Shown: positions 1 to 44,228 of the stretch, one piece after another
Position numbering within the stretch: position 1 is the first letter of the stretch
Layout of the letters: every line of letters starts with the position of its first letter
Sequence record: PV040721.1
DNA from: Escherichia phage BUCT825
Direction: 5' to 3' (one strand)
Length of the DNA: 44,228 bases
Made by a program: the position numbers and the translations under genes
Notes under the pieces: generated by a model
Databases searched by the model: none
Seen by the model: the letters and a program-made list of their open reading frames with translations, nothing else
What the model was told of the DNA's origin: nothing

Positions 1-127
1 ATATACGGTACGTTGTACTTTTTAGCCAGACGCGCTGCCACTTTGCATGTAATCACAGCCTCTACCTGAAACGTTGGGTTTTTCTTCCGCTTTGTTTCGA
101 AATGCGCAGCCCCACTAACGGCTAAAT
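1..127. repeat. Left copy of exact 127-bp terminal duplication (identical to 44102-44228)
   Basis: Base-by-base identity of 1-127 with 44102-44228 read directly. Confidence 0.95.
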
Positions 128-356
128 CTGTGCAAGGAGGGAACGCAAAAATAATATCCGGCGCAACCTCGAAGTCGAATTTATTATCAATCCACGCGTT
201 TATATAGTGGATGTTCTCGTGTTCAACTTTTGCACCCAATCGCGCGTAGTCGCCATGGTCAGCGCCGTCGTAGTTGAAACAATAGCAAGTATGGCCTGCT
301 TCCGCCCACGGCTGGGCCATAAGGCCCGAACCGTCAAACAATGACCAGACAATCAT
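1..356 (-). CDS. DNA (cytosine-5)-methyltransferase-like protein, N-terminal part (gene continues at 43774-44228 across the circular junction; ~227 aa total)
   Basis: Minus-strand ATG at 354-356 overlapping upstream stop (ATGA); manual translation MIVWSLFDGSG...FAFPPCTDLAVSGA...ENPV reads open through position 1 into 44228; motifs resemble C5-MTase I (FxGxG), IV (PC), VI (ENV). Confidence 0.6.
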   Translation of the reverse strand, partial: MIVWSLFDGSGLMAQPWAEAGHTCYCFNYDGADHGDYARLGAKVEHENIHYINAWIDNKFDFEVAPDIIFAFPPCTDLAVSGAAHFETKRKKNPTFQVEAVITCKVAARLAKKYNVPY

Positions 357-544
357 TTCAGCACCAGAACTAACTCTTTACGCCCGAACGCCGTAACGTT
401 GCCTGTTACGTCTTCGATAACCAGTTTACCGTTCGACTCGACGTATACCGTATCAACGGCAACAGGACGACGGGTCTTAACGTTAAAAATCATGTCGCCA
501 GGTACGATGTCACGTGCTGGTTTGCGGTCATATTCGTGTTTCAT
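353..544 (-). CDS. hypothetical small protein (63 aa)
   Basis: ORF in operon context, start/stop overlap with downstream gene. Confidence 0.5.
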   Translation of the reverse strand: MKHEYDRKPARDIVPGDMIFNVKTRRPVAVDTVYVESNGKLVIEDVTGNVTAFGRKELVLVLK

Positions 545-574
545 TTCCCAATTCCTTATATTGTTGGTGTACGG

Positions 575-862
575 CTAACTATAATAGTTCGCTATTAGGT
601 CGTCAACCTGTTTAAACGACCCGACGACAAAAACATTCGCACCGCGTTTACGCATACGCGCGTGCTCACGTAACTGATGAGGGTCCGGCTTCGTGTTTTC
701 GTCTTTCTTCACCTCGACAAACCAGACTATGCCGTCTGGGAGAATTACCAGCAGGTCGGGGGCGCCCACTCTATTTTCGTATGACAATTTGCGTACGAGG
801 CCACCGAGGGCCTCGAATCGCTCTTTTGCGTATTTCTGTATTTTGCCCTCAGGCGTACTCAT
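575..862 (-). CDS. VRR-NUC domain nuclease (95 aa)
   Basis: Small protein with GAPDLLV...VEVK motif typical of VRR-NUC/PD-(D/E)XK fold. Confidence 0.65.
   Translation of the reverse strand: MSTPEGKIQKYAKERFEALGGLVRKLSYENRVGAPDLLVILPDGIVWFVEVKKDENTKPDPHQLREHARMRKRGANVFVVGSFKQVDDLIANYYS
578..606 (-). promoter_or_regulatory. sigma70-like promoter, minus strand (-35 TTGACG 601-606, 17-bp spacer, -10 TATAGT 578-583), inside the 3' end of the VRR-NUC gene
   Basis: Reverse complement reads TTGACG-N17-TATAGT; near-identical to elements at 3987-4015 and 7083-7111. Confidence 0.6.
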
Positions 863-947
863 CTACGCACCCTTCTCGTTTCGTATGCTCAACCCCACAG
901 CGAGGACAGATTCGGCAGTCTTCTTCGTAGAACCAGTAAATTTTCAT
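849..947 (-). CDS. putative 32-aa Cys-rich (zinc-ribbon-like) peptide
   Basis: Manual translation MKIYWFYEEDCRICPRCGVEHTKREGCVDEYA; start overlaps stop of upstream micro-ORF (ATGA), 3' end overlaps VRR-NUC start. Confidence 0.25.
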   Translation of the reverse strand: MKIYWFYEEDCRICPRCGVEHTKREGCVDEYA

Positions 948-1075
948 TCCAGCACCCACAGATAAATTGCGATGAACATGATCAATATGGCAACCATCAT
1001 GCCGTATTGACCCTCGTGACAGTAGACACCGGCGGCAAATCCAGCCAGTACCGCGATAATCAGTTTACTTGGCAT
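944..1075 (-). CDS. putative 43-aa hydrophobic membrane peptide
   Basis: Manual translation MPSKLIIAVLAGFAAGVYCHEGQYGMMVAILIMFIAIYLWVLE; start overlaps the polymerase stop. Confidence 0.25.
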   Translation of the reverse strand: MPSKLIIAVLAGFAAGVYCHEGQYGMMVAILIMFIAIYLWVLE

Positions 1076-3245
1076 AACGCTTCATCTCCGCACCTTCTGC
1101 TACAAGAGGGAACCCCTCCGCCCATTCAGGTAATTCGCACATCAACCGCTCAAGCTCTGCGACATTGTATTCTGGTAAATCCGGTGTCTCGCAGATAATT
1201 TCATCGTGAACATGAAGCACAATCGGGTAGCCGTTTGCTTCGACGTTCAGCAGCGCATTAGCCAGCAAATCACGGCACAGCGCCTGTGTGCAGTTTTCCA
1301 CGAGTTTACCGGAATATGTGTACTGGAAGCCCCACTGACGGGTTAACTGATTTTCTCCCTGGTACTTTATGCGCACGTTAGTAGACACCTTCCCATCTTC
1401 GTCTGTCTCTTTCGATACGCTCAACCCTACGCCTGGGTAAGACATAACGCGGCCCGACGGCAACGTCATGCGCAGCCACCAACCGGCGACTTTGTTGCTG
1501 TTGTTGTCTGTCTCTACGTTGCGCGAAAACTTAACTCCCCGCGGCCCCGCGGTGAACTCTTTGCCCGGATTGCGGATAGCCGCCATAGCCGCATCTTCAA
1601 TATCACGCCAGAAAGCTACTGTTTCCGGGTGTGACTCACGCCACATACGCTTGATAGCGTCGCAGGTACGCCACACTTTCTTATCAAGAATATAAGATGG
1701 TCGGTCATCTTTTTCACCAGGACGTGGCGGTCGCTTGGCTTCCTGAATACGCGCCCACTCATATCCACGTGCGGTAGCAGCCCAGATGTGGTCGGGGAAA
1801 GTCCCGTCCATTGTTTTTGCCATATCAACAAGGTCAAGGCCGAGGTTTTTGGCGAACTGTACGAATGCACCGACACCACCCGCGTAGCCAAGTCCCAGTT
1901 CGCAGGCCTTACCAATCTGGCGTAAGTCTTTACGTTCTTTCTTAATGTAATCCGACTCCATGCCAAACATCTTGCCTGCGGTTACGCAGTAAATATCCAG
2001 CCCGGCACGGAACGTATCAAGCGCGGTTTCTTCGCCAGCCAGCCACGCCAAACCGCGGCCTTCAACGTTAGAGTAATCGGCGACGACAAACTTATGCCCG
2101 GCTTCAGGTATAATGCAGCTGCGCACCGTCGATGCCGTTAGTTTGGCTACATCGAAACGGCGGTGCGCACGGCCTTTAAGTAACGCAGAAATGCCTTTAT
2201 CCAGTTCGTCGTCGTGATAGTACCCGCGAGCCAGGTTCTGCGGCTGGAAGCCTTTACCCGCAAATCGTAACGTACGTTTAGCTCCACCATACTGGATGCA
2301 ACCGCGACGGCGGTCGTCAGACGAGCGGCCTAACAGCAGCGGGTTATATTTCGTTGACGCAGTGGATGCCGCCCCGAGGCGCATTTCGATAATCGTGCGG
2401 GCGTCGTCCGGTAAATCATCATCCGCCAACAGGTCATTTAGCGTCGACTTCTGCGCGTTGTGGATTCGGTGCGCTGGCGCAAGTTCACGCAGAATAGGAA
2501 GGAAGTCTTTACCAGTAAGCGAGCCGCCGTATTTACGTTGGGCTTCTTCCTGCAACTGCGCTTTGTGTTTCTCTACCGCTTCAATCGCGGCTTCCGCCAA
2601 CGCAACGTCGACCTTAAACCCGCGGTCGTTGATTAACTGGTCCAGTTCCAGTACACGGTCCTCAAACTCCGAGTTACCCCACCGCGGTAGCTTATGGAAC
2701 ACTTCACGCATCGCGGTGATGTCGCTAACTGCGTACTTGATGAACAGCGCCCACTCGTCAGGGTGCGTTTCGGCGGTATAGCGGCGAATTTTGTAGTTCT
2801 TCGGTGTCGGTTTAGAGAAACGCTGAATCAGCGCCTTACCGCGTTTGTCTTTTGCGTTGTCAGCAGATACGCCCAGCACTTCGCACAGCGCATCGAGCGA
2901 ACCCGGCAGCGCGTGACGAAACGCCCAAATCATCGTATCAATGGTGTTGCTTACCGGAATGTCAAAACCCCAGCAGTGTTTCATGACGAGCCTATCGAAC
3001 ATTGAGCCGTTGTGCCACACCATCTTAACGCGGCTGTTCGGCTTAACCAGGCGGCGTAACGCGCGATACAAATCGCCCGGCATATCGCTGCCGTCGGTGC
3101 AATCCCATACCTGTACAGGCTGGTCGTTAAAAGCATATGTACAGATTAGCACTTCGGTAGTTGGATGTTCGGCGTAAGCGTAGGAACCGACTTTCTTCAA
3201 ATCGGCTTCGGAGAATGTTTCAAAGTCTAAGAACAGGTAACTCAT
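1065..3245 (-). CDS. Family A DNA polymerase with N-terminal 3'-5' exonuclease domain (726 aa)
   Basis: Exo I motif LDFETFS; Pol motif A DYSNVEGR, motif B RQIGKACELGLGYAGG, motif C VLHVHDEI. Confidence 0.9.
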   Translation of the reverse strand: MSYLFLDFETFSEADLKKVGSYAYAEHPTTEVLICTYAFNDQPVQVWDCTDGSDMPGDLYRALRRLVKPNSRVKMVWHNGSMFDRLVMKHCWGFDIPVSNTIDTMIWAFRHALPGSLDALCEVLGVSADNAKDKRGKALIQRFSKPTPKNYKIRRYTAETHPDEWALFIKYAVSDITAMREVFHKLPRWGNSEFEDRVLELDQLINDRGFKVDVALAEAAIEAVEKHKAQLQEEAQRKYGGSLTGKDFLPILRELAPAHRIHNAQKSTLNDLLADDDLPDDARTIIEMRLGAASTASTKYNPLLLGRSSDDRRRGCIQYGGAKRTLRFAGKGFQPQNLARGYYHDDELDKGISALLKGRAHRRFDVAKLTASTVRSCIIPEAGHKFVVADYSNVEGRGLAWLAGEETALDTFRAGLDIYCVTAGKMFGMESDYIKKERKDLRQIGKACELGLGYAGGVGAFVQFAKNLGLDLVDMAKTMDGTFPDHIWAATARGYEWARIQEAKRPPRPGEKDDRPSYILDKKVWRTCDAIKRMWRESHPETVAFWRDIEDAAMAAIRNPGKEFTAGPRGVKFSRNVETDNNSNKVAGWWLRMTLPSGRVMSYPGVGLSVSKETDEDGKVSTNVRIKYQGENQLTRQWGFQYTYSGKLVENCTQALCRDLLANALLNVEANGYPIVLHVHDEIICETPDLPEYNVAELERLMCELPEWAEGFPLVAEGAEMKRYAK

Positions 3246-3265
3246 TATTTTCGACCCTTAGTAAA

Positions 3266-3285
3266 AAGGCCCAATGAAGGGCCTT
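3266..3285 (-). terminator. Intrinsic terminator-like hairpin on minus strand between SSB-like gene and polymerase gene
   Basis: Minus strand reads AAGGCCC-TTCATT-GGGCCTT followed by TTTTACT. Confidence 0.45.
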
Positions 3286-3304
3286 AGTTAAATTGATTCA
3301 GATA

Positions 3305-3931
3305 TTAGCGGCGGCGACGTTCGCGGCGCGGTGCTTCATCTTCTTCGTCGTCTTCCAGGTCATTGACGCTCGCAGCGACTTTAGAACCGCCGAACGCTTT
3401 GCCTTCGCCAACGTATTTAATCGCCAGCAGGTTAACGCCGAGGACTTTGTATTTCTGGCTGAACCAGATTTCAACGCTTACGTTAGCTAAGCATCCGCTG
3501 TAAACCTGTTCACCTTCAATCTGTTCACCGTCTACATTGAAGTCCTGTTCTACCTGAGTCTCACCTTTTTTAGAGGTTACAATCAGCGGCTGCTTCTGTG
3601 CCTTCGCTTTGAAGTAGAAGCCTTCCGGGAAGTCTTCAAACGGATTGTCACGCTCGGCAATGTCTTTAATCGCACATTTATCCATGTGCTTACCTTCGCC
3701 GTAGTTGGACTTCATCCACTTCTCGGCGGCGGCTGCACCTAACGCTTCTTCAACTACAGCGTAAACGGTGTCGTAGAGCGCGTCGATTTGCGCGTGGTCG
3801 GACGGCAGGATAATAGTCGCGCTGTACTGACCTTTAGTGATTGAACCATCATCATTTTCACGGTCTTTTTCGCGTTCGAATACGTTAACCCAAGCAGTGT
3901 TTACTTTACGCAGATTTAATTTCAGTCCCAT
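3305..3931 (-). CDS. putative ssDNA-binding protein (DUF2815-like), 208 aa with acidic/arginine-rich tail
   Basis: Position between nuclease and polymerase, own promoter and terminator, acidic C-terminus DDEEDEAPRRERRRR; family assignment from memory. Confidence 0.45.
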   Translation of the reverse strand: MGLKLNLRKVNTAWVNVFEREKDRENDDGSITKGQYSATIILPSDHAQIDALYDTVYAVVEEALGAAAAEKWMKSNYGEGKHMDKCAIKDIAERDNPFEDFPEGFYFKAKAQKQPLIVTSKKGETQVEQDFNVDGEQIEGEQVYSGCLANVSVEIWFSQKYKVLGVNLLAIKYVGEGKAFGGSKVAASVNDLEDDEEDEAPRRERRRR

Positions 3932-3986
3932 TTCTCGATTCCTCAGTTTTCAGTTTACTCCGGGAGCTGCCCGGCCAGTGATTAGA

Positions 3987-4015
3987 ACTATAATAGCTAA
4001 CTATTCAGGTGTCAA
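3987..4015 (-). promoter_or_regulatory. sigma70-like promoter, minus strand (-35 TTGACA 4010-4015, -10 TATAGT 3987-3992)
   Basis: Reverse complement TTGACA-N17-TATAGT; conserved with 578-606 and 7083-7111. Confidence 0.65.
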
Positions 4016-4019
4016 CACT

Positions 4020-5261
4020 TTATTCTAAATCTTCTTCACTAACCTTATTCCACTCAGGACGTTTGTCGTCCGCTGTTGTGACGCATGGCGCCCCCGGCTT
4101 ACGTGTGATGAAGTCTTTCAGTTCTTCTTCTGGTATTACTTTAACCGCTTCGGTCGGCGTCAGGAGCACTTCTTTAGTCAGCTTGTCGCCGTAGAGTTCT
4201 GCTACTTTCTCTGCGTCTTTCCACGCACGATTACCTGGGCGACCTTCCACCAGCTTGTACCCTGGCACTTTCTTACCGGAATGCAACGCAGCAGCCATAG
4301 CTTTTTCGACCTTATCGATGTGCTGGCGCAACAACGGCAACTTCTCATATTCAGCTACGAGTTGCTCCGGCGTAAGTTCCAGCGCAAAGTCGTCCTCCAG
4401 TTCTTCGGCAAGTACAGAATTAACCGTCTTTGTACGCGCTGCGCACTGTTCAGAGAACCGACACCACTGACAACCGTCGACAGACGGCTTAAAGTCCGAC
4501 GCTTTCAGGTTCTTCTTGCCTCGGAAATACGCATCAAGGGCTAACAGTGCGCGTTTCTGTGCGAACTTAGCGAACAGTTCCAGACCTTCAACCGAGATGT
4601 CCCACTCCGACGCGCCCCCGGCGTACGGCTGGAAGATGACTAGGCGCACTACTGATATGTTATAACGTCTCTTGAGTCGGCGGTAAACACCGAGAGCGTA
4701 GAGCATAAGCTGCTTGTTTTCTTTCGCTTCGACATGATGCCGTCCTGTTTTCAGGTCGCCGATAATGAGCATATGCTCGTCAGTGTTCGCCAGTTCCTGA
4801 ACGGCAACAAGGTCAGCGGTTCCGAACGTCTCAACGCCTTCGTAACCCGGATGCAATACCTCAGTAAGATTTACCCGCATTTCCAGCTTGGCGTAAGTCG
4901 CTACGTCGATAATCGCTTTGCAGTAGTCGGTGTACTTGCGCACCTGCTCAATCATGTCAGCCGTAATCAGTACCGCGCCTTTCATCTGGCTAATTAGCGC
5001 CTTAATCTGGCCTTTACCCTCGTCCAGCACGTAAGCGCCGACTTCACGCTCCAACGGCAACGCAGTGCCGCGTATATAGGCGTTGAGATGGACCTCAGCT
5101 ATGGTGTGCATGGCGGTTCCTGATACAGCGGCTTTACCCGACGTGTTAGGGATATCTTTTTCACACGCCAGCGACGCAGCGCATGACAGCCACTTTTTAG
5201 CGCCTGACGGTGACAGTAAGGCGTGTACATCATTATTGCCGCCTCGTTCTTTTAGTTTCAT
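4020..5261 (-). CDS. PD-(D/E)XK / Cas4-like nuclease (DUF2800-like) with C-terminal Cys cluster; start may be 5282
   Basis: ORF 4020-5282; internal ATG at 5261 has a better SD (GGGAG); C-terminal CQWCRFSEQC motif; N-terminal LSPSGAKKWLSCAAS. Confidence 0.6.
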   Translation of the reverse strand: MKLKERGGNNDVHALLSPSGAKKWLSCAASLACEKDIPNTSGKAAVSGTAMHTIAEVHLNAYIRGTALPLEREVGAYVLDEGKGQIKALISQMKGAVLITADMIEQVRKYTDYCKAIIDVATYAKLEMRVNLTEVLHPGYEGVETFGTADLVAVQELANTDEHMLIIGDLKTGRHHVEAKENKQLMLYALGVYRRLKRRYNISVVRLVIFQPYAGGASEWDISVEGLELFAKFAQKRALLALDAYFRGKKNLKASDFKPSVDGCQWCRFSEQCAARTKTVNSVLAEELEDDFALELTPEQLVAEYEKLPLLRQHIDKVEKAMAAALHSGKKVPGYKLVEGRPGNRAWKDAEKVAELYGDKLTKEVLLTPTEAVKVIPEEELKDFITRKPGAPCVTTADDKRPEWNKVSEEDLE

Positions 5262-5412
5262 GCTCTTAAACTCCCACCCCATTTAACTTTACGCGTTTTG
5301 CGCTTGTAGGCGCACGTGTCACCGCTACGGTTGAATATAATCAGCCAAGTCGAGTTGCTTACTCGAAAAGGCTGGTGACATTTAATAAAGAGAAGTCGCG
5401 CTTTACGGTTCG

Positions 5413-5562
5413 TCATTCTGCAATCTCCACAATACGCGCATTAGTGAAACTGCGTGCGAAGCCGAATGTGTAGAAGATGTACTGGGCTTCGTCCAAACGT
5501 GCGTAGCGGCTGTGTTCCTGGTCTTTACCGTCTATTTCTACAATTATCGCGTACCTTGTCAT
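5413..5562 (-). CDS. putative 49-aa protein
   Basis: Manual translation MTRYAIIVEIDGKDQEHSRYARLDEAQYIFYTFGFARSFTNARIVEIAE; ATGA overlap with upstream ORF stop. Confidence 0.3.
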   Translation of the reverse strand: MTRYAIIVEIDGKDQEHSRYARLDEAQYIFYTFGFARSFTNARIVEIAE

Positions 5563-5831
5563 ACCCTGCTCTCCCACTGGTCGATTAAATGTCGCGTCTT
5601 ATGTTCGCAGTGCATAGCCCACCCATACATCGACTCAAAGACATAAAAGTCTGGCTTGGCGAATGTCGTGCGCTTAATCTGTGACACGTGACGGCCTATA
5701 TCTTTAGGCCGCGGTACTTTGCCTAAGTAAGCCATCTCTTCCATCTGGTGCGCTCCGGACGGCGCACGCAACAGCCATAGTGCCTCTGTGTTGTCCCGCC
5801 TGTCGACGGCGCGGTAGAGTTGGTAAATCAT
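5559..5831 (-). CDS. hypothetical protein (90 aa)
   Basis: ORF in tightly packed minus-strand operon. Confidence 0.5.
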   Translation of the reverse strand: MIYQLYRAVDRRDNTEALWLLRAPSGAHQMEEMAYLGKVPRPKDIGRHVSQIKRTTFAKPDFYVFESMYGWAMHCEHKTRHLIDQWESRV

Positions 5832-6031
5832 TTCCTTACCCTCGCAGAATTAATCCACGTGAAAACATCGTCAATAGAAAAATCGCCGTCGAAAACCTTC
5901 TCAACTTTGCTGGCCTTCTTGACCGTCGTAGGGTGTTTGTTGTCTACCGCCTGAAATACGTAAACCAAATCATTTTCAGCGACAACGCTACCAGAAATCA
6001 TAAGACCACTTTTCTTAGCTAAAATAGCCAT
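5828..6031 (-). CDS. hypothetical protein (67 aa)
   Basis: ORF with overlapping start/stop; conserved SD context CTGAGGGTCG upstream. Confidence 0.5.
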   Translation of the reverse strand: MAILAKKSGLMISGSVVAENDLVYVFQAVDNKHPTTVKKASKVEKVFDGDFSIDDVFTWINSARVRK

Positions 6032-6042
6032 AATTCCGACCC

Positions 6043-6258
6043 TCAGTAGTACGGCGCAAATTCACCTTTAACGGCGGGACGAATTGTATGTACCGCCGTT
6101 TTATCGGTTGGGTACATGTCCGCCCAATATTCGCCAGCGGCATAGTCAAGAGTCCCGCGCCACGCACCATTCAAAACAAAGAATTGCTGACAACCCACAT
6201 ATGAGTCACTTATTTCTACAACTATTTGTTCGTTTATTACTTTGTATACGTTACTCAT
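6043..6258 (-). CDS. hypothetical protein (71 aa)
   Basis: ORF; conserved SD context CTGAGGGTCG upstream. Confidence 0.5.
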   Translation of the reverse strand: MSNVYKVINEQIVVEISDSYVGCQQFFVLNGAWRGTLDYAAGEYWADMYPTDKTAVHTIRPAVKGEFAPYY

Positions 6259-6278
6259 TATTACGACCCTCAGTTAAA

Positions 6279-6294
6279 GCGGCCCGAAGGCCGC
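6279..6294 (-). terminator. GC-rich hairpin (GCGGCC-CGAA-GGCCGC), possible weak terminator on minus strand
   Basis: 6-bp GC stem, 4-nt loop, followed on minus strand by TTTAACT. Confidence 0.3.
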
Positions 6295-6301
6295 CAGATA
6301 A

Positions 6302-6802
6302 TTATTCTTCTTCGAAATACTTGTTCTTGATTGCTGTCAAGCGTTCCAGGTATTCAGCCAGGTCTTCGTCTTTAATCGCTGCAATCTTCATTTTCTTACC
6401 AGTGAACTCTTCCAGCAGTTCATCAGAATCGTCGCACGCGGCATCGCTAGGACCTTCATTAATTGCATCGTCGATGGCCTGAATCTGGTCACGCAGAGAC
6501 TTGTAATCGACTTCTTCTTTCTCTTCTTCCGGTTCTGGCGCAGGTTCCTCTACTTTAGCTTTACGCGGCTTGCGTTTTGGCTTCTCTTCCTCCGCCGGTT
6601 TAGTGTCAACTACGTCTTCACCTTCAACCGGGATTTCTTTTGTTGCTTCTTCAGCGCACTCAGCTACCGCTTCTTTGGTGTACGATACCGTCTCTACTTC
6701 CAGCGGCGTGGCAACCTGAACAACTTGTTTCGCACTGTTCGCGGCAATCAGTTCATGTGCAACTACGAAACGTTCCAGCAATACTAAGAATTTCTCTAAC
6801 AT
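6302..6802 (-). CDS. highly acidic hypothetical protein (166 aa)
   Basis: Long E/D-rich stretches (EEEKPKRKPRKAKVEEPAPEPEEEKEE, DDSDELLEEF). Confidence 0.55.
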   Translation of the reverse strand: MLEKFLVLLERFVVAHELIAANSAKQVVQVATPLEVETVSYTKEAVAECAEEATKEIPVEGEDVVDTKPAEEEKPKRKPRKAKVEEPAPEPEEEKEEVDYKSLRDQIQAIDDAINEGPSDAACDDSDELLEEFTGKKMKIAAIKDEDLAEYLERLTAIKNKYFEEE

Positions 6803-6826
6803 TTGTTTCTCTCCTGTTTGTGTAAG

Positions 6827-7054
6827 TTACTCACCGTCGCCTTCAGTAAGGCTATCGTCTATTAGTTCAAATTTACCGTTTGAGTGTTGAATAGCTTCTT
6901 GCCCGCAATGGTCACAGACAACAAGTTTATCGAACCCATCAAACTCATCCCCTACTACGCAAGAAAGTACAAATTTATGTTTTGTGCACACTTCTTGCGG
7001 AGCGCCGAAAATTGCTCGAAAACCTTTAGCTATGGCCCCAGTGATTGTGTTCAT
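6827..7054 (-). CDS. small Cys-rich (zinc-finger-like) protein (75 aa)
   Basis: Cys pairs CTKHKFVLSC and CDHCGQ; SD GAGAGGGG upstream. Confidence 0.5.
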   Translation of the reverse strand: MNTITGAIAKGFRAIFGAPQEVCTKHKFVLSCVVGDEFDGFDKLVVCDHCGQEAIQHSNGKFELIDDSLTEGDGE

Positions 7055-7082
7055 ATCTGCCCCTCTCGTTTGGTATGGGCTA

Positions 7083-7111
7083 ACTATAATAGCGAACTAT
7101 TCACATGTCAA
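7083..7111 (-). promoter_or_regulatory. sigma70-like promoter, minus strand (-35 TTGACA 7106-7111, -10 TATAGT 7083-7088), divergent from the Cro-like gene
   Basis: Reverse complement TTGACATGTGAATAGTTCGCTATTATAGT. Confidence 0.65.
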
Positions 7112-7175
7112 TGGGCTTTTCTAAAATAATTAATATGGTACTATTCACATATCAACTGACTAAGGAGTAACTGAC

Positions 7176-7391
7176 ATGCAACCATCTGAACTAGGCATCC
7201 GTGTAGAGCAACGCCGTAAAGAACTCGGTATCTCCCAGCGCCGTCTGGCTGTTCTGGCCGGCGTTTCCCAGGGCGCGATTAACCAGCTTGCACTCGGGGT
7301 AACTCAGGACGTACGCCCGGCAACGCTGTTTAAACTGGCGGAAGTGCTGGAAGTAGACGCCAAGTGGCTGGCGCTAGGTGAAGGGGCGTAA
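7176..7391 (+). CDS. XRE/Cro-like helix-turn-helix transcriptional regulator (71 aa)
   Basis: HTH signature ISQRRLAVLAGVSQGAINQL; SD TAAGGAG upstream; only plus-strand gene in a minus-strand module. Confidence 0.75.
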   Translation: MQPSELGIRVEQRRKELGISQRRLAVLAGVSQGAINQLALGVTQDVRPATLFKLAEVLEVDAKWLALGEGA

Positions 7392-7406
7392 CGCCCCTTT
7401 CTTTTT
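7382..7406 (+). terminator. Intrinsic terminator whose loop is the Cro-like stop codon
   Basis: AGGGGCG-TAA-CGCCCCT followed by TTCTTTTT. Confidence 0.6.
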
Positions 7407-7408
7407 AC

Positions 7409-9667
7409 CTATTCCAAATCCTCCTCTGTCACCACCAGCATCTCATTTGGTTCGTATAGTGTCTTCGGCCTTAATCTATCACCTATTCTTTCGGGTATCC
7501 GGTATGTGCCGGGGACAACTTCACCGTTAACATCACATCCGAGCATCAACTCCCCGTCTTTCAGCATCTTCTCGAGATGATGGTTGGTGATGGCGTGGTC
7601 CCCCGAGTTCGCCACTATCTGCCGTTGGGTAAAACCTCGTCCGGTGTCGTCGGACTGTTGCAGGTCTTCCAGCGCGGCGAGTATTGATTCCTTACGCCCT
7701 TCATCCTTCCCGCGTTTTACAGCATTATTTACGTTTTCTTTACCTTCTTTAGTTAACCCTTCTTCCCGCTCCTTCTCCTCGTCAGTTTTGAACGGCTCGA
7801 AGCCCCACGGCATCAGCACAAGCGCCTTGTGCGGCTCAGGCAGATCGAGGTTTACGATTGTGCCGTATTCCTCTGTGCTACCGAGGAACTCAACTGCACG
7901 GTATTCTTTCGGAGGCGGGGCTTCACGGAACTGTACCGACTCCAGAACCATGCCAACCGTTTTCTGTTGAGGCCCATGCTTAAATTTCGAGTGGTATACG
8001 TTTATCTGGCGGTCGGTAGCGCGCTCAATTGTCAGCTCCACATCAACACCGGCATACAGCGCCCCGCTACCACGGGCTTTCTTTCCACCCTTAGGCGTAT
8101 GGTGGACGACACCCACAGCGGCTTTAGTTGCGTCGCGTACTTTTTTAAGGATGGCGATAACTTTACCCATGCCAATTGCAGTTGATGAACTGTTCTCGTC
8201 GAACTTGTCAATTGTCAGGGCCAGCGTCTGGTTGAGGGTATCGAACGCGACCATACCAATAGGCTCGTCCCCTGCAGCTTCACGCATCCTGCGGATTAGC
8301 GCGGGGATTTTTTTATCACCATGCGCAGCGAGCACCTCACCCATATCAATGACATGTACGTAATCTTTACCTTCCTCGCCGTATTTAGCCGCGAGCGCGT
8401 CAATACGTGTGCGTGTAGCTGCGCCTCCCTCACCGTCGATATAGAAATGGTGGCAACGCTGGGTATCCGCCCCGGCAAACCGGTATCCGGCGGCGCTCAG
8501 GTACATCATCCCCAGCGTATAGAACGATTTGTACGTGCCGGATTCCCCAACAATATCCCAGATACAATCTGACGGCATGTACCCCTCAACGACGAAATCA
8601 GCCTTTACCGGTTCCGGTAGCTCGTCCTCTTCTGAGTCATCATCGTCTTCCAGGTCGTCGAGGCTGCATGAAACAGATTCACGCGCACCCCATCCGATAG
8701 CCTCGGCGACTTCACTGAACGGCAGCCCGGTCGCATCACACGCGTATTTCCACACCTCTTTCGGCGACATGCCTTCGGTTGCCGTGATGTCGGTGTCGTG
8801 AATCATCGTTACGTTCGGCGCTTCATATCCCTCGCGCGGGAAGCACAGCAGGAAGTCGTCCGGGCGCGGGGTCGGGTCGCTGTAGTTTTCTGCGTGTTCT
8901 GGCGTAGCTGGCATCTTAAGGCCACGCGGCGTCATGATGCCGCCGTACTCGAATGCCAGTGCTTCAAACGCATCTGTAAACGCGGTGCGCAGTTCTTCCG
9001 GTATCTGGTAATCAGATGCGCTGCTGATGTCAACGGCTGGGACGCCTTCCAGTAACTCATCAGGGTCAATCAGGTCGTTGCGGCGCGACCAGATAACAGT
9101 AGAGCCAACTGGCGGCAGGTACATCGGCTGCGACAGAGTGAACCCGCTGCGGTCCGCGCCCATGCCTTTGAAGAAGTGCTCCAGTAATCCATGGCGAACA
9201 CGGATGATGCCGCCACCTTCAACCGGGCGGGCCAGCGGCATGACGACGCGAAAGCGCGGCGACTCGTCGGTATGTGATGCCGTGGTGTAGAGACACATCG
9301 CCTGGCGGCTGCGCTTAACCAGGCGCACCGCTTCCCGATACTCTTCCGGTGTTGCGCTATCGAAGTCAAGATACGCCAGCGACGATTTGCTTACAGACGC
9401 ATCACAGCGATAGAAGAAGCCTTTACGCGCTTGCTTAAAGTCACCGGTTTCCGGGTCTTTTACGGTGCTGTGTGTGGAGTCGCACGCGGCGGTGATATAA
9501 CCGGGTGCGGTCTTCGGGTTAATTCCGTCACGGACAGCATCAAGCGGCTGGATTAAATCTTTCAGGTCGCCCAGCGTTGCCGTGTGTGTGGTTCTGACGT
9601 TTATATCCTTTTTCTCGGCCCGCGCGTTGCGACGAGACCACGAGTAGGATAAAATTACATCGGACAT
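7409..9667 (-). CDS. Primase-helicase (N-terminal primase/polymerase-like region plus RecA-like P-loop ATPase), 752 aa
   Basis: Walker A GESGTYKS, HHTPKGG motif typical of RepA/AAA_25-type helicases; large N-terminal domain; C-terminal winged-helix-like tail. Confidence 0.75.
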   Translation of the reverse strand: MSDVILSYSWSRRNARAEKKDINVRTTHTATLGDLKDLIQPLDAVRDGINPKTAPGYITAACDSTHSTVKDPETGDFKQARKGFFYRCDASVSKSSLAYLDFDSATPEEYREAVRLVKRSRQAMCLYTTASHTDESPRFRVVMPLARPVEGGGIIRVRHGLLEHFFKGMGADRSGFTLSQPMYLPPVGSTVIWSRRNDLIDPDELLEGVPAVDISSASDYQIPEELRTAFTDAFEALAFEYGGIMTPRGLKMPATPEHAENYSDPTPRPDDFLLCFPREGYEAPNVTMIHDTDITATEGMSPKEVWKYACDATGLPFSEVAEAIGWGARESVSCSLDDLEDDDDSEEDELPEPVKADFVVEGYMPSDCIWDIVGESGTYKSFYTLGMMYLSAAGYRFAGADTQRCHHFYIDGEGGAATRTRIDALAAKYGEEGKDYVHVIDMGEVLAAHGDKKIPALIRRMREAAGDEPIGMVAFDTLNQTLALTIDKFDENSSSTAIGMGKVIAILKKVRDATKAAVGVVHHTPKGGKKARGSGALYAGVDVELTIERATDRQINVYHSKFKHGPQQKTVGMVLESVQFREAPPPKEYRAVEFLGSTEEYGTIVNLDLPEPHKALVLMPWGFEPFKTDEEKEREEGLTKEGKENVNNAVKRGKDEGRKESILAALEDLQQSDDTGRGFTQRQIVANSGDHAITNHHLEKMLKDGELMLGCDVNGEVVPGTYRIPERIGDRLRPKTLYEPNEMLVVTEEDLE

Positions 9668-9725
9668 GTTATATTTCCTTCAGCAAGTAATTTAGCCTCG
9701 GCGTTCACCGCGTCGGGGCTTTCTT

Positions 9726-9959
9726 TTATTCCAGGTCTTCTAAAGTAGCGGTCATTCCGCGAACTTCGGCAACAGCACTATATTTCCCGCCAACATTTTT
9801 CACGACACCAGATTTAACCAGTACCTTCAACGACCCTTCAATAATGGCGGAACTATAGTACCTAAAATAACTACGGCGCAAGTCCATAACGCTGCACGAC
9901 CCTTTTTTACAGGTTAATGAAACGACTGCCGTAAATACGCGGGACTGGAACTCGGTCAT
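9726..9959 (-). CDS. hypothetical protein (77 aa)
   Basis: ORF with stop/start overlap to upstream gene. Confidence 0.5.
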   Translation of the reverse strand: MTEFQSRVFTAVVSLTCKKGSCSVMDLRRSYFRYYSSAIIEGSLKVLVKSGVVKNVGGKYSAVAEVRGMTATLEDLE

Positions 9960-10126
9960 TTTACATTCTCCTTAATCCACGCTTCCACTTTCTCCGGGTT
10001 GAAAGTACCCGGCTGCCGGCGGCCCATAATACGGATACAACAATCCGGGAACTTCCCACTCTTTAACCAGTTATTCAGCGTGCGACGGGTAACCCCAATA
10101 CGCTCGGCTACTTCATTCTGTGTCAT
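9956..10126 (-). CDS. small HTH DNA-binding protein (AlpA/excisionase-like fold), about 56 aa
   Basis: MTQNEVAERIGVTRRTLNNWLKSGKFP; ATG at 10126 with GGGGGT SD; the longer ORF to 10159 would overlap the -10 of its own promoter. Confidence 0.6.
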   Translation of the reverse strand: MTQNEVAERIGVTRRTLNNWLKSGKFPDCCIRIMGRRQPGTFNPEKVEAWIKENVK

Positions 10127-10158
10127 TCTCAAACCCCCATTATCAGTTAACGAAACCA

Positions 10159-10187
10159 AGTATACATTGCGAATAATGGGAAATCAA
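10159..10187 (-). promoter_or_regulatory. sigma70-like promoter, minus strand (-35 TTGATT, 17-bp spacer, -10 TATACT)
   Basis: Reverse complement TTGATT-N17-TATACT directly upstream of the small HTH gene. Confidence 0.55.
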
Positions 10188-10202
10188 ACATAATCGCACC
10201 TA

Positions 10203-10231
10203 TTGACATTAAGAAAATCTTCGTTTAAGGT
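10203..10231 (+). promoter_or_regulatory. candidate promoter, plus strand (-35 TTGACA, 17-bp spacer, -10 TAAGGT)
   Basis: Perfect -35 with correct spacing; weak -10; back-to-back with the minus promoter. Confidence 0.35.
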
Positions 10232-10467
10232 GCTTCTATATCTTAGTTACTTTGATTCCTGTTCACCTTGTAAAACCCGCCGAAAACGAGCGCCCAACGC
10301 GAAGTGTTAGGCGGCAGTTTACTGAACATTCGAATTATCGTAACTTTCCTTCCTAAGTATCTCCGGTTGCCCTGGGCAAGCTCTATTCCCATCGGCGGAA
10401 TATATCTTAAGTATCTGATTTTCTTAAAGTGCCGTAGATTCGCAACCGTAAAAATGTAACGATTATT

Positions 10468-10488
10468 GGGCAGGCTTAGGGCCTGCCC
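10468..10488 (+). terminator. Hairpin GGGCAGGC-TTAGG-GCCTGCCC followed by TTTAGTT (terminator-like) inside the 450-bp noncoding region
   Basis: 8-bp perfect stem read directly. Confidence 0.35.
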
Positions 10489-10570
10489 TTTAGTTACCAA
10501 GTAATAAGAATAAAGGCACAACCCTACCTGAAGAATCACAACGGCAACGTAACCATTTTCAATGAATCTC

Positions 10571-10599
10571 TTGCACACCCCAACATAATAGGTTACTAT
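10571..10599 (+). promoter_or_regulatory. Early-type promoter (-35 TTGCAC, 17-bp spacer, -10 TACTAT followed by TCAC)
   Basis: TTGCACACCCCAACATAATAGGTTACTATTCAC; near-identical copies at 12262-12290 (+) and 32118-32146 (-). Confidence 0.6.
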
Positions 10600-10633
10600 T
10601 CACTTATTGAAACTAGACAGAGGAGTTAGGGTT

Positions 10634-10819
10634 ATGTTTAAGAAGGGTCAGTTGGCTAAAACGAAACGCGGCGGACAGTACGTAATAGTTACCCAGGACG
10701 AAAATGAATACAGTATCGCTGTAGATGTATGGGGTCTTATACGAAAGAAACATGGTTACGCCTTCCGCGATAATTTAAAACTCATCGGCAACAATTTTAA
10801 ATTCAAAGGGGCGAAGTGA
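10634..10819 (+). CDS. hypothetical small protein (61 aa)
   Basis: ATG with SD GAGGAG; first gene after promoter. Confidence 0.5.
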   Translation: MFKKGQLAKTKRGGQYVIVTQDENEYSIAVDVWGLIRKKHGYAFRDNLKLIGNNFKFKGAK

Positions 10820-11064
10820 TGTTTAATCATATAATTAAATACGACTATCGCGATGGGGTTAAACTCGCCAAACATGATATAGAAACATGGTGCGGCTGTA
10901 AGCCTCAATTTAGTGATTGGTTGTTTCAGGACGCACAGCACGCCCTGTTAGTTATGGAGCAGGGAGGGAGAATTATGCCGTGCAAAAGTTGCCTGAAAAA
11001 TATAATCAAAACGGCATCGAATCATGATGCTCGTGCCGACGACTCTGAGGGAGGTTGCCGTTAA
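10819..11064 (+). CDS. hypothetical Cys-rich protein (81 aa)
   Basis: ATG overlaps upstream stop (TGATG); CGC...CKSC motifs. Confidence 0.5.
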   Translation: MFNHIIKYDYRDGVKLAKHDIETWCGCKPQFSDWLFQDAQHALLVMEQGGRIMPCKSCLKNIIKTASNHDARADDSEGGCR

Positions 11065-11255
11065 TGAAAATTCGTATAACTGATGTTGATTATGTTCTTC
11101 CGCCTGGTTATGGCGATCATTCTTTGCGCCACTTTGGTGTTTCAGTAGGTGATGAGTTTGAGGTTACGTCCTGTAACGACTACGGGTGCATAGTCAAACA
11201 TTGCGGGGAGGAACTGTACGTGCGTAGACGTGAGTATGTGATTATTGAGGACTAA
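11064..11255 (+). CDS. hypothetical protein (63 aa), paralog of next gene
   Basis: MKIRITD...FGVSVGD; start overlaps upstream stop. Confidence 0.5.
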   Translation: MKIRITDVDYVLPPGYGDHSLRHFGVSVGDEFEVTSCNDYGCIVKHCGEELYVRRREYVIIED

Positions 11256-11258
11256 GTT

Positions 11259-11414
11259 ATGAGAATCCGTATAACTGACCGCAGGCTTATAGATTTCGGT
11301 ATCTCGGTAGGTGATGTTTTTCTGGCGTTCAGCAGCAACCATTATGGTTTTATGATTGAGTACAAAGGGTCGTTATTGTTCGTGTATCGGGATGAATGCG
11401 AGGTTATGGTATGA
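11259..11414 (+). CDS. hypothetical protein (51 aa), paralog of previous gene
   Basis: Manual translation MRIRITDRRLIDFGISVGDVF... shares MxIRITD and FGxSVGD with upstream gene. Confidence 0.4.
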   Translation: MRIRITDRRLIDFGISVGDVFLAFSSNHYGFMIEYKGSLLFVYRDECEVMV

Positions 11415-11605
11415 GTCCGTATAACGAATTCCGCTTACGCCGTCTGATTGGCGGTCTGCGCGCCGCCGAGTTTGGTGTTGAATGCTGGGAAAAGGCGAAG
11501 TACACCCCGTTGAAGTCGTGGCATTTGGCTCATGCTAAGGAGGTAGCACAGTACCGTGAGTACAAGTTAAACAGTTTTCTTAAGCACCACGGGGTTGAGT
11601 TATGA
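11411..11605 (+). CDS. hypothetical protein (64 aa)
   Basis: ATGA overlap with upstream stop. Confidence 0.45.
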   Translation: MSPYNEFRLRRLIGGLRAAEFGVECWEKAKYTPLKSWHLAHAKEVAQYREYKLNSFLKHHGVEL

Positions 11606-11745
11606 GAGAGGCATTCGAACGGTGGGCCATCGTCGAGGGTCTGCCGGTTAACAAGGGTTCAAAGAAAGAGTACCTGAACGTTAAGACACGTCTCGCGTGG
11701 CGGGCGTGGAAAGCTGGTGTTCAAACTGCGATGAATACGAGGTGA
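11602..11745 (+). CDS. hypothetical protein (47 aa)
   Basis: Manual translation MREAFERWAIVEGLPVNKGSKKEYLNVKTRLAWRAWKAGVQTAMNTR; ATGA overlap. Confidence 0.35.
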   Translation: MREAFERWAIVEGLPVNKGSKKEYLNVKTRLAWRAWKAGVQTAMNTR

Positions 11746-11748
11746 GAT

Positions 11749-11949
11749 ATGGGTGAGTGGATTAAGTGTAGTGAGATGCTGCCGGGCAACGGTAGTGCAG
11801 ATAAAGAATTCCTGGTGTATGAAACGTTAAATAACGCAGTTCAACACGATTATTACATCGTTCCTGATGACGGGAGAAAGCCTTTCTGGAATCACTACGA
11901 TAAGTACGTGACTCACTGGATGCCGTTACCTGAGCCGCCGGAAGTGTGA
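11749..11949 (+). CDS. hypothetical protein (66 aa)
   Basis: ORF with ATG start; W- and P-rich small protein. Confidence 0.45.
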   Translation: MGEWIKCSEMLPGNGSADKEFLVYETLNNAVQHDYYIVPDDGRKPFWNHYDKYVTHWMPLPEPPEV

Positions 11950-11981
11950 TGTTCAATAGTTTGGGATTTTACTGAGTGACT

Positions 11982-12037
11982 TACGCTGCTACACAGCAGC
12001 GTACAACTTTAACTTAGTGTCGTCAAAAGGCGACACT
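11982..12037 (+). other. Two tandem stable hairpins in an intergenic gap (TACGCTGCT-ACAC-AGCAGCGTA and AGTGTCG-TCAAAAGG-CGACACT)
   Basis: Perfect 9-bp and 7-bp stems read directly; no strong U-tract. Confidence 0.4.
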
Positions 12038-12083
12038 TTCACCAAACGCAACAATCGAAGCGACTATTGCAGGAGACGCAACA

Positions 12084-12254
12084 ATGAAACTGAATGACAT
12101 CGTAACCTGGACCGGTAGAAACGGAGAAAAGCGATTCGGGCTTATTGTTGCGTCAGACGGCAACAAGTACCGTGTTATGCGCTGGTGCCAGTGGGCCAGA
12201 CGCCCGAGGTACTACTGGATTCGTGGCGAACGATTATCTTTAAAACACCAATAA
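12084..12254 (+). CDS. hypothetical protein (56 aa)
   Basis: Manual translation MKLNDIVTWTGRNGEKRFGLIVASDGNKYRVMRWCQWARRPRYYWIRGERLSLKHQ; SD AGGAG. Confidence 0.4.
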   Translation: MKLNDIVTWTGRNGEKRFGLIVASDGNKYRVMRWCQWARRPRYYWIRGERLSLKHQ

Positions 12255-12261
12255 AATTTAC

Positions 12262-12290
12262 TTGCACACTAAGATAGAATAGGCTACTAT
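12262..12290 (+). promoter_or_regulatory. Early-type promoter (-35 TTGCAC, 17-bp spacer, -10 TACTAT followed by TCA)
   Basis: TTGCACACTAAGATAGAATAGGCTACTATTCA. Confidence 0.6.
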
Positions 12291-12322
12291 TCATTTACAC
12301 AGACGAGACAGAGGAAAACGAA

Positions 12323-12508
12323 ATGTTAGAAGTTAAAGTTACAAAAAGAGACAGTGAACTGACTAAAGGCATCTTCAAAGTAGGAACCGTTATAGACCTG
12401 GATTTAGATGACATGGTTGTGTACCACGGTGGGATTGAGTGGAACGTGGCGCGGACCGACAACGGCTTCAAGTTACCAGGAAGTGAGACTCACTTTGCAG
12501 CAGTTTGA
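12323..12508 (+). CDS. hypothetical protein (61 aa)
   Basis: ATG with SD GAGGAAAACGAA context. Confidence 0.45.
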   Translation: MLEVKVTKRDSELTKGIFKVGTVIDLDLDDMVVYHGGIEWNVARTDNGFKLPGSETHFAAV

Positions 12509-12683
12509 AATATGGTTCCGGAGCCGGTTTGGGTTCGCCCCGGCCCGGAAAGACAATGGCTACGCTGAACCAGAGGTTCAGCGGATGTGGGTACGGTGGA
12601 AGGAGAAACAGCGTGAACACGAATGGCAATTTTACGGAGTCGGGTTTCCATGTATGTGCATTAAATGTGGGTTAAAGAAATGA
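12408..12683 (+). CDS. hypothetical Cys-containing protein; overlaps previous ORF by 100 nt, true start unresolved
   Basis: Alternative frame open across stop of 12323-12508; C-terminal CMCIKCG. Confidence 0.3.
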   Translation: MTWLCTTVGLSGTWRGPTTASSYQEVRLTLQQFEIWFRSRFGFAPARKDNGYAEPEVQRMWVRWKEKQREHEWQFYGVGFPCMCIKCGLKK

Positions 12684-12883
12684 CCAGCATCTTATTTATC
12701 TGGGTATTGTCGGCGGGCCAGATGCAACTAGCGGCATCGGAAACGTTTTACTCGATGGAGGCGTGCCAGTCAGCGGCACGCGCTGCAGAGAACGCGCACT
12801 TCTTGTTTCAGGGCGACAAGCCTAACGATTCAGAGGTACGCGCTATCTGCTCACCTAAGCGACTTGGTAAACAGGAGAAGTGA
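12680..12883 (+). CDS. small protein with predicted N-terminal signal peptide (67 aa)
   Basis: MTSILFIWVLSAGQMQLAAS hydrophobic leader; ATGA overlap. Confidence 0.45.
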   Translation: MTSILFIWVLSAGQMQLAASETFYSMEACQSAARAAENAHFLFQGDKPNDSEVRAICSPKRLGKQEK

Positions 12884-12885
12884 TT

Positions 12886-13149
12886 ATGGTACAGAGATAT
12901 TTATTACAAGGCGGTTTAATAGGGCCGCACGACGATGGTGACTGGGTTGGTTACGAAGACTACGCGGAACTTGAGCGTAAGTTCAATGAACTCAGGACAT
13001 GGCGTACGCAGATGCTCAATGCCGCTTTCGACTTTTTAGCGTGGGCAGAAAAAGCGGAAGCCGAGTTACAGAAATACAAAGACCAGTTCCCTGATTACGT
13101 CGAGTGCGCGAACTGTGGGTCAGTTACACATGTGGAGGGGGTGGAGTGA
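12886..13149 (+). CDS. hypothetical protein (87 aa)
   Basis: ATG with SD AGGAG. Confidence 0.5.
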   Translation: MVQRYLLQGGLIGPHDDGDWVGYEDYAELERKFNELRTWRTQMLNAAFDFLAWAEKAEAELQKYKDQFPDYVECANCGSVTHVEGVE

Positions 13150-13151
13150 TT

Positions 13152-13367
13152 ATGGTTCGTAAATATGAAGCGCGAGGGACTGAATTAGGCGGGGACGCAT
13201 TCTACGAAGATTGGGTAGAGGTGGTTCGCTACGAAGATTACAAGGCGCTAAAGACCCATGCCGATGCTATGTGCGAGGCCATGTGTTTGTATGATTTGGG
13301 TGAACGTGTTAGTTTCGAGCCATACATAAATTATACTGAATGGCTGTTGAGTGAGGACGATGTATGA
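13152..13367 (+). CDS. hypothetical protein (71 aa)
   Basis: ATG with SD GGAGGGGG. Confidence 0.5.
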   Translation: MVRKYEARGTELGGDAFYEDWVEVVRYEDYKALKTHADAMCEAMCLYDLGERVSFEPYINYTEWLLSEDDV

Positions 13368-13657
13368 GCCTTGCAACTGACATCCTGAAACGCAGCGGCC
13401 TTGCGCCGCTGTCACCGAGAGCGAACACCAGAATACACAAGCGCCGCCGTAATGCGCTGTACCCGGAGATTCAGGACAGACGCAAAGCTGTCCGCGCCTG
13501 TGGATTCCAGAACGGGAAGGCCGTAAATCTCGGTGAGTTTAAAACACAGGAACGCGCAGCAATCGCTAACCGGTTATTTAATTACTGGAAATCGCTGGGG
13601 TACGATGATATTCCGACGAAACCGCAGAGACGACAATACATCTGGAGACACAAATGA
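13364..13657 (+). CDS. small basic protein with AP2-like DNA-binding signature (97 aa)
   Basis: NGKAVNLGEFKTQERAAIANRLF resembles the AP2/HNH-associated DNA-binding motif. Confidence 0.45.
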   Translation: MSLATDILKRSGLAPLSPRANTRIHKRRRNALYPEIQDRRKAVRACGFQNGKAVNLGEFKTQERAAIANRLFNYWKSLGYDDIPTKPQRRQYIWRHK

Positions 13658-14094
13658 CGACTATCGCGTTCGACGGAAAGACAATGGCCTGTGACACACG
13701 TGTTGTGTGCGGGGATAACTACTACAACACAGATACTAAGATATACGAAAACGATACTTATGTTATCGGGGTAGCGGGTGACGCTGGAGTTGGTACTATG
13801 CTTATCGACTGCCCGTATATCCTCCAGGCCAGACATTATGATTTTGATTTCGAGGCCCTAGTGTATGAGAAAGACGCGGAAAAGGTGTATAAAGTCGCGT
13901 TTTATAAATCATGGGATTGTGCACTTAGTTCAGTTATTCCGGTTGCCGATGCGTACGCTGCCGTTGGGTCCGGTTCCCCTTATGCACTGGCGGCTATGGA
14001 ATGTGGGTATTCGGCGCATGGCGGTGTAGCCGTTGCATCGAAGTTTGACACTAACACCGGCGGCAAGATTATTACCAAACAACTATTAGGATAA
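13654..14094 (+). CDS. HslV/proteasome-beta-like Ntn-hydrolase family protein (146 aa)
   Basis: N-terminus MTTIAFDG (Thr directly after Met, as in HslV MTTIV); GVAGDAG and VGSGSPYALAAM resemble HslV GFAGG and IGSGGPYAQAA; alignment done by eye. Confidence 0.5.
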   Translation: MTTIAFDGKTMACDTRVVCGDNYYNTDTKIYENDTYVIGVAGDAGVGTMLIDCPYILQARHYDFDFEALVYEKDAEKVYKVAFYKSWDCALSSVIPVADAYAAVGSGSPYALAAMECGYSAHGGVAVASKFDTNTGGKIITKQLLG

Positions 14095-14108
14095 TTCCTA
14101 ACCGTGCT

Positions 14109-14148
14109 ATCCTCCAGTTACTGCATACTTAACACGCACCTGGAGGAT
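14109..14148 (+). promoter_or_regulatory. RNA hairpin sequestering the holin Shine-Dalgarno (ATCCTCCAG ... CTGGAGGAT)
   Basis: 9-bp perfect inverted repeat; 3' arm contains the GGAGGA SD sitting 6 nt before the TTG start. Confidence 0.5.
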
Positions 14149-14153
14149 TCATC

Positions 14154-14462
14154 TTGGATAAATTTACTGAAACAGTGACGGGGTGGCTTCTCGCTGCCGC
14201 ACTGGTCGGTGGATTGGTCGGACTAAGACAACATAAAAAGTCTATATCCGGGCCGATTGACGGACTGGTATTTCTCCTCACCGGCTTCGCGTGTGCCATT
14301 TTCGGTGCACCTCTTGCTGCTCAATGGTTCGGTATTACCGGTGAGCGCGAGATAGCTGGCCTCGGATTCATCATTGCCATTCTCTGGATGCCTATCTATT
14401 CCCGCCTTTCTGGCATCGTATCGGGCGGCGATATTGCCCACCCAGGAGGACCGCATGACTGA
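14154..14462 (+). CDS. holin (102 aa, about 3 predicted TM segments), TTG start
   Basis: Hydrophobic segments LLAAALVGGLVGL, LVFLLTGFACAIFGAPLAA, LGFIIAILWMPIY; no in-frame ATG before the first TM; strong SD. Confidence 0.6.
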   Translation: MDKFTETVTGWLLAAALVGGLVGLRQHKKSISGPIDGLVFLLTGFACAIFGAPLAAQWFGITGEREIAGLGFIIAILWMPIYSRLSGIVSGGDIAHPGGPHD

Positions 14463-14727
14463 GCTATTCTGGTTTGTCGTAATGCTGGCAATGGGCGCTT
14501 CGTCCCTGTTCAACGTGTATAATGAACGCGTGGACGACGGGATATTCGGTCGGGTGCTCTATATCCTGTCCGCTATTGTCTGCGCCGCCGGATGTATTCA
14601 CCTGTTACAGGGCGGCATGTCACCTACGCTGCCCGAGACATTAATCACATTAGTTGCGCTGCGCCAGATTCGTCAGGCGTGGCTGTCGTACGGAGGGCAT
14701 AAGCGTGTCTCGAAACATTTCAGATAA
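14456..14727 (+). CDS. second small membrane protein (about 90 aa, 2 TM): holin/antiholin-like
   Basis: ATG at 14456 with SD AGGAGG, overlapping holin stop; TM segments FWFVVMLAMGASSLF and LYILSAIVCAAGCIHLL. Confidence 0.5.
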
Positions 14728-15238
14728 TGGACTTACCGCAGATAAGCTGCGCGAGGTTTTACACTACGACCCCGATACCGGAGTTTTTACATGGAAAGCT
14801 ACACGTGTGCACAATGCTCGGGCGGGAAGTGAGGCTGGCGCCAACCATTGTGCAGGCTATCGCTCCATAGCCTTCGGTGGGAAGCGGTACTTGGCGCATC
14901 GTCTCGCTTGGCTATACATGACAGGGGAATGGCCCAACTCCCTAATAGACCACATAAACGGCGATGGTCGTGATAATAGATTCTGTAATTTACGTGAAGC
15001 CAACAAATCCGAAAACGGATGCAACAAAGGGCCAAGAAAGGACAGCAAATCCGGTATTAAGAACGTTATGTGGCAGAAGCAACAAGGAGGATGGTACGTT
15101 CAATTAAAAATACATAAGATTAAGTATTTTTACGGATACTTTGCGGACCTAGAACTAGCCGCGCTAGTTGCCGAAGAAGCTAGAGAGAAGATACACGGGG
15201 TTTTCGCGAACCATAAATTACGGGAAGGTGCTTTATGA
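14654..15238 (+). CDS. HNH homing endonuclease with AP2-like domain (likely start GTG 14705)
   Basis: HRLAWLYMTGEWPNSLIDHINGDGRDNRFCNLREANKSEN (HNH); conserved N-terminal LTADKLREVLHYDPDTGVFTW; stop overlaps endolysin ATG (ATGA). Confidence 0.8.
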   Translation: MRCARFVRRGCRTEGISVSRNISDNGLTADKLREVLHYDPDTGVFTWKATRVHNARAGSEAGANHCAGYRSIAFGGKRYLAHRLAWLYMTGEWPNSLIDHINGDGRDNRFCNLREANKSENGCNKGPRKDSKSGIKNVMWQKQQGGWYVQLKIHKIKYFYGYFADLELAALVAEEAREKIHGVFANHKLREGAL

Positions 15239-15717
15239 GAAACATTAGCAACAATGGCATCAAATTCACCGCAGCGTTTGAGGGGTTCCGCGGAACTGCG
15301 TATCGTGCTACGCCAAATGAGAAGTACCTGACTATTGGGTACGGTCATTATGGGCCAGACGTAACGCCAGGCAAGACCATCACCCCGGGACAAGGCCTCC
15401 TGTTACTGAATCGTGATATGGCTAAGGCCGTAGCTGCGGTTGACGCAGCAGCGCACCATTCACTGACGCAGGCGCAGTTTGATGCTGTTTGCGACCTGGT
15501 CTATAACGCGGGCGCTGGCGTGATTGCTGCTACTACGGGCACGGGTAAGGCGCTGCGTTCTGGTGATATCACGACGCTGCGGGCTAAGCTGGCGCTGTTC
15601 ATCAACCAGAATGGTAAACCGTTACTTGGTCTGCGTCGCCGTACTGCGGGTCGTCTGGCGTTGTTCGACGGTAAACAGTGGCAGGAGGCGGAGGCTATCG
15701 GGAGGGCTGTTAAATGA
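15235..15717 (+). CDS. endolysin, GH24 (T4/lambda-type lysozyme), 160 aa
   Basis: FEGFRGTAYRATPNEKYLTIGYGH catalytic region resembling T4 lysozyme E...D...TIGIGH. Confidence 0.85.
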   Translation: MRNISNNGIKFTAAFEGFRGTAYRATPNEKYLTIGYGHYGPDVTPGKTITPGQGLLLLNRDMAKAVAAVDAAAHHSLTQAQFDAVCDLVYNAGAGVIAATTGTGKALRSGDITTLRAKLALFINQNGKPLLGLRRRTAGRLALFDGKQWQEAEAIGRAVK

Positions 15718-15843
15718 TGGACGAATACGAAGGCGTTTAGTAAACTTACATCACGCTGCTTGTGCTTGCATACTAAGCCCTGGTAAACCTGAAGCAGCAG
15801 CCCAGGCGGTGGAGACTGCGTAGGGTTCAGGGGCTTATGCCCG

Positions 15844-15874
15844 AAACCCGGACCGCGAATCCGGGTTTTATTTT
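15844..15874 (+). terminator. Intrinsic terminator (AAACCCGGA-CCGCGAA-TCCGGGTTT followed by TATTTT)
   Basis: Perfect stem plus U-rich tail downstream of endolysin. Confidence 0.7.
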
Positions 15875-15947
15875 ACCAATTGACACCTAAGACTAATCAG
15901 ACGATACTTAAATCACCTCCTGTTCCATCCCTCTGCTCTCCAGTTTT

Positions 15948-15979
15948 ATCCCGGCCCTGACCCAGCCGGGATTTTTTTT
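15948..15979 (+). terminator. Second intrinsic terminator (ATCCCGGC-CCTGACCCA-GCCGGGAT followed by TTTTTTT)
   Basis: 8-bp stem followed by T8 run. Confidence 0.75.
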
Positions 15980-16001
15980 ATCTGTTTTCTGTAATGACTA
16001 G

Positions 16002-16030
16002 TTGACTATTATCCTCGACCCTATTATATT
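16002..16030 (+). promoter_or_regulatory. sigma70-like promoter (-35 TTGACT, 17-bp spacer, -10 TATATT)
   Basis: TTGACTATTATCCTCGACCCTATTATATT upstream of the 16065 gene block. Confidence 0.55.
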
Positions 16031-16064
16031 TACTTCATCGACAACGAGAACGGAGTAGAGAGAA

Positions 16065-16262
16065 ATGGGCAACGTATCGACGATAGAAATAACCGAAGAA
16101 CTCGAAGTTAAATGTATCGCATCAGTTATAGGGAATGGTTCGGTGGAAAAACTACAGATGAGGGCTGCTGCGGGCTACATACGCAGGGCTAATAGCGCGC
16201 AGACTGATGTTTTACGTAAACGTTACCTCGTGAAAGCGTTAGAAATACTGGAGAATAACTAA
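16065..16262 (+). CDS. hypothetical protein (65 aa)
   Basis: ATG with SD GGAG. Confidence 0.5.
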   Translation: MGNVSTIEITEELEVKCIASVIGNGSVEKLQMRAAAGYIRRANSAQTDVLRKRYLVKALEILENN

Positions 16263-16411
16263 TGAAAATTACAGATATCGAAGCATTCAAAGACGCACAA
16301 CTGATGGCACGCATCGCCGTTAGCAACCTGAGCAACAGCATCCCAGCGGCTGCATTCTGGTTCGCCGCGATGCAGACACTGAAAGCAGCTTATGCAGGAG
16401 AGAAGAAATGA
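16262..16411 (+). CDS. hypothetical protein (49 aa)
   Basis: Manual translation MKITDIEAFKDAQLMARIAVSNLSNSIPAAAFWFAAMQTLKAAYAGEKK; start overlaps upstream stop. Confidence 0.4.
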   Translation: MKITDIEAFKDAQLMARIAVSNLSNSIPAAAFWFAAMQTLKAAYAGEKK

Positions 16412-16617
16412 TCGACGTTATCGTTGGTTGCATCTATAAGAGTAATTACTCGTGGGGTGATGTAGGTGAAGTTAGTTTCATTGTAACTGCGGTTGGGTTG
16501 GACCACGTACTTATCGCCGACTACCCATTGATGAAATTCAATGAATCCTATTCAGAATATTGTGTTGGTAGAAAGGAGTTCGAGGCTAAATTTAAGTTTG
16601 CAGGAGAGAAGAAATGA
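16408..16617 (+). CDS. hypothetical protein (69 aa)
   Basis: ATGA overlap; C-terminus FAGEKK encoded by repeated junction. Confidence 0.5.
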   Translation: MIDVIVGCIYKSNYSWGDVGEVSFIVTAVGLDHVLIADYPLMKFNESYSEYCVGRKEFEAKFKFAGEKK

Positions 16618-16811
16618 AAGTTAAAGCCGCTAAAATTCTCTGGTTAGCCGCCCTTGACTATGTGACAGAGGGTAAAGTGTACGATGTGTACAACCCGACA
16701 GCTACTGGTTTCGGTTATATAGACTCCGACGACGACTGCTATATTTTCATAGACTTTGGTAACGATGAAGGTGATGGCTTCCACGGCGTTAAATGGGAGA
16801 TTGTAGAATGA
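16614..16811 (+). CDS. hypothetical acidic protein (65 aa)
   Basis: ATGA overlap both ends. Confidence 0.5.
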   Translation: MKVKAAKILWLAALDYVTEGKVYDVYNPTATGFGYIDSDDDCYIFIDFGNDEGDGFHGVKWEIVE

Positions 16812-16966
16812 GCGAACAAGGTCAAGTAAGCCAACCATTACGAGTAGGCCGTAAAGTCAGTCACACCTCGTTCCCGACACGAGAGGAGCTTATGAAACGT
16901 AACAGTTTCCCGGGGCCGGACAAGAACAAGTATCTAAATCGCATGTGGGGAGAGCGTAAAGAATGA
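16808..16966 (+). CDS. hypothetical protein (52 aa)
   Basis: Manual translation MSEQGQVSQPLRVGRKVSHTSFPTREELMKRNSFPGPDKNKYLNRMWGERKE; ATGA overlaps. Confidence 0.35.
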   Translation: MSEQGQVSQPLRVGRKVSHTSFPTREELMKRNSFPGPDKNKYLNRMWGERKE

Positions 16967-17160
16967 CTGACCGTGAATATGAAAAGATGATGGTGGAGGC
17001 TGTTAACGGCGGCGTAGACATCAGTCACGTGATGCACGTCCTGAATACTAAAATCGCTGTAGCCGAGCAAATGGTTGAGTCACTTTACGAGACACGTCGT
17101 GAACTGATTAACCGCTTCAACCTGAACAAAGCATCCGGTGATGGGCATGAAAGCGCCTGA
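16963..17160 (+). CDS. hypothetical protein (65 aa)
   Basis: ATGA overlap. Confidence 0.5.
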   Translation: MTDREYEKMMVEAVNGGVDISHVMHVLNTKIAVAEQMVESLYETRRELINRFNLNKASGDGHESA

Positions 17161-17329
17161 ACCAGTAGTGATTGATGGCGTCCTGTGGAAACCATACTCT
17201 GTTAACCATATCGACGCCGACGGGAAGAAGTTTAGCTTCTACATTTTTGCGATTAGCCGTGAGCACGCCGCCTGTGTGGTCGATGATATACGAGAAACGG
17301 CGTGGCTTGGCGATGAGATAGTGGGGTGA
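17138..17329 (+). CDS. hypothetical protein (about 60 aa; start uncertain)
   Basis: ORF overlapping 3' end of previous gene. Confidence 0.4.
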   Translation: MMGMKAPEPVVIDGVLWKPYSVNHIDADGKKFSFYIFAISREHAACVVDDIRETAWLGDEIVG

Positions 17330-17416
17330 GAGTATGAGTCTTGAGGTTGTTATAAGTCTGGTTGGTCTTAGTTACTTCATTGGGCTGTTGGTTGGGTTTC
17401 TGTGGGGTAGGTACTA

Positions 17417-17587
17417 ATGTTCAGTGACATCAACGCGGCAATCGAGGAAGCAATATGGCGTCGTTACAACGGCGAGCAACAACGGCACTTCTGCCTGGTG
17501 CAACGTGGGAACATGATTGCTGTAGTGCAGGACCGCGATAACAAATATCCGAATGCGATGTGGACAACGAGGAATTTCTTAGGATGA
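17417..17587 (+). CDS. hypothetical protein (56 aa)
   Basis: Manual translation MFSDINAAIEEAIWRRYNGEQQRHFCLVQRGNMIAVVQDRDNKYPNAMWTTRNFLG. Confidence 0.35.
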   Translation: MFSDINAAIEEAIWRRYNGEQQRHFCLVQRGNMIAVVQDRDNKYPNAMWTTRNFLG

Positions 17588-17820
17588 TTACCAGCATTCC
17601 TAACCTGATTAAAGAATTTGGCACGATGGCCGAGACGTGCCGACAAACCGGCATCAACGAAATGACGATTGCGAAGTACAGCAAAGACGTGGACTGCGAG
17701 CGCCACGTAATTTATAACAACCGTCTGATGACGCACGTTAAAACAAGCCCGGTGTTATTCACGCGCCGGGGTATCACTAAAACTGAGCAACGTATCGCAC
17801 GAGAGGAGAGCGGGGAATGA
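17584..17820 (+). CDS. small HTH-like protein (78 aa), last gene before the late region
   Basis: ATGA overlap; helix-turn-helix-like segment ETCRQTGINEMTIAKYSKD. Confidence 0.45.
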   Translation: MITSIPNLIKEFGTMAETCRQTGINEMTIAKYSKDVDCERHVIYNNRLMTHVKTSPVLFTRRGITKTEQRIAREESGE

Positions 17821-17922
17821 GACTACTAATCATCCCTAACGCCCGGGCCATTCCCGTAGCTAACGACCATTACGGCGGCGACGGTAAAAGAGCACCACGC
17901 CACGGCCTATACAACTGATACA

Positions 17923-17946
17923 AGCCCTCTACCGAGGGCTTTTCTG
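17923..17946 (+). terminator. Intrinsic terminator (AGCCCTC-TACC-GAGGGCT followed by TTTCTG)
   Basis: 7-bp stem then T-rich tail. Confidence 0.6.
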
Positions 17947-17974
17947 TACATCCCGCCCAATCCCCTTATATAAT
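17946..17974 (+). promoter_or_regulatory. candidate late promoter: extended TTATATAAT -10 with poor -35
   Basis: TATAAT at 17969-17974; no TTGACA-like hexamer at -35; followed by palindrome AGACGCG-TAGGG-CGCGTCT (17981-17999). Confidence 0.3.
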
Positions 17975-18039
17975 CCATTTAGACGCGTAGGGCGCGTCTG
18001 GTGCGCTCTGATGGTCAGACGCATATGCAAGGGGATTCT

Positions 18040-18588
18040 ATGAAGCTGAAACTCAAGCAGCCATCACCAGAGGTGGTGCAAGCTGCACATGAAGAAGCTG
18101 TTAGCGCAAACCGTCGCCGTAAACGACCGCGCGGTAAACAGAGCCTTTATCAATCATCCCGTAATTCCGCCGCGTTGTGGGACCCGGACTATTGTGACGA
18201 ATTGATTCGTTTCTTCGACCGCACGTCGTGGGAGGCTATGCCGACCGGTGCGCACGGAGACTACAAAGCAGTCATTGCGGATAAACCGCCATCACTGGCT
18301 CGCTTCGCCTTACACATCGGTGTCACTATCCCGATTATTAAGCTGTGGCTGCGCGAGATTCCCTCATTTGCAGAAGCCTATGAAACGGCACAGGCGCTGG
18401 AAGAGGCGTATTTCACTGAGAATGGGGCCGCCGGTATCTCTGCTACGTTCGCCGCCGCTAAGCTGGGCCTTAGCAAAGAGAAACCAGTCGAATCCACCGA
18501 AGAAACAGCACCGACCGAGATTATTTTCAGTGTCGCGGAGCCTGTGGGTAAAATCGTAACAACGAATATGGGCGAGGTAGAGGAATGA
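18040..18588 (+). CDS. terminase small subunit (about 182 aa)
   Basis: Immediately upstream of and overlapping TerL; basic N-terminus, HTH-like PSLARFALHIGVTIPIIKLWL, acidic C-terminus; ATG at 18040 with GGGG SD. Confidence 0.6.
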   Translation: MKLKLKQPSPEVVQAAHEEAVSANRRRKRPRGKQSLYQSSRNSAALWDPDYCDELIRFFDRTSWEAMPTGAHGDYKAVIADKPPSLARFALHIGVTIPIIKLWLREIPSFAEAYETAQALEEAYFTENGAAGISATFAAAKLGLSKEKPVESTEETAPTEIIFSVAEPVGKIVTTNMGEVEE

Positions 18589-19835
18589 GTATTCAGCTAT
18601 CCGCACCACAGGCGCTGTTCCTGAATTGCGACAATAAATATAAAGCCTATGTCGGGGGCTTCGGCAGCGGAAAGACATTTGTCGGCTGTCTGGACCTGCT
18701 TACGTTTATGCTCAAGCACCCCGGTACGCGCCTGGGCTACTTCGGCCCGACCTATCCCGCCATCCGTGACATCTTCTACCCAACATTCGAGGAAGCGGCT
18801 AACCTGCTCGGCCTTGATGTGCTGGTTAAATCCGGCGACAAAGAAGTCGTGGTTACTCGCGGTAAGACGGTGCTCGGGACCGTTATCTGCCGCTCTATGG
18901 ATAACCCCGGCTCGATTGTGGGTTTCAAAATCGCCGCAGCATGCGTGGATGAGCTCGATGTATTGAGCCGCGAGAAAGCCGAGCTGGCGTGGAACAAAAT
19001 TGTGGCCCGTATGCGTCTGGTTATCCCGGGTGTAACTAACCACATCTCTGTTACCACGACGCCGGAAGGGTTCAAGTTCGTCTACGCCAAGTTCAAAGAG
19101 AATCCGACGCCAAGTTACTCGATGGTTCAGGCTTCTACACACGAGAACGCGCGATTTCTGCCCCCGGACTACATTAGCTCACTGACCGAGACTTATCCCG
19201 CGCAACTGATTAACGCGTATCTGAACGGTGAGTTCGTCAACCTTACCTCCGGCAGCGTGTACTACGCATACGACCGACGCAAACATCGCAGCAAAGAGAC
19301 AATTCAACCGGGCGACACGCTGTACATCGGCCAGGACTTCAACGTTACGAAGAACGCCAGCGCCGTATATGTGCAGCGTAAAGACGGCTGGCACGCGGTG
19401 GCAGAACTGAAAGGCCTGTTTGATACGCCAGACACCGTGCGTGTAATTACTGAGAAGTGGAAGTCGCAGGACCACCGCATAGTCGTTTACCCGGACGCCA
19501 GCGGCAAGAACCGCAAAACCAACTCGGCATCAATCTCAGATATTGCGTTACTCCAGCAGGCCGGGTTCGATGTTCGCGCTAAATCCGCCAACCCCCCGGT
19601 TAAAGACCGTGTTTTAGCCGTGAATACCGCGCTGGAAAAAGGTAAGCTGTGGGTTAACGACCACTTATGCCCCGAGATAGCGAAGACGCTGGAGCAGCAG
19701 GCATACGACGATAACGGAGAGCCAGCTAAAGACGGCATCATTGACCATATGGCGGATGCTCTCGGCTATCCGGTAGTTTACGAGATGCCGGTGGTTAAAC
19801 CAGTAATCAACATCCCGGTGACTTTCGCACTTTAA
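18585..19835 (+). CDS. terminase large subunit (416 aa)
   Basis: Walker A GGFGSGKT, Walker B AACVDELD, C-terminal nuclease-like region. Confidence 0.85.
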   Translation: MSIQLSAPQALFLNCDNKYKAYVGGFGSGKTFVGCLDLLTFMLKHPGTRLGYFGPTYPAIRDIFYPTFEEAANLLGLDVLVKSGDKEVVVTRGKTVLGTVICRSMDNPGSIVGFKIAAACVDELDVLSREKAELAWNKIVARMRLVIPGVTNHISVTTTPEGFKFVYAKFKENPTPSYSMVQASTHENARFLPPDYISSLTETYPAQLINAYLNGEFVNLTSGSVYYAYDRRKHRSKETIQPGDTLYIGQDFNVTKNASAVYVQRKDGWHAVAELKGLFDTPDTVRVITEKWKSQDHRIVVYPDASGKNRKTNSASISDIALLQQAGFDVRAKSANPPVKDRVLAVNTALEKGKLWVNDHLCPEIAKTLEQQAYDDNGEPAKDGIIDHMADALGYPVVYEMPVVKPVINIPVTFAL

Positions 19836-19847
19836 GAGGATTATTCA

Positions 19848-21329
19848 ATGTTAACTATGAACGGTCAGAATCAGGGTGTTAAGACTAAACACCGGGAATG
19901 GCTGCATCACTTCGATAAATGGCAGAAGGTACGCCACGCGCTGGAAGGCGACCTTATTCGCTACCTGCGCAACGTCGGGAAGAACGAACCCGACCCGACG
20001 TACGCTGCGCAGCGCCAGGAAGAATACGAGAACGGCGCTATCTGCTACAACTTCACCAAGCGCACCCTGGCTGGGATGGTCGGCAGTGTCATGCGCAAAG
20101 ACCCTGAACAGATTATTCCGCCTGAACTGGAGTACCTGTTACGTAACGCGGATGGTTCTGGTGTTGGGCTGTGGCAGCACGCGCAAGACACTTTGATGGA
20201 GATTGACTCAGTGGGTCGAGGTGGGTTGCTGGTGGACGCCCCGGAGACCGCCGCGGCAACGGCGGCAGAGCAGAACGCGGGGTTATTAAACCCGGTCATC
20301 GCTTTCTATACCGCAGAGAACATCATCAACTGGCGACTGACCCGCGTCGGTTCTGTTAACCGTGTGACAATGGTCGTGTTGCGTGAAGTGTGGGAATACT
20401 CAGAACCTGGAGCAGAGTTCGAAACTAAGTTCGGTGAACAGTACCGCGTCCTTGACCTGATTGATGGTCGCTACCGCCAGCGCATTTACCGTTTCGACGC
20501 CGAGGGCGGCGCTCAGGGCGAAGTAATCGAAATCTTCCCGGAACTCGGCGAACAGTTACGCGGCAAAATCCCGTTCACGTTCATTGGTGCAAGCAACAAC
20601 GATGCAACCATTGACGATGCACCTTTGCTGCCGTTGGCTGAGCTTAATATTGGGCATTTCCGCAACAGTGCAGACAATGAGGAGTCCAGCTTCGTCGTAG
20701 GCCAGCCTACTCTGTTCATCGCCCCCGGTGAGAACATGAGCATGGAACAATGGAAAGAAGCCAACCCGCACGGAGTGCGCATGGGGTCTCGTTCAGGCCA
20801 TAACATCGGGTACGGCGGCAACGCGTTTCTGGTTCAGGCAGGGGAGAACAACCTCGCCAAACAGAATATGCTGGATAAAGAGAATCAGGCCATTCAGATT
20901 GGCGCGCAGCTTATCACCCCGACGCAGCAAATCACCGCCGAATCCGCCCGCCTGCAACGCGGCGCCGATACGTCAGTCATGGCAACAATCGCGCGTAACG
21001 TAAGCATGGCGTACACCGATGCATTGCGCTGGGTGGCTGCCATGCTTGGGCTTAGTGATGGTACTGAGATTGAGTTCAAACTTAATATGGAATTCTTCCT
21101 GCAACCGATGACCGCTCCCGAACGAGCGCAGTGGACGGCGGATATTAACGCTGGCCTGCTACCCGCTACTGCTTATTACGCGGCATTGCGCAAGGCCGGT
21201 GTAACTGACTGGACAGACGAAGATATTCGGAACGCTATCGATGATGCGCCGCTGCCGTTGGGTACTGTTACTCAGGTAGAGGGAGAGATTCCGCAGTCGG
21301 CGCAGCAACAAGACGCCACTCAGCCGTAA
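19848..21329 (+). CDS. portal protein (493 aa)
   Basis: Size and position directly after TerL, followed by terminator and head morphogenesis gene. Confidence 0.7.
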   Translation: MLTMNGQNQGVKTKHREWLHHFDKWQKVRHALEGDLIRYLRNVGKNEPDPTYAAQRQEEYENGAICYNFTKRTLAGMVGSVMRKDPEQIIPPELEYLLRNADGSGVGLWQHAQDTLMEIDSVGRGGLLVDAPETAAATAAEQNAGLLNPVIAFYTAENIINWRLTRVGSVNRVTMVVLREVWEYSEPGAEFETKFGEQYRVLDLIDGRYRQRIYRFDAEGGAQGEVIEIFPELGEQLRGKIPFTFIGASNNDATIDDAPLLPLAELNIGHFRNSADNEESSFVVGQPTLFIAPGENMSMEQWKEANPHGVRMGSRSGHNIGYGGNAFLVQAGENNLAKQNMLDKENQAIQIGAQLITPTQQITAESARLQRGADTSVMATIARNVSMAYTDALRWVAAMLGLSDGTEIEFKLNMEFFLQPMTAPERAQWTADINAGLLPATAYYAALRKAGVTDWTDEDIRNAIDDAPLPLGTVTQVEGEIPQSAQQQDATQP

Positions 21330-21339
21330 GTTCACCTAT

Positions 21340-21360
21340 AGCCCCGAAAGGGGCTTTCTT
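21340..21360 (+). terminator. Intrinsic terminator (AGCCCC-GAAA-GGGGCT followed by TTCTT)
   Basis: GNRA-type loop hairpin after portal gene. Confidence 0.65.
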
Positions 21361-21365
21361 ACAGT

Positions 21366-22442
21366 ATGCTATTAACTTTAGCGCCACAGGGTTTATCTAT
21401 GAGCTTACTTACATCTCTAATTAGCCACCAGATATGGCTGCAACGTACTGCATCCGGTGAGGTGAAAGACCTAGCACCGTTCATTCAGGAGATGCGGGAC
21501 GAAATCAAACGGCAGGTGCTGTTATTCGGCGATGATGGCCGCAGCACCGCCCGGCTGAATAAACTGTTACGCGACCTTGAAGAAGCACTGGCTGGACTTA
21601 CAGTTGACTGGCAAACAAAGCTGACAGAAGACCTTAAGGAACTGGCGGCATATGAGGCTGAGTGGAACGTAAAGACACTTACCACCAACGTTAACGCGGA
21701 ATTTGTTACACCTACCGCCGAGCAGGTGTGGGCCGCTGCCGAGTTTCAACCTCTGTCGCTAAGTGACAAGCCCGTTGACTTCACCAAGCTGATGTCAGGC
21801 TGGGGTGAAGCGGAGGTCGCGCGCCTTGTAACTGGCGTTAAGATGGGCTTTGTGCAAGGCCAAACCACACGGCAGATTGTTAAAGAAGTAGTTGGTAAAG
21901 GCGGCCTGGCTGACGTATCAGAGAAACACGCTGCTACAGTAATCCGCACCGCGCTGTCCCACGTGTCCAACGAAGCCCGTAATGAGACGTACCGCCAGAA
22001 CGACGACATTATCGAGAAATATGAGTGGGTGTCTACTCTTGATTCTAGGACCTCAGCCGTTTGCAAGGCCAGAGATGGGATGACGTGGGAAATCGGTAAA
22101 GGGCCGATGCCCCCCGCCCATCCGAACTGCCGGTCGTGCACGGCTCCGGTAATCAGTTCGGAGTTCGACTTCCTGGATAAAGGCGCAAAACGCGCGGCTA
22201 AGGGTGCGGACGGAGGTACTCAGGTAAGCGCAGACACCACTTACTACGAGTTCCTGAAACAACAACCGGCATGGTTTCAGGACCAGGCTCTAGGCCCGGT
22301 GCGGGGTAAGATTTTCCGTAACAGCGGTATATCGCCGGAAGAGTTTCGCGTAATATCTGTAGATGGTTTCGGGAATCCGCTCACGCTTAAGCAGATGGCG
22401 GAACTCGATAAACGTGTTGCTGATTATCTGAAAGGGGAATAA
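21366..22442 (+). CDS. head morphogenesis protein (SPP1 gp7 / Mu F-like)
   Basis: C-terminal LDSRTSAVCKARDGMTWEIGKGPMPPAHPNCRSC signature. Confidence 0.65.
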   Translation: MLLTLAPQGLSMSLLTSLISHQIWLQRTASGEVKDLAPFIQEMRDEIKRQVLLFGDDGRSTARLNKLLRDLEEALAGLTVDWQTKLTEDLKELAAYEAEWNVKTLTTNVNAEFVTPTAEQVWAAAEFQPLSLSDKPVDFTKLMSGWGEAEVARLVTGVKMGFVQGQTTRQIVKEVVGKGGLADVSEKHAATVIRTALSHVSNEARNETYRQNDDIIEKYEWVSTLDSRTSAVCKARDGMTWEIGKGPMPPAHPNCRSCTAPVISSEFDFLDKGAKRAAKGADGGTQVSADTTYYEFLKQQPAWFQDQALGPVRGKIFRNSGISPEEFRVISVDGFGNPLTLKQMAELDKRVADYLKGE

Positions 22443-22903
22443 TGATGGGCTTTTTCAAAGTAACTGATGTACCGTCGCGTCGCGTAGTCCAGTACGCCCG
22501 TGTGCCTGGCTCCGGCGAGAACGTGGTATTTATTGAAGATGAAAGTGTACTGGGTGCGCCCGTAGACGATATGCCGTTTGCAGATAAAACCGGTATTGCG
22601 CTACCGGCGGCGGGCATGCTTTATGAGATTCAGTACCTGGCGGATGCTGGTGATGTGTATTTCTCCGTACAACCGCAGGACGCTGAACTGGCAGACGGCA
22701 GCGCAAATATCGCTGTCGAAGTTAAGGCGGGCAAAGCACCATATGCGCTGACCTGGTACAAAGACGGGAAGGAAGTGGTTAACGCCCCGGAAGAGGCTTT
22801 GTCTCTGACGGTTAATTCTGTTGGGGAATACTTCGTTAAAGTTACTGATGCCGATGGTGTAGAGGCCGTCAGTAAAGCGGCGAAGGTCACTAAGCCAGAA
22901 TAA
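22442..22903 (+). CDS. Ig-like domain protein (153 aa), possible capsid decoration/accessory protein
   Basis: C-terminal Ig-like pattern PYALTWYKDGKEV...VGEYFVKVTDADG. Confidence 0.55.
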   Translation: MMGFFKVTDVPSRRVVQYARVPGSGENVVFIEDESVLGAPVDDMPFADKTGIALPAAGMLYEIQYLADAGDVYFSVQPQDAELADGSANIAVEVKAGKAPYALTWYKDGKEVVNAPEEALSLTVNSVGEYFVKVTDADGVEAVSKAAKVTKPE

Positions 22904-22908
22904 ACTGA

Positions 22909-22929
22909 AGCCCCGAAAGGGGCTTTTTA
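22909..22929 (+). terminator. Intrinsic terminator (AGCCCC-GAAA-GGGGCT followed by TTTTAG)
   Basis: Same hairpin as at 21340. Confidence 0.65.
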
Positions 22930-22978
22930 GTGCCTGTGATTATTCCAGTTATTCCACTCAATTGTAAATGTTGGAATA

Positions 22979-22994
22979 AACTATTCGAATAGTT
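22979..22994. promoter_or_regulatory. Perfect 16-bp palindrome AACTATTCGAATAGTT (candidate operator) overlapping a -35 hexamer
   Basis: Self-complementary sequence read directly; half-site ACTATTC recurs in several promoters. Confidence 0.5.
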
Positions 22995-23021
22995 GACTTT
23001 TCACTTAAAATGTGCTAAGCT
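22993..23021 (+). promoter_or_regulatory. candidate promoter (-35 TTGACT, 17-bp spacer, -10 TAAGCT)
   Basis: Hexamers and spacing read directly; weak -10. Confidence 0.35.
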
Positions 23022-23201
23022 CCACCTGAGCTTGTGAAGTATGAACAAGCGACCGCGGCGCGGGCAGGTAACGGAGCGGGGCGTTAGCCCTGAGTGTAGT
23101 TACGCTGACGCGTTCGGAAGGGCCATACTCTATTGCTTGTGTAAAAAGTAACTGGTTTACTGAGATTACGCCGTTTCTATGTTTAAATGATAAGGACTAG
23201 C

Positions 23202-23226
23202 GCCCCGCTTTATGGCGGGGCTTTAC
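23202..23226 (+). terminator. Intrinsic terminator/attenuator (GCCCCGC-TTTATG-GCGGGGC followed by TTTACTTAT) immediately upstream of the Rz RBS
   Basis: 7-bp GC stem plus U-rich tail. Confidence 0.55.
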
Positions 23227-23245
23227 TTATCGAGAAAGGAGAAAC

Positions 23246-23632
23246 ATGAATATTAAAGCAACTGTCGTAGCAGGAGCATGTTACATCATCCTGTTATACA
23301 CGCACGGCTACTATCAATACCGCAGCGGCTGGAACGGAGGCAGGGCTAATCTAGTTTCGCAGCAACAGCAGAAAGCACAGGCTGAGTTAGCGAAGAAAAC
23401 ACAACGGCAGCAGCAGGACGAATCAAAGGCCGCCGCCGCTGACAACGAAGGCAAGACGAAATCAGAGGTGATTACCCGTGAAGTCGTTAAGTACATTAAA
23501 ACGCCTGGCCGCAGCGTGTGCACTTTCGACGATGCTCGCGTCCTGCTCAAGTCCCGCGCCGTCGCAAACGCCAATTCCATCCCCGGATACGACGATGATG
23601 CAGCCGCCATGCAAACTGGCCGCGCCAAGTAG
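23246..23632 (+). CDS. Rz: i-spanin (Rz-like), 128 aa
   Basis: N-terminal TM anchor VVAGACYIILLY, Gln-rich coiled-coil region, overlapping out-of-frame lipoprotein gene. Confidence 0.7.
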   Translation: MNIKATVVAGACYIILLYTHGYYQYRSGWNGGRANLVSQQQQKAQAELAKKTQRQQQDESKAAAADNEGKTKSEVITREVVKYIKTPGRSVCTFDDARVLLKSRAVANANSIPGYDDDAAAMQTGRAK

Positions 23633-23741
23633 CGATGCCGATGAGGATTTAGCCATTGACGTTCAGAACACAGAATGTGTACGGCAACTGCGTCTGAAAG
23701 TGTTCATGTTGCAGGATTACGTGAGGAATATTCTGGAATAG
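23478..23741 (+). CDS. Rz1: o-spanin (Rz1-like lipoprotein), 87 aa, GTG start, overlapping Rz in another frame
   Basis: Signal peptide with lipobox LASC, Pro-rich mature part SSPAPSQTPIPSPD; SD AGAGGTG before GTG. Confidence 0.65.
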   Translation: MKSLSTLKRLAAACALSTMLASCSSPAPSQTPIPSPDTTMMQPPCKLAAPSSDADEDLAIDVQNTECVRQLRLKVFMLQDYVRNILE

Positions 23742-23823
23742 TTGCCTTGCATGTTGGAATAATTTATTCTTGACATGTAAATCCGGGTGGCCCGGGTTCC
23801 AACGTCCAGGGGACATACTGACT

Positions 23824-24525
23824 ATGAATCGTTTTTTACGTTATCCGTTCCAGGAAGAAGCTGGGGCAGAAGATAAAGCTGGTGGCGGTGACGCGCCAAA
23901 AATGTTCACCGCTGAAGAAGTTCAGGCGCTGATTGAGAAAGAAGTAGCCGGGCTTAAGGCCAATCAGGAAGTGTTGCTGGCGGAGAAGAAAGAAGCCGCT
24001 CGTAAAGCAAAAGAGGCCGAAGAAGAACGGCAGCGTGCCCACCAGGAGGCGTTAAAAGCCGCTGGTAAGATGGACGAGTTCGAAAAGACGATTCGTAGCC
24101 AGTATGACCCGGTGTTAGCTGAGAAAGATGGTCGCATCTCCAAAATGGCAGAGCGCATCCTCGGCAGCGAACGTAAAGCGGTGTTAGGCTCTTTCGCGGG
24201 CGACTTTATCACCCCTGAAGCAGTAGACATTCTTGCACCGTTCGTTAAGACTGAGTTCGAAGGCGATGATGTGGTTACTAAGTTTGTCGGCGCAGATGGC
24301 AATGTAATCACAACTGACCCGGAACAGTTCCGTAAATATTTGCGTGAACACAAAGCGTTTTCGCATTTGATTAAAGCAAATGCAGCTTCCGGCGGCGGGG
24401 CTTCCGGTGGCAAAGGCGGCGGGGCCGCACCAGCGTTTAAAGACATGAGTGAAGCAGAGCGTTTAGCCCTGTATAAATCGAACCCTGCCGAATTTGAACG
24501 GCAACTTAAAGCCCTGAGGAAATAA
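23824..24525 (+). CDS. scaffolding protein (about 233 aa)
   Basis: Charged coiled-coil protein immediately upstream of major capsid gene; Gly-rich ASGGGASGGKGGGAA segment. Confidence 0.6.
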   Translation: MNRFLRYPFQEEAGAEDKAGGGDAPKMFTAEEVQALIEKEVAGLKANQEVLLAEKKEAARKAKEAEEERQRAHQEALKAAGKMDEFEKTIRSQYDPVLAEKDGRISKMAERILGSERKAVLGSFAGDFITPEAVDILAPFVKTEFEGDDVVTKFVGADGNVITTDPEQFRKYLREHKAFSHLIKANAASGGGASGGKGGGAAPAFKDMSEAERLALYKSNPAEFERQLKALRK

Positions 24526-24527
24526 TA

Positions 24528-25577
24528 ATGGCAATTACTACTATCGGCGATATCGTAACTGGCAACATCCCGGTCCTGGCGTCTTATATGACCGAGGACC
24601 CGGTAGAAAAAACCGCGTTCTTCCAGTCTGGTATTCTGACCCCGACCCCATACGCTGCCGAGATTGCCCGCGGCCCGTCCAACATCGCTAATATTCCTTT
24701 CTGGAAAGCGATTGATACCTCTATCGAGCCAAACTACTCGAACGACGTATACCAGGATATCGCTACCCCGCGTAACGTGCGGACCGGTGAGATGATGGCA
24801 CGCGTTGCATACCTGAACGAAGGTTTCGGCCAGGCGGACCTGACTGTCGAACTGACCAGCCAGAACCCGCTGCAATCAGTAGCTTCTCGCCTGGATAACT
24901 TCTGGCAGCGCCAGGCACAACGCCGTCTGATTGCCACCGCGCTCGGTCTGTACAATGACAACGTGGCCGCTACCGACGCATACCACGAGCAGAACGACAT
25001 GGTGATCGACGTGTCCGCTACTAAAGGCTTCGACGCGGGCGCGTTCATCGACGCTACCCAGACTATGGGTGATGCGCTGATGGGCAACGGCGGTGAAGTG
25101 CTGGGCGCTATCGCAATGCACAGCTTCGTTTATGCGCAGGCCCGTAAGCAGCAGCTTATTGACTTCATCAAAAACGCTGACAACGATACCCTGTTCGCCA
25201 CCTACCAGGGCTACCGCGTGATTGTTGATGACAGCATGACGGTAGTTGGTACAGGCCCGAGCCGTAAGTTCATCTCCATCATCTTCGGCAACGGCGCTAT
25301 CGGTTACGGCGAAGGTAACCCGAAAAATCCGCTGGCATATGAGCGCGAAGAGTCCCGCGGCAATGGTGGCGGTGTCGAAACCTTGTGGACCCGTAAGACC
25401 TGGTTACTGCACCCACTGGGCTACAGCTTCACCAGCGCGGTAATCACCGGTAACGGCACCGAGACTATCGCACGTTCTGCTTCCTGGCAGGACCTGGCGA
25501 ACGCCTCCAACTGGAACCGTGTGGTTGAACGTAAGCACGTACCGATTGCCTTCCTGGTGACTGGTGCAGGTGCTTAA
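24528..25577 (+). CDS. major capsid protein (349 aa)
   Basis: Position after scaffold, strong terminator downstream, size typical of HK97-fold coat proteins. Confidence 0.75.
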   Translation: MAITTIGDIVTGNIPVLASYMTEDPVEKTAFFQSGILTPTPYAAEIARGPSNIANIPFWKAIDTSIEPNYSNDVYQDIATPRNVRTGEMMARVAYLNEGFGQADLTVELTSQNPLQSVASRLDNFWQRQAQRRLIATALGLYNDNVAATDAYHEQNDMVIDVSATKGFDAGAFIDATQTMGDALMGNGGEVLGAIAMHSFVYAQARKQQLIDFIKNADNDTLFATYQGYRVIVDDSMTVVGTGPSRKFISIIFGNGAIGYGEGNPKNPLAYEREESRGNGGGVETLWTRKTWLLHPLGYSFTSAVITGNGTETIARSASWQDLANASNWNRVVERKHVPIAFLVTGAGA

Positions 25578-25593
25578 GGTTAAGCTATAATCG

Positions 25594-25620
25594 AGAGGGA
25601 CTTCGGTCCCTCTTTTCATT
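25594..25620 (+). terminator. Intrinsic terminator (AGAGGGAC-TTCG-GTCCCTCT followed by TTTCATTT)
   Basis: 8-bp stem, UUCG loop, U-rich tail. Confidence 0.7.
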
Positions 25621-25638
25621 TACTAAGAGGATTCCTAA

Positions 25639-25980
25639 ATGGCAGACGTATTGAAGCGACGCATCACCGGCGTCTCCGCTGACACCCCGGGTGCTAAGAT
25701 TGACATGGCGACTATTTCTCCTGCGTCTTTCTCTTCCGCGCTGGCGGCTACTACCGCAGTGACCACAGGTGAAACTATGACGCTGACCGTAACGGTAGCC
25801 GGCGGTCTGGAGCCATATTATTACCAGTGGTATAAGAATAACAACGCTATCGCCGGGGCAAACGCTGCTTCCTATGCGAAGGCGTCCACTACTACCGCAG
25901 ATTCAGGCACGTATAAAGTGGTTGTTCACGATGTGTATGGTAATATTATCTCCAGCAGCACTGTAGCAACTGTGTCTTAA
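25639..25980 (+). CDS. Ig-like (I-set-like) domain protein, 113 aa
   Basis: EPYYYQWYKNNNAI...DSGTYKVVVHDVYG Ig-like signature. Confidence 0.6.
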   Translation: MADVLKRRITGVSADTPGAKIDMATISPASFSSALAATTAVTTGETMTLTVTVAGGLEPYYYQWYKNNNAIAGANAASYAKASTTTADSGTYKVVVHDVYGNIISSSTVATVS

Positions 25981-26016
25981 TACAACGGCCCTTCGGGGCC
26001 GTAATAGGGAAAGGTC

Positions 26017-26196
26017 ATGGCAGATAATTATGTAATCCGCGAAAAATACACCCACGTTGACATTGTTGACGGCCAGGTGATGCCTGTTCGCGGTGCTGTA
26101 GAAGCGGATGAACTGGTTGAGACTCAACCAGACAACGAAGAAGCGCACAACAACGGTGGTGGTACTAAGCGTCGTCGCCGTAAGTCGGAGGAATAA
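26017..26196 (+). CDS. small protein with basic C-terminus (59 aa)
   Basis: Manual translation MADNYVIREKYTHVDIVDGQVMPVRGAVEADELVETQPDNEEAHNNGGGTKRRRRKSEE; SD GGGAAAGG. Confidence 0.4.
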   Translation: MADNYVIREKYTHVDIVDGQVMPVRGAVEADELVETQPDNEEAHNNGGGTKRRRRKSEE

Positions 26197-26199
26197 TTC

Positions 26200-26712
26200 A
26201 TGCCGCTAATCGTGGAAACTGGGGCAATCGTCCCGAATGCCGACAGTTACATTAGTCTGGCTGACGCCCGCGCGTTAGCGGCTAATTACGGTCTTGAGTT
26301 ACCCGCCGATGACATTGATGCTGAAGTTGCCTTACGCAACGGCGCTACCTATGTCGGGCTTGCAGAGCCGCAGATGTGTGGTCGTCGAGTATCTGCCGAA
26401 CAGTCTCTTGCGTACCCGCGCACCGGTGTTACGTTGAATGGTTTCCCTGTAGCGAACAATGTCATCCCGAAGCAGGTTATTCTTGCGCAGGTAATCGCCG
26501 CGGTCACCTATGGTGCAGGTACTGAAGTACGGGCTAACTCAGATGGTCGCGCCGTGCAGACGGAGCGTGTTGAGGGTGCAGTGACAGTGACGTACTTCAA
26601 CAACGGCAACAGTGGAGCTACGACCACGATTACCGCAGCGGACGACGCCTTACGCCCGTTACTGTGTGGCGGTCTTAACAATGGCTTCTCGTTTAACGTG
26701 TACCGGGGTTAA
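26200..26712 (+). CDS. head-tail connector/adaptor protein (gp6-like), 170 aa
   Basis: N-terminal SYISLADARALAANYGLELPADD resembles head-tail connector family signature; strong SD GGAGGAA. Confidence 0.5.
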   Translation: MPLIVETGAIVPNADSYISLADARALAANYGLELPADDIDAEVALRNGATYVGLAEPQMCGRRVSAEQSLAYPRTGVTLNGFPVANNVIPKQVILAQVIAAVTYGAGTEVRANSDGRAVQTERVEGAVTVTYFNNGNSGATTTITAADDALRPLLCGGLNNGFSFNVYRG

Positions 26713-26714
26713 AA

Positions 26715-27329
26715 ATGGCGAAGACTAAAACAGAGATGTTTACCCTTATCGGTGCAAATCTTCCCGATAACACCACCGGACTTATTACCCCCGCCGCATT
26801 GCGCGAGGTAATGACTCAGATGGCTGACTCGCCTATTTACGCAACTCCTGGAGTGAAAGAGGTTGAAGTTCTTCGCGCCGCGTCTACTGTAACCCAAGCT
26901 CCTACCGCGGTAAATACAGCACTGCAGTTAACTTTCGGCTCTGCTCAGGGTAGCGCATCCGACCCTGTAATGATTAATGCTGCGGGGCTGGTTACGTTCA
27001 ACACCGCTTGGAACTATGCCGTTCGCATCAAGTTACAGGCCGGGCGCACTGGTGCTAGTGGGACATCCATCCTGCTATCACGTATTTTAGTAAACGGTGC
27101 TCAGTACGGCTCGCCCGCCGCCACGAAACTAGTCAGCGCCGACACAACAATTCCTATTGAATCACGCGTCGTTATTAACCCGACCGCTGGCCAGACGTTT
27201 GCCGTTCAGATTATGCGGGATAGCGCCGGAAGCAACTTCGGCGGCGTGTACCCGCAAGCGGCTACCGTAACTGCATGGGGTACAGCACCGTCAGCATTAC
27301 TGGTTATCTCGAGACTGGAGGCCGCCTGA
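26715..27329 (+). CDS. virion structural protein (204 aa)
   Basis: Position in head-tail joining region; overlapping start/stop. Confidence 0.45.
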   Translation: MAKTKTEMFTLIGANLPDNTTGLITPAALREVMTQMADSPIYATPGVKEVEVLRAASTVTQAPTAVNTALQLTFGSAQGSASDPVMINAAGLVTFNTAWNYAVRIKLQAGRTGASGTSILLSRILVNGAQYGSPAATKLVSADTTIPIESRVVINPTAGQTFAVQIMRDSAGSNFGGVYPQAATVTAWGTAPSALLVISRLEAA

Positions 27330-27688
27330 TGAGCACCGCTTTCAGTAAGCGTATGCAAGGCGTGGGTACGCGCCTGCTAACTAAATTCGGTAGCACGGTA
27401 TCTCTGATTCGCGCTGGCTCAAAAGTGTGGGATGAAGTTCTCGGTGAATATGTCTGGTCTGACGATGAAGTGTTGCCGTTGAAGGCCGTTCCAGTTCCGG
27501 TAAACGCAGGACTGGTGAACGGTACGACTATTCAGGCAGGCGACATGATTGTTAAAGCGGATTGCAGCGTCGTTCCGAAGATGGAAGACAAGGTGCAATT
27601 CGGCGGCGAGCAATGGTCTGTCGTAGCCATTGAGAAGAAGATGGTTAACGATGATGTCGTGGCCTACTTTATCCAGGTGAGAAAATGA
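27329..27688 (+). CDS. head-tail joining protein (about 120 aa)
   Basis: ATGA overlap at 27329; position. Confidence 0.45.
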   Translation: MSTAFSKRMQGVGTRLLTKFGSTVSLIRAGSKVWDEVLGEYVWSDDEVLPLKAVPVPVNAGLVNGTTIQAGDMIVKADCSVVPKMEDKVQFGGEQWSVVAIEKKMVNDDVVAYFIQVRK

Positions 27689-28080
27689 GTTTCGCGCTCG
27701 ATGTCTCTAAGTTCGTGGAAAAGGCGAAGAAGAACCCCGAGAAGGTGATGCGTCAGGTGTCTATCAAGTTGTTTTCCGCTATTATAAAGGCGAGTCCGGT
27801 AGATACTGGCCGCTTTCGTATGAACTGGATGGCGTCTGGCGGTATTCCTGCTTCTGGAGTTACAGATGCTACCGATAAATCAGGAAACACGGCAACCGGA
27901 AACGCCACGAGTTTCGTACTGAAAGCCGCCGACTGGCGCGAGTTCACGCTGACAAATAATCTGCCGTATGCACAACGGCTGGAGTATGGCTGGTCGCAAC
28001 AGGCACCCGCCGGGGTGGTCAGGACTAACGTGTCCCGCTTCCAGCAACTCATTAACGAAGAAGCCAACAAGGTGAAATGA
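27685..28080 (+). CDS. tail completion/neck protein (HK97 gp10-like), 131 aa
   Basis: PVDTGRFRMNW motif. Confidence 0.5.
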   Translation: MSFALDVSKFVEKAKKNPEKVMRQVSIKLFSAIIKASPVDTGRFRMNWMASGGIPASGVTDATDKSGNTATGNATSFVLKAADWREFTLTNNLPYAQRLEYGWSQQAPAGVVRTNVSRFQQLINEEANKVK

Positions 28081-28493
28081 TGGGCTACTTTGAGGACTTA
28101 ACAAAAGCGTTTGATGTGCCGCTGGTAGCCTTCGGAACCGCCAACGGCATCAAAGTCGCGCTTGAAAATATCGGCGCACCGACGTCAACCGATACACCAT
28201 ATCTGGCAAGTTACATGTTGCTGGCGGATACGGAACAGGCGGATTTGTTCTTCACGGAACAACGCGCTGGCGTCTATCAGGTAGATATTAACTACGCATC
28301 GGTGAAAGGTAGCGCGCCAATCAATAAAATGGCAGACTTACTTAACACGGCGTTTAAAGCAGGTAAGTCATTTTCACGTAACGACATCTGCGCCGAGGTT
28401 CAATCGGTTAGCCTGGGGCCGCTGATTGTAGAAAACGGATGGGCCAAACGACCATTGTCAATTAACTTTATTGCATTCACCAAGAGGCTGTGA
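28077..28493 (+). CDS. tail terminator-like protein (138 aa)
   Basis: Position immediately upstream of major tail gene. Confidence 0.45.
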   Translation: MMGYFEDLTKAFDVPLVAFGTANGIKVALENIGAPTSTDTPYLASYMLLADTEQADLFFTEQRAGVYQVDINYASVKGSAPINKMADLLNTAFKAGKSFSRNDICAEVQSVSLGPLIVENGWAKRPLSINFIAFTKRL

Positions 28494-29662
28494 ATATGGC
28501 TACAACTCCTTTTAAGGGCGCGAATACTGCGCAATTCTATGTGGCAGAAACTATCCCCGGCGTAACACCAAGTAACCCGGTCTGGTCGCCATTGCGCAAT
28601 ACGGGCGGCGTTCCCGCCATTACCCGCGACACGCTGACCTCCAACGAACTGGACGGCAGCCGTGAAACTACGTCCATCCGCACCGGTAACAAACAGGTTA
28701 GCGGGGAATACGCCATCGAGCTTAGCTCGAAAAGCCAGGACGACTGGTTAGCTGGGGCTTTAGGTTCTACGTGGCAATCCGGTGTTTCTCTGTCCGGTCT
28801 GTCTATTACCGTCGCCCCGGCGGGAAAGACGTTCACCCGTGCTGATGGCAGCTTTATTACCGACGGCGTTGAAGTGGGTGACCTGATTGCGTTTACCGAC
28901 TTAACGGGTGATAACGCCAAACCGTTTATTGTTACTGCAGTAACGGCTACGGTTGTTACTGGTGCGGGCATCCAACACACCCTGACCACCGAGACAAAAA
29001 CTAGTAAGGCTAAAACTGGCGACACGTTGGAAACCGGTAACGCGTGTAAGACGTTCTCTATCCTTACCTGGTACAAAGGCCAGTGCGGCGGTACTGACGC
29101 GTACACGTTAACCAAAGGCGTGGAAGTTTCTGGTTTTACCATCGAACAGGCTGTTAACGCGATGGTAACTGGCAGCTTCCCATTCATCGGTCGCAGTCAG
29201 GAGATTCTCACTACGCCGCCGACCGGTTCCAACTTCTCATCTGTTACTTTTGGTGATGAGCCGTTCTCTTCGGTTGACGTTTCCGTGTTCGACGGCTCTA
29301 CGCCGTTGCGTTGCGACAGTCTGACTATCACCAACGATAACAGCGCGTCCGCGCAGTTCGAACTTGGTAACACTAACGTAGCGTTTGTGGAGCGTAGCCG
29401 TGCAGCTAACACCTTCTCCATCTCCGGTAAGCTGTATGACATGGCGATGATTCAGAAGTTTATCAACGAGCAGCAGGTAGAGATTAACTCCATTCTGGCG
29501 GGGGTAAACGGGGCTATGTCTTTCAGTTTGAAACGTGCAGAGCTTACGGCGGTCACACCTGAGATTGGTGGCCCTGAGTCAATCACTCAGTCTATTGAAG
29601 GCCAGGCCACCGGCAACCAGTACCAGTCGTCTATCGTAATTCAACGTATTAGTTACGCGTAA
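28490..29662 (+). CDS. major tail (tube) protein, 390 aa
   Basis: Large Thr/Ser/Gly-rich protein followed by strong terminator; position before chaperone/TMP block. Confidence 0.55.
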   Translation: MNMATTPFKGANTAQFYVAETIPGVTPSNPVWSPLRNTGGVPAITRDTLTSNELDGSRETTSIRTGNKQVSGEYAIELSSKSQDDWLAGALGSTWQSGVSLSGLSITVAPAGKTFTRADGSFITDGVEVGDLIAFTDLTGDNAKPFIVTAVTATVVTGAGIQHTLTTETKTSKAKTGDTLETGNACKTFSILTWYKGQCGGTDAYTLTKGVEVSGFTIEQAVNAMVTGSFPFIGRSQEILTTPPTGSNFSSVTFGDEPFSSVDVSVFDGSTPLRCDSLTITNDNSASAQFELGNTNVAFVERSRAANTFSISGKLYDMAMIQKFINEQQVEINSILAGVNGAMSFSLKRAELTAVTPEIGGPESITQSIEGQATGNQYQSSIVIQRISYA

Positions 29663-29666
29663 AACT

Positions 29667-29690
29667 AAGGCCCCGAAAGGGGCCTTTTCC
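29667..29690. terminator. Bidirectional intrinsic terminator (AAGGCCCC-GAAA-GGGGCCTT) between convergent tail-tube and kinase genes
   Basis: 8-bp stem flanked by A-run upstream and T-run downstream; near-identical copy at 42199-42222. Confidence 0.7.
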
Positions 29691-30245
29691 CTACAAACCT
29701 AATTTTAAAGCAATGTCTATAACGTTCGATTTAACGTCACCTGGTATGATGTAGGTGTCGTAATCTTTTACACCATCAACGCCATACAGATAGCCACGGC
29801 TGTCCCCTTCAAACGTATAGCCGTCTCTGTGCAAGCGAACAATTCTTACGTCATGCCCAGCGGCGACGATAGGGACCACTTCACTGGCGAATCCACCGTC
29901 GGACACTACAAAAACTTCGTCGCCGTCAGGCAAGTTTTCAGCGAGATATTTACCGAAATAATCGCTGCCGAGGGCCGGTTTAATGAATTGTTCAGAGATA
30001 GCAATCATGAACCGACGGCGCGACAACCCATTAAGGAAACCTTCTGGCTTTTCTTTCCTGGCCCGGTCGTCGTAGCCGTCGAGAAACTCGTGGTAAGCAT
30101 CCGGGCCTAACGCAGCCATAGCGATATTGAACATCGGATTCTTGAAACTGGTAGTTCCTTTCGCAAAGCCCATTTCTACCAGTGCCATAGCAAGCGTGTC
30201 TTTCCCGCAACCCGCAGGGCCATTAAGAATAATTACCTTAGCCAT
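29691..30245 (-). CDS. P-loop nucleotide kinase, T4 Dnk-like (dNMP kinase family), 184 aa
   Basis: Walker A ILNGPAGCGKDT resembles T4 Dnk LSGVKRSGKDT; start overlaps HAD stop by 1 nt. Confidence 0.7.
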   Translation of the reverse strand: MAKVIILNGPAGCGKDTLAMALVEMGFAKGTTSFKNPMFNIAMAALGPDAYHEFLDGYDDRARKEKPEGFLNGLSRRRFMIAISEQFIKPALGSDYFGKYLAENLPDGDEVFVVSDGGFASEVVPIVAAGHDVRIVRLHRDGYTFEGDSRGYLYGVDGVKDYDTYIIPGDVKSNVIDIALKLGL

Positions 30246-30730
30246 TATTTATCGCTCCCATGTGGTTTTAAGTGTGTAGAGTTCCCGTTACAGTCGTATT
30301 CAGTAACCGCGTGAGTGGTTATGCCGAGTTCGCGGAAATGCTTTATTACCGCTGGCGAGTCGTCGAATGCACACAAGATTCTTTCCAGCCCAATAGCACG
30401 CAACACCTCTTCTTTAATTACGATGTCTTTTCTGTTGTCGTGTTTGCTGCGCATGATTAGCTGATAAAATTCGACGCGGTGGCGCTGCAACCACATTCTG
30501 GTTTCTTTTTCTGCATCATCACTACGGCCCGTTAAAATGATAACGGCATAGCGACGATTGAGGGCGTTACACAGTTCTATGTTATCTCTAATTGGTTCAT
30601 CATCTTTGCACGCCATGTTAAAGGGCTTCCACGCCCATGTTTCGTTGTAGTTATCTTTCGGCAGCAGGTGCAAACGATGTGTCCCATCCGCCAATGTCCC
30701 GTCTAAATCGAAAATTACAATATCTTTCAT
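30245..30730 (-). CDS. HAD-family phosphatase resembling the T4 Pnkp 3'-phosphatase domain, 161 aa
   Basis: Motif I IFDLDGTLA; ILTGR; KDIVIKEEV; FDDSP pattern parallels T4 Pnkp IFDVDGTLA / VVVSGR / KDDVVKEEI / IDDR. Confidence 0.7.
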   Translation of the reverse strand: MKDIVIFDLDGTLADGTHRLHLLPKDNYNETWAWKPFNMACKDDEPIRDNIELCNALNRRYAVIILTGRSDDAEKETRMWLQRHRVEFYQLIMRSKHDNRKDIVIKEEVLRAIGLERILCAFDDSPAVIKHFRELGITTHAVTEYDCNGNSTHLKPHGSDK

Positions 30731-31857
30731 CCCAGCATCTCCGGTGAAATAGTTAAACGTGCGACCTCGCCAAATTCGGCGCTATAAGTAATTACATTTG
30801 CACTACGGCCCGACATCCAACCTCCGCGGGAGGCGTAGGCGTCTTTAGCCGCTAAGGTGCGGTGTTGCTCAACAATCATGTTACGGCTTTCTACAATCTT
30901 CTGGTGGTGCAGATGGCCTACGTGGGCGTAGCTGTAAACACTCTCGCCGAACGCTTTACGGAACTTGGCAATCATAACAGGTTCAATAGCGTCGAATCGT
31001 GCTTTATGCCCGTGATGGAAGAACAGCGTCGTTTTGCCGTGTTGCACCATCTTGTAAACATCCGGTGACGTATCGACGAACACACGCGGCTCATTGTCAT
31101 ACAGCGTACTGAACATCTCAGCCAACCAAATCATGCCACTTTCGTCGTGATTCCCTTGCACGATAAGCAAGCGAACATTTTTATGCTTAACCAGCGCCAT
31201 ATCGACAACACGGCGGACCATGCGAATCATGTAGCGGACAAGTTTCTGGTAACGGGTGTCGGCGTCAAGGGCGTGACCGCTTGCAGGTGTAACGGCAACC
31301 AGACTATCGAAGTGCGCGAAGTCGCCCAGCAGGTTAATAACCCCAGTCCCCGCATCCGGTGCTTTCTGGAATGCCGCATCGAACCAACGGGAGAACAGGT
31401 CTTCTGCAATCTTCATATCCCAGTCGTCGCCACTCTCGTCGGCCCAGGCCAGCATACCGAGATGGAAATCAGACACAGTGTAAAGGTTGAGTAGCTTGTC
31501 GTCCCGTTTGGCGCGAACGGCTTTAACAGGAGCAACGGGGGTAATCTCCGACTTCATGCCCTCGATTATGGCTTTCATCAACTCGACCTGACGTTCGGCA
31601 TCGGTGTCGGTCTTAACCCATTGCAGTTTAGTGTTGCCTAACTCATCAACCAGAGACGATGTACCCTTAATCTTGTAGCCGTCCGGCACAAGGTGGCTAA
31701 CGTCACGCCCGTGGCCTACGCCTTTCTTCGCTAGTTTCGCTTTACGGATACGAATAACGCGGTCTGAGATGCCGTATTTACGAGCAATGTCGATATTCTT
31801 CATCCCAGCGTTCAATTCTTCCTGTAACTGTTCGTCGGTTATTTTCTTCTGGGCCAT
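30727..31857 (-). CDS. Calcineurin-like metallophosphoesterase with N-terminal sigma-region-4-like HTH (about 376 aa; longer ORF to 31962 less likely)
   Basis: Motifs DFH, GDFAHFD, VQGNHDE, FHHGH, HVGHLHH; N-terminal NIDIARKYGISDRVIRIRKAKL; ATG 31857 with SD GAGGAA. Confidence 0.7.
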   Translation of the reverse strand: MAQKKITDEQLQEELNAGMKNIDIARKYGISDRVIRIRKAKLAKKGVGHGRDVSHLVPDGYKIKGTSSLVDELGNTKLQWVKTDTDAERQVELMKAIIEGMKSEITPVAPVKAVRAKRDDKLLNLYTVSDFHLGMLAWADESGDDWDMKIAEDLFSRWFDAAFQKAPDAGTGVINLLGDFAHFDSLVAVTPASGHALDADTRYQKLVRYMIRMVRRVVDMALVKHKNVRLLIVQGNHDESGMIWLAEMFSTLYDNEPRVFVDTSPDVYKMVQHGKTTLFFHHGHKARFDAIEPVMIAKFRKAFGESVYSYAHVGHLHHQKIVESRNMIVEQHRTLAAKDAYASRGGWMSGRSANVITYSAEFGEVARLTISPEMLG

Positions 31858-31895
31858 GCCTATTTCCTCGTGTTTAGGATTTGTCTTATAGTAGC

Positions 31896-32087
31896 CTACT
31901 TCTCTTTCACGTTCGAGTTGCAAGCCCAGATTAAAATAAATACCCACGGCAGCAGAACCCAACCAAGAAACAGATTAGCCATGAATATCGCTAACTTCGC
32001 TTTATGGTTACGGAAGTACGCAACCAGGAAAGGCGCGAAATAAGCGAGCAGTGCAAACAGAATTAAGGAAACTGGTAAACTGGACAT
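31896..32087 (-). CDS. small 2-TM membrane protein (about 63 aa), first gene of antisense cassette
   Basis: Hydrophobic segments LPVSLILFALLAYFAPFLVAYF and LFLGWVLLPWVFILIWA; SD GAAGGGG. Confidence 0.5.
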   Translation of the reverse strand: MSSLPVSLILFALLAYFAPFLVAYFRNHKAKLAIFMANLFLGWVLLPWVFILIWACNSNVKEK

Positions 32088-32117
32088 TTTAAACCCCTTC
32101 ATTGTTGGTGTAAGTGA

Positions 32118-32146
32118 ATAGTACCCTATTATATTGGGGTACGCAA
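32118..32146 (-). promoter_or_regulatory. Early-type promoter on minus strand (-35 TTGCGT, 17-bp spacer, -10 TACTAT followed by TCAC) driving the antisense cassette
   Basis: Reverse complement TTGCGTACCCCAATATAATAGGGTACTATTCAC, nearly identical to the promoter at 10571-10599. Confidence 0.6.
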
Positions 32147-32253
32147 GTAGTGTGTTAGAATAAGTTTGCGCCTAGTGTCGCACACGAAAAGCGGGTGGTT
32201 CCCGTCTGGCGCGTCAACCTTAACCTGTAACCTCTTAACCAAAGGATTAAAGA

Positions 32254-32673
32254 ATGAAACTTTCTGATTTTTATTTCGAAGAGAAAGCACTGGTGGGCAA
32301 GAAGATGCCGATTCTCCTGCCGAATGGTGAAGACTCAGGGGAGTGGCTTAACGTTGTAAGCCCTGATGCGGATGCCGCCGTTAAAGCGGGGCGTGCGTTC
32401 ATTATTGCGTACCGTAGAGGGTTGGCACGTTTCGAAGAACTGGAAAAAGCCGCCAAAGACTCCGGCGACTATACTGAATATAACCTGGCAGTTAACGAAC
32501 TGGCGGAAGACCTCAACAGGCAACTTGCGGCAGAAGTCGTAAACGGCTGGAGCTTTGACGACGAGCCTTTCTCTAAGGAAGCGTTCAACAAATTGCTCGA
32601 CCAGTTCAAAGGTCTTGGAACCCAGGTTGCGGCGTTCCATAACGCCGAGCGCAAAGCATTACAGGAAAAGTAG
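32254..32673 (+). CDS. tail assembly chaperone (gpG-like position), 139 aa
   Basis: Acidic helical protein immediately upstream of tape measure region. Confidence 0.55.
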   Translation: MKLSDFYFEEKALVGKKMPILLPNGEDSGEWLNVVSPDADAAVKAGRAFIIAYRRGLARFEELEKAAKDSGDYTEYNLAVNELAEDLNRQLAAEVVNGWSFDDEPFSKEAFNKLLDQFKGLGTQVAAFHNAERKALQEK

Positions 32674-32705
32674 ACGCGCTGTACAGGTTCGCCACCTACG
32701 AGTTT

Positions 32706-33038
32706 GTGGATAAGCATAAAATCAGAGAGTTCGATTCTATAGCTGACGGGCACGAACAGGCGCTTATCGCGATGGGTGTAATCGATAAGAAAAAACGTGC
32801 AGCGCGAAGGGGTGGGCCAGAATGCCCGCCCCTTTTTATATCCACCTTTGAGACGTACTGTGATATTAAGTTTACGCGACACGTGCGCGAGGACGCTGTA
32901 GTATTGTTCGCAAGAGAATCCGTTACGTGGCAAGACCTGAAAGCCTATCTCGATGTTACGCAAAAACAGCTTAGCCTGTTCGAGATAGACATTATCATGG
33001 GCTTAGAAGCAATCTTTGAAGGTAGAAATCATGGCTGA
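32706..33038 (+). CDS. possible tail assembly chaperone extension (gpT-like position); start uncertain
   Basis: ORF in the -1 frame relative to the chaperone gene, overlapping TMP start; no canonical slippery heptamer found. Confidence 0.3.
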   Translation: MDKHKIREFDSIADGHEQALIAMGVIDKKKRAARRGGPECPPLFISTFETYCDIKFTRHVREDAVVLFARESVTWQDLKAYLDVTQKQLSLFEIDIIMGLEAIFEGRNHG

Positions 33039-35304
33039 TACCGCTAGCTTGATAGTACGAGTATCATCGACCGGCGTCGATAAAACAACATCACAACTGA
33101 ACGGGCTTACTAAAGCCGCAGGCGCTGCGGCTGCCGCCGTTGTCAGCCTGGAAACCGCTAAGCAGGTGTTCAGTGCACTGGTGGACTCCCAGCGCAACTT
33201 CGATAAGCTGAACTCCGGCCTCATCACAATGACCGGGAGCGCCGAGAACGCGGCTAAGGCTTTCAGCGTACTGCAGCAATTCGCAAAAGAAACCCCGTAC
33301 GGCCTCAATCAGGCGGTCGAGGGCTTCACTAAACTCGTAGCTCTTGGGCTAAACCCCGGCAAAGAGGCATTAATCTCCTACGGCAACACCGCGGCTGCTA
33401 TGGGTAAAGACCTTAATCAGATGATTGAGGCAGTTGCCGACGCCAGTACCTTTGAGTTTGAGCGACTAAAAGAGTTCGGCATCAAGTCGTCGCAACAGGC
33501 GGATACAGTTTCGTTCACGTTCCGCGGCGTAACGACCACGGTTAAAAAGAACTCCGAAGAGATTCAGAAATACCTGTTAAACATCGGCAACACCGATTTT
33601 GCCGGAGCGATGGAGACACGCTCTAAGACGCTAGACGGTCAGTTATCGAGCCTCGCCGACTCCTTCGATGGTCTTGTTCTTGCGGTAGCGCAATCCGGTT
33701 TTGGTGACGCGGTAGGCGAACAAGCGGCAACAGCGGAAGATGCTATTACAGCGCTCACCGACGCTATAGCGTCTAATGAGATAGCCGCCACGCTCCAGGA
33801 CTGGACGACACTGTTCAATGAGTCGTTCAAGTTTATTTCTGACGCCTTGAACGACCTGGCATATGACACCGAGGACAAATCCTCGGATATGTCCGACTCG
33901 CTGGGTACTATACCGGATGCTATCCGTGAGTGGCTGCCCGACATCCAGCAGACATTCCACGAGGTTATTGCGTGGTTCCAGCGCATTGACGATTACGCCG
34001 TAGCGTTAGGACAGACCCTTGCCGACGTGTTTGACCCGAGCAAAACGGCGGCGCTCACATTTAAAAACCTGACCGCAGAGGCCGACGCCGCATACGCCGC
34101 CAGCATAAAACGCGCAGAGGCGGAATCACAGGCCATTACAGACAGGTCTAAGCAGCGTAAGAAAGAAATTGAGGAACAGCGCAAGCAGTACGACGAGCGC
34201 AAGAAGCAAGAAATTGACTTAGCCCGCCTTGTTAATAAAAAGGGTGGAACTGGCAGCACCGGAAACGCCGACGATAAAGCAGCAAAAGCCGCCGCCAAGA
34301 AAGCAGAACAATTGCGGAATCAGGCGCAAGATTACCTCGACACTTTGGCCCGCCAGAACAACGATGAGTTAAAGGCTATCGACGCGCAGGAACAGCAGAA
34401 ACTGGCTAAGGCAAAAGAGTTCTACAGCCAGGGCGCGCTGTCACTGAAAGAATACGAGCAAGCAAAAACGGCTATTGTCCTAGAAGCAGGGCAAAAACGA
34501 CAAGATGAACTGGATAAACGCCAGAAAGAAGCCCAGGAAAAGCAACAGAAAGGTGACGACTTCATGGCTCAGATTATGGGCCAGAACGCTACTGAGCTTG
34601 AGCTTCTCGACATCCAGGAACAGCAGAAACTGGCGGTAGCGGATAAGTACCGCGAGCAGGGTTTGATTAGCGAGAAGCAGTATCAGGCCGCTCTTAACGC
34701 CATCAACGAGCAATACGCAACCAAGCGTGCCGATGCAACGGCAACGGCCTTTGGTAACATGGCCTCAAACATCGGGTCTGCGTTGGGTGAGGCTTCTGGC
34801 GCGTACAAGGCATTTGCTATCGTACAGGCCACCATAGCCACGTACACCGCGGCTATCGAGGCGTACAAGTCCACGGCGGCTATCCCCGTAGTTGGCCCGT
34901 TCCTGGCCCCTGTAGCCGCTGCCGCTGCCGTTGGTGCAGGTATGGCGCAGGTTTCCGCTATCCGGTCCGCGCGTGAACAGGGCGGACAGTTATCCGCAGG
35001 GCAGGCTTCCACCATCGCAGAACGCGGTAAACCGGAAGTTATCATGCCAGCGGGGGCATCGCGTGTTCGCACCGCACAGCAGATGAAAGAAATTATGGGG
35101 CAAAACGGGTCTTCTTCCGGCCCGTCTAATGTTACTATCGTAAACAACACGAGTTCTCAAATCGGCAACGTATCCACCGAGCAAGATGATGAAGGCCGTT
35201 TGCGTATCATCATCGAGGAGCAAGTTGCCGCATCTTTGCAGAACAGCAACAGTAAGATTAGCAAGGCCAGAAAGGCCACAAGAAACGCGCCGGGGTTTAA
35301 ATAA
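33031..35304 (+). CDS. tail tape measure protein (about 757 aa)
   Basis: Long Ala/Gln/Lys-rich coiled-coil protein with internal repeats and Gly-rich C-terminal region; ATG 33031 with SD GAAGGTAG. Confidence 0.8.
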   Translation: MADTASLIVRVSSTGVDKTTSQLNGLTKAAGAAAAAVVSLETAKQVFSALVDSQRNFDKLNSGLITMTGSAENAAKAFSVLQQFAKETPYGLNQAVEGFTKLVALGLNPGKEALISYGNTAAAMGKDLNQMIEAVADASTFEFERLKEFGIKSSQQADTVSFTFRGVTTTVKKNSEEIQKYLLNIGNTDFAGAMETRSKTLDGQLSSLADSFDGLVLAVAQSGFGDAVGEQAATAEDAITALTDAIASNEIAATLQDWTTLFNESFKFISDALNDLAYDTEDKSSDMSDSLGTIPDAIREWLPDIQQTFHEVIAWFQRIDDYAVALGQTLADVFDPSKTAALTFKNLTAEADAAYAASIKRAEAESQAITDRSKQRKKEIEEQRKQYDERKKQEIDLARLVNKKGGTGSTGNADDKAAKAAAKKAEQLRNQAQDYLDTLARQNNDELKAIDAQEQQKLAKAKEFYSQGALSLKEYEQAKTAIVLEAGQKRQDELDKRQKEAQEKQQKGDDFMAQIMGQNATELELLDIQEQQKLAVADKYREQGLISEKQYQAALNAINEQYATKRADATATAFGNMASNIGSALGEASGAYKAFAIVQATIATYTAAIEAYKSTAAIPVVGPFLAPVAAAAAVGAGMAQVSAIRSAREQGGQLSAGQASTIAERGKPEVIMPAGASRVRTAQQMKEIMGQNGSSSGPSNVTIVNNTSSQIGNVSTEQDDEGRLRIIIEEQVAASLQNSNSKISKARKATRNAPGFK
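34387..34634 (+). repeat. In-frame direct repeat in TMP gene: 20-bp exact copies CAGGAACAGCAGAAACTGGC at 34387-34406 and 34615-34634
   Basis: Copies 228 bp (76 codons) apart; encode repeated QEQQKLA peptide. Confidence 0.8.
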
Positions 35305-35807
35305 TGACCGACTTATATTTCCCACGTAGCCTTAAGCCAATTGTATCGAAAGGCTACTCGATGACCAGACGTAACAACATCTGGAGCGTTGATTTAGCTG
35401 GTGGCGGTGTACGTCAGGGGCGCGACACGTATTACGACGTGTTCCCTGTTAGCGTAACCCTGATTACATCCGCAATGGGGCGACAGGCGTTTCTGTCGTT
35501 CCTCGAAAAAGTAGACGGCGGTGCGTCAAGTTTCTGGATGGCGCACGACTTCGGCATGGGCATCGAAGATTATCAGGTAACCATTACGTCCACTATCGCT
35601 GAGTCCACCGAAGACGGGATTAACTGGACAATTACCTTCACGGCAACCGCGGAGAAATCACCGTTCCAGGACCTTGAGAACCAGTGCCTGATTAACAATC
35701 TGCCAGATTTGTATGGTTGCTACGGCGACGGGCTGGGATGTTTCCTTAAAGCCTATGGAACCGCACAATCAACGTTTCCACGAATTTGGGACCCTATGCA
35801 ATCATGA
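35304..35807 (+). CDS. minor tail protein (distal tail, gpM-like position), 167 aa
   Basis: Position after TMP; ATGA overlap. Confidence 0.45.
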   Translation: MTDLYFPRSLKPIVSKGYSMTRRNNIWSVDLAGGGVRQGRDTYYDVFPVSVTLITSAMGRQAFLSFLEKVDGGASSFWMAHDFGMGIEDYQVTITSTIAESTEDGINWTITFTATAEKSPFQDLENQCLINNLPDLYGCYGDGLGCFLKAYGTAQSTFPRIWDPMQS

Positions 35808-36319
35808 GCCAGGAATCAGTAGAAGCAGCCTATCGCCGTAAGCTGGCCTCAAACCCCGACGGCGAGATGGACTATATCACGTTGCAAATCAGCCACCAGT
35901 TGCTGTCAAAGACGTATTATCTTGTGCGCGGGCTGCAGGAACTTACGGCAACACTGGAGACGGGCGAAACTATCACGTTCGAACCTACCCCGATGGAAGC
36001 GTCGGGGGCCGCCAACAACAGTGACATGGACCAGACGACGACGTTTACTTTACCGGATATTCTCAATCAACTTGATGATGAGATGGATAAAATCCCGATG
36101 AGTAACACCGAGTTGCCGAAGTTCGTCTTCCGCCGTTACGTCAGCACCGACCTGTCTTATCCGGCTGACGGCCCGGTCGTGTACGAGTTACAGGCCATCA
36201 ATCAGGAGAAGGGCGAGTTCTCCGCGGATGTCGGCACACCTATGCTGAACCAACGAAGCACTGGTATACTGATGACACCTAAAGAGATACCGTTATTACG
36301 CGGCCTGTTGACCACATGA
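35804..36319 (+). CDS. minor tail protein (gpL-like position), about 171 aa
   Basis: ATG 35804 overlapping upstream stop. Confidence 0.45.
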   Translation: MSQESVEAAYRRKLASNPDGEMDYITLQISHQLLSKTYYLVRGLQELTATLETGETITFEPTPMEASGAANNSDMDQTTTFTLPDILNQLDDEMDKIPMSNTELPKFVFRRYVSTDLSYPADGPVVYELQAINQEKGEFSADVGTPMLNQRSTGILMTPKEIPLLRGLLTT

Positions 36320-36681
36320 ATATTAACGACTACACGGGAATACCTTACGACTTTCGCAAACGCAATTGCTGGCATCACGTGCGCATTGTACGTGCGGACG
36401 CCGGGTTAGAAACCCCTGCATTCGACGTTACAAGCCCGACGGCAATTAACGACGCGTTTGACGAAGGGCATCGCAACACGAAGGGGCTTACAAAAATTGA
36501 TAAGCCTGAAAACTTCTGTGCGGTGCTTATGGGGTATCGCCGTGGTGGTCGTATCGTGTGGCACGCAGGAGTATACTTCGACGGGATGGTTAGCCATTGC
36601 GAGCTTGCTTCTCGTCAGGTACGGCTTGACAGGCTGGCGGACCTCAGAGACACGTACACGGAGATTGAATTTTGGCGATAA
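36316..36681 (+). CDS. tail protein with NlpC/P60-like Cys-His signature (gpK-like position), 121 aa
   Basis: NCWHH and WHAGVY segments; position. Confidence 0.45.
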   Translation: MNINDYTGIPYDFRKRNCWHHVRIVRADAGLETPAFDVTSPTAINDAFDEGHRNTKGLTKIDKPENFCAVLMGYRRGGRIVWHAGVYFDGMVSHCELASRQVRLDRLADLRDTYTEIEFWR

Positions 36682-39227
36682 TCCTGCACTACACGCGAAA
36701 CGCTGATGGCGCTTTCGACCGTACAAAACACGTCGGGATGCCGATGGAGTTTGTCGTTAACCATATCCCTGACGGCGTGCCTGTGCGCGTCTACATCGGT
36801 GAGATTGGTGCTGATACGGATGTAACCGACGACTTCGATGCGCTTAAAGACGAAGACGCCGTGTACCACATTATTGAGGGCGCAGGTAGCGGGGCGCTTG
36901 GTGCTGTTAGTAAGGTGTTTGGTTTTATCCTTAAGCCAATCGCTAAGTTGTTCGGCCTGAACATGTCTGCAAACGCCAACTACACGGCGACTAATAACCA
37001 GACAACATCACCAAATAACAGCCTCACAGACCGCTCAAACAAGCCGCGTCCTTACGAGCGCTCTTATGACATCTGCGGGACCGTGCAGACAATCCCTAAT
37101 GACCTGATGCAGACGTATAAAGCGTTCGACAGTACCGGTAACTTGCTGGAGTACTCCTTTTATGACGCAGGGCGCGGACATCTGCATATTGCGGCGGATG
37201 GCGTCACAGAAGGCGACACCCTGATAAGCGATATCACAGGTTCCTCTGTTGCCGTGTATGCGCCGTATACGTCACCGAACAACACCACATCTCCGCAACT
37301 ACAAATCGGCGACGTCATTGCCCAGAAACTCTATGTGACATACTCCAACGACGACGTTGACGGTATTGTACTGAAAGCGCCAAACGACATTGGGGCCAAC
37401 CCAAGCTCCGGTGGAACCGCCAAACGTATTTCGACCACCGGCTACCTATATGACCCGTCGGGTGACTCTGCTTTTTCTGAGTTTCTTAGTGTTGGTGATG
37501 TCGCAGTGTTGAGCAATTTCGACGTTAAGGACGTCACTAACCTAAACGGCTCGTTTGAAGTTTTATACGTCGACGACTTTGAGGTTCGGTTGTACGTCGG
37601 GGATATAGGTAACTGGGGTAACCTTAATAACGGAGAGACTTACGCACTTACAGAGCGTTCGGATACGTTTATAGGCCCAAGCAACACCTATGACGTATCT
37701 CTTACGGACTGGTATTACATGGTGCGCGGAGAAGTCGACCGGGTTCTCGCTAACGTTGCCGGGCAGAACGGCCTCTACAAATACGACGGCGGCTATAACC
37801 GCACCAGCGTAACCGTAGAACTCCAGTACCAGATGATTGATTCTCAGCGCAACCCATTGAGCGATATCTACACGGTACAGGCTACGATTACTGGTAATAG
37901 CACGGATTACGTCGGTACGTCCATTTATGGGCAGTTGCCTACCGCATCGCGTTTCCGTGCCCGTATGCGCCGTGTAACGAATTTCGATAAAGACTACGAC
38001 GGCACGGTAAGCGACGAGATAACCTTCATCAACCTGTATGGGCAGTCTCTGGACACAACCCCGCACTACGGCAACCGGACGACAGTACATTGCGCCCGTA
38101 AACAGACACCGCGGGCCGCTAGTATTGACAACCCTGAACTGCGCATGATTGCGACTGAGATGTGTTACAAATACCTCGGAAATGGGGTATTCGATACTGT
38201 AATGACTCCGAACACGCAGGCCGTGCAATCTCTAATCCGACTGGCGCGCGACCCCGCGGTGGGTAATCTGGAGCTGACAACGGCAAATATGGATAAGTTA
38301 CTCGCTGTGCAGGAAGAAATTGAGTCCTATTTTGGTAGCGAATTAGCCGGACAATTCTGCTACACGTTCGACGACTACGACACCACGATGCAGGACATTG
38401 TTCAGACCATAGCGGAAGCCGTTTTCTGTACTGCGTACCGTAAAGGTGCGGATATTATGTTGCGATTCGACCGTCCGGTTGCTGGGCCTGAAATGGTGTT
38501 CACCCACCGCAGCAAAACTACCGGTACAGAGAAATGGACCCGCACGTTCAGCGATTCGACAACCTACGATAGCCTGTCGTTCTCGTACATCGACCCGGAT
38601 ACTAACGTACAGGAGACGATTTATATCCCGGAGGAACTCGGCGCAAATACCGAGGAATACGAATCGAAGGGCGTGCGCAACTACCAGCAGGCGTACTGGC
38701 TTGCGTGGCGTCGATATCAGCGCAATGCGTTAAGTAAAGTTGTCGTAGAGTTTGAAGCTACCGAAGAAGGTGCGCTCGCTACCCCAGGCGGTGTAATCAG
38801 CGTAGTTAAAGGCTCGCGTATTGCGCCACAGGACGGCTATGTTGCTGCCGTTAATGGGCTTACGCTGACACTGTCACAGCCGGTTGCGTTTACTCCGGGT
38901 GATGACCACTCCATCATCCTCAAGAAGCGCGATGGCTCTGTACAGAGTATCTCCGTTATCAAAGGAAGCCACGACCGCGAAGTGATTATGCTCTCCGCGC
39001 CGGAGGAAGCAATATACACGGGGAATAGCGCACTAAAAACTGAGTTTTCATTCGGCAACGAAGCAAGGCATAATGCACAGAAGATAGTTGTTTCTTCAAT
39101 CGACCCGGGCGACGACCGCACGGTCAAGATTACAGGCTACAACTATGATGAAGGTTTCTATAAATACGACGGCGTCGCGCCATACGGCAGCGGTTTCTCC
39201 GACGGATTCAGCAATGGTTTTAATTAA
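36672..39227 (+). CDS. tail tip / host-specificity-like protein (gpI/gpJ-like), 851 aa, TTG start in track
   Basis: Large protein after gpK-like gene; N-terminal IEGAGSGALGAVSKVFGFIL resembles tail assembly protein I motif. Confidence 0.55.
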   Translation: MAIILHYTRNADGAFDRTKHVGMPMEFVVNHIPDGVPVRVYIGEIGADTDVTDDFDALKDEDAVYHIIEGAGSGALGAVSKVFGFILKPIAKLFGLNMSANANYTATNNQTTSPNNSLTDRSNKPRPYERSYDICGTVQTIPNDLMQTYKAFDSTGNLLEYSFYDAGRGHLHIAADGVTEGDTLISDITGSSVAVYAPYTSPNNTTSPQLQIGDVIAQKLYVTYSNDDVDGIVLKAPNDIGANPSSGGTAKRISTTGYLYDPSGDSAFSEFLSVGDVAVLSNFDVKDVTNLNGSFEVLYVDDFEVRLYVGDIGNWGNLNNGETYALTERSDTFIGPSNTYDVSLTDWYYMVRGEVDRVLANVAGQNGLYKYDGGYNRTSVTVELQYQMIDSQRNPLSDIYTVQATITGNSTDYVGTSIYGQLPTASRFRARMRRVTNFDKDYDGTVSDEITFINLYGQSLDTTPHYGNRTTVHCARKQTPRAASIDNPELRMIATEMCYKYLGNGVFDTVMTPNTQAVQSLIRLARDPAVGNLELTTANMDKLLAVQEEIESYFGSELAGQFCYTFDDYDTTMQDIVQTIAEAVFCTAYRKGADIMLRFDRPVAGPEMVFTHRSKTTGTEKWTRTFSDSTTYDSLSFSYIDPDTNVQETIYIPEELGANTEEYESKGVRNYQQAYWLAWRRYQRNALSKVVVEFEATEEGALATPGGVISVVKGSRIAPQDGYVAAVNGLTLTLSQPVAFTPGDDHSIILKKRDGSVQSISVIKGSHDREVIMLSAPEEAIYTGNSALKTEFSFGNEARHNAQKIVVSSIDPGDDRTVKITGYNYDEGFYKYDGVAPYGSGFSDGFSNGFN

Positions 39228-39239
39228 AGAGGACTCTAT

Positions 39240-42194
39240 ATGTCAAGCGGATGCGGTGACGTTTTAAGCTTGGCGGATTTACAAACCGCCAAGAAACACC
39301 AGATTTTCGAAGCTGAGGTTATTACCGGTAAATCCGGCGGTGTTGCTACTGGTGCTGATATTGATTACGCGACCAACGCAGTTACAGGGCAGACACAGAA
39401 GACACTGCCGGCTGTGTTGCGTGACGCAGGTTTTAAACTGGCAGATTTTGATTTCACGTCAGGCGGTACACTATCCGCTAACGACCGAAACACCGCAGTT
39501 TTGTGGCCGTCGTCCTCTGGCGGTGACGGGGATTGGTACTATTGGTTGGGTGCTCTGCCAAAAATTATCCCAGCGTCATCTTCTCCGCAGTCCACCGGTG
39601 GCGTGGCAGATGGGGCGTGGCAACCCGTCGGGTCGGTCGTACTGAGGCAGCAAATATCTAATGTAAACGGTGCAACTCTGTACCCAGATTTACATATGGC
39701 GCGATGGAAGGACGAATACGACCTACGCGCATGGGGCGCCGTGGGCGACGGTGTAACTGATGATACTCAATCTATTTTTAATGTATTAGCAGCTTCTCCC
39801 AACAATTGGATTATAGACGGCAGGGGTTTGACTTATAAAGTTTCCCAATTACCGGACATTAGTAAATTTAAGAATGCTGCATTCGTTTACGAGCGCGTAG
39901 CCGGGCAACCGCTTACTTATGTAGCTGATGGCTTCTTTAACAGCTCACTAACTAAGGTGACGGATACCCCGTTCTACAACGCATGGACGCAGGATAAAAC
40001 TTTCGTCTACGACCATGTTATTTACGCCCCGTTTATGGCGGGCGAACGACATGGCGTTCAAAACTTACATGTAGCTTGGGTTCGCTCTGGTGACGACGGG
40101 CAGACTTGGTCAATGCCTGAGTGGTTGACTCCAATCCATGCCGACTATAATGCCAGTGTTTCTGCAGACAGAGTTAACTACCACTGCATGAGCATGGGTA
40201 CGTGCGGCAACCGATTATATGCAGTTATAGAAACCCGCTACTTGTCTAATATGCGGATGAAGAAGGCAGAACTTTGGTCACGCCCGATGCCGTATTTTAG
40301 ACACCCAACCGGCGGAATAACTATTAGTTCTGGCTCCACTACTGCTACCATTGTTATAGAAAATCATGGCCTAAAAGCAGGAGATGCGGTTAACTTCTCT
40401 AATACATCGGCAACTGGCGTATCGGGTAATATGACGGTTGCGTCTATAATTAACCGAAATACGTTCACTGTTACGCTCTCAAGCCCTGCGGGTTCCACCA
40501 TAAACAATGCGGGGGTTACCTGGAACTTCGCAACGCGATTCTGGGACAGCCCGTGGGAAATTACCGAATTGCCGGGGGTGGCATACTCCACTAACGCTGA
40601 TTTGTGTGTCACGGAGACACATAGTTTTGCGGTTATAGATGATACTAACTACACTATCGCTGTCGGCTACCACAACGGCGATGTGTCCCCTCGTCGTCTT
40701 GGCGTCTTGTATTTTAGTAACGTTTATGACAACCCAGGCGTATTCGTTCGTCGCACTGTCGCTCAGGCATACGCTGATAACGCTTCTGAACCGTGCGTGA
40801 AAAGTTATGGAGGTGTGCTCTACCTTACCACACGCGGCACATTACCTACTTCCCCTGGCTCTACACTGGCGATGAGCACCGATTCTGGGCAAAACTGGAG
40901 CTACTTGCGATTTCCGAACAATGTACATCACTCCAATCTTCCGTTCGCTAAAGTAGGTGACTATCTCTACATCTTTGGTACAGAACGTGCCTTTGGCGAG
41001 TGGGAAGGGGGTGCGCCGGACAGCCGCTATGAAGGTTCGTATCCACGGACCTTTATGTGCAAAGTTAATGTGTCGTCATGGCCTTCATCTTTAGATGATG
41101 TTCAGTGGTTTAATATTACCGACCAAATATACCAGGGCCATATCGTTAACTCTGCAGTCGGCGTCGGCTCTGTCTGTGTTAAAGATGGCTGGTTGTACTA
41201 TATCTTTGGAGGGGAAGACTTCTTCTCTCCCTGGAGCATAGGGGATAACAGTGCGAAGTTATGGTACAAACATGATGGGCACCCGGCTGACTTATATAGC
41301 TACCGGATAAAGATTGAAGACCACCCGTATGTGTCACGTGATTTCAAATACGGAGCAACTCCTAACCGTACACTACCTGTCGCAATGGGTGTAGATGGTG
41401 TCCGTCATGTAGAAGCACCTTTGACGTTTGACAATGATGTAAGCGTGTACTCCCTGCGTGTAACGGGGTTGGAATACGACGGCACACAACAGTCTGCCGT
41501 GCGTGCGCGGTTTGATGGTGATTACGGGCTGATTTCAAAAACAGTCCCGACTAAAACTCCATCTGCTCAACGACTGATTGTTAGTGGCGGTGATGGCGCA
41601 TCCAGTTCCGACGGTGCATTGCTGCAGCTGTACGGGTCGAACCATGCAACGCCTAACAGGGCTATTATGTATGCGTCAGGAGGCTTCTACTCATACGCCA
41701 ATTTCCTTCCTTACTTAGACTCGCAAGTGTCTTTAGGTTCGGCAAGTAATAGGTGGACTACGGTGTACGCGACCACCGGTACGATAAACACGTCTGACGG
41801 TACACTTAAGACGAACAAAGAGGAAATTGAGGAACAACTCCTTACCGCGTGGGAAGATATACATGTAATATCTTTTAAGTGGCTTGAAAGCCTAGCAACC
41901 AAAGGTGACACTGCAAGGATACACTTCGGTGTGATAGCCCAAGATGTGCGAGACATATTGGTCAAACATGGGCTTATGGAGAAAGATTCTACCGATTGTA
42001 AATATGCTTTCTTGTGCTACGACTCAATTGAAGCTGCGTATGATATTGATGAAGATGGACGGACTGTACAAGTATCCCCTCCCGGCGGCAGATGGGGGGT
42101 TAGGGCGGACCAGATGTTCTTCATAGAGATTGCGTATCAGCGTAAGAAGATGCGCGAGTTCGAGAAGAGGCTGGCAGCACTAGAAGATAAATAA
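39240..42194 (+). CDS. tailspike: endosialidase-like (sialidase Asp-boxes) with C-terminal intramolecular chaperone (peptidase S74-like) domain, 984 aa
   Basis: Asp-boxes SGDDGQTW and STDSGQNW; C-terminal NTSDGTLKTNKEEIEE auto-cleavage-type motif (Ser codon 41793-41795); SD AGAGGA. Confidence 0.75.
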   Translation: MSSGCGDVLSLADLQTAKKHQIFEAEVITGKSGGVATGADIDYATNAVTGQTQKTLPAVLRDAGFKLADFDFTSGGTLSANDRNTAVLWPSSSGGDGDWYYWLGALPKIIPASSSPQSTGGVADGAWQPVGSVVLRQQISNVNGATLYPDLHMARWKDEYDLRAWGAVGDGVTDDTQSIFNVLAASPNNWIIDGRGLTYKVSQLPDISKFKNAAFVYERVAGQPLTYVADGFFNSSLTKVTDTPFYNAWTQDKTFVYDHVIYAPFMAGERHGVQNLHVAWVRSGDDGQTWSMPEWLTPIHADYNASVSADRVNYHCMSMGTCGNRLYAVIETRYLSNMRMKKAELWSRPMPYFRHPTGGITISSGSTTATIVIENHGLKAGDAVNFSNTSATGVSGNMTVASIINRNTFTVTLSSPAGSTINNAGVTWNFATRFWDSPWEITELPGVAYSTNADLCVTETHSFAVIDDTNYTIAVGYHNGDVSPRRLGVLYFSNVYDNPGVFVRRTVAQAYADNASEPCVKSYGGVLYLTTRGTLPTSPGSTLAMSTDSGQNWSYLRFPNNVHHSNLPFAKVGDYLYIFGTERAFGEWEGGAPDSRYEGSYPRTFMCKVNVSSWPSSLDDVQWFNITDQIYQGHIVNSAVGVGSVCVKDGWLYYIFGGEDFFSPWSIGDNSAKLWYKHDGHPADLYSYRIKIEDHPYVSRDFKYGATPNRTLPVAMGVDGVRHVEAPLTFDNDVSVYSLRVTGLEYDGTQQSAVRARFDGDYGLISKTVPTKTPSAQRLIVSGGDGASSSDGALLQLYGSNHATPNRAIMYASGGFYSYANFLPYLDSQVSLGSASNRWTTVYATTGTINTSDGTLKTNKEEIEEQLLTAWEDIHVISFKWLESLATKGDTARIHFGVIAQDVRDILVKHGLMEKDSTDCKYAFLCYDSIEAAYDIDEDGRTVQVSPPGGRWGVRADQMFFIEIAYQRKKMREFEKRLAALEDK

Positions 42195-42198
42195 AACT

Positions 42199-42222
42199 AA
42201 GGCCCCAAACGGGGCCTTTTCT
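42199..42222. terminator. Bidirectional intrinsic terminator (AAGGCCCC-AAAC-GGGGCCTT), repeat of 29667-29690
   Basis: Same stem and flanks as 29667 with different loop. Confidence 0.7.
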
Positions 42223-42360
42223 CTACTCTTCCGATAACTTCTCCAGTACAAACGCCAGTTGCGCATTAGCGGCGTCTCTCTGTTGCCGTAGTCGCAGAAC
42301 CTCCTCTTCGAGTTCCTTGATACGTTTTTGCAATGCCGGAATCGGGGCTATGATGTTCAT
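42220..42360 (-). CDS. putative 46-aa coiled-coil peptide downstream of SNF2 helicase
   Basis: Manual translation MNIIAPIPALQKRIKELEEEVLRLRQQRDAANAQLAFVLEKLSEE; ATGA overlap with SNF2 stop. Confidence 0.3.
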
Positions 42361-43781
42361 TTCTTACCTCGTCTCTTCATGTAATTAAGCAACTCTTCCT
42401 GTACCGACTTCTTCTCATCAGTGCGCGCGGCAACAACTTCGTCCAGTGTGTCTTTAGCAACGATGTGATACAGAAACACCGGGCGTTCGTGCCCCGCCTG
42501 TTTCTGGCGAACTGGACCTATACGCTCCACAACCTGCAAATAGTGCTCAAGGTTCCAGCCTTGCGAGATGAATGCCAGATGATGTCCGCCGTCCTGTAAA
42601 TTCAAACCATGCCCGGCTGACGCAGGATGCACGCATAAGATTTCGATTTCCCCACGGTTCCACGCTTCCATCTGCTTATTACCCTTAGCGCCTTTTGCAA
42701 ACGCATGAGCCTGCGGGAATCGCTTAAGGATTCGTTCCAGTTCATGCTTGAACTGATAGGCCACCAGTAACGGCGCCCCCTGTAACTCCTCGACAATGGA
42801 CTCCAGCGCATCCAGTTTCGTGTCGTGCACTTTCTCCCAGTCTTTCGTTGCTTCTCCGTCTGGCCCCGACACATATACGGCACCGGATGCAATCTGCAAA
42901 CACTTCGACGTCTTCGCCGCGGCGTTAGCCGCTTCAACCTCTCCGCTTTCCAGTTCCGCGAATAACTTTTCCTCCATATCTATGTATGCCTGACGCGCTT
43001 TCTTCGGCAGGTCGATTTCAACCGGTACGATAATAGGCGCTTCACAACCGAACCACTCGGCAGCGTCAATCGTTAGACTAATGTCCTTCATCTTCTGATG
43101 AATCTCATTGTCCGCGCCAGGGCGCGCGTGATATTCACGGGCCATCGCTGACTTACCTTTCTGTACCGAGTTAAACCAGCGGTCCGTGAACGCCGTGTAT
43201 GAAGAACCGAGGCGCTCGCCTGCGTCGATAAACCAGTTCTGCCCCCACAAGTCCTTGAGGCCGTTTGGCGACGGGGTGCCAGTAAGGTTGATGAAGCGCT
43301 TAACCTTACCGAACGCCACTTTACTAAGCGCCTTTGCCCGCTTGCTTCCGCCAGAACGGCTGCGGAATGATTTCAGCTTCGTGCTTTCATCGGCAACGAT
43401 AACCGTAAAAGGCCAGTCGTCTTTGCCGTAGTAGTCAATCAGCCACTCGATAACTTCGTAGTTGGTGCATACCACGTTAGCATCTGACTCCAGCGCAGCT
43501 ATGCGGCGCTTCTCTGGACCTGTCGCATCGACTACACTCAGGCAAGGAAAGTTCCATTTCTCTTGTTCTGCGGGCCATGTGCCGGATGCAACACGTAACG
43601 GGGCTAGGATTAACACGCGGTCCTCTTCCGTAAGCTGCCCGTTGCGGAACAAGCGGTTTAAAGTCCATAGGACGCTGCCCGTCTTCCCGGCACCCATGCT
43701 TGCCCATATGTTGCAGCGATGATGCCGCAGCATGAACGAGGTCATGAGCTTCTGGTACTCTCGACGGATAAATTTAGACAT
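42357..43781 (-). CDS. SNF2-family DEAD/DEAH-box helicase, 474 aa
   Basis: Walker A SMGAGKTG, motif II VADESTKLK, motif III LTGTPSPN. Confidence 0.85.
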   Translation of the reverse strand: MSKFIRREYQKLMTSFMLRHHRCNIWASMGAGKTGSVLWTLNRLFRNGQLTEEDRVLILAPLRVASGTWPAEQEKWNFPCLSVVDATGPEKRRIAALESDANVVCTNYEVIEWLIDYYGKDDWPFTVIVADESTKLKSFRSRSGGSKRAKALSKVAFGKVKRFINLTGTPSPNGLKDLWGQNWFIDAGERLGSSYTAFTDRWFNSVQKGKSAMAREYHARPGADNEIHQKMKDISLTIDAAEWFGCEAPIIVPVEIDLPKKARQAYIDMEEKLFAELESGEVEAANAAAKTSKCLQIASGAVYVSGPDGEATKDWEKVHDTKLDALESIVEELQGAPLLVAYQFKHELERILKRFPQAHAFAKGAKGNKQMEAWNRGEIEILCVHPASAGHGLNLQDGGHHLAFISQGWNLEHYLQVVERIGPVRQKQAGHERPVFLYHIVAKDTLDEVVAARTDEKKSVQEELLNYMKRRGKK

Positions 43782-44228
43782 GATTAGCCTCGTAAACTGC
43801 TTTTGCGAAACCCCTCGGAGTAAGGCTACGGATTGTTTTTGTCCGCACTGATTTACCGCCTAATTTATTGTGTTGGTCAGAGTAACCGTCAGCCACGGCG
43901 ACACATGATTTAACAGGCATCACAAAACCGTTACCCGCCCAAATACATGTCTTCTTAGGGTACGCGTCCCGTGGTTTTATGTATTCAGAGAACATTGGGT
44001 GCGTGTCGTTTTCCGGTAGATAACCGCCGTATTCGTAGGGATTGAACACATAGTCGGGCCTACGCCATAAAGACGAAAGAACGCTAACAGGGTTCTCAAT
44101 CATATACGGTACGTTGTACTTTTTAGCCAGACGCGCTGCCACTTTGCATGTAATCACAGCCTCTACCTGAAACGTTGGGTTTTTCTTCCGCTTTGTTTCG
44201 AAATGCGCAGCCCCACTAACGGCTAAAT
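43774..44228 (-). CDS. DNA (cytosine-5)-methyltransferase-like protein, C-terminal part (N-terminal part at 1-356 across circular junction)
   Basis: Track ORF 43774-44157 is open upstream to the window edge; frame continues into 128-356; contains ENPV and GNGFVMPV motifs. Confidence 0.6.
   Translation of the reverse strand, partial: LAVSGAAHFETKRKKNPTFQVEAVITCKVAARLAKKYNVPYMIENPVSVLSSLWRRPDYVFNPYEYGGYLPENDTHPMFSEYIKPRDAYPKKTCIWAGNGFVMPVKSCVAVADGYSDQHNKLGGKSVRTKTIRSLTPRGFAKAVYEANHV
44102..44228. repeat. Right copy of exact 127-bp terminal duplication
   Basis: Identical to 1-127; implies circularised/permuted assembly or direct terminal repeat. Confidence 0.95.

Follow-up and report, generated by a model that had tools for sequence, protein, structure and literature searches.

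A proteasome-family gene ahead of the holin in a Kagunavirus-like coliphage belongs to the PPH family and is probably a dispensable accessory peptidase

The window analysed here, the whole 44,228-nt stretch of Escherichia phage BUCT825 (PV040721.1), shares ~85–90% nt identity by megablast with Kagunavirus siphophages of the Guernseyvirinae (Bas73, CR01, fEg-Eco19 and others) and, on this identity, is a Kagunavirus-like coliphage. According to the ORF listing of the window, positions 13654-14094 (+) hold an ATG-start ORF of 146 aa with the N-terminus MTTIAFDG, here called PPH after the family to which it is assigned below. The site, the length and the motifs named in the original prediction were all as claimed: besides MTTIAFDG, residues 39–45 read GVAGDAG and residues 104–115 read VGSGSPYALAAM. 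The start ATG overlaps the stop of the preceding ORF (13364-13657, +; 97 aa, phrog_9632, function unknown) in the form ATGA, and that upstream ORF is retained by relatives without PPH. Placement directly before the holin, also claimed, is equally plain, PPH ending at 14094 and the holin gene, which has a TTG start, beginning at 14154 (14154-14462, +; phrog_2359, 98% identity to the K1G holin). There follow a second holin (14455-14727, phrog_2508, its start probably at 14455), an HNH endonuclease ORF (14654-15238) and a lysozyme-family endolysin (15235-15717) and, further on, TerL (18585-19835; 49% identity to one cluster of the neighbour survey described below), portal (19848-21329) and a head-morphogenesis gene (21366-22442).

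The rightward array containing PPH begins near 10.6 kb, past a divergent control region, and PPH lies ~3 kb into it. The early promoter proposed for the gene was not found: PPH overlaps its preceding ORF deep in the array, and promoter-like sites between 10.5 and 16.5 kb are at chance level (8, against 8.0 expected), with none just upstream of PPH. The gene would be co-transcribed with the rightward array, which would run on into lysis and then into the packaging and head genes. Between PPH and the holin lies a predicted hairpin (14109-14148, +; RNA fold of 14085-14175, -22.4 kcal/mol, z=-3.34), the 3′ arm of which holds the holin Shine-Dalgarno GGAGGA (14142-14147). This hairpin is kept in K1G and Bas73 and marks where the PPH indel ends on the right (see below). 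In Shelanagig, a terminator is annotated after PPH, ahead of the lysis genes.

Resemblance of the PPH product to the proteasome family is far above chance, the decisive evidence being at the level of the family and that from the single sequence marginal. By itself, the window protein matched PHROG phrog_1040 (‘peptidase HslV family’) at E=6e-35, scored 20.4 bits against Pfam PF00227, under the gathering score of 22.4, and gave in a phmmer search of PDB only weak matches around the GSG motif; BLASTP against E. coli HslV (an approximate HslV query sequence and a weak match) aligned 21 residues, at the GSG motif only. When 1.84 billion cluster representatives were searched exhaustively, 1,534 relatives were recovered at E≤1e-3, nearly all of them 135–155 aa in length and aligned from residue 1, and among distant full-length representatives 139/145 had an ‘MT’ start and 127/145 an ‘MTT’ start. 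PF00227 was matched at E≤0.01 by 70/132 family members, and a profile of the 132 members, run against PDB, reached proteasome beta5i (1.3e-11, full length), HslV (2.4e-11) and BPH (3e-10). Homology to the superfamily follows from this profile and from the fold described below, the single-sequence Pfam score not being the basis. The ORF product is a proteasome-family Ntn hydrolase with Thr straight after Met, as had been proposed, and it carries the full catalytic set.

Across the 132-member alignment K29, G105, G107 and A111 were invariant, and T2, T3, D14, G42, S106, D132 and G136 were conserved in at least 90% of members. Aligned to beta5i, T2/D14/K29/G42/S106/D132/T135 correspond to Thr1/Asp17/Lys33/Gly47/Ser129/Asp166/Ser169, and among 24 Guernseyvirinae orthologues the catalytic residues did not vary, with the sole exception of S106T in two. 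Along the gene (all + strand) these positions comprise the Thr2 codon (13657-13659), specifying the predicted N-terminal nucleophile once Met is removed; the codons of Asp14 (13693-13695), Lys29 (13738-13740) and Gly42 (13777-13779), the last being the equivalent of the oxyanion-hole glycine and lying inside GVAGDAG; Gly105-Ser106-Gly107 (13966-13974), which aligns to the GSG of beta5i, HslV and BPH and is equivalent to proteasome Gly128-Ser129-Gly130; and Asp132-x-x-Thr135 (14047-14058), within the family motif FDxxTGG, which aligns to RDSYSGG of beta5i. Removal of Met1 by methionine aminopeptidase is known processing of E. coli HslV, and by analogy the host enzyme would cut Met1 from PPH, exposing Thr as the nucleophile. 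To judge by its conserved residues, PPH of the window is very probably an active threonine peptidase after Met1 removal; a related acyl-transfer activity is possible. Related homologues such as Anbu have the same residues, yet are not known to be proteolytic. A catalytically dead decoy was also considered and was rejected, all catalytic residues being conserved under purifying selection.

AlphaFold2, run on a single chain with the family alignment, gave a model of PPH with mean pLDDT 90.7 and pTM 0.86, in which the alpha-beta-beta-alpha sandwich fold of a proteasome subunit is present; structure prediction had been proposed as a check on this Ntn-hydrolase sandwich. Foldseek matched the model to proteasome beta5, BPH and HslV at probability 1.00, with query-normalised TM of 0.75–0.80. 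Strands S5 and S6 enclose one helix (residues 44–58) instead of the H1/H2 pair of HslV and proteasome beta, and the chain ends three residues past the last strand (139–143), the C-terminal S12/H5 being missing. The idea that this might be a minimal form is therefore upheld, by the absence of H2 and of S12/H5 from the structure prediction and of a propeptide from the sequence. Residues 44–65 (13783-13848, +), comprising helix H1 and a loop in place of H2 (DSSP: helix at 44–52 and 54–58, strand at 66–72), are the most variable and lowest-confidence part, and sequence entropy is highest at residues 46–62. The PPH gene is under purifying selection, with dN/dS of ~0.14 over 15 Kagunavirus-type and 9 Jerseyvirus orthologues. 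In residues 44–65 the ratio was 0.21–0.36, versus 0.13 in the core; since it is still <1, relaxed constraint is indicated for the H1 region, rather than diversifying selection.

The gene order PPH, holin, holin, endolysin is common to Kagunavirus and to the Salmonella Jerseyviruses, whose PPH is 56–60% identical to that of the window, and the arrangement is thus ancestral to Guernseyvirinae. Presence of the gene is nonetheless patchy. A match to both the holin and the upstream gene was given by ~115 Kagunavirus-like records, of which only 32 spanned at least 80% of the whole segment (upstream gene, PPH, holin), and ~70% of Kagunavirus records have the same lysis cassette but no PPH. K1G (the type phage), K1H, K1ind2, Bas71 and Bas74 gave a two-piece match from which exactly the PPH ORF was missing; in K1G the upstream ORF is followed by 75 nt and then by a holin 98% identical to that of the window, and in a three-way alignment the indel was exactly the PPH ORF. 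K1G retains an 18-nt stretch like the last PPH codons (14/18 positions identical, hand count), and this remnant, together with the same position of the gene in both genera, points to loss by deletion. The comparison as a whole points to an ancestral PPH as the last gene of the small-ORF array, right in front of the lysis cassette, and to its clean deletion afterwards in the PPH-free majority of Kagunavirus records. Judged by these genomes, PPH is an accessory gene in Guernseyvirinae, and one that lysis does not need.

Kagunavirus isolates of the BASEL study are reported to be near-equal across its defence-system panel; among them Bas73 has PPH, Bas71 and Bas74 do not, and the paper is silent on PPH. 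This similarity, along with the existence of PPH-less relatives, excludes that PPH is essential to lysis or to the assembly of virions in the genus. As regards a fitness role, the BASEL Kagunaviruses with and without PPH are reported to be much alike, with no phenotype in support.

The pre-holin position of PPH is conserved within Guernseyvirinae and not in other phages. In Dewey, a Lederbergvirus (P22-like) according to BASEL, the record closes with PPH, which lies ~2.3 kb downstream of the lysis genes and is the last gene before terminase. It lies between head-tail adaptor and head-closure genes in Erwinia phage Gungnir39, in a small island between tail genes in Klebsiella Jedunavirus IME346, among polynucleotide kinase, RNA ligase and NAD-salvage genes in Ruegeria phage RpAliso, near phoH in Aeromonas and Vibrio myophages (4L372D, VnaP), where some copies are C-terminally extended or duplicated, next to a tRNA array in jumbo phage SPAsTU, and adjoining the terminase gene in Sinorhizobium phiM5 and Caulobacter phage C2. 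Adjacency to the holin is not functionally telling, because K1G-type relatives keep their nearly identical holin without PPH, and unrelated phages place PPH elsewhere.

Neighbours were surveyed at 80 IMG/VR loci, with 34 sequences sharing MTTIA[FWY]D as the query and gene calling seeded on PPH, and neighbours were clustered for 58 distant loci, which amount to 40 groups at a 70% identity threshold for PPH. Among these neighbours the only families to recur were small terminase, two large-terminase families, portal (phrog_145), head-morphogenesis (phrog_241) and major head (phrog_283). Terminase, portal or head genes followed PPH on its own strand within 6 kb in 13/40 groups and preceded it in 4, and the TerL, portal and head-morphogenesis gene of the window, 4.3 kb downstream of PPH, are of the same families; an endolysin cluster was found beside PPH in only 3/40 groups. 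Association of PPH with the terminase/head module is therefore real but partial. It may reflect late co-expression with, or action on, the head/packaging module; equally, it may reflect mere use of an accessory-gene slot ahead of terminase, which is a common site of accessory genes, for example HNH endonucleases.

Taken together, PPH is probably a dispensable accessory peptidase that is independent of HslU and is not lysis machinery. Since PPH is missing helix H2, and BPH, closest to it in structure, has no unfoldase partner, the protein would not need host HslU and would probably assemble into an oligomer by itself; it would serve as a dispensable fitness factor, acting outside the lysis machinery on some host or phage protein. 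Within this accessory-peptidase reading the target may lie in host defence or in the head and packaging module, both of which rank above a hijacking of HslU and a part in lysis.

That PPH is a counter-defence or host-takeover protease, degrading an immune or stress protein of certain hosts only, is the best surviving of the specific alternatives, though on balance an improbable one. It would fit the patchy, accessory distribution with repeated loss, the location in arrays of small accessory ORFs, and the kinase, ligase and NAD-salvage genes around it in RpAliso. The authors on Erwinia phage RAY likewise suggested defence evasion for gp116, a phage-nucleus-localised accessory member of the ‘HslVU protease family’ and a putative PPH orthologue; RAY was not among the PPH matches listed. 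Against this reading, no difference between PPH-positive and PPH-negative Kagunaviruses is reported on the BASEL panel, no PADLOC or anti-defence family was matched, and dN/dS carries no sign of an arms race.

A late protease linked to morphogenesis, which would trim a head or packaging protein or itself be packaged into the capsid, is a somewhat less likely role. The downstream terminase, portal and head genes of the distant groups, the same module in the window, the abutting terminase of phiM5 and C2 and the pre-terminase place in Dewey all favour it, as do the setting in Gungnir39 and the absence of a prohead protease annotation in Bas73. However, Kagunaviruses of the same genus build virions without PPH, many PPH contexts are non-structural, the pre-terminase slot is so commonly used by accessory genes that position alone is weak evidence, and a literature search found no virion proteomics report.

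It had been suggested that PPH might pair with host HslU. That it is an HslV of phage origin, docking on the hexamer of host HslU and diverting the ATP-dependent proteolysis of the cell, is, on the evidence assembled here, a doubtful proposition. The TTIA N-terminus and the GSG..YA..AA motif resemble HslV, the HslV model was weakly matched by 43/132 family members, some GenBank records carry the label ‘ATP-dependent protease’, and the hosts are Proteobacteria that encode HslU; with HslU present in nearly all hosts seen, non-canonical docking is conceivable. The window protein itself, however, had no match at E≤0.01 to the curated HslV equivalog models TIGR03692 and NF003964 (NCBIfam), its weak NCBIfam matches being to proteasome beta models only, and proteasome beta5 and BPH are equally or more similar to it. 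An HslV orthologue was rejected on the same grounds, and of the HslV-like identity originally proposed it is the homology that stands. The pocket on HslV of E. coli and H. influenzae for the C-terminal tail of HslU is formed by Phe54 and Phe57 in H1, Ala79 and Lys80 in H2, and Gln114 (PMC6429459). With no H2 in PPH, part of this pocket is without a counterpart, and the pairing is disfavoured by the loss of the helix that bears Ala79 and Lys80 (model; PMC8665760, PMC6429459). Moreover, the apical helix that remains, H1, is the most variable segment of PPH, which is unexpected for a surface fitting a conserved host partner. Canonical pairing of PPH with host HslU is accordingly unlikely on the predicted structure. 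No gene for hslU or another AAA+ unfoldase flanks the PPH ORF in the window, and none is annotated in the related Bas73 genome. In a search for PPH in phages of hosts without HslUV, five Microbacterium phage records were counted among the homologue matches, although they were not among the matches listed.

Least probable of all is a place for PPH in the lysis programme, by processing of holin, antiholin or endolysin or by removal of a host factor that delays lysis: the order of genes conserved in Kagunavirus and Jerseyvirus and the nearby lysis genes of Dewey are in its favour, but PPH is precisely absent from K1G-type phages with the same cassette and from most Kagunavirus records, lies away from lysis genes in Gungnir39, IME346, RpAliso, 4L372D, VnaP and SPAsTU, is seldom near an endolysin cluster in the dereplicated groups, and is separated from the lysis genes by a terminator according to the Shelanagig annotators.

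The accessory peptidase favoured here can be given a more specific, and correspondingly more tentative, form. PPH might be a self-sufficient phage ‘mini-proteasome’, in which loss of H2 creates a new surface for assembly or docking, and which would act late and free of HslU on a specific target; that target could come from the terminase/portal/phrog_241 module, as one of its head or packaging proteins, or from the host, as a protein of defence or stress. We know of no virus-encoded proteasome homologue with demonstrated activity, oligomeric state or substrate, and this reading, if true, would give the first functional role for one. The missing H2 argues against a simple hijack of HslU, while the recurrent position before terminase, portal and head genes provides a testable lead. 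A natural experiment is at hand in nearly isogenic Kagunaviruses with PPH (Bas73) and without it (Bas71, Bas74), which are public, have been phenotyped in BASEL and grow on E. coli K-12 derivatives.

As a discovery the locus adds little, since the family has already been named (PPH), is covered by a PHROG and is annotated in many GenBank records, and it is the biology that is of remaining interest. Orthologues are labelled in GenBank as ‘peptidase HslV family protein’, ‘ATP-dependent protease’, ‘protease’ or ‘hypothetical protein’, and literature searches found no biochemical or genetic data for any PPH. The family was named in 2021 by Fuchs, Alva and Lupas, and was described as comprising proteins of ~140 residues from Caudovirales and prophage regions, without a propeptide, which radiate from the BPH cluster and are without H2 and the C-terminal S12/H5; BPH is thought to operate without an unfoldase (PMC8665760).

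Compared with these and other known systems, the 20S proteasome beta subunits (beta5, beta5i, archaeal beta) provide the best profile match (E=1.3e-11), with all seven catalytic positions aligned, but PPH is ~55 residues shorter, is without propeptide, H2 and H5, and has no alpha subunits; against the NCBIfam proteasome-beta models the window protein scored 21–23 bits, where the cutoffs are 192–224. From HslV it differs in the proteasome-type D-x-x-T-G-G near its C-terminus, which was aligned to beta5i and did not fall within the HslV matches. BPH (PDB 5ovs, 5ovt) is a protein of ~185–200 aa, encoded by a bacterial chromosomal gene, that carries both helices (H1, H2) and a long, acidic pore loop and assembles into a double ring of heptamers; at 146 aa and with a single helix, PPH of the window is not a BPH. 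The window ORF belongs to PPH, as the phage branch of the proteasome-beta/HslV/BPH superfamily is called, membership being judged on the published family features. Its 146 aa, MTT start and absence of a propeptide match the ~140-residue definition, helix H2 and the C-terminal S12/H5 are absent from it too, and the equivalents of Thr1, Asp17, Lys33 and Gly47 are kept. Its origin in a tailed phage of a proteobacterial host, ~87% identical to Kagunavirus phages in nucleotide sequence, also fits, homologues being present in 317–569 phage records depending on the query. The window protein differs from PPH as described in no defining feature and is a typical member of the family.

The open reading frame of the phage mini-proteasome homologue (PPH; 13654..14094, + strand, 146 aa) was cleanly present or absent within Kagunavirus, as seen when the window (13654–14094) was set against the corresponding locus of the PPH-negative type phage K1G (2132–2809). 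Approximately 30% of Kagunavirus records carried the gene, and K1G-type genomes retained an 18-nt remnant of its 3′ end.

Between PPH and the first of two holin-family genes (together 14154–14727) lies a hairpin (14109–14148) with a 9-bp stem, AUCCUCCAG ... CUGGAGGAU, which in RNA folding sequestered the holin Shine-Dalgarno sequence GGAGGA. The segment 14085–14175 folded at −22.4 kcal/mol (z=−3.3), a stability equalled by 0/200 shuffles, and the hairpin was also kept in K1G and in Bas73, a close relative that possesses PPH. The hairpin, combined with the weak TTG codon at which the holin starts (14154), may throttle translation of the holin. At the equivalent position in phage Shelanagig, a terminator was called by the annotators. 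If translation of the second holin begins within the mechanical ORF 14374..14727, at the ATG of its residue 28, the gene overlaps the first holin by 8 nt (14455–14462) and measures 273 nt, equal in length to the second holins of Bas73 and K1G.

A promoter-like site (TTGACA, 16 nt, GATTAT; 10/12 matches) is found at 14045–14072, within the 3′ end of PPH and approximately 80 nt 5′ of the holin; PPH-negative relatives would be without it. The promoter scan of 10.5–16.5 kb turned up just as many such sites as chance would give (8, with 8.0 expected).

An HNH homing endonuclease gene (14654–15238; PF13392, phrog_99), not present in Bas73 or K1G when the loci were compared, is inserted between the second holin and the endolysin. 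It shared 98% nucleotide identity with the HNH gene of the Salmonella Jerseyviruses SETP13, SETP7, AG11 and SB3, where it occupies the matching position 3′ of PPH, whereas the genes on either side differed much more strongly from one genus to the other (protein identity of PPH 56–60%). This disparity, together with the fact that only four Escherichia phage records hold this HNH gene, suggests a recent cross-genus homing event.

Relatives of PPH occurred in varied surroundings. In Aeromonas phage 4L372D, two HslV-family genes lie side by side (183 and 294 aa; 2932–4385), and Vibrio phage VnaP has a 277-aa form (3501–4334), both loci being near phoH; the long forms bear C-terminal extensions and may be ‘RPC’ relatives of PPH. 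In Ruegeria phage RpAliso (438–7860), PPH sits among genes for polynucleotide kinase, RNA ligase, NMN adenylyltransferase/ADP-ribose pyrophosphatase and nicotinamide phosphoribosyltransferase, a setting that resembles an island for RNA repair and NAD salvage, a type associated with counter-defence.

Further homologues were seen in records of Erwinia phages Asesino, Stratton and Caitlin, Caulobacter phages C1, J4 and BL47, and SPN3US. The deposited records of many jumbo phages open with the gene for the homologue, and in Caulobacter Bertelyvirus this gene lies at 63–470, inside the terminal repeat. Homologues are widespread among relatives of nucleus-forming jumbo phages; in Erwinia phage RAY, an HslV-family protein possibly related to PPH is found in the phage nucleus.

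Follow-up and report, generated by a model that had tools for sequence, protein, structure and literature searches.

A conserved hairpin over the holin Shine-Dalgarno sequence of Kagunavirus coliphages, with terminator-like counterparts in related phages

The window analysed here is the whole stretch of 44,228 nt from Escherichia phage BUCT825 (sequence record PV040721.1). It represents a Kagunavirus-type coliphage: a megablast search with 13600-15800 returns 160 phage records at 80-95% identity, nearly all of them Kagunavirus (Guernseyvirinae; K1G/K1ind-type coliphages). Small same-strand genes span about 10635 to 14094, upstream of a lysis cassette of two holins and an endolysin. The genes and the hairpin that lies before the first holin, with its Shine-Dalgarno (SD) sequence, are as follows.

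13654-14094, plus strand: HslV-like peptidase gene (phrog_1040)
14109-14117, plus strand: 5′ arm of the hairpin (anti-SD), ATCCTCCAG
14118-14139, plus strand: hairpin loop of 22 nt, with a predicted transcription start near 14120
14140-14148, plus strand: 3′ arm of the hairpin, CTGGAGGAT, with the SD GGAGGA at 14142-14147
14154-14462, plus strand: first holin gene, 102 aa, TTG start (phrog_2359, E 3.7e-32), at the head of the holin-holin-endolysin cassette
14455-14727, plus strand: second holin gene (phrog_2508, E 2.7e-34)
14654-15238, plus strand: HNH endonuclease ORF, between the second holin and the endolysin in gene order
15235-15717, plus strand: endolysin, the last cassette gene (Pfam Phage_lysozyme, 5.5e-27; PHROG endolysin)
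15844-15868, plus strand: canonical terminator hairpin closing the lysis cassette, AAACCCGGA-7-TCCGGGTTT, then TATTTT

The product of the first gene (14154-14462) has no Pfam family and is a probable holin by its match to phrog_2359, a family labelled 'class II holin-like' in Kagunavirus and Dhillonvirus. The ATG of the second holin overlaps the stop codon of the first (ATGACTGA) and has its own SD, GGAGGA, at 14445-14450. From about 11470 up to the holin, the terminator scan finds no terminator-like site. The cassette terminator is followed by strong promoter-like sites, at 15880-15908 and 16002-16030.

The two arms of the hairpin, ATCCTCCAG and CTGGAGGAT, form an inverted repeat of 9 nt that is 100% complementary, with 22 nt between the arms, and the 3′ arm contains the holin SD. 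The SD is followed by a 6-nt spacer and a TTG codon at 14154-14156, where the reading frame opens as TTG GAT AAA TTT ACT GAA ACA GTG. Upstream of the TTG the frame is closed by an in-frame TAA at 14130-14132. Within the 102-aa protein the only internal methionine is residue 79, there is no ATG ahead of the first hydrophobic segment, and the in-frame GTG at codon 8 (14175) lacks an SD. The TTG aligns with the ATG of Dhillonvirus holins (MDKF.. against MDKL..) and is kept in 36 of 36 related loci. The original prediction had described this repeat with GGAGGA in its 3′ arm and had named the TTG at 14154 as the holin start; the repeat is exact in both coordinates and sequence, and the start codon is borne out by the lack of an earlier ATG, by the Dhillonvirus alignment and by its retention throughout the related loci. 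Several GenBank records mis-annotate the TTG start of this gene.

The RNA from 14095 to 14175 folds at -18.4 kcal/mol (z = -3.3), and none of 200 shuffled sequences is as stable. In its local context (-70 to +35) the holin SD costs 5.8 kcal/mol to open, which ranks about 8th among 86 candidate starts with a median of 2.4 kcal/mol. A count of perfect 9-bp inverted repeats with loops of 3-40 nt gives 15 placements over the window, where base-4 odds predict about 6. Since a 9-bp repeat alone is not rare, the case for function rests on its position over the SD, on conservation and on covariation. A search of the whole window with the Rfam 15 covariance models gives no match at gathering score, and between 13900 and 14400 only chance-level matches are seen, with E values of 3 or more.

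The predicted accessibility of the SD depends on where the transcript begins. In folding models, RNAs with 5′ ends from 13950 to 14109 have the SD more than 98% paired and an opening cost of 6-10 kcal/mol. For RNAs with 5′ ends at 14115 or beyond, the SD is predicted to be about 55% unpaired and to cost 2.5-3 kcal/mol to open. The predicted gap in opening energy between long and short transcripts is thus about 3.5-8 kcal/mol.

Conservation was followed in an alignment of 36 distinct related loci (IMG/VR plus GenBank) covering a 680-nt region. It reveals a block that comprises candidate promoter, hairpin, SD, start codon and the first 8 codons of the holin.

14075-14178, plus strand: conserved regulatory block

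The block begins at about 14075, exactly at the end of the mosaic upstream genes, and it is found both behind the HslV-like peptidase gene and behind an unrelated small ORF that takes this place in some loci. Positions 14104-14178 are the most conserved stretch of the whole alignment, at 97-100% against 80-90% for flanking coding sequence, and the identity of the holin protein itself falls to about 78-80% among the related loci. No change is seen in either arm, in the spacer or in the TTG in any of the 36 loci; the common polymorphisms lie at 14089 (G/A), 14101 (A/C) and 14107 (C/G). More widely, the 104-nt block is found at 90% identity or more in 120 GenBank phage records. It is this conservation, and not the repeat itself, that provides the evidence for hairpin function, and judged from these alignments the hairpin is under purifying selection.

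The rare variants keep or extend the pairing. Among the 120 GenBank records the only change in the 5′ arm is A14116G, which turns an A-U into a G.U pair and is carried by TU03, PK1 and EcoPhCCP1 on two different stem backgrounds. Variants in the loop lengthen the stem to 11-13 bp in six phages by two routes, with either U-A or G-C as the tenth pair: the stem reaches 13 bp in LSPA1, TU03 and PK1, and 11 bp in L010, SHAK7693 and EcoPhCCP1. In LSPA1 the stability of the stem rises from -14 to -21 kcal/mol, and neither the SD nor the start codon shows a compensating change. None of the variants seen breaks a core stem pair. Covariation inside Kagunavirus falls short of significance: 10 of the 13 pairs never vary, and the observed value is matched in 185 of 500 shuffles.

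Three further arrangements around the SD were considered and rejected. The variants do not keep a second stem further downstream, at 14164-14178 within the first codons. A second copy of the anti-SD, TATCCTCCAG(G) at 13818-13828, has 10 nt complementary to 14139-14148 and could in principle form a long-range lock. This lock is rejected: conservation around 13818 is only about 71%, and relatives that lack the HslV-like peptidase gene do not have the region at all. The second copy looks like a chance match. Coupling to the upstream stop codon was also discarded. Between stop codon and 5′ arm there are 14 nt in BUCT825 but about 32 nt in other lineages, and with such a difference there is no conserved geometry by which a terminating ribosome could melt the hairpin.

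The BUCT825 hairpin does not have the make-up of an intrinsic terminator. Its stem has 9 bp with 5 G-C pairs, but the 22-nt loop falls outside the short-loop range of terminators (3-8 nt), and the tail UCAUCUUG (TCATCTTG), with a T-score of about 1.5 (1.52), does not amount to a U-tract. For comparison, the window's own terminators score 2.6-3.3 and the homologous hairpins of relatives 2.7-5.4. A terminator scan of 12000-16500 called no terminator-like site, the holin hairpin included.

With tblastn and profile searches, members of the same holin family are found at 45-49% identity in Dhillonvirus and at 28-39% in a KW1E-like group. In both, a hairpin of different sequence lies directly before the holin, and its 3′ arm contains an SD-like purine run that ends 5-10 nt before the start codon. 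Representative structures are listed here.

Dhillonvirus hairpin: AGUCCCAGUGAG / CUUACUGGGACU, 6-nt loop, one G.U pair, U6, then AUG
L105 hairpin: a 12-bp variant
KW1E hairpin: UCCCCGGA / UUCGGGGA, a G.U pair, 7-nt loop, U8, then AUG
L109 hairpin: AUCCCCAAA / UUUGGGGAU, then U7CAUC and AUG
L113 hairpin: AUCCCCC / GGGGGAU, then U8GCU and AUG

These hairpins are homologous to the Kagunavirus one, since their loop motif CUAACAC and tail UUCAUC recur there. They also have the features that the BUCT825 hairpin lacks. The scan tool calls terminators in L054 (1374-1396), L109 (1466-1490) and L035 (1403-1432), whose ends lie 5-10 nt before the ATG, and the relatives' terminator stems have energies of -11 to -19 kcal/mol and are followed by T6-T8. 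Their SD is GGGA or GGGGA with an ATG start, whereas the Kagunavirus SD is the full consensus GGAGGA with a TTG start. The sequences suggest that the Kagunavirus hairpin has lost its terminator features through decay of the U-tract and growth of the loop to 22 nt. A function that has no need of the U-tract seems to have been maintained, since the arms stay paired and invariant and the variants keep or extend the pairing.

Covariation between clades was assessed with an arms-only alignment anchored at the outermost pair of each clade. In this alignment 93.7% of the cells form standard pairs, against 73.4 ± 4.0% when the letters of the 3′ arm are shuffled (0 of 500 shuffles do as well), a count that is biased towards pairing because the arms are taken from each clade's own predicted hairpin. 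Six of the nine pairs have changed on both sides (equalled in 27 of 500 shuffles), and slid registers reach at most 60.7%. Duplex energies point the same way independently: the cognate 5′ arm is the best partner in seven of eight cases, with -12 to -21 kcal/mol for cognate arms, whereas arms of other clades give -5.5 to -11 kcal/mol. Realignment with a covariance model was abandoned as a means of setting the cross-clade register, as it repeated a MAFFT mis-register and mixed in minus-strand matches.

More distant homologues of the holin are organised differently. In L108, L112, L110 and L111 the terminator stands apart and the SD after it is free, and in Arno162 no comparable hairpin was found before the holin homologue. 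The composite element is therefore confined to Kagunavirus, Dhillonvirus and the KW1E-like group. These terminator-like homologues, together with a -10-like hexamer that lies over the 5′ arm, go beyond the features of the original prediction.

The hexamer belongs to a candidate promoter that in BUCT825 consists of the following elements.

14086-14091, plus strand: candidate -35, TTAGGA (TTAAGA in 13 of 36 relatives), weak with 3-4 of 6 matches, 16 nt upstream of TATCCT
14105-14113, plus strand: candidate extended -10, TGcTATCCT, whose hexamer TATCCT at 14108-14113 overlaps the 5′ arm by 5 nt

The candidate extended -10 is invariant in the 36 loci except at its 'n' position, 14107 (C in 17, G in 19), and the TTAGGA-16-TATCCT pair is the only promoter candidate common to all Kagunavirus sub-lineages. 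Promoters were scored with a rough sigma-70 weight matrix (PWM) of our own, based on consensus frequencies. By this rough PWM the Kagunavirus candidate (TTAGGA/TTAAGA-16-TGnTATCCT, 14086-14113) scores 7.3-9.8 bits. The 7.3 bits of the BUCT825 version lie at the 99.94th percentile, a level at which about 260 equally good sites occur in the genome by chance, and its hexamers match the consensus at 4 of 6 (TATCCT) and 3 of 6 (TTAGGA) positions. The conserved bases of the candidate -10 and its TG can all be explained by the stem or its outer extension as well. As the site is weak alone, the argument for a promoter in Kagunavirus rests on a geometry common to the clades and on the terminator logic.

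In the relatives the corresponding sites are stronger. In three divergent sequences of the KW1E clade, the scan tool places promoter-like sites so that they abut or overlap the hairpin (L054 1345-1373, L109 1438-1467 and L113 852-880), with the sequences TTGACC-17-TACTAT, TTGACC-18-TAACAT and TTGACC-17-TATCAT. Their hexamers are kept and their spacer sequences are unrelated; conserved hexamers and spacing between spacers that are not conserved are the classic signature of a real promoter. In Dhillonvirus the last three bases of an extended -10, TGaTATAGT, are the first three of the 5′ arm, and the polymorphisms fall in the spacer and the loop, sparing hexamer and arms. Within 200 nt upstream, the PWM ranks the hairpin-embedded site first in Dhillonvirus, L105, KW1E and L109, and these top sites score at or above the 99.99th percentile of all sites in the BUCT825 window. 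Because a -10-like hexamer overlaps the 5′ arm in all clades, a start predicted 7 nt downstream of it comes after the anti-SD arm. In every clade this predicted start is only a few nt away from where the core 5′ arm ends, and here it is at about 14120. There is also an argument from the terminators: with a strong SD-containing terminator 5-10 nt before the ATG of the relatives, a productive holin mRNA almost has to start inside the hairpin.

Other promoter candidates near the holin fare less well. A stronger promoter-like site, TTGACA-16-GATTAT, lies upstream at 14045-14072, and its transcripts would hold the whole hairpin. It was rejected as a conserved cassette promoter, as about half of the relatives have TCG in place of the TTG of its -35, a synonymous change in a Phe codon, and lineages without the HslV-like peptidase gene lack the site; it may fire in BUCT825 itself. 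GATAAT at 14090-14095 was rejected as a -10 since no conserved -35 goes with it and the hexamer is disrupted in L023 (GATAAA) and LSPA1 (GATGAT).

These observations can be joined in a model that follows the logic of phage T4 gene e, in which the lock silences only read-through transcripts. We give this model about an even chance of being right for BUCT825. Transcripts that read through from the upstream genes would form the hairpin, and the holin SD on them would be locked. Transcripts from the embedded promoter would lack the anti-SD arm and expose the strong SD, with a leader of their own of about 34 nt. On these the rate of holin translation would be set by the weak TTG start. In the Dhillonvirus and KW1E-like relatives, the 3′ arm would supply the SD-like purine run and the U-tract would serve as the spacer between SD and start codon, and read-through transcripts would be terminated at the hairpin. 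In Kagunavirus, where the U-tract has apparently decayed and the loop has grown, the read-through mRNA would be kept translationally silent for the holin instead.

The model bears on what had been proposed for the locus. The original prediction saw in the hairpin a gate on the holin SD that damps translation and so could set lysis timing. The gate itself stands in so far as the hairpin is real, is under purifying selection and is predicted to pair the SD almost completely if both arms are present. The burial of the SD likewise agrees with damping, but if the embedded promoter is real the hairpin would silence read-through only, not all transcripts, and timing would be set by the embedded promoter and the TTG. 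Beside the weakness of the promoter candidate, further points count against the gene e model. The candidate is a plain sigma-70 promoter that lacks an obvious temporal switch, the stronger site at 14045-14072 would give transcripts with the whole hairpin, and SD burial of similar size is seen at a few other candidate starts in the window.

The most serious alternative is that all holin mRNAs carry the hairpin, so that stem and TTG together slow the accumulation of holin and set the lysis time. We consider this rather unlikely but still a live alternative. In its favour, the SD is predicted to be buried on every RNA that has both arms, the TTG and the stem are invariant, the same-strand genes upstream reach the holin with no terminator-like site between, and the near-consensus site at 14045-14072 would yield full-length leaders. 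In phage lambda, moreover, the holin translation rate sets lysis time (bioRxiv 10.1101/2025.05.14.654169). Against such constitutive damping stand the relatives, whose strong terminator before the ATG would leave almost no holin expression unless transcription starts inside the hairpin. The uncompensated strengthening of the LSPA1 stem from -14 to -21 kcal/mol is hard to square with a finely tuned rate, and the 14045 site is not conserved, its TTG being lost in about half of the relatives and the site missing where the HslV-like gene is missing.

It is also conceivable that the hairpin is a leaky or decaying intrinsic terminator, or an attenuator, that ends the upstream operon, the overlap with the SD being a by-product of compaction. 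The homologous hairpins of Dhillonvirus and the KW1E-like group do qualify as terminators, and the separate terminator and free SD of L108, L112 and L110 suggest that the ancestral element was a terminator. In BUCT825, however, the loop has 22 nt, the T-score is 1.5 against 2.6-5.4 for real terminators and the scan makes no call, and the retention of pairing after loss of the U-tract is left unexplained. We therefore hold this account to be improbable for the Kagunavirus hairpin.

Stem-loops at 5′ ends are mRNA stabilisers, and the hairpin lies near possible 5′ ends of candidate transcripts starting at about 14079-14103. It could thus be a 5′-terminal or internal stabiliser or a processing element (RNase E protection or an RNase cleavage site) and not a lock. 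This is very improbable, as no conserved promoter would provide such a 5′ end across the lineages, the 9-bp stem is too short for RNase III, and the constant use of the 3′ arm as SD in three clades is left unexplained. The least credible proposal is a DNA operator for a dimeric regulator of the lysis promoter, which would account for a perfect palindromic pair of 9-mers at a candidate promoter but is made unlikely by co-varying arms whose spacing ranges from 3 to 22 nt among the clades, and by G.U-type variants (A14116G; G.T in the Dhillonvirus and KW1E stems) that keep RNA pairing and break DNA symmetry.

A broader form of the gene e-like model is that about 45 nt of DNA combine the -10 of a promoter, an intrinsic terminator and the SD and spacer of the holin across at least three groups of 42-45 kb coliphages, the Kagunavirus remnant being a pure translational lock. 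We put this forward tentatively, as something a little short of an even bet. Were it true, the module would shield the holin from early transcription twice over, once in transcription and once in translation. The timing of lysis is central to the fitness of a phage, and making holin too early kills the infection. The gene e-like model, if true, would explain how a holin can safely be placed directly 3′ of same-strand genes in small virulent siphophages, and it would offer a compact, portable insulator design with promoter, terminator and ribosome binding site in about 45 nt. Kagunaviruses and Dhillonviruses are coliphages commonly put forward for therapy, and to our knowledge there is essentially no work on their gene regulation. 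The invariant 80-nt block is an obvious target for engineering lysis timing.

Several known systems share parts of this arrangement. The hairpins that sequester the ribosome binding sites of mobE (phage Aeh1) and I-TevI belong to a different class of genes and to different phages, and have no terminator ancestry. The lambda tR′ terminator lies upstream of S and is read through by Q. The BUCT825 hairpin resembles it in standing between upstream genes and the holin, where it could stop or filter incoming transcription, but it differs in its 22-nt loop, its degenerate U-tract and the lack of a terminator call, and in the relatives the terminator overlaps the SD itself.

At the lambda S gene, a stem-loop partitions initiation between Met1 (antiholin) and Met3 (holin) (bioRxiv 10.1101/2025.05.14.654169). 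As in this system (sdi), the stem-loop of BUCT825 lies just upstream of the holin start, overlaps the SD and would modulate the access of ribosomes. In contrast to lambda S, the BUCT825 holin has a single TTG start, the next start-like codon being GTG 8, which has no SD, and the two holin families are unrelated. Dual-start control of the lambda kind can be set aside, as no second start codon lies near codon 1.

The closest parallel is T4. Long read-through transcripts of the T4 genes e, soc, 49 and I-TevI form an inhibitory hairpin, and a promoter located in its 5′ strand produces short transcripts that lack the hairpin and are translated (PMC3014915). BUCT825 likewise has a lysis gene after a hairpin that is predicted to bury the SD, with a predicted -10 over the 5′ arm and a predicted transcription start in the loop. 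The lock is predicted here from sequence and folding. The two systems differ in the source of timing, since the T4 promoters are gp55-dependent late promoters (TATAAATA) that give a temporal switch, whereas BUCT825 has as its candidate an extended -10 of the host sigma-70 type, for which no switch is known. They also differ in target, which is the holin here and the endolysin in T4, and in ancestry, as the hairpin of the BUCT825 relatives is an intrinsic terminator as well and its U-tract is the spacer between SD and start. If the model is true, the principle of T4 gene e extends to unrelated phages that use the host sigma-70. The literature searched contains no start-site mapping for Kagunavirus or Dhillonvirus and no report of the hairpin element. 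SD-sequestering hairpins at phage lysis genes are already known from T4 e and lambda S.

The first holin (14154-14462, +) is adjoined on its upstream side by a peptidase gene that contains two further elements:

13654-14094: HslV/proteasome-like peptidase gene
13818-13828: second copy of TATCCTCCAG(G), inside the peptidase gene, 310 nt upstream of the SD arm (the 3' arm of the hairpin, which carries the holin Shine-Dalgarno sequence)
14045-14072: near-consensus sigma-70 promoter-like site, TTGACA-16-GATTAT, within the peptidase gene

The peptidase gene is mosaic: K1G/K1ind-type relatives lack it and have a small, unrelated ORF in its place. Its last 6-7 codons enter the conserved regulatory block that continues through the hairpin and the TTG into the first codons of the holin. 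The promoter-like site is probably a by-product of the coding sequence, because in about half of the relatives the -35 element is changed to TCGACA through a synonymous TTT/TTC change. In BUCT825 the predicted site could still yield holin leaders that contain the hairpin. The distal copy of TATCCTCCAG(G) has 10 nt of complementarity to the SD arm (14139-14148). Relatives do not conserve this copy, and the complementarity is likely due to chance.

Within the hairpin loop, outside the stem, the window carries a private substitution at 14133, where it has C (TTAACAC), against a T (TTAATAC) in each of the 35 other related loci. The TTG start is the cause of the inconsistent annotation of the first holin across public records. 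Downstream of this start, the lysis cassette and its 3' flank comprise the following:

14445-14450: the second holin's own consensus Shine-Dalgarno sequence, GGAGGA, within the 3' end of the first holin gene
14654-15238: HNH endonuclease ORF, flanked by the second holin and the endolysin and overlapping each of them
15844-15868: canonical terminator, just past the lysis cassette
15880-15908: strong promoter-like site, TTGACA-17-GATACT
~15950-15972: second canonical terminator, a stem-loop followed by T8
16002-16030: strong promoter-like site, TTGACT-17-TATATT

The ATG of the second holin (14455) overlaps the stop codon of the first (TGA, 14460-14462), and this arrangement suggests that the two holins are translationally coupled. 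The HNH ORF matches Pfam HNH_3 (3.1e-14) and phrog_99 (1.3e-69). It looks like a homing-endonuclease insertion into the lysis cassette, since most relatives lack this stretch and align in two pieces with a coverage of 71-77%. Beyond the endolysin, the alternation of predicted terminators and promoter-like sites between 15844 and 16030 marks a transcription-unit boundary immediately 3' of the cassette.

Among the related loci, the first-holin homologue lacks any annotation in LSPA1 (L038), is annotated too short in TU03 (L115; CDS 416-688 of the locus) and too long in EcoPhCCP1 (L117), where an upstream extension brings it to 432 nt. The annotated 129-aa ORF of a KW1E-like contig (L103) runs through the promoter/terminator. 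Phage vB_EcoM_SHAK7693 (L116, OR594180.1) bears the name of a myovirus and is filed under Autographiviridae/Kayfunavirus; despite this filing its lysis region is Kagunavirus-like, peptidase gene and regulatory block included.

What the first reader, a model, noticed from the sequence alone, without database searches (positions are those of the whole stretch)
14654..15238. Free-standing HNH homing endonuclease inserted between holin genes and endolysin
A clear HNH motif (HRLAWLYMTGEWPNSLIDHINGDGRDNRFCNLREANKSEN) and AP2-like DNA-binding region lie in a gene wedged into the lysis cassette. It has a non-ATG start, and its stop overlaps the endolysin ATG. Homing endonuclease genes are mobile; insertion at this spot could influence endolysin expression.
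Basis: partly seen in the sequence, partly recalled or inferred. Interest (0 to 1): 0.5.

Follow-up and report, generated by a model that had tools for sequence, protein, structure and literature searches.

The report
Mobile HNH endonuclease at endolysin start
A selfish, mobile nuclease gene sits at the very start of this E. coli phage's cell-wall-lysis gene, borrowing that gene's start signal and supplying a replacement; this is an ordinary kind of phage element, already labelled in close relatives, but with an unusually clear anatomy.

Summary
The window is a Kagunavirus-like coliphage genome. Between its second holin gene and its endolysin gene lies an ORF for an HNH (HNN-type) nuclease domain followed by an AP2-like DNA-binding domain. 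The stop overlaps the endolysin ATG (ATGA, 15235-15238).

Comparative data support a mobile homing-endonuclease cassette:
- The closest genome (XY1, 95% identical) has an empty site.
- Only about 35 of 483 GenBank records with this endolysin are occupied.
- The cassette is 100% identical over 575 nt to a metagenomic Kagunavirus whose flanks are only 80-84% identical.
- It is 98% identical to Salmonella Jerseyvirus copies whose flanks are 50-73% identical.
- dN/dS is 0.03-0.08.
- A second HNH lineage, a chimera, a frameshifted copy and an in-frame deletion remnant occupy the same site in other phages.

One refinement: the gene is not strictly intergenic. It lies inside the endolysin's 5' end. 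It uses the endolysin's original ribosome-binding site, GTG and first nine codons, which also encode the holin C-terminus. Its own 3' end supplies a new SD, an ATG and donor-type codons 2-10 for the endolysin.

Nuclease activity and homing remain untested. This is a known kind of element, of modest interest.

The parts
14154..14462 (+). Holin gene 1 of the lysis cassette (upstream context)
   Evidence: phrog_2359 holin, E=3.7e-32. Annotated as holin in relatives.
14455..14727 (+). Holin gene 2. Its last 23 nt, including the stop TAA at 14725-14727, overlap the start of the HNH ORF. In empty alleles they overlap the start of the endolysin.
   Evidence: phrog_2508 holin, E=2.7e-34. The same 23-nt overlap with the endolysin is seen in CR01, K1ind3 and XY1. 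Stop position checked.
14693..14698 (+). Shine-Dalgarno GGAGGG, 6 nt upstream of GTG 14705. It serves the endolysin in empty alleles and now serves the HNH ORF.
   Evidence: Sequence. The identical SD-GTG context precedes the endolysin in CR01, K1ind3, XY1 and 28 IMG/VR empty alleles.
14705..15238 (+). HNH-AP2 endonuclease ORF: GTG start, 177 aa, stop TGA at 15236-15238
14705..14730 (+). Borrowed leader: the original endolysin start codon and codons 2-9 (VSRNISDNG), which also encode the holin-2 C-terminus in another frame. This part is host-genome sequence, not cassette.
   Evidence: 25-26 of 26 nt identical to empty Kagunavirus alleles. The family consensus N-terminus starts only at 'LT..L.E.L.YDP.TG.FTW'. 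This is the least variable 20-nt block within +-250 nt among 28 empty alleles.
14732..15264 (+). The inserted cassette relative to the empty allele of phage XY1 (533 nt replacing 6 nt). The borders are uncertain by 1-3 nt because of microhomology.
   Evidence: blastn of the window against the whole XY1 genome. Junction alignments.
14698..15272 (+). 575-nt tract with zero mismatches to IMG/VR Kagunavirus contig L050. It is flanked on both sides by roughly 1 mismatch per 6-7 nt.
   Evidence: mismatch positions. (holin 80%, HNH 504/504, endolysin 84%).
14888..15019 (+). HNH_3 (HNN-type His-Me finger) nuclease domain, aa 62-105. Boxes: HRLAW, WP, D82-H83, DNR, N95-LRE, E-N104.
   Evidence: Pfam match. 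Invariant columns D82, H83, N95, N104, N107 in a 42-sequence alignment. The same boxes are described for phage HNN-AP2 enzymes in PMC2248197.
15053..15205 (+). AP2-like DNA-binding domain, aa ~117-167 (three beta-strands followed by a helix)
15222..15230 (+). Replacement Shine-Dalgarno (GGGAAGGTG) for the endolysin, carried inside the last codons of the HNH ORF
   Evidence: Sequence. Retained in the Bas73/L007 deletion remnant.
15235..15264 (+). New endolysin ATG plus codons 2-10 of Jerseyvirus type (MRNISNNGIK), a donor flank carried in with the cassette
   Evidence: 29 of 30 nt identical to SETP13 and 30 of 30 to L050 and Bas73. Kagunavirus empty alleles read VSRNISDNGLH here. HNH-less Jerseyvirus alleles naturally read ...RNISNNGIKF.
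15235..15717 (+). Endolysin (T4-lysozyme-like muramidase)
   Evidence: Pfam Phage_lysozyme, 95 bits. phrog_7 and phrog_33703 endolysin.

Best explanation
This is a free-standing homing-endonuclease gene (HEG) cassette of the phage HNN-AP2 class, lodged at the 5' end of the endolysin gene.

Shown:
- The 533-nt cassette (about 14732-15264) begins 4-5 nt after the stop codon of the second holin.
- The holin's last 23 nt overlap the endolysin's first codons. The HNH ORF therefore starts at the endolysin's own SD and GTG and reads through the endolysin's first nine codons before entering the nuclease proper.
- The cassette's 3' end carries a new SD, a new ATG (ATGA overlap with the HNH stop) and a donor-type copy of endolysin codons 2-10, so the endolysin stays intact.
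- The site is occupied sporadically. The cassette is far more similar between genomes than its flanks are.

Inferred:
- The enzyme is made late, together with the lysis genes.
- In a mixed infection it nicks or cuts the HNH-less allele in or near the highly conserved holin/endolysin overlap.
- Recombinational repair from the HNH-bearing genome then copies in the cassette with short flanking tracts.
- The Jerseyvirus-type endolysin codons in this Kagunavirus would have arrived that way.
- Because the cassette's 3' end now holds the endolysin's only start signals, decay leaves an in-frame mini-ORF (as in Bas73) rather than clean loss.
For: Identity and fold:
- Pfam HNH_3 and phrog_99.
- Model pLDDT 89.
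- Catalytic D82-H83, N95 and N104 are invariant.

Insertion polymorphism:
- XY1, the closest genome (95% over 88% of window 1-25000), has an empty site. The cassette replaces 6 nt there.
- Of 483 GenBank records with the homologous endolysin, 17 carry this HNH full-length, 2 carry a remnant and 16 carry a second HNH type.
- 44 of 52 IMG/VR loci are empty.

Lateral movement:
- Against L050: HNH body 504/504 and zero mismatches across 14698-15272, while the holin is 80% and the endolysin 84% identical.
- Against Salmonella phage SETP13: HNH 98%, holin 50%, endolysin 73%.

Flank carried in with the cassette: endolysin codons 2-10 are Jerseyvirus-type in a Kagunavirus background.

Functional constraint: dN/dS is 0.03 (8 synonymous, 1 non-synonymous) against SETP13 and 0.08 against ZCEC5.

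Stages of an HEG life cycle at the same site:
- Type B HNH, 50-55% aa identical.
- A/B chimera in S102.
- Frameshifted type B in L057.
- 417-nt in-frame deletion in Bas73, Bas74 and L007 that keeps the SD and the ATGA junction.

Generality: relatives 69-80% identical (P0002, P0004, P0006) all sit directly upstream of a Phage_lysozyme gene and use the local endolysin start region.

Target conservation: the dual-coding overlap is the least variable 20-nt block within +-250 nt of the start among 28 empty alleles.

Not an intron: there are no Rfam intron hits, and the HNH has its own stop while the endolysin has its own start.
Against: - No cleavage, nicking or super-Mendelian inheritance has been shown for this protein or any close relative. 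I found no paper on it.
- The target site is unknown.
- The downstream endolysin copy is a natural Jerseyvirus variant, not evidence of recoding for self-immunity. How the occupied genome escapes its own enzyme is therefore open.
- The identity discontinuities prove recombination at these borders. They do not prove that the HNH initiated it.
- The AP2 assignment fails Pfam's threshold for this protein and otherwise rests on a predicted structure.
Confidence: 0.8

Rival explanations
1. The gene is a passively shuffled accessory gene. It moves between co-infecting Guernseyvirinae by ordinary homologous recombination through the conserved lysis-gene flanks. Its nuclease serves the phage in another way (for example degrading host or competitor DNA, or excluding rival phages) rather than promoting its own copying.
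For: - The identity discontinuities show only that recombination occurred at these borders.
- Other indels, such as the HslV-like peptidase gene at 13656-14076, are also present or absent among relatives without being nucleases.
- Strong purifying selection fits a function useful to the phage.
- An intron endonuclease acting in competition between phages has been reported (PMC11620839, abstract seen).
Against: - Domain architecture and fold match characterised homing endonucleases.
- The cassette has no promoter, terminator or start of its own, and it sits on the most conserved block of an essential operon.
- Two HNH lineages, a chimera and decayed copies occupy the same site. That is the pattern expected of HEG invasion and decay.
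- Only about 7% occupancy argues against a generally useful function.
Confidence: 0.12
2. The ORF is an inactive relic: a former homing endonuclease that no longer cuts. It persists only because its 3' end supplies the endolysin's ribosome-binding site and start codon.
For: - The Bas73/L007 remnant shows that only the first 26 and last 12 codons of the ORF are needed for a viable phage.
- L057 carries a frameshifted type B copy.
Against: - The ORF is full-length with all family-invariant residues.
- dN/dS of 0.03-0.08 across the whole body is not expected of a relic.
- The 100%-identical copy in a divergent background indicates very recent spread.
Confidence: 0.05
3. It is a packaging-associated HNH protein that works with the terminase, or it is encoded in an intron or intein within the endolysin gene.
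For: - HNH proteins are known components of some phage packaging machines (Kala et al. 2014, cited in PMC9825357).
- The closest structural match, I-HmuI, is intron-encoded.
Against: - The gene is absent from the closest genome and from about 93% of relatives, so it is not a core packaging factor.
- It is not next to the terminase genes. By the XY1 map they lie about 2.8 kb downstream, with several small genes between.
- Rfam finds no intron.
- The HNH ORF ends in a stop, and the endolysin restarts with its own SD, ATG and a full set of N-terminal codons. No splicing is needed or possible without duplicating residues.
Confidence: 0.02

Closest known systems
The same gene in Salmonella Jerseyvirus phages (SETP13, SETP7, AG11, SB3, STP03, 'pink') and in E. 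coli phage ZCEC5
   Same: 96-98% nucleotide identity. Same position between the class I holin and the endolysin. Annotated in GenBank as 'HNH endonuclease' or 'HNH homing endonuclease'.
   Different: - Here it sits in a Kagunavirus (E. coli) background whose holin is only about 50% and endolysin about 73% identical to the Jerseyvirus ones.
- The leader is the local GTG-SRNISDNG, not ATG-PNRNISDNG.
- SETP13 has a 1-nt deletion near the 3' end, which changes the C-terminus and the overlap with the endolysin.
- None has been characterised experimentally, as far as my searches show.
Phage HNN-AP2 free-standing endonucleases (Xanthomonas phages Xp10, OP1 and Xop411; also T1, Rtp, T5, RB16 and RB43), described in PMC2248197
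   Same: Same two-domain architecture and the same sequence boxes (HRLAW.., WP, D-H, DNR, NLRE, EN), with no Cys dyads. They are sporadically distributed and show decayed copies.
   Different: Those authors found no conserved flanks and proposed sequence-independent spread. Here the site is fixed (the endolysin start), the flanks are conserved, and empty and occupied alleles can be aligned to the nucleotide.
I-HmuI (Bacillus phage SPO1), PDB 1U3E
   Different: I-HmuI is encoded inside a group I intron of the DNA polymerase gene, and its C-terminal DNA-binding module is not an AP2 domain. Sequence identity is only 17-20%.
Intron-less homing by free-standing T4 endonucleases (SegB, PMC2330249; mobE, PMC2790892; review PMC2988022)
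   Same: A free-standing HEG lies next to or within essential genes. It spreads by cleavage of the HEG-less genome and gene conversion that carries flanking markers along (abstracts).
   Different: From my own knowledge, the T4 elements are intergenic genes with their own expression signals. This cassette has no start of its own: it takes the target gene's start and supplies a substitute. SegB is a GIY-YIG enzyme, not HNH.

Membership tests
HNH / His-Me finger endonuclease, HNN subclass (Pfam HNH_3) | Sequence match to the family profile above the curated threshold | tested here: met
   PF13392 HNH_3: 53.1 bits against a cut-off of 24.8, E=2.5e-14, aa 62-105. phrog_99: E=1.3e-69.
HNH / His-Me finger endonuclease, HNN subclass (Pfam HNH_3) | Catalytic Asp-His pair and the conserved Asn residues are present | tested here: met
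   D82, H83, N95, N104 and N107 are invariant in a 42-sequence alignment. The boxes match those listed for HNN-AP2 enzymes in PMC2248197.
HNH / His-Me finger endonuclease, HNN subclass (Pfam HNH_3) | beta-beta-alpha-metal fold | tested here: met
HNH / His-Me finger endonuclease, HNN subclass (Pfam HNH_3) | Metal-dependent DNA nicking or cleavage | not testable with these tools
   Needs purified protein and substrate DNA.
AP2 DNA-binding domain | Sequence match to Pfam AP2 above the gathering score | tested here: not met
   19.4 bits (E=0.0014) for aa 115-177 alone and 15.6 bits for the whole protein, against a cut-off of 33.3. Many homologues do carry a precomputed PF00847 call.
AP2 DNA-binding domain | Three-stranded antiparallel sheet packed on a C-terminal helix | tested here: met
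Free-standing homing endonuclease gene | Presence/absence polymorphism at one fixed site among close relatives | tested here: met
   XY1 has an empty site. About 35 of 483 GenBank records are occupied. 8 of 52 IMG/VR loci are occupied or carry a remnant.
Free-standing homing endonuclease gene | The element is much more similar between genomes than its flanks are, and flanking markers are carried along | tested here: met
   A 575-nt identical tract against flanks of 80-84% identity (L050). 98% against 50% and 73% (SETP13). Jerseyvirus-type endolysin codons 2-10 in a Kagunavirus.
Free-standing homing endonuclease gene | Not embedded in an intron or intein | tested here: met
   No Rfam intron match at E<=1. 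The HNH ORF has its own stop, and the endolysin has its own SD and ATG.
Free-standing homing endonuclease gene | Site-specific cleavage of the element-less allele, and nuclease-dependent over-inheritance in mixed infection | not testable with these tools
   Requires in vitro cleavage mapping and phage crosses.
Packaging-associated HNH (terminase partner) | Conserved in the lineage and encoded next to the terminase genes | tested here: not met
   Absent from the closest genome and most relatives. By alignment to the XY1 annotation, the terminase genes lie about 2.8 kb downstream.

The most novel reading that the evidence does not exclude
The cassette may be a 'start-swap' homing element. It has no translation start of its own. 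Wherever it lands it takes over the endolysin's ribosome-binding site and start codon, plus any codons that double as the C-terminus of the upstream gene. In exchange it supplies a replacement start inside its own last codons.

That would make its 3' end indispensable for lysis, a form of addiction. Decay would then leave a short in-frame leader ORF that still couples translation into the endolysin (Bas73, Bas74, L007), not an empty site. The swap could also retune the amount or timing of endolysin synthesis (GTG to ATG, new SD, coupling to a different upstream ORF).

The anatomy is shown in four lineages. The dependence of endolysin expression on the leader ORF, and any effect on lysis timing, are not shown.
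Probability: 0.35. Interest if true: 0.5.

Novelty: new member of a known kind. Interest (0 to 1): 0.3.

Why it matters
On its own this is a routine phage feature: an HNH-AP2 homing-type endonuclease that is already annotated in near-identical form in Salmonella phages.

Its value is as a clean natural example. Empty, occupied, chimeric, frameshifted and deleted alleles of one site are all available in sequenced phages, some of them cultured (XY1, K1ind3, Bas73, SETP13, DUEC01). The cassette has recently crossed between phages of Salmonella and E. coli.

Homing, co-conversion tract length and the cost or benefit to lysis timing would therefore be directly testable. For annotators, two practical points follow:
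- The long TTG-initiated ORF is probably a mis-call.
- The 38-codon remnant in Bas73 is annotated in the wrong frame.

Tried and rejected
1. I first read the downstream endolysin 5' copy (AGA AAC ATT AGC AAC AAT GGC ATC AAA) as de novo recoding that protects the occupied genome from its own enzyme. I rejected this. HNH-less Jerseyvirus alleles naturally carry this sequence (L043, L044, L046, L058), so it is a donor flank.
2. A sequence search of the PDB gave only chance-level hits (best E=0.16). The link to I-HmuI and AP2 appears only at the fold level.
3. No paralogue of the HNH gene exists elsewhere in the window (tblastn).
4. The promoter/terminator scan found no terminator-like site in 13300-16300. 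One weak promoter-like match inside the ORF (14786-14815, 9 of 12) is within chance expectation. The cassette appears to have no transcription signals of its own.
5. The Rfam scan of 14000-16100 found no group I or II intron. It gave only two sub-threshold sRNA hits at 15924-15979.
6. RNA folding of the translation-initiation regions was inconclusive. P(unpaired) for the endolysin SD is 0.13 in the window, against 0.23 for XY1's endolysin SD and 0.35 for the HNH SD.
7. Literature searches found only generic mentions of accessory homing endonucleases in Jerseyvirus genomes (PMC8425127). Nothing describes this site's anatomy. Most subscription-journal papers are outside the library, so absence is not proof.
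8. I considered a packaging role and intron or intein encoding and rejected both (see rivals).

Full report
WHAT IS THERE

The window is a complete or nearly complete genome of a Kagunavirus-like siphophage (Guernseyvirinae). Its best match is E. coli phage vB_EcoS_XY1, 95% identical over 88% of window 1-25000.

Around the finding lies a lysis cassette:
- an HslV-like peptidase gene (13654-14094)
- holin 1 (14154-14462, phrog_2359)
- holin 2 (14455-14727, phrog_2508)
- the ORF in question
- a T4-lysozyme-type endolysin (15235-17, i.e. 15235-15717; Pfam Phage_lysozyme, 95 bits)

The ORF contains the quoted HNH motif. It scores 53.1 bits on Pfam HNH_3 (cut-off 24.8) and E=1.3e-69 on PHROG 99, 'HNH endonuclease'. 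Its stop overlaps the endolysin ATG as ATGA at 15235-15238.

START CODON

That codon has no ribosome-binding site. In-frame GTG 14705 is preceded by GGAGGG at 14693-14698. In HNH-less relatives exactly this SD-GTG is the annotated start of the endolysin (CR01, K1ind3, XY1). In phage DUEC01 it is the annotated start of an HNH gene at the same place. I therefore place the gene at 14705-15238 (177 aa). The start is still non-ATG.

THE PROTEIN

A homology search found 5,242 relatives at E<=1e-5. Many carry both HNH_3 and AP2 Pfam calls. In a 42-sequence alignment D82, H83, N95, N104 and N107 are invariant. The boxes HRLAW / WP / DH / DNR / NLRE / EN are those described for phage 'HNN-AP2' endonucleases (PMC2248197).

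Pfam AP2 itself is below threshold for this protein (19.4 bits against 33.3). An AlphaFold2 model (pLDDT 89, pTM 0.79) gives the following matches:

ANATOMY OF THE INSERTION

Empty alleles read as follows, where the embedded TAA is the holin-2 stop:

...GGAGGGCATAAGC GTG TCT CGA AAC ATT TCA GAT AAT GGR YTG CAT TTC ACC GC... (VSRNISDNGLHFTA...)

In the window the same sequence runs to GATAATGG and then continues ACTTACCGCAGAT..., which is the HNH body. At the far end comes ...CGGGAAGGTGCTTT ATG AGA AAC ATT AGC AAC AAT GGC ATC AAA TTC ACC GC....

Against the whole XY1 genome, the cassette is window 14732-15264. That is 533 nt replacing 6 nt. Three points follow.
1. The HNH ORF uses the endolysin's original SD, GTG and first nine codons. 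The family's native N-terminus begins only at 'LT..L.E.L.YDP.TG.FTW'.
2. These borrowed codons are the ones that overlap the holin-2 C-terminus. The left junction lies 4-5 nt after the holin stop.
3. The cassette's last codons contain a new SD and ATG for the endolysin, followed by a second copy of endolysin codons 2-10.

I first took that second copy for protective recoding. HNH-less Jerseyvirus endolysins naturally read ATG TCA AAC CGA AAC ATT AGC AAC AAC GGC ATC AAA TTC ACC. It is therefore a donor flank that travelled with the cassette into a Kagunavirus background.

EVIDENCE FOR MOBILITY

- Occupancy. Of 483 GenBank phage records with a homologous endolysin, 17 carry this 'type A' HNH full-length at 96-97% identity. 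They are mostly Salmonella Jerseyvirus, plus E. coli phage ZCEC5. Two records carry a remnant and 16 carry a different 'type B' HNH. Of 52 Guernseyvirinae-like IMG/VR loci, 44 are empty.
- Identity discontinuity. Against IMG/VR contig L050 (Kagunavirus), holin 2 is 80% identical, the HNH body 504/504, the endolysin 5' copy 30/30 and the next 186 nt 84%. There are no mismatches at all from 14698 to 15272 (575 nt), flanked by roughly one mismatch per 6-7 nt. Against Salmonella phage SETP13 the figures are holin 50%, HNH 98% and endolysin 73%.
- Selection. dN/dS is 0.03 against SETP13 (8 synonymous, 1 non-synonymous) and 0.08 against ZCEC5. It is 0.04 for type B, S102 against DUEC01.
- Life-cycle stages at the same site:
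  - Type B (50-55% aa identity) has the same architecture and its own donor-type endolysin 5' end, MRSMSDNGLKF.
  - The S102 gene is a chimera. Nt 1-87 are type A (4 mismatches to SETP13, 31 to DUEC01). Nt 88-500 are type B.
  - L057 has a 1-nt frameshift in type B. This is either a pseudogene or an assembly error.
  - Bas73, Bas74 and L007 carry a 417-nt in-frame deletion between GTTTT microhomologies. It leaves a 38-codon ORF (VSRNISDNGLTADKLREVLHYDPDTGVFANHKLREGAL*) that keeps the SD and the ATGA junction.
- Generality. More distant type-A relatives (80%, 74% and 69% aa identity) are all encoded directly upstream of a Phage_lysozyme gene. Each uses the local endolysin start region.
  - In L092 the upstream gene does not overlap the endolysin. 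The HNH begins with its native M-LTAS at the endolysin's SD-ATG, and a near-duplicate SD-ATG follows the HNH (compare empty L055).
  - In L090 the junction lies immediately after the holin stop embedded in endolysin codon 7 (compare empty L049).
- Target conservation. Among 28 empty Kagunavirus alleles, the 20 nt starting at the GTG (the dual-coding overlap) is the least variable 20-nt block within +-250 nt. It has 0.061 bits mean entropy and 2 variable sites. Homing endonucleases typically exploit slowly evolving sequence of this kind.

MECHANISM

Shown: the architecture, the polymorphism, the recombination borders, the hitch-hiking flank and the purifying selection.

Inferred:
- The enzyme is translated late from the lysis transcript. 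No promoter or terminator of its own was detected.
- It nicks or cuts HNH-less genomes in or near the holin/endolysin overlap during mixed infection.
- Repair from the occupied genome copies in the cassette.
- By analogy with I-HmuI (my own knowledge) the enzyme may be a nickase.

Whether the new start context changes endolysin output is untested. Predicted RNA structures are inconclusive.

ALTERNATIVES

- A passively recombining accessory nuclease with another role cannot be excluded without experiments (confidence about 0.12).
- An inactive relic is unlikely, given the selection and the very recent spread.
- A packaging role is contradicted by the gene's absence from most relatives and its distance from the terminase genes.
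- Intron or intein encoding is contradicted by the lack of any Rfam intron hit and by the separate stop and start codons.

KNOWN OR NEW

The gene is essentially identical to ones already annotated 'HNH (homing) endonuclease' in Jerseyvirus records. The HNN-AP2 class is well described in phages. Papers on Jerseyvirus note accessory homing endonucleases only in passing (PMC8425127).

I found no description of the takeover of the endolysin start, the cross-genus transfer or the remnant ORF. The searchable library is incomplete, so this is not proof of absence.

VERDICT

This is a new member of a known kind. The finding is correct and of modest interest (0.3). Its main value is as a well-resolved, experimentally tractable example.

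Noticed in passing
window 13654-14094 (indel 13656-14076): The HslV-like peptidase gene just upstream of the holins (phrog_1040, E=6e-35; Pfam Proteasome is sub-threshold) is itself a flush presence/absence polymorphism. It is absent from XY1, K1ind3, DUEC01 (L005), L009, L024 and L050. It is present in CR01 and Bas73.
   Followed up: partly
L006 (phage Bas73) 1501-1617; also L007 1388-1504: The HNH deletion remnant is a 38-codon ORF in the HNH frame that ends in ATGA with the endolysin start. GenBank annotates a different frame (Bas73_0071, locus 1523-1627, 'MDLPQISCARF...'), which starts at the out-of-frame ATG inside GATAATGGAC.
   Followed up: partly
L057 about 1000-1510: A type B HNH copy has a 1-nt deletion (CCTAAAGG-ACTG against CCTAAAGGGACTG in S102) that breaks the ORF after about 64 codons. 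This is either a decaying element or a metagenome assembly error.
   Followed up: no
L004 (Salmonella phage S102) 1992-2510: The annotated homing endonuclease is a chimera. Its first ~81-87 nt are type A (SETP13-like) and the rest is type B. The switch falls at the conserved DPDTG-FTW motif.
   Followed up: yes
L003 (SETP13) about 2010-2037, against window 15220-15238: Jerseyvirus copies of the HNH have a 1-nt deletion (CGGG-AGGTGCTAT against CGGGAAGGTGCTTT). This changes the last residues (..LREVLYEKH* against ..LREGAL*) and lengthens the overlap with the endolysin from 4 to 14 nt.
   Followed up: no
window 15718-15880 and 15924-15979: About 160 nt downstream of the endolysin is missing from several relatives (DUEC01, Bas73, L009). 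It ends in a GC-rich hairpin plus T-run (AAACCCGGA-CCGCGAA-TCCGGGTTTTATTTT, about 15844-15874) that the terminator scan did not call. A TTGACA promoter-like site follows at 15880-15908. Two sub-threshold Rfam sRNA hits lie at 15924-15979.
   Followed up: no
Alignment A1, proteins P0007-P0044 (about 255-300 aa): Many homologues are about 90-100 residues longer. They carry an N-terminal, degenerate copy of the 'YDP.TG.FTW ... HRLAW ... DH.NG' module ahead of the intact HNH-AP2 unit, i.e. an internal tandem duplication.
   Followed up: no
window 18471-19187, 32415-33176, 33592-34450: These segments have no blastn match to the otherwise 90-99% identical XY1 genome. The first falls in the terminase region by the XY1 map. 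The others fall in the tape-measure and tail region. They may be mosaic replacements.
   Followed up: no
window lysis cassette 14154-15717: No spanin genes follow the endolysin. In the XY1 annotation the i-/o-spanin pair lies far away among the head genes (XY1 18367-18862). That corresponds to window around 23.2-23.8 kb by the alignment.
   Followed up: no

Follow-up and report, generated by a model that had tools for sequence, protein, structure and literature searches.

A putative terminator–promoter junction upstream of terS in Escherichia phage BUCT825 and a conserved palindrome best read as an RNA hairpin

Introduction

Activator-independent sigma-70 promoters can offset a weaker -10 hexamer by a TGn extension, and intrinsic terminators are recognized by a G+C-rich hairpin followed by a U-tract. 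A further class comprises activator-dependent late promoters (phi29 A3 with p4, Mu Pmom with C, those served by P2 Ogr, and the T4 late promoters), which have a weak or absent -35 and serve late morphogenesis genes. Three kinds of RNA element are of interest for the leaders that follow such promoters. Stem-loops of the ompA type at the 5' terminus reportedly stabilize mRNA, in work attributed to Emory, Bouvet and Belasco from 1992, and we know of no role for their loop sequence in this stabilization. The put RNAs of HK022 are cis-acting antiterminators of about 70 nt with two stem-loops one unpaired nucleotide apart. The int-alpA RNA (RF02996) is an orphan Rfam motif of the int-alpA interval. 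Among the relevant proteins, lambda NinH is a Fis-like DNA-bending protein of 68 aa, and in phage P22 the pac site is located within the gp3 gene.

Here we compare with these systems the junction upstream of the small terminase gene terS in Escherichia phage BUCT825 (PV040721.1), using the whole stretch of 44,228 nucleotides as the window. The phage is a Kagunavirus (Guernseyvirinae) lytic on E. coli; 152 phage records match it, and its junction is 100% identical to the counterpart in phage vB_VIPECOTH07. It has no polymerase, and no sigma factor was seen in the relatives' annotations. Mapped transcription start sites for Kagunaviruses or Jerseyviruses were not found in the literature searched. 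The only RNA-seq study of a relative, that of K1B4, has coarse time points and assigns NinH as well as the structural genes to a single "middle" class; neither a start site nor a per-gene expression table was found in the paper and its supplements.

Results

Organization of the junction

The following features, all on the + strand, were identified:

17584–17820, +, NinH-like helix-turn-helix gene, 78 aa, near the end of the small-gene unit
17817–17918, +, 33-aa ORF overlapping the NinH-like stop codon (ATGA); phrog_32259, E = 3e-14
17922–17946, +, intrinsic terminator: 8-bp stem AAGCCCTC/GAGGGCTT, loop TACC, then TTTTCT
17945–17950, +, -35-like hexamer TGTACA, 4/6 matches, overlapping the terminator U-tract
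17969–17974, +, -10 hexamer TATAAT, 6/6 matches, no TG extension
17981–17999, +, leader hairpin 1: 8-bp stem, AGG triloop, beginning at the predicted +1
18001–18024, +, leader hairpin 2: two 5-bp helices separated by a bulged C, loop UGG
18029–18035, +, terS Shine-Dalgarno sequence AAGGGGA, unpaired in the predicted fold
18040–18588, +, small terminase gene terS (182 aa), which opens the packaging/head/tail operon; phrog_3064, E = 3e-69

An earlier note on this DNA had described the 78-aa ORF, the terminator, TTATATAAT and the palindrome in front of terS, and the sequence and the ORF list contain all of them where it had placed them. The transition between transcription units that it proposed is also real: the small-gene unit, which has its own strong promoter at 16002–16030, stops at the terminator, and the promoter of the terS/head/tail operon adjoins. 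The helix-turn-helix identity assigned to the 78-aa protein is supported; the protein is NinH-like (phrog_268, E = 5e-30) and is labelled NinH or transcriptional regulator in the relatives' records. It resembles lambda NinH in matching Pfam PF06322 (Phage_NinH) over residues 4–52 (E = 5.4e-5, 23.5 bits) and in being a small protein of a nin-like small-gene cluster, and differs from it in scoring below the 29.8 gathering score and in being 10 residues longer. A phmmer search of the protein against the PDB gave no match, and an AlphaFold model from the single sequence without alignment was unusable (pLDDT 46). The 33-aa ORF is kept in many relatives, including Salmonella phages, and is missing or replaced in others. 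In the relatives' records the terS product is the terminase small subunit, and the Schulenburg record notes HHpred similarity to P22 gp3.

Terminator

The core arms of the terminator, AGCCCTC (17923–17929) and GAGGGCT (17934–17940), are followed by TTTTCT, so that a G+C-rich hairpin with a U-tract is present. For the stretch 17900–17960, which includes the hairpin, the folding energy is -18.0 kcal/mol (z = -3.85), and in the Jersey clade a U-A pair of the stem is replaced by G-C or G.U, with 95.8% of the cells paired. The element resembles known intrinsic terminators in its G+C-rich stem of 7–8 bp, tetraloop, U-rich tail and compensatory change in relatives, and differs from them in its short U-run (UUUUCU), because of which termination may be only partially efficient. 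Our simple terminator scan missed the element at 17922–17946. The ARNold prediction T23 in Kagunavirus fBC-Eco01 is the same terminator (PMC9825357, Table S2); it has thus already been published for a relative and is not new.

A conserved promoter overlapping the terminator

TTATATAAT is located at 17966–17974, a single copy where 0.30 are expected. The earlier note had taken it for an extended -10 that lacked a recognizable -35. Neither description fits the sequence: TTA instead of TG precedes TATAAT, so the pattern TGnTATAAT is absent at terS, and TGTACA lies 18 nt upstream of the -10. The two hexamers together match 10 of 12 consensus positions; as a -35, TGTACA is weak, and its 18-bp distance from the -10 is not the optimal one. 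As a match in a single sequence the site is unremarkable, since a promoter scan over 3 kb returned 3 promoter-like sites against 3.3 expected.

The comparison with relatives was more informative. Among 39 distinct Kaguna/Jersey sequences, variation was found in 0 of the 6 columns of the -35, 1 of the 6 columns of the -10 and 15 of the 18 columns of the spacer; the -10 reads TAYAAT, with position 3 as the sole variable one (TATAAT or TACAAT), and the spacer length of 18 nt is kept with one exception of 17 nt. The overlap with the U-tract could explain part of the invariance of TGTACA. In Serratia phage Eta and a metagenomic clade (L241/L246/L252/L259/L265), the terminator is followed by TTTTCA, 18 nt and then TGtTATATT or TGtTATAGT, so that the TG extension coincides with a weaker -10, as in the TGn subclass of sigma-70 promoters. 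Our case for the promoter lies in the constancy of the two hexamers on either side of a variable spacer, and not in the single-sequence match; this conservation pattern is the footprint of a putative sigma-70 promoter. In its perfect TATAAT, its -35-like hexamer at 18 bp and its conserved hexamers with a variable spacer, the site belongs with the sigma-70 promoters that combine a consensus -10 with a weak -35; it differs from the class in that the window has no TG here and TGTACA overlaps the terminator U-tract, and as a class member it is a predicted one.

Several further candidate signals were examined at the promoter. A shared "CCCT-N2-TATAnT" promoter class (16019, 17963 and 32124) was rejected (10 sites against 6.5 expected, not significant); two identical 12-mers met in this comparison belong to other elements. 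No copy of the phage's 20-mer operator was found near the terS promoter. An anti-Shine-Dalgarno sequence in the spacer (AATCCCCTT, 17959–17967, against AAGGGGATT, 18029–18037), which would silence read-through transcripts, is probably due to chance, because the spacer varies without compensation and the Jersey clade lacks the complementarity.

If there were no promoter, the late genes would be read through from 16002 or beyond and the hairpins would be an RNA-processing site that gives a stable 5' end. The short U-tract (TTTTCT), which may leak, the chance level of single-sequence promoter matches and a published relative, for which promoter prediction called none at the corresponding junction, are compatible with such read-through. 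It is nevertheless hard to reconcile conserved hexamers around a variable spacer with a lack of promoter function, Eta and the third clade have a TG-extended -10 box at an unchanged distance, and RNase III would normally require longer stems than those of 8 and 10 bp found here, so that we regard read-through as very unlikely.

Activator dependence

From the architecture, the earlier note had suggested that late transcription depends on an activator, the candidates being the adjacent helix-turn-helix protein and a phosphoesterase with a sigma-4-like helix-turn-helix. Such a promoter would be inactive alone and would need a phage-encoded late activator, NinH-like or another helix-turn-helix protein. 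In line with this, the -35 matches only 4/6 positions at 18 bp, a gene for a NinH-like, Fis-like helix-turn-helix protein is found upstream of terS in all Kaguna/Jersey relatives (41 of 41 loci), and the -35 of the tail promoter is weak too, an inverted repeat centred near -44.5 being a possible activator site there. Against it, the promoter has a perfect -10 and an invariant -35-like hexamer, the distance between the NinH-like gene and terS ranges from 137 to 847 nt, the third, more distant clade keeps the junction with no NinH-like gene within about 900 nt upstream, and NinH falls into one temporal class with the structural genes in the K1B4 RNA-seq. Upstream of the promoter, nothing that could be an activator site is conserved except the terminator, the stem of which covaries. 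The phosphoesterase belongs to the DNA repair exonuclease family PHROG-704 (E = 8e-166), with a weak GerE match (E = 0.0099), and is for this reason a poor activator candidate. The terS promoter shares with activator-dependent late promoters the poor -35 and the late morphogenesis genes, but neither an activator site nor a cognate activator was found, its -35-like hexamer is conserved, and a T4-type TATAAATA is absent. We consider a strict requirement for an activator unlikely, and the predicted terS promoter would not need one.

The palindrome is best read as an RNA hairpin

The arms of the palindrome, AGACGCG (17981–17987) and CGCGTCT (17993–17999), form hairpin 1, and the two leader hairpins have the predicted fold ((((((((...)))))))).(((((.(((((...)))))))))). 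In 10 distinct sequences the 6 core pairs of hairpin 1 are paired in 100% of cases, 5 of them with changes on both sides. None of 500 shuffles reached its covariation score, and slid controls were 15–67% paired. Eleven of 60 cells are G.U or U.G; in the loop, G12-G14 are invariant and AGG is nearly so. The stem has four different sequences across E. coli, Salmonella, Serratia and metagenomic phages with the core pairing kept, and the covariation comes from few independent lineages, about four in number. The Eta relative was found by BLAST and not by a hairpin search, whereas the metagenomic clade came from a search in which an AGG-loop hairpin was a precondition, and it carries this selection bias. 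We put the chance hits at about 3 for the 78 kb scanned, although the one at the homologous position is the only hit that matters. An exact-pattern scan of viral contigs with TGATGGTCANACGCAT added few informative relatives, and many of its other matches, in contigs of other sizes, look like chance.

Hairpin 2 shows the same behaviour: in the Salmonella clade a C-G pair is replaced by a compensatory A-U pair, and 99.3% of the cells are paired. Both hairpins thus carry the compensatory changes across lineages that mark a conserved structured RNA. An alternative hairpin (17994–18000 with 18016–18022) is disfavoured, because it acquires a mismatch through the same Jersey change for which hairpin 2 shows compensation. 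Hairpin 2 also holds an in-frame GTG that serves as the terS start in many records. We rejected this N-terminal extension of TerS from GTG 18001 by 13 codons, since, as we read the sequences, 6 of 6 Kaguna-versus-Jersey differences within it alter the amino acid, the compensatory pair accounting for two of them; terS starts at the ATG at 18040, preceded by AAGGGGA (18029–18035). The over-extension, which is common in database records, is corrected here.

The first 45 nt of the terS leader fold at -23.1 kcal/mol, within the lowest 0.03% of 3000 random windows, compared with -16.7 kcal/mol (lowest 2%) for the tail leader described below and 0 to -8.4 kcal/mol at ten other predicted promoters. 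No Rfam match was obtained for 17981–18024, and the int-alpA model gave no hit at E <= 10. A scan for AGG-triloop hairpins elsewhere in the window returned weak stems only, placed in coding sequence. Judged by its covariation, the terS leader is an undescribed conserved RNA.

The earlier note had proposed the palindrome as a DNA site to be examined by EMSA. A DNA role of the conserved dyads could be that of a repressor operator overlapping +1 or of a pac site for the small terminase: the palindrome is perfect in the E. coli phages (+1 to +19), AGACGC occurs three times within 45 bp, and pac sites often lie in or near terS. In the Salmonella clade, however, the DNA symmetry is broken at 3 of the 8 arm positions, yet all of them pair as RNA via G.U; because G.U keeps the RNA pairing where the DNA palindrome is imperfect, we read the palindrome as RNA. 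In Eta and the third clade the stems are wholly different, and what is conserved is the asymmetric loop. The heptamer AGACGCG shows no genome-wide enrichment (9 copies, 8.1 expected), TerS resembles P22 gp3 and the pac of P22 lies inside the gene, and PhageTerm found no termini in a relative. The starts of the genome records of the Schulenburg, Jersey, AG11 and Kenya phages were rejected as pac evidence, as opening at terS is an annotation convention. A function in DNA is accordingly most improbable, and we prefer to see in the palindrome a conserved RNA hairpin, with which the late messenger is predicted to begin, and not a protein-binding DNA site.

A structured leader at the tail operon

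The second late operon begins with the following features:

32153–32161, +, tail-operon extended -10 promoter TGtTAGAAT, predicted by conservation
32168–32212, +, tail-operon leader, an int-alpA-like RNA with the second copy of the motif CGTCTGGYGCG (32203–32213) as its 3' side

TG is thus present at this promoter, as in Eta and the L246 clade. Relatives with protein identities down to about 50% keep TAGAAT and the AAnTTTGCGCC after it, and most of them also the TG. The leader matched Rfam RF02996 with 27.7 bits (E = 2.5e-4, model positions 4–54 of 71), below the gathering score of 35.8. The cmscan alignment gives a three-stem fold (P1-P2-P3) with the joiners UAG, CGAAAAG and CUGG, and RNAalifold independently gave the same three stems with 3 covarying pairs. 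In likeness to the int-alpA RNA, P1 GCGCC/GGCGC, UAG, the P2 hairpin, CGAAAAG, P3 GCGGG/CCCG and CUGGCGC align; besides its lower score, the leader differs in a shorter P1, in the absence of the 3' tail, and in its location at the tail operon of a lytic phage instead of the int-alpA interval. Members of RF02996 above the threshold (L312, 68.7 bits; L301, 44.4 bits; L304, 42.9 bits) were found in other viral contigs, within their late structural regions. The motif does not describe the terS leader, and the terS and tail leaders have no common architecture.

The motif had been reported to recur at the terS junction and upstream of the tail operon. The recurrence holds, with exactly two exact copies (17995–18005 and 32203–32213), and the ends originally given were one base too long. 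With up to one mismatch, 8 copies were found against 2.1 expected, the extra ones in coding sequence. As a shared regulatory element the motif was rejected: the terS copy reads GTCTGATGCG in many relatives and the tail copy CCGCCTGGCGC in distant relatives, so that relatives do not keep it as a unit, and the two copies are accounted for by separate covarying RNA structures. The repeat is probably a coincidence.

Discussion

The elements of the junction, their conservation pattern and the covariation of the leader can be read directly from the aligned sequences; from these we infer promoter activity, the start site and the role of the hairpins. We consider it probable, with moderate confidence, that a compact terminator–promoter junction opens the packaging/head/tail operon and that the palindrome is a 5' RNA hairpin, likely a stabilizer. 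Transcription of the small-gene unit from 16002–16030 would stop at least partly at the hairpin 17922–17941 and its U-tract, which overlaps the predicted host sigma-70 promoter (TGTACA, 18 nt, TATAAT). Initiation by RNA polymerase is predicted at about A17981, and the transcript would open directly with two stable hairpins (17981–17999 and 18001–18024), with the terS ribosome-binding site downstream remaining single-stranded. The likeliest role of the palindrome would be that of a 5'-terminal shield of the long late messenger against 5'-end-dependent decay, and it may also insulate the terS ribosome-binding site. This proposal matches ompA-type stem-loops in the stable hairpin 0–4 nt from the predicted 5' end, in the free ribosome-binding site and in the similar beginning of the phage's other late operon; it departs from them in the nearly invariant AGG. 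The stabilizer role is the weakest step, because a purely stabilizing hairpin needs no invariant loop, and the near-invariance of AGG suggests that some factor also reads hairpin 1.

In an alternative reading the leader hairpins are a cis-acting regulatory RNA, for instance a translational operator for a phage or host RNA-binding protein, or an element conferring put-like terminator resistance on RNA polymerase, which could then pass the internal terminators of the operon. The nearly invariant loop on a covarying stem speaks for it, and, as in the HK022 put RNAs, two stem-loops one nucleotide apart directly follow the promoter of a long operon with terminators, a likeness of architecture only. 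The internal + strand terminators of the operon (23202–23221 and 25593–25614) have no promoter-like site after either of them, and the second late operon likewise opens with a conserved structured RNA. Yet no Rfam match and no candidate binding protein were found for the terS leader, the two late leaders share no architecture, and the terS leader, at about 44 nt, is shorter than put (about 70 nt); no put annotation was found in the HK022 record. We regard this regulatory role as improbable and retain the stabilizing 5' hairpin as the preferred reading. A broader version, in which both late-operon leaders of Guernseyvirinae-type phages are dedicated, sequence-specific regulatory RNAs and not passive stabilizers, and in which they act where the late transcripts begin, by loading a factor or by modifying RNA polymerase or the ribosome, is put forward tentatively, as a rather unlikely case.

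The terminator–promoter junction itself is ordinary, and if the hairpins are only 5' stabilizers, the finding as a whole is ordinary too. For the Kagunaviruses and Jerseyviruses, which are widely isolated for phage therapy and biocontrol, we locate the beginning of the packaging/head operon at a putative host-type promoter fused to a terminator and reassign a conserved "palindrome" as an RNA element. If the terS leader hairpin or the tail leader turns out to control mRNA stability, translation or terminator read-through, this would explain how the phage keeps operons of about 10–12 kb expressed, and would provide the orphan RNA family with a function. Should both leaders prove to be regulatory RNAs, the orphan motif int-alpA would be placed in a functional context for the first time, as a 5' leader of late operons in phages, and the terS leader would be a new RNA motif common to E. 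coli, Salmonella and Serratia phages.

Gene organization around the terS junction

The window is an almost complete Kagunavirus genome (Guernseyvirinae; lytic E. coli siphoviruses such as K1G, K1H and JSSK01). Its region 17300–18700 matched 152 phage records by megablast, and the junction, i.e. the terminator, promoter and leader just upstream of terS, was 100% identical to that of phage vB_VIPECOTH07.

Features around the junction
14154–15717: two holins and an endolysin
Between the endolysin and the next promoter: two terminators (found by eye)
16002–16030: strong sigma-70 promoter, TTGACT-17-TATATT
16065–17918: eleven small genes, including the NinH-like gene
17584–17820: 78-aa NinH-like ORF
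17817–17918: 33-aa ORF (phrog_32259), between the NinH-like gene and the terminator
17923–17929 / 17934–17940: terminator stem, then TTTTCT
17945–17950: −35-like TGTACA, 18 bp upstream of the −10
17966–17974: TTATATAAT, which includes the −10
17981–17987 / 17993–17999: palindrome
18040: ATG of terS, behind AAGGGGA
18040–29662: terS, terL, portal, head and tail genes

Inspection of the sequence placed the terminator, the 78-aa ORF, TTATATAAT, the palindrome and the terS ATG where an earlier note had located them. Its description of the region as the transition to the late module holds for the morphogenesis genes but not for the lysis cassette, which lies upstream in a separate transcription unit. 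An Rz-like spanin gene (23246–23632), preceded by a terminator (23202–23221), lies within the head-gene module, about 7.5 kb from the holin-endolysin cassette. The stretch from the NinH-like gene to the terminator (17820–17920 and its equivalents in relatives L003–L051) is a hot spot of small-ORF gain and loss. Another protein with partial similarity to phrog_268 is encoded at 16963–17160.

A conserved, predicted terminator-promoter pair precedes terS

The terminator hairpin, AAGCCCTC-TACC-GAGGGCTT, is enclosed in a stretch (17900–17960) with a folding z-score of −3.85 relative to shuffles. At one of its pairs the window has U-A, the Salmonella clade has G-C or G.U and, by eye, a third, metagenomic clade has C-G. 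The U-tract UUUUCUGU extends into the −35, so that terminator and promoter signals are fused; with such a short U-run, termination may be only partial. In the published annotation of Kagunavirus fBC-Eco01 this terminator is T23, and no promoter is predicted here (PMC9825357).

The promoter had been described as an extended −10 without a −35, which was taken to suggest activator dependence. No TG precedes the −10, and TGTACA lies 18 bp upstream of it, giving 10 of 12 matches overall. As single-sequence matches were at chance level (3 promoter-like sites in 3 kb against 3.3 expected; one TTATATAAT against 0.30 expected), the case must rest on comparative evidence. Among the 39 distinct junctions gathered via TerS from E. 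coli Kagunavirus and Salmonella Jersey-type phages, TGTACA and the T-run of the terminator were invariant, TATAAT varied at position 3 only (TACAAT), and 15 of the 18 spacer columns were variable, with a constant spacer length save for one case of 17 nt. Two conserved hexamers separated by a spacer that is free in sequence but fixed in length classically mark a sigma-70 promoter, and, judged from the aligned sequences, TGTACA-18-TATAAT shows this pattern. Part of the TGTACA conservation could reflect the U-tract of the terminator, which overlaps it. More distant relatives obtained via TerL (~56% identity; cultured representative, Serratia phage Eta) share the layout of terminator, TTTTCA, 18 nt and TGtTATATT or TGtTATAGT, the TGn extension being present where the −10 is weaker. 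Such an extension is a means by which activator-independent promoters make up for a poor −35. TGTACA-N18-TANAAT occurs once in the window, and a window scan for the multi-copy 20-mer operator of the phage found none at the terS promoter.

Two activators had been proposed. The 78-aa protein matches phrog_268 and, below threshold, Pfam NinH (23.5 bits against 29.8, E = 5.4e-5). Its gene lies upstream of terS in all Kagunavirus and Jersey-type loci, at 137–847 nt and with other small ORFs in between; in the third clade no NinH-like gene was found within ~900 nt of the junction, where terminator, promoter and hairpin are all kept. The "sigma-4-like HTH phosphoesterase" does have an N-terminal HTH-like stretch in our own reading of its translation, but it belongs to the DNA repair exonucleases of PHROG 704 (E = 8e-166) and its GerE match is weak (E = 0.0099). 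In the only RNA-seq study of a relative (K1B4), NinH falls into the same "middle" class as the structural genes. Given the conserved −35-like hexamer and the third-clade junctions, activator dependence is not supported, though it may still apply, and nothing here requires an activator for the terS promoter. The junction is, as predicted from these comparisons, an ordinary, well-conserved terminator-promoter pair.

In L241 and L265 of the third clade (~800–1040), a small ORF is inserted between leader and terS. Behind it lie another −10-like box (TATAAAT) and another AGG-loop hairpin, this one imperfect, an arrangement that looks like a duplicated promoter-leader module. The promoter-spacer sequence AATCCCCTT (17959–17967) is exactly complementary to the terS ribosome-binding site AAGGGGATT (18029–18037) and, being found only in read-through transcripts, could mask that site; this is probably chance, as the Jersey clade lacks the complementarity and changes in the spacer are not compensated.

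The terS transcript would begin with a covarying hairpin

The palindrome begins with A17981, the predicted canonical start for a −10 ending at 17974, and the first 44 nt are predicted to form two hairpins one nucleotide apart. When the first 45 nt past the predicted starts of twelve promoter candidates were folded and compared with 3000 random windows, the terS leader (−23.1 kcal/mol) fell in the lowest 0.03% and the tail leader (−16.7 kcal/mol) in the lowest 2%; the other ten ranged from 0 to −8.4 kcal/mol. Pairing is predicted from nucleotide +1 in both, so that late transcripts would begin with a closed 5' end.

Hairpin 1 (the palindrome) by lineage
Kagunavirus: GACGCGU-AGG-GCGCGUC
Jersey: GACGCUC-AGG-GGGUGUC
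Metagenomic clade: GUCGGC-AGG-GCCGAC
Serratia phage Eta: GCAGGU-AGG-GCCUGC

The four lineages thus carry four different stems. All six core pairs formed in 10 of 10 distinct sequences, five of them with changes on both sides, and the observed pairing or covariation score was reached by none of 500 shuffles; sliding the partners reduced pairing to 15–67%. The AGG triloop and the next G are essentially invariant (GGG in one sequence). The metagenomic clade came from a search requiring an AGG hairpin, with ~3 chance matches estimated over the 78 kb scanned, and its hairpin sits at the homologous position; Eta was retrieved by BLAST alone. In Salmonella phages 3 of the 8 positions differ between the two DNA arms, yet the + strand RNA remains fully paired, which argues for function in the terS-strand transcript. 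Together with G.U or U.G pairs in 11 of 60 cells, this disfavours a symmetric protein site, and the palindrome is, on comparative grounds, an RNA hairpin. No Rfam match was found for the terS leader.

Hairpin 2 (18001–18024) has one compensatory pair (C-G to A-U); a rival pairing (17994–18000 / 18016–18022) loses one pair in the clade with this change and is disfavoured. Hairpin 2 contains a GTG or ATG at 18001 that many GenBank records use as the terS start, 13 codons too long. As this codon lies inside the hairpin and all six Kagunavirus-Jersey differences in 18001–18039 are non-synonymous in our own reading, the true start is 18040.

The tail-operon leader resembles int-alpA RNA

The sequence upstream of the tail operon is conserved to relatives with ~50% protein identity.

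Tail-operon leader and int-alpA RNA loci
32153–32161: extended −10 TGtTAGAAT, conserved as TGnTAGAAT
32168–32212: three-stem RNA starting exactly 7 nt after it, with three covarying pairs
L301, 9418–9484; L304, 1075–1140; L312, 549–617: int-alpA RNAs in other viral contigs

The leader aligned to positions 4–54 of the 71 of int-alpA (RF02996) with 27.7 bits (gathering score 35.8; E = 2.5e-4), and nearly all conserved joiners match. A pattern scan found three int-alpA RNAs above threshold (68.7, 44.4 and 42.9 bits), each in a late structural region of an unrelated viral contig: one directly after an HK97-type capsid gene, one two genes ahead of a tape-measure gene and one 7 nt past TGaTATAAT. 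With the position of the tail leader after TGnTAGAAT, this suggests that the orphan int-alpA motif acts in cis, as a leader at the 5' end of or within phage late operons, and is not a free small RNA.

The motif said to be shared by terS and the tail operon is indeed present as an exact 11-mer at both sites (17995–18005 and 32203–32213), but in different structures: the tail copy CGTCTGGCGCG forms the P3 and P1 3' strands of the int-alpA-like RNA, whereas the terS copy spans hairpins 1 and 2, and in relatives the sites diverge (GTCTGATGCG at terS, CCGCCTGGCGC at the tail site). Coincidence between two G+C-rich structures is probably the best account of the repeat.

In every lineage an inverted repeat of lineage-specific sequence is centred ~44.5 nt before the predicted start of the tail operon (AATAG..CTATT at 32115–32135 in the window, ACAATA..TATTGT in L206, GCTAAT..ATTAGC in L209–211). 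It overlaps a leftward TATAAT (32133–32128) of an operon headed by a superinfection-immunity gene and an exonuclease, and may serve the tail promoter as a site for either a class-II-type activator or a repressor.

The window repeat belongs to the 20-mer TGAATAGTAnCCTATTATnT (AATAG-N4-CTATT), present in six copies against 0.01 expected.

Copies of the 20-mer
3988–4007 (−)
7084–7103 (−)
7128–7147 (−)
10583–10602 (−)
12274–12293 (−)
32115–32134 (+)

Consensus sigma-70 promoters at 4015..3987 and 7111..7083 have the 20-mer as their spacer and −10. The last three copies, with ~15 nt downstream, share a ~37-nt element, TAAGTGAATAGTAnCCTATTnTnTTGGGGTnnGCAAG, oriented at 12274 against the surrounding + strand genes. 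The 20-mer has been reported for fBC-Eco01 as "phage RNA polymerase promoters" PP1-7, despite no such polymerase being annotated in these phages. A 71-aa XRE/Cro-like HTH gene (7176–7391) has two copies immediately upstream, so the 20-mer is more likely the operator of this regulator than a polymerase promoter.

Proposed mechanism

Transcription of the small-gene unit would stop, at least in part, at 17922–17946, and host RNA polymerase with sigma-70 would start afresh at ~17981 from TGTACA-18-TATAAT. The nascent RNA would fold at once into two hairpins, with its 5' end closed and the ribosome-binding site unpaired. By analogy with the established behaviour of 5' stem-loops, the most economical role of the hairpins would be to shield the ~11.6 kb messenger from 5'-end-dependent decay and to insulate the ribosome-binding site. 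This role does not explain the nearly invariant AGG loop; the leader may be regulatory, as a protein target or a put-like antiterminator, and internal terminators (23202–23221 and 25593–25614) with no promoter after either fit such a reading. What is new here is the covarying AGG-loop leader, absent from Rfam, together with the int-alpA-like RNA that heads the tail operon.

Follow-up and report, generated by a model that had tools for sequence, protein, structure and literature searches.

The window analysed here, the whole 44,228-nt stretch of Escherichia phage BUCT825 (PV040721.1), is of a Kagunavirus (Guernseyvirinae). It carries a two-component spanin pair at 23246-23741 on the + strand, between a Hoc-like (Ig-like) head decoration gene on the left (22442-22903, + strand; phrog_3945, E = 5.4e-84; same annotation in K1ind1) and the head scaffolding gene on the right (23824-24525, + strand; phrog_206, E = 2.5e-55). 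These are the flanks that had been proposed for the locus in an initial annotation. The scaffold gene probably starts at ATG 23824 rather than at TTG 23770, judging from the conservation of the ATG and of the untranslated region in front of it.

The i-spanin gene (23246-23632, + strand) matches phrog_2536 (E = 1.5e-54), an Rz-like family, and the most hydrophobic 17-residue window of its product in a hydropathy scan comprises residues 1-17, in agreement with the N-terminal membrane anchor previously assigned to it. The Rz1-like o-spanin gene (23478-23741, + strand; phrog_5672, E = 3.6e-30; phrog_1267, E = 8e-18) begins with a GTG within the i-spanin gene and is read in the +1 frame relative to it. 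Its product contains the lipobox LASC with Cys23 and a 65-aa mature part with eight prolines and three cysteines, so that the earlier description of an out-of-frame, proline-rich Rz1 with a LASC lipobox is correct.

Lambda Rz/Rz1 are two-component spanins, and the overlapped type of such pairs is represented by LysB/LysC of phage P2. Like Rz/Rz1, the BUCT825 pair combines an inner-membrane-anchored i-spanin with a small Pro-rich lipoprotein o-spanin, here in a +1-frame overlap, and its PHROG families are Rz-like. Unlike the embedded lambda-type pair, however, the BUCT825 o-spanin gene extends 109 nt beyond the i-spanin gene, and the pair is therefore overlapped rather than embedded. The BUCT825 spanins also differ from Rz/Rz1 in having their own predicted promoter and structured leader, and in lying among head genes, away from the holin (14154-14462) and endolysin (15235-15717) genes. 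From these coordinates the spanins begin 7.5 kb further on; the displacement noted earlier (about 8 kb) is real.

The gene order Hoc-like, Rz/Rz1, scaffold is the same in the K1G, K1ind1, Jersey and SETP3 loci, the DNA of the locus is 93-97% identical to Kagunavirus records, and the records of relatives already annotate Rz-like spanins at the equivalent locus. Since the spanin genes of BUCT825 are the same as those in annotated Guernseyvirinae loci, the gene part of the locus is already known. The cassette is present in about 483-620 phage records of Kaguna-, Jersey- and Cornellvirus, in Serratia phage Tsm2, and in every Guernseyvirinae locus that we examined; Dhillonvirus HK578 has Rz in the equivalent position, between head-morphogenesis and scaffold genes. 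The distantly related Shewanella phage 3/49 has a homologous module of head-morphogenesis, scaffold and capsid genes with no spanins there, so that the cassette was plausibly either gained long ago or lost in the 3/49 lineage.

What appears to be new lies in the 342-bp gap before the spanins, where our analysis predicts a conserved promoter and a covarying RNA of about 200 nt. In the records inspected this gap is either unannotated or assigned to a hypothetical protein, and the record of fBC-Eco01 marks a promoter and a terminator. At the left of the gap is a bidirectional terminator hairpin, AAGCCCCGAAAGGGGCTT followed by TTTTT, visible in the sequence at 22908-22929 and listed by our scan on the minus strand; it corresponds to the upstream terminator first placed at 22909-22929, and the hairpin is repeated in the window at 21340-21357 and 29664-29688. 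Directly after it, at 22930-22941, alignments of relatives reveal an insertion hot spot, the left edge of the conserved block of promoter and RNA. Alignments of many relatives to the gap begin at query base 38 (22941), and relatives carry a reverse-oriented RusA-like gene or a methyltransferase gene at 22930-22941. This spot, upstream of the promoter, is the truly variable one. The "tRNA-Ser" of some Jerseyvirus records is on the minus strand over the 3' end of the Hoc gene and the terminator, not in the predicted RNA.

The predicted promoter P1 (22993-23021, + strand) consists of a -35 box TTGACT, a 17-nt spacer and an extended -10 element TGcTAAGCT, and is proposed on the basis of sequence and conservation: T.GA.T and TG.TA..CT are unchanged among the K, J and C1 types while the spacer diverges. 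In phage fBC-Eco01 this site had been predicted independently as host promoter HP1 (PMC9825357 Table S2). Immediately upstream, at 22940-22992 on the + strand, is a cluster of GGAATA-type words that may be regulator sites; it includes two copies of TTATTCC, TGTAAAT, TGGAATAA and the palindromes GAATAAACTATTC and CTATTCGAATAG, all invariant across the K, J and C1 types. The minus strand of the cluster reads TTTACA-18-AATAAT. A second predicted promoter region, P2 (23726-23770, + strand), follows the o-spanin gene and comprises GGAATA, TGGAATAG, a -35 box TTGCCT (23742-47), a 17-nt spacer and a -10 box TATTCT (23765-70), of which Kaguna-, Jersey- and Cornellvirus all retain GGAATAGTTGCCTT and GGAATAATTTATTCTTG.

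Both regions fall below the threshold of a consensus promoter scan, and the -10 of P1 matches TATAAT at only three of six positions. They share the palindrome GAATA-N3-TATTC, whose only exact copies in the window are at 22974 and 23757, and a GAATAG word that immediately precedes the -35 box; five of the nine TGGAATA words in the window are at P1 and P2. These features suggest that P1 and P2 belong to one family of sub-consensus promoters that is conserved in several genera.

The repeats that were thought to bracket the spanin locus are parts of these two regions. ATGTTGGAATAA occurs at 22968-22979 and 23751-23762, the latter copy within the 17-nt spacer of P2, and GAATAGTTG(A/C)C at 22987-22997 and 23736-23746; one repeat starts within the o-spanin stop codon. 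Thus both pairs exist, in swapped order as described, with small corrections to the mapping: the first copy of the former begins one base to the right of the original 22967, and the second copy of the latter had been placed at 23745-23755. The exact 12-mer repeat is unremarkable by itself, as a query with the 342-nt gap yields three other 12-nt matches in the window and, by our own estimate, about 58 identical 12-mer pairs are expected in 44 kb. The repeats are meaningful because the two motifs co-occur at two intergenic sites, adjoin the -35 boxes and are conserved in Jersey-, Cornell- and Kagunavirus. They are therefore better described as putative -35-proximal and operator words shared by P1 and P2 than as insertion scars.

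A related motif, tgAATAGTa-ccTATTat-T, was found by PHIRE in Kagunavirus fBC-Eco01 and termed a "phage promoter" (PMC9825357). The full motif has seven copies in our window, at other promoters, and in at least two of them (3990 and 7086) it is situated within the spacer of a sigma-70 promoter, which fits an operator better than a promoter of a phage polymerase. Like that motif, P1 and P2 have its GAATAGT half-site directly upstream of the -35 box; unlike it, the palindrome GAATA-N3-TATTC and the TTATTCC direct repeats are confined to these two loci. PHROG scans of 30 ORFs outside the locus gave no candidate regulator for the GGAATA words, and neither transcript maps nor RNA studies of Kaguna- or Jerseyvirus turned up in literature searches.

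Downstream of P1, covariance models R1 and R2 predict a structured non-coding leader RNA of about 200 nt (23028-23232, + strand). It comprises a hairpin H1 (23030-23050), a long irregular hairpin H2 (23053-23117) whose apical loop is mostly of the GNRA type (GUAA), an invariant GGAAGGG (23116-23122) and an AU-rich 3' domain. In alignment A7, which was fitted to the model, 96.1% of the cells are paired, versus 26-41% for slid controls. Compensatory double changes are found in 14 of the 29 pairs, and these represent few independent events because there are only two main alleles and a few K-type variants. The K type alone, in a MAFFT alignment made independently of the structure, has 97.4% of the cells paired and four compensatory pairs, and a model built only from it finds the J type with E values of about 1e-5 to 1e-6. 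The leaders of the Cornellvirus C2 type are top matches at the syntenic place at a non-significant level (E about 1), and the leader model detects neither the C1 type nor Tsm2, HK578 or Shewanella phage 3/49.

No known RNA family was recognized at the locus. None of the 4227 covariance models of Rfam reached its gathering score anywhere in the window; over 22850-23900 all matches were at chance level (E > 1), the VIPECOMC04 locus likewise yielded nothing, and ARAGORN found no tRNA. Two additional pairings were considered and rejected: that of the H2 apical stem with the 5' arm of the 3' hairpin, considered as an antiterminator, is an 8-nt match present in the window only, with no covariation in relatives, and a closing helix formed by the 5' end of the RNA and the tail that follows the hairpin, with two compensatory positions, is too short at 4 bp.

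The top terminator-like site of our scan is the GC-rich 3' hairpin at 23202-23231 (+ strand), GCCCCGC-TTTATG-GCGGGGC, with an 8-bp stem of which seven pairs are GC, followed by the poor U tract TTTACTTATC. We regard it as a candidate leaky terminator or attenuator. Its stem shows compensatory changes from C-G to U-A and G-C in relatives. The sequence after it is TTAGCGTAT in the J type, with none in the C types and Tsm2. Since either the U tract or the whole hairpin is absent from the leaders of Serratia Tsm2 and Cornellvirus, a terminator role would not be universal. The spanin ATG is 25 nt past the hairpin, leaving no room for a promoter in between; therefore, spanin expression must pass the hairpin. 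A mini-ORF before the hairpin, AUG-UUU-AAA-UGA, was also set aside, both AUGs being lost in the J variants L009 and L058.

The leader exists as two alleles that have been exchanged between genera as a discrete block. Comparison of Jerseyvirus dunkel with the window illustrates this: the block from P1 through the RNA is 94-98% identical, versus 65% for Hoc and 81% for the i-spanin. Mismatch positions put the edges of the dunkel block at 22941 and about 23290, and the right edge implies that the spanin start region is included. Over 52 loci, the distances between P1, the RNA and the spanin ATG vary by no more than 3 nt, and insertions are confined to positions upstream of P1, inside the spanin genes or behind them. 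On the other side of the cassette, alignment shows an invariant 5' UTR of the scaffold gene (23783-23826, + strand), with hairpins CCGGG-TGG-CCCGG and GTCC-AGG-GGAC followed by ATAYTGACT and the ATG. It is identical across all six genera or types aligned, and an exact 25-mer of it is present in 53 IMG/VR contigs.

We consider it moderately probable that this arrangement constitutes an activator-dependent late unit, in which a structured leader and a leaky terminator meter spanin expression. Transcription coming from the terminase, portal and Hoc genes would meet the terminator at 22908-22929, and would be restarted at P1, a putative sub-consensus sigma-70 site that has a good -35 box and an extended -10, is preceded by GGAATA-type palindromes and is probably activator-dependent. 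The transcript would begin with the non-coding leader of about 200 nt and close it with the GC-rich hairpin, where many transcripts may stop to leave a stable small RNA. The remaining ones would read through and yield Rz/Rz1 mRNA in modest quantity, protected by its structured 5' end. P2, right after the o-spanin stop, would then boost transcription of the scaffold and capsid genes via the invariant 5' UTR. A further step, that the P1-driven RNA represents a new class of phage regulatory RNA, acting either in cis as an attenuator or antiterminator like lambda 6S/tR' or HK022 put (gating spanin and capsid expression and thereby lysis timing) or as a mobile trans-acting sRNA module of promoter, RNA and terminator that is exchanged across genera, is possible but tentative, and we would not count on it.

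The strongest competitor of the metering leader, itself rather doubtful, is that the RNA of about 200 nt is an independent trans-acting phage sRNA module exchanged between phages, the spanins being expressed only by read-through of its terminator. The discrete mosaic block, with two alleles distributed independently of the flanking genes, is consistent with such a module, as are its own predicted promoter, its terminator-like 3' end and an AU-rich 3' domain whose sequence is conserved between the alleles. Shewanella phage 3/49 has a promoter, a non-coding stretch of about 120 nt and a terminator before the scaffold gene, with no spanins, and this hints that the RNA may be its own unit rather than a spanin leader. 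However, an Hfq-type small RNA would call for a better U tract, and Tsm2 and Cornellvirus lack the hairpin or the U tract. Moreover, the RNA is never parted from the spanin start at any of the 52 loci, its complementarity to the rest of the window reaches at most 11-12 nt, which is about the chance level, and E. coli genomes contain nothing similar to it.

An antitermination unit, in which P1, the leader and the hairpin would modify the polymerase to pass both this terminator and later ones (25593 and 29664), seems unlikely to us. The comparison is suggested by lambda, where pR', the 194-nt 6S RNA and tR' precede S-R-Rz-Rz1, and by HK022, which has the cis-acting put RNA. BUCT825 has the same order of promoter, leader of about 200 nt, terminator, and lysis and head genes; its leader has two hairpins 2 nt apart just past the start, as in put, and its late block contains several hairpin terminators. 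The leader has no sequence similarity to HK022 putR, and model R2 does not match there either, its best hit being 8.8 bits inside cro. PHROG scans of the 30 ORFs outside the locus, in which the smallest ORFs were not exhaustively covered, detected no Q-like protein, and the terminator is weak in BUCT825 and weak or absent in some genera.

The initial annotation had taken the cassette for a moron-type insertion into the late operon, with the repeats as insertion marks, a reading that we now consider very improbable. Morons of lambdoid phages are promoter-gene-terminator units between late genes, and the layout here is indeed moron-like, with a terminator upstream, an own predicted promoter, a place between structural genes and the same words repeated on either side. 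The absence of spanins from this place in an outgroup whose flanking head genes are homologous also speaks for an insertion at some time. On the other hand, the synteny comparison shows that the cassette is not variable: it is in all relatives examined, some 500-620 records from at least four genera, and is fixed subfamily-wide. Its conserved and already annotated position in these records and in Dhillonvirus argues against a recent moron, and insertion as a recent event is largely refuted. No terminator follows the cassette either, since 23741-23824 contains no terminator-like site on the + strand and P2 occupies that stretch, and the genes encode a core lysis function rather than an accessory trait. 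The repeats behave as conserved promoter words that keep a constant distance to the -35 and -10 boxes, and their GAATAGT half-site is common to the operators of seven other promoters, so that they do not qualify as bracketing insertion elements. Moron-like variable insertions of Guernseyvirinae are situated elsewhere, just upstream of the spanin unit at the hot spot described above.

Least probable of all is a small protein encoded in the gap (36 aa in Kagunavirus fKuEco01, 63 aa in phage Jersey), for which an ORF at 23041-23151, CDS annotations in relatives' records and AFGRA-x-LYC in one frame of both alleles, over the invariant GGAAGGG region, could be cited, but whose reading frame is not conserved: in four K-type variants, including K1ind1, 1-nt indels shorten the ORF to 9-17 aa (it is frameshifted in L001, L010, L014 and L026, and L069 has no ATG), the J type lacks the stretch that contains its ATG, the Jersey ORF begins within the -10 box and has its N-terminal frame shifted by a 1-nt indel in three of seven J variants, changes among J-type variants are by our reading mostly non-synonymous, no PHROG match was obtained, and the paired double substitutions fit RNA stems.

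Guernseyvirinae are in widespread therapeutic and biocontrol use against E. coli and Salmonella. To our knowledge, the control of their late genes and lysis is uncharacterised, and we know of no antiterminator or late activator in them. The 342 bp that look "empty" or carry a hypothetical protein in hundreds of GenBank records hold a conserved predicted promoter and a covarying structured RNA before the spanins, and a related predicted promoter with an invariant 5' UTR also precedes the scaffold gene. The locus offers testable handles, namely two promoters with common binding-site words, RNA stems that can be mutated, and a two-allele block that recombines naturally. If the RNA is regulatory, it would be a new case of RNA-level control of phage lysis genes.

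Based on PHROG scans of the window ORFs, the replication genes occupy 575-9667 on the minus strand, and they are followed by the holin (14154-14462), endolysin (15235-15717), small terminase (from 18001), large terminase, portal, head-morphogenesis, Hoc-like (22442-22903), scaffold (23824-24525, plus strand) and major capsid (24528-25577) genes. As the initial annotation had proposed, a spanin pair lies between the Hoc-like and scaffold genes. The i-spanin gene (23246-23632, plus strand) matches phrog_2536 (E=1.5e-54) and encodes a hydrophobic N-terminus. The out-of-frame o-spanin gene (23478-23741, plus strand, +1 frame relative to i-spanin; phrog_5672 and phrog_1267) starts at a GTG preceded by GAGGTG, and encodes a lipobox, LASC, with Cys23 and a Pro-rich mature part of 65 aa with 8 Pro. 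Since it extends 109 nt beyond the end of i-spanin, the two genes form an overlapped pair. The proposed displacement of about 8 kb from holin and endolysin also holds, the spanins being located 7.5 kb downstream of the endolysin end at 15717.

In phage vB_VIPECOMC04 (locus L004), an HNH endonuclease gene (1729-2793) is placed between the two spanin genes, replacing the equivalent of window 23496-23543; the i-spanin there has a different C-terminus, the o-spanin has an ORF of its own, whose signal peptide and lipobox (MRLPILLLVIGCYGCSS...) are new, and no intron was matched in Rfam at this locus. The insertion is a natural conversion of overlapped into separated spanins. In the window, an HNH homing-endonuclease gene (14654-15238, plus strand; phrog_99, E=1e-69) is wedged between holin and endolysin and overlaps the endolysin start. 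The DNA polymerase ORF (1065-3245, minus strand) carries a mid-ORF endonuclease-like segment (phrog_93, residues 443-537), which may represent an intein or what is left of a homing endonuclease, and is followed by a separate endonuclease/resolvase-like ORF (575-862, minus strand). After the endolysin terminator there is a small non-coding unit (15880-15985, plus strand) with the promoter TTGACA-17-GATACT, conserved at 75-95% from the promoter onward in 444 phage records. Its transcript of ~65 nt opens with an unstructured, CU-rich segment, the first bases of which, CACCUCCU, are identical to the anti-Shine-Dalgarno end of 16S rRNA, and ends in a strong terminator (CCCGGC...GCCGGG plus T8).

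The 2.2 kb around the spanin locus is 93-97.5% identical to the Kagunavirus (Guernseyvirinae) Escherichia phages K1G, K1ind1 and XY1 and matches 483-498 phage records, the majority of them Salmonella Jerseyvirus, while complete E. coli genomes give no match. The initial annotation regarded the cassette as a moron-type insertion; as a recent event, this is contradicted by synteny, because the order Hoc-like, Rz/Rz1, scaffold recurs in Kagunavirus (as in the K1ind1 annotation), Jerseyvirus and Serratia phage Tsm2. In Cornellvirus the spanins are directly upstream of the scaffold gene, with a reverse-oriented gene as left neighbour, and in Dhillonvirus HK578 Rz lies between the head-morphogenesis and scaffold genes. 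A tblastn search with i-spanin returns 620 records, and split lysis genes have already been noted (PMC9825357, PMC7203180). The spanin cassette is therefore not a recent insertion, and its locus is an ordinary one, already known for these phages.

The sole relative found without spanins at this site is the distant Shewanella phage 3/49 (locus L074; scaffold protein 45% identical), in which the head-morphogenesis, scaffold and capsid genes form a homologous module, with neither a spanin nor a Hoc gene at this point. Its 324-bp gap (3077-3404) resembles the arrangement in the window: sigma-70-like promoters are present together with ~120 nt of non-coding sequence (fold z = -2.45) and a strong terminator (AAACCAGC-TTAATT-GCTGGTTTTTT), and a further promoter precedes the scaffold gene. 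Homology of the non-coding sequence to the Kagunavirus RNA is not detectable. The moron reading survives only as a likeness in architecture, and possibly as an ancient event. Genuine presence/absence variation is located just upstream of the predicted promoter P1, in a hot spot at 22930-22941 between the Hoc terminator and P1, and the gap similarity starts exactly at 22941 in many relatives. Reverse-oriented cargo at the hot spot includes a RusA-like resolvase gene in vB_VIPECOMC04 (L004 832-1353) and an adenine methyltransferase gene in Jerseyvirus dunkel (L071 817-1545); other records have 300-1100 bp extra.

The terminator noted upstream of the cassette is present by sequence inspection and terminator scan, as a hairpin AAGCCCCGAAAGGGGCTT followed by TTTTT at 22908-22929. 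With its GAAA loop, the hairpin occurs three times in the late gene block (21340-21357, 22909-22926 and 29664-29688), one copy separating the portal from the head-morphogenesis gene. Several Jerseyvirus GenBank records annotate a minus-strand "tRNA-Ser" over the Hoc-like 3' end and this terminator (L002 776-853), which is likely a false positive because ARAGORN finds no tRNA in the window.

Both words of the repeats said to bracket the cassette do occur twice, at positions slightly different from those first reported: ATGTTGGAATAA at 22968-22979 and 23751-23762, and GAATAGTTGMC at 22987-22997 and 23736-23746. The repeated 12-mer alone is unremarkable in 44 kb, the 342-nt gap query matching over 12 nt at three further places in the window. 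The repeats are parts of two related, predicted promoter regions on the plus strand: P1, upstream of the spanins (-35 TTGACT at 22993-22998, spacer 17 nt, extended -10 TGcTAAGCT at 23013-23021), and P2, before the scaffold gene (-35 TTGCCT at 23742-23747, directly after the o-spanin stop codon; spacer 17 nt; -10 TATTCT at 23765-23770). GAATAG precedes the -35 box in both, the palindrome GAATA-N3-TATTC has exact occurrences in the window only in these two regions, and five of the nine TGGAATA words in the window are found there. Across three diverged types, the words TTATTCC-N2-TTATTCC, GGAATA and TATTC in the P1 region are fixed, as are the -35 T.GA.T and extended -10 TG.TA..CT, and the spacer differs between the types; the P2 words are likewise conserved among relatives. 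The P1 site was predicted as host promoter HP1 in Kagunavirus fBC-Eco01 (PMC9825357 Table S2). In a consensus promoter scan both P1 and P2 scored below threshold, which fits activator dependence without proving it, and the words upstream of P1 form a leftward promoter-like sequence on the minus strand (TTTACA-18-AATAAT).

The fBC-Eco01 study also reports a repeated motif, tgAATAGTa-ccTATTat-T, and names it a phage-RNA-polymerase promoter (PMC9825357). Its palindromic form TGAATAGTANCCTATTAT has seven copies in the window against 0.11 expected (3990, 7086, 7130, 10585, 12276 (-), 15995, 32115 (+)), and at least those at 3990 and 7086 fill the space between the -35 and -10 boxes of a sigma-70-like early promoter, TTGACA-17-TATAGT. 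No RNA polymerase was matched among the window ORFs scanned, and the motif is better explained as an operator bound by a phage repressor or activator than by the published assignment. Because its half-site GAATAGT is common to P1 and P2, part of the repeat is, by the criterion that the initial annotation itself set, an ordinary promoter element here; the 12-mer palindrome is confined to the P1 and P2 regions.

Between P1 and the spanins lies a candidate leader RNA. In 180 records, 65 of them Salmonella phages, the stretch 22941-23245 is conserved at 94-98% identity, and a second allele, just 58% identical, is found in Jerseyviruses such as Jersey. A covariance model built from eight sequences of the first, Kagunavirus-like allele with an author-defined structure (hairpins H1, 23030-23050, and H2, 23053-23117) picks up the Jersey-like allele with E about 1e-5 to 1e-6. 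In the model alignment, which follows the model by construction and draws chiefly on two lineages, 96.1% of cells pair, versus 82% in shuffles and 26-41% with slid partners, and 14 of 29 pairs have changes on both sides. A plain MAFFT alignment of the Kagunavirus-like variants alone gives 97.4% paired with four compensatory pairs, and the 3' hairpin (23202-23221) covaries too. Rfam has no match to the leader. ORFs annotated in the gap in some records are not conserved and are truncated by 1-nt indels; the ATG of the Kagunavirus-like ORF is deleted in the Jersey-like allele, and the Jersey ORF starts inside the -10 box. One frame reads AFGRA-x-LYC in both alleles over an invariant GGAAGGG; one Kagunavirus-like variant (L069) keeps CGGAAGG and not the peptide.

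At 52 loci, the distance from P1 across the RNA to the spanin ATG varies by no more than 3 nt, and extra sequence is found only ahead of P1 or inside or behind the spanin genes. In dunkel, identity to the window is 94-98% from P1 to the RNA, versus 65% for Hoc and 81% for i-spanin, and mismatch positions delimit an exchanged block from 22941 to about 23290 that includes the spanin start region. Promoter, RNA and start region hence move together as one module.

Downstream of P2, the scaffold 5' UTR (23783-23826, plus strand) is invariant across Kagunavirus, Jerseyvirus, Cornellvirus and Serratia Tsm2, with an exact 25-mer in 53 IMG/VR contigs. It contains two hairpins (CCGGG-TGG-CCCGG and GTCC-AGG-GGAC) ahead of ATAYTGACTATG and may constitute a translational operator; since the sequence never varies, it provides no covariation evidence. 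In some records, e.g. K1ind1, the annotated scaffold start is the TTG corresponding to 23770, which falls within P2. A start at the conserved ATG, 23824, with the invariant UTR ahead of it, is more likely.

The 25 nt from the 3' hairpin to the spanin ATG contain no promoter, and an efficient-looking terminator precedes P1; transcription of the spanins would thus have to begin at P1 and run through the hairpin. The U tract of this hairpin is poor in the window (TTTACTTATC), worse in the Jersey-like allele and missing in Cornellvirus and Tsm2. On these grounds the preferred reading is a structured leader whose 3' hairpin acts as a leaky terminator or attenuator and would meter spanin expression. 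It is rather unlikely that the leader is a small RNA that acts independently in trans. An antitermination unit composed of P1, leader and hairpin, like lambda pR'-6S-tR' or HK022 put, seems considerably less probable still, as a search with the leader covariance model R2 gave no hit at HK022 putR and the PHROG-scanned ORFs include no Q-like gene. Under the favoured leaky terminator or attenuator, P2 would raise transcription for the scaffold and capsid genes. The main worthwhile result is a conserved pair of predicted promoters together with a covarying, previously unannotated candidate leader RNA.

Follow-up and report, generated by a model that had tools for sequence, protein, structure and literature searches.

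Lambdoid Cro and CI operators (OR and OL) are short dyads that lie over a core promoter element, in phages that encode a small XRE/Cro-type HTH protein. Class II activators have their canonical position at -41.5. In the genus Kagunavirus, phage fBC-Eco01 is the described case: seven conserved 20-mers, PP1 to PP7, were recognized there with PHIRE, with the consensus tgAATAGTa-ccTATTat-T (PMC9825357). An RNA-seq paper on Kagunavirus reports transcription as gene-level classes only (PMC12645636), and our literature search turned up no work on small RNAs or regulator binding in phages of the Jersey-like or K1G-like groups.

We analyzed a window of 44,228 nucleotides, the whole stretch of sequence record PV040721.1 from Escherichia phage BUCT825; it is an essentially whole 44 kb genome of a K1G-like Kagunavirus (subfamily Guernseyvirinae). 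Like the lambdoid phages, it has a short dyad that overlaps a core promoter element, here by 2 nt, and a gene for a small XRE/Cro-type HTH protein. A sequence-only reading had reported a perfect 16-bp palindrome overlapping the -35 element of a candidate promoter, here called P_X, and had taken it for the strongest candidate operator for a dimeric phage regulator in the genome. The operator reading of the palindrome is largely not supported. On balance, and by a modest measure, we favor a different account: the palindrome is an incidental perfect dyad in a constrained, -35-proximal region upstream of the host-type promoter P_X, and selection keeps the stretch, not its symmetry. The elements of the locus are as follows.

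22908..22930, plus strand: terminator of the upstream Hoc-like gene (-8.1 kcal/mol, then a T5 run)
22941..22987, no strand assigned: upstream word array, with TATTCC (22941), TATTCC (22950), TGTAAAT (22964-70), and GGAATA-AAC-TATTC (22973-86)
22979..22994, no strand assigned: palindrome AACTATTCGAATAGTT, at the junction of module b (...CTATTC) and module c (GAATAG...)
22993..23021, plus strand: promoter P_X, with -35 TTGACT (22993-98), a 17-nt spacer, and extended -10 TGcTAAGCT (23013-21; TG at 23013-14, hexamer TAAGCT at 23016-23021)
23028..23232, plus strand: structured non-coding RNA or leader of about 205 nt, with a 5' hairpin (23030-50), a P2-P3-P4 domain (23051-23122), and a 3' hairpin (23202-23221)
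23202..23231, plus strand: the 3' hairpin, a GC-rich stem, and its tail UUUACUUAU

Over 1.4 kb around the palindrome, the window is 92-98% identical to K1G-like Escherichia phages. In K1G, the homologous intergenic region has a Hoc-like head-decoration gene on one side and Rz-like spanin genes on the other, the latter followed by scaffold and major-head genes. For comparison, 47 related loci were gathered via the i-spanin protein, together with GenBank records. The RNA falls into two sequence lineages. Type 1 accounts for 180 GenBank phage records; type 2, typical of Salmonella Jerseyviruses, accounts for 268. At the more distant spanin loci of Klebsiella klb_E and Dhillonvirus HK578, no such intergenic region is present. 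Host mimicry is rejected, as positions 22935-23235 showed no similarity to 5,426 E. coli genomes. No tRNA or tmRNA genes were found in the window, and the whole window gave no Rfam match at gathering thresholds.

The terminator of the Hoc-like gene insulates P_X from read-through. The left boundary of the conserved module is 22941, and relatives diverge immediately to its left; this spot is a hotspot for the insertion of extra genes. Most type-1 relatives carry there a minus-strand gene for a 75-aa membrane protein (605-890 in contig L006, and homologous loci), inserted between the Hoc-like gene and the conserved module. That gene has its own early-type promoter, which carries an inverted repeat of the (G/T)AATAG-N4-CTATT(C/A) type.

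P_X reads as a genuine, conserved promoter of the host sigma70 type. Its hexamers, its spacing (17 +/- 1), and its TGn motif are those of a sigma70 extended -10 promoter, and its -35 matches the consensus at 5 of 6 positions. A generic promoter scan of the window did not call P_X, because the -10 matches at only 3 of 6. Across 39 distinct type-1 sequences, both hexamers are invariant and the spacer is the most variable segment; type 2 keeps T(A/T)GACT-17-TGtTACGCT at the same position, and early-region paralogs of P_X and of the 5' part of its RNA keep TTGACT-17-TAAGCT. The homologous site in fBC-Eco01 was independently predicted as a host promoter, HP1 (PMC9825357). The proposal of a promoter at 22993-23021 thus holds: its position is conserved across lineages, it precedes a covarying RNA, and it coincides with the HP1 prediction.

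Three further observations concern promoter-like sequences at this locus. The -10 reads TAnGCT, TAAGCT in type 1 and TACGCT in type 2, and the G-C at -9 and -8 is unusual and appears conserved. In Serratia phage Tsm2, the corresponding region has TATGCT, without a convincing -35 upstream. On the minus strand, a promoter-like TTTACA-18-TGgAATAAT (22968..22939) points back into the Hoc terminator; both of its hexamers are kept in type 2, but most type-1 relatives lack the -10, since homology stops at 22941.

The palindrome itself lies exactly where the sequence-only reading had placed it, and the overlap it described is correct: the last two nucleotides of the palindrome are the first two of TTGACT, and no more of the -35 than these is covered. 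It is a perfect 8+8 dyad, of a length within the operator-type range (14-18 bp); with a start site predicted near 23028, it spans -49 to -34 and is centered at -41.5. No other perfect palindrome of at least 16 bp occurs in the window. Dinucleotide shuffles yield 0.70 such palindromes per window, with at least one in 53% of shuffles; because about 8% of the window is non-coding, about 0.06 would be expected in non-coding DNA, by a post-hoc estimate. The 16-mer is 75% A+T, and the 52 bp around it hold five TATTC/GAATA words, a crowding that makes a local palindrome likelier. In view of the shuffles and of this crowding, the mere existence of the palindrome carries little weight. A hairpin or cruciform role was considered and rejected, as the DNA fold amounts to only -2.4 kcal/mol.

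Operators of the Cro/CI type recur at the promoters they regulate, and the palindrome does not: the window has no second copy with up to two mismatches. Among the bacterial genomes of 185,579 species, the exact 16-mer has 52 scattered matches, fewer than expected by chance, and the representative genomes of E. coli and Salmonella do not contain it. In IMG/VR, 33 of 37 matches are this same locus.

Comparison with relatives separates the stretch from its symmetry. The type-2 lineage keeps the promoter, the upstream TATTCC words, and the RNA, and has lost the symmetry of the palindrome; it reads CTTTATTCAAAAAGTA in this place, where 3 of 8 symmetric pairs remain. Over the 16-mer, the two types have 10 of 16 bases in common (TATTC, AA, AGT), and all six differences are one-sided. 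An intermediate contig, L031, has AACTATTCTAATGGTT, in which the symmetry is broken without compensation; each of the other five type-1 variants is likewise one uncompensated change. These six variants are all singletons and affect 6 of 16 columns. The resulting 0.010 differences per column per sequence compares with 0.13 in the P_X spacer, which has high-frequency variants, and with 0.049 in the TATTCC array, all counted over related sequences and not as independent events. The equivalent stretch is also stable within type 2. The low variation in type 1 and the stability in type 2 indicate that -49 to -34 is constrained in both lineages, and not for symmetry.

If the stretch were free of constraint, the 16-mer would be functionless, a chance palindrome in an AT-rich spacer that has been conserved through the recent horizontal spread of a promoter and RNA module of 300 bp. 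The chance expectation of 0.7 per genome and the exchange of the module between backbones agree with this, as does the share of variable columns (6/16), which is similar to that in neighboring segments. We nonetheless regard a functionless 16-mer as improbable: its variants are singletons next to a spacer with high-frequency variants, the equivalent stretch is stable within type 2 too, and 10 of 16 positions are common to lineages whose flanking genes are only 62-75% identical.

The regulators of these phages do not follow the palindrome. In the window, these are the XRE protein, an HTH_17 protein (9956-10126, minus strand), and a NinH-like protein (17584-17820). Salmonella phage ER11 has the type-1 module with the palindrome intact; its XRE, HTH_17, and NinH-like proteins share 98-99% identity with their counterparts in the Jerseyvirus AG11, which lacks the palindrome, and only 51-86% with those of the window. 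The palindrome is thus accompanied by either of two XRE variants, only 51% identical to each other, and no particular HTH regulator travels with it. Judged from these sequences, the promoter and RNA module appears to work with either regulator set. ER11 (L061) has an AG11-like (L054) backbone, with a portal protein 98% identical to that of AG11, and a promoter and RNA module of the Kagunavirus type; this mosaic points to horizontal exchange of the 300-bp module between backbones. The early-region paralogs give a second comparison. Their homology with the P_X locus starts exactly at the -35; upstream, where they read ...gatgctactggta, they are unrelated and have no palindrome.

Alternatively, the palindrome could be a true dimeric-regulator site on the late promoter copy of type 1, used by a class II-type activator or by a repressor that occludes the -35. 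The perfect dyad is the only one of its length in the genome, its 2-nt overlap with the -35 and its center at -41.5 would suit either role, and only singleton variants are seen among the 39 type-1 sequences. Furthermore, conservation of the type-1 16-mer equals that of the core hexamers and exceeds that of the upstream word array, which would also fit a specific protein site, and the lack of a palindrome in the early paralog could give copy-specific regulation. Such a site would require a host protein common to E. coli and Salmonella, or an unrecognized phage protein present in both backbones. We judge it unlikely, since the symmetry is lost without compensation in type 2 and in L031, no particular HTH regulator co-occurs with it, and there is no second genomic copy. 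In addition, the 16-mer is absent from the E. coli and Salmonella representatives, its 52 bacterial matches are below chance, and P_X, with a 5/6 -35 and an extended -10, does not look activator-dependent.

A better candidate for an operator is found elsewhere in the genome, at the early promoters. The features that bear on it are the following.

582-597, 3991-4006, 7087-7102, 7131-7146, 10586-10601, 12277-12292, and 32116-32131: the seven strong sites of the early repeat (G/T)AATAG-N4-CTATT(C/A)
7176..7391, plus strand: XRE/Cro-type HTH gene, 71 aa (Pfam HTH_3, E = 2e-12)
22987..23002, no strand assigned: GAATAG-TTGA-CTTTTC, a weak match to the early repeat (one mismatch) that overlaps the -35 of P_X

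The half-site ACTATTC had been described as occurring singly in the early promoters. It is indeed present in the promoters at 4000, 7096, 7140, 10595, 12286, and 32116, and the window has 10 occurrences against 4.35 +/- 2.1 expected; it is not single, as in each of these promoters it forms one arm of the 16-bp inverted repeat. In three of them, the arm coincides with the -10 TACTAT. The repeat has 16 strand-matches in all, against 0.6 expected, and its seven strong sites overlap the spacer and -10 of strong promoters. AG11 preserves it as TAATAG-N4-CTATTA. It is the same element as the PHIRE 20-mers of fBC-Eco01, and so had already been noticed there.

Two copies of the repeat, 7087-7102 and 7131-7146, sit in the divergent promoter region of the XRE gene, which by analogy would be the classical arrangement of an autoregulated repressor. 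If the XRE protein reads one of the two elements, it is most likely the early-promoter repeat and not the palindrome, and the repeat is the best operator candidate in the genome. The two elements differ in arm geometry: the arms of the early repeat are 10 bp apart, center to center, and those of the palindrome are everted (CTATTC/GAATAG) and 6 bp apart. On a weight matrix built from 11 early sites, the palindrome scores -7.6 and does not match the repeat. The palindrome is probably not the operator of the phage's Cro-like repressor. Its ranking as the strongest candidate operator has to be given up, as the symmetry is unconserved, the paralog lacks it, no regulator is coupled to it, its half-sites have another geometry, and a better candidate exists.

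The matrix also draws attention to the sequence just to the right of the palindrome's center, which could be the functional operator: GAATAG-TTGA-CTTTTC would be bound by the XRE protein over the -35, shutting P_X together with the early promoters, and the left half of the palindrome would be irrelevant. It has one mismatch to GAATAGNNNNCTATT and ranks 9th genome-wide, right after the promoter sites from which the matrix was built. Another promoter, P_F, has the same architecture, with TTGA as N4, and is conserved in AG11; the two repeat copies beside the XRE gene also fit. The score of 13.8, set against a shuffled-genome best of 12.0 +/- 2.4 (maximum 16.5), is nevertheless within the range of shuffled genomes, and with a matrix from AG11 sites only, the rank falls to 18th. 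The type-2 equivalent is a degenerate AAAAAG-TAGA-CTTCTA, with the best match shifted by 3 bp, and the resemblance may stem only from the shared TAGTTGACT flank of the -35. An operator at 22987-23002 is, in our estimate, quite doubtful.

That flank is part of a wider pattern, in which the sequences that make up the palindrome recur at other promoters.

15996..16030, plus strand: P_F, GACTAG-TTGACT-17-TATATT (weight-matrix score 15.1)
23736..23770, plus strand: P_S, upstream of the scaffold gene, TTGCCT-17-TATTCT

Module b ends in ...GGAATAAACTATTC, and module c consists of GAATAG followed by a -35 hexamer. The sequence ATGTTGGAATAAnnTATTC occurs exactly twice in the window, at 22968 and 23751 (0.11 expected), and GAATAGTTGnCTT exactly twice, at 22987 and 23736. 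The second members of these pairs build P_S, 780 bp downstream of the palindrome: module c, GAATAG+TTGCCT, supplies the -35 (23742-47), and the spacer and the -10 TATTCT (23765-70) come from module b, ATGTTGGAATAATTTATTC. There the modules are 2 nt apart and in the opposite order. P_S is invariant in both lineages, and phage TS6 conserves it where the surrounding sequence is entirely non-coding; Serratia phage Tsm2 has the counterpart TTGCCC-17-TATATT. P_S partly overlaps the end of the o-spanin gene. A (G/T)AnTAG flank next to the -35 is common to P_F, P_X, and P_S, and AG11 has TAATAG-TTGACT at the place homologous to P_F. P_F corresponds to HP6 of fBC-Eco01 (PMC9825357).

Upstream of the palindrome, TATTCCAGTTATTCC, TGTAAAT, GGAATA, and TATTC are invariant between the type-1 and type-2 lineages. 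The window has just two clusters of TATTCC/GGAATA words, and 300 simulations produced none; in both the window and AG11, the two clusters stand at the homologous P_X and P_S sites. The array is not rigid, since the spacing from GGAATA to TATTC is shifted by one base in L031.

The palindrome thus looks like an incidental junction, where the ...CTATTC of one recurring promoter module meets the GAATAG... of another. In the account we favor, its symmetry would arise from the chance abutment of modules b and c, and P_X would transcribe a conserved, structured RNA of about 200 nt ahead of the spanin, scaffold, and capsid genes. The -49 to -34 stretch would most likely tune the strength or the timing of this promoter copy. 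RNA polymerase may touch it, through the alpha-CTD and sigma region 4, as an AT-rich surface; alternatively, it may belong to an array of (G)GAATA/TATTC(C) words that some factor recognizes. This account draws on the sequence, the conservation of the promoter, the structure of the RNA, the loss of symmetry, the recurrence of the modules, and the absence of regulator coupling.

Downstream of P_X, the predicted transcribed region is better conserved than the genes on either side: identity is 94-98% over the 220 nt that lead up to the spanin ribosome-binding site, against 76-94% in the flanking genes. The RNA fold has a z-score of -2.5. A covariance model of the 72-nt P2-P3-P4 domain, built from type-1 sequences only, retrieves the type-2 leaders at full length with E about 1e-7. 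In the alignment of this domain, 97.7% of cells are paired, 10 of 23 pairs are changed on both sides (at most 2 in slid controls), and the covariation score reaches 0.367 (shuffles: 0.131 +/- 0.016); these counts lean towards structure because the alignment was fitted to the model. An independent MAFFT/RNAalifold analysis gave the same compensatory pairs. A 36-aa open reading frame at 23041-23151, annotated in Shashou, TU03, and others, was rejected as coding: it is frameshifted, truncated, or without a start in at least eight relatives, and absent in all type-2 sequences.

Compensatory changes are also seen in the stem of the 3' hairpin, from C-G to G-C, U-A, or A-U. Its type-1 tail makes a poor U-tract, and the type-2 tail, UUAGCGUAU, has none; for this reason, the hairpin probably serves as a leaky terminator or as a stabilizer in front of the i-spanin ribosome-binding site, and the RNA may at the same time be the leader of the spanin, scaffold, and capsid genes.

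The structured RNA is undescribed, with no Rfam family, no E. coli homologue, and no literature found. An Rfam search of 22900-23260 by E-value gave at best E 0.6-4, to hairpins only, with no match at the gathering threshold. With covariance model R1, neither Serratia Tsm2 nor Salmonella TS6 gave a match at E <= 1; by eye, Tsm2 has GCCCUAGCG...CAUUCGGAA in common.

The window itself has one copy of the RNA. About 50 Kagunavirus genomes have a second, paralogous copy of the promoter and the 5' part of the RNA in the early region, between the HTH_17 gene and the rightward early operon, with a different 3' part (L005 601-830, L059 538-790, L060 542-800). In phage Golestan (L060, about 745-770), this 3' part contains a (CACT)n microsatellite of about six units. 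The slot of the paralog corresponds to 10203-10491 of the window, which holds TTGACA(10203-08)-17-TAAGGT(10226-31), about 240 nt without a convincing open reading frame, and a terminator at 10468-10488; a second non-coding RNA may be encoded here. In AG11, a promoter is annotated at the matching place.

A more far-reaching possibility joins the RNA and the palindrome into one system. P_X and the palindrome would control a family of structured, promoter-proximal RNAs present in more than 400 Guernseyvirinae genomes, in one or two paralogous copies each. The RNA would influence transcription or expression of the lysis and head genes downstream, working either in cis, as a put-like antiterminator, or in trans, as a small RNA; the palindrome would be a control site peculiar to the late copy, bound at -41.5 by a dimeric factor of the host that E. 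coli and Salmonella share. We offer this as a long shot.

Taken alone, the palindrome matters little: it is one more AT-rich element beside a -35. To take it for an operator would misdirect binding experiments, and the early repeat is the element worth testing with the Cro-like protein. What is noteworthy is the structured RNA, together with the modular late-promoter architecture common to P_F, P_X, and P_S. In the annotated records inspected, the RNA is unrecognized as such, and several mis-annotate it as a 36-aa protein. Guernseyvirinae are in wide use as therapeutic and biocontrol phages, and their transcriptional program is essentially unstudied; this locus provides handles on how the timing of lysis and head genes is set in a phage that lacks an RNA polymerase of its own.

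How does the locus relate to the described systems? With PP1 to PP7 of fBC-Eco01 (PMC9825357), the palindrome has in common the words GAATAG and CTATTC and a promoter location in the same genus; the arms there read GAATAG-N4-CTATT, and those of the palindrome are the everted CTATTC/GAATAG. Class II activator sites (CRP and FNR at -41.5, lambda CI at OR2 on PRM, and the Mu C late promoters) likewise place a dyad at about -41.5, beside the -35. To our knowledge, the palindrome has no sequence match to the CRP, FNR, lambda CI, or Mu C consensus sites. P_X also departs from class II activator-dependent promoters: the center falls at -41.5 given the predicted start site, but the -35, at 5/6, is near consensus. 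The proximal subsite of an UP element, of the rrnB P1 type, is likewise an AT-rich sequence directly upstream of the -35, as is the 16-mer with its 75% A+T; the type-2 AAAAAG at -41 to -36 resembles the A-tract consensus of the UP element, and the type-1 sequence has no A-tract.

The transcript invites another comparison. In lambda PR'-6S RNA-tR' and in HK022 putL/putR, as here, a strong, constitutive-looking promoter leads into a non-coding RNA of about 200 nt, then a hairpin, and then lysis and head genes, and the two paralogous RNA copies that precede two operons in some genomes add to this likeness. Unlike those systems, the RNA here has no sequence or Rfam similarity to them, the type-2 hairpin lacks a U-tract, and no Q-like gene was identified. 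Finally, a lambdoid operator is found at several promoters of its phage and evolves together with the repressor that binds it, whereas the palindrome is unique in its genome and its symmetry is lost in sister lineages. The element that behaves like a lambdoid operator in this phage is (G/T)AATAG-N4-CTATT(C/A), not the palindrome.
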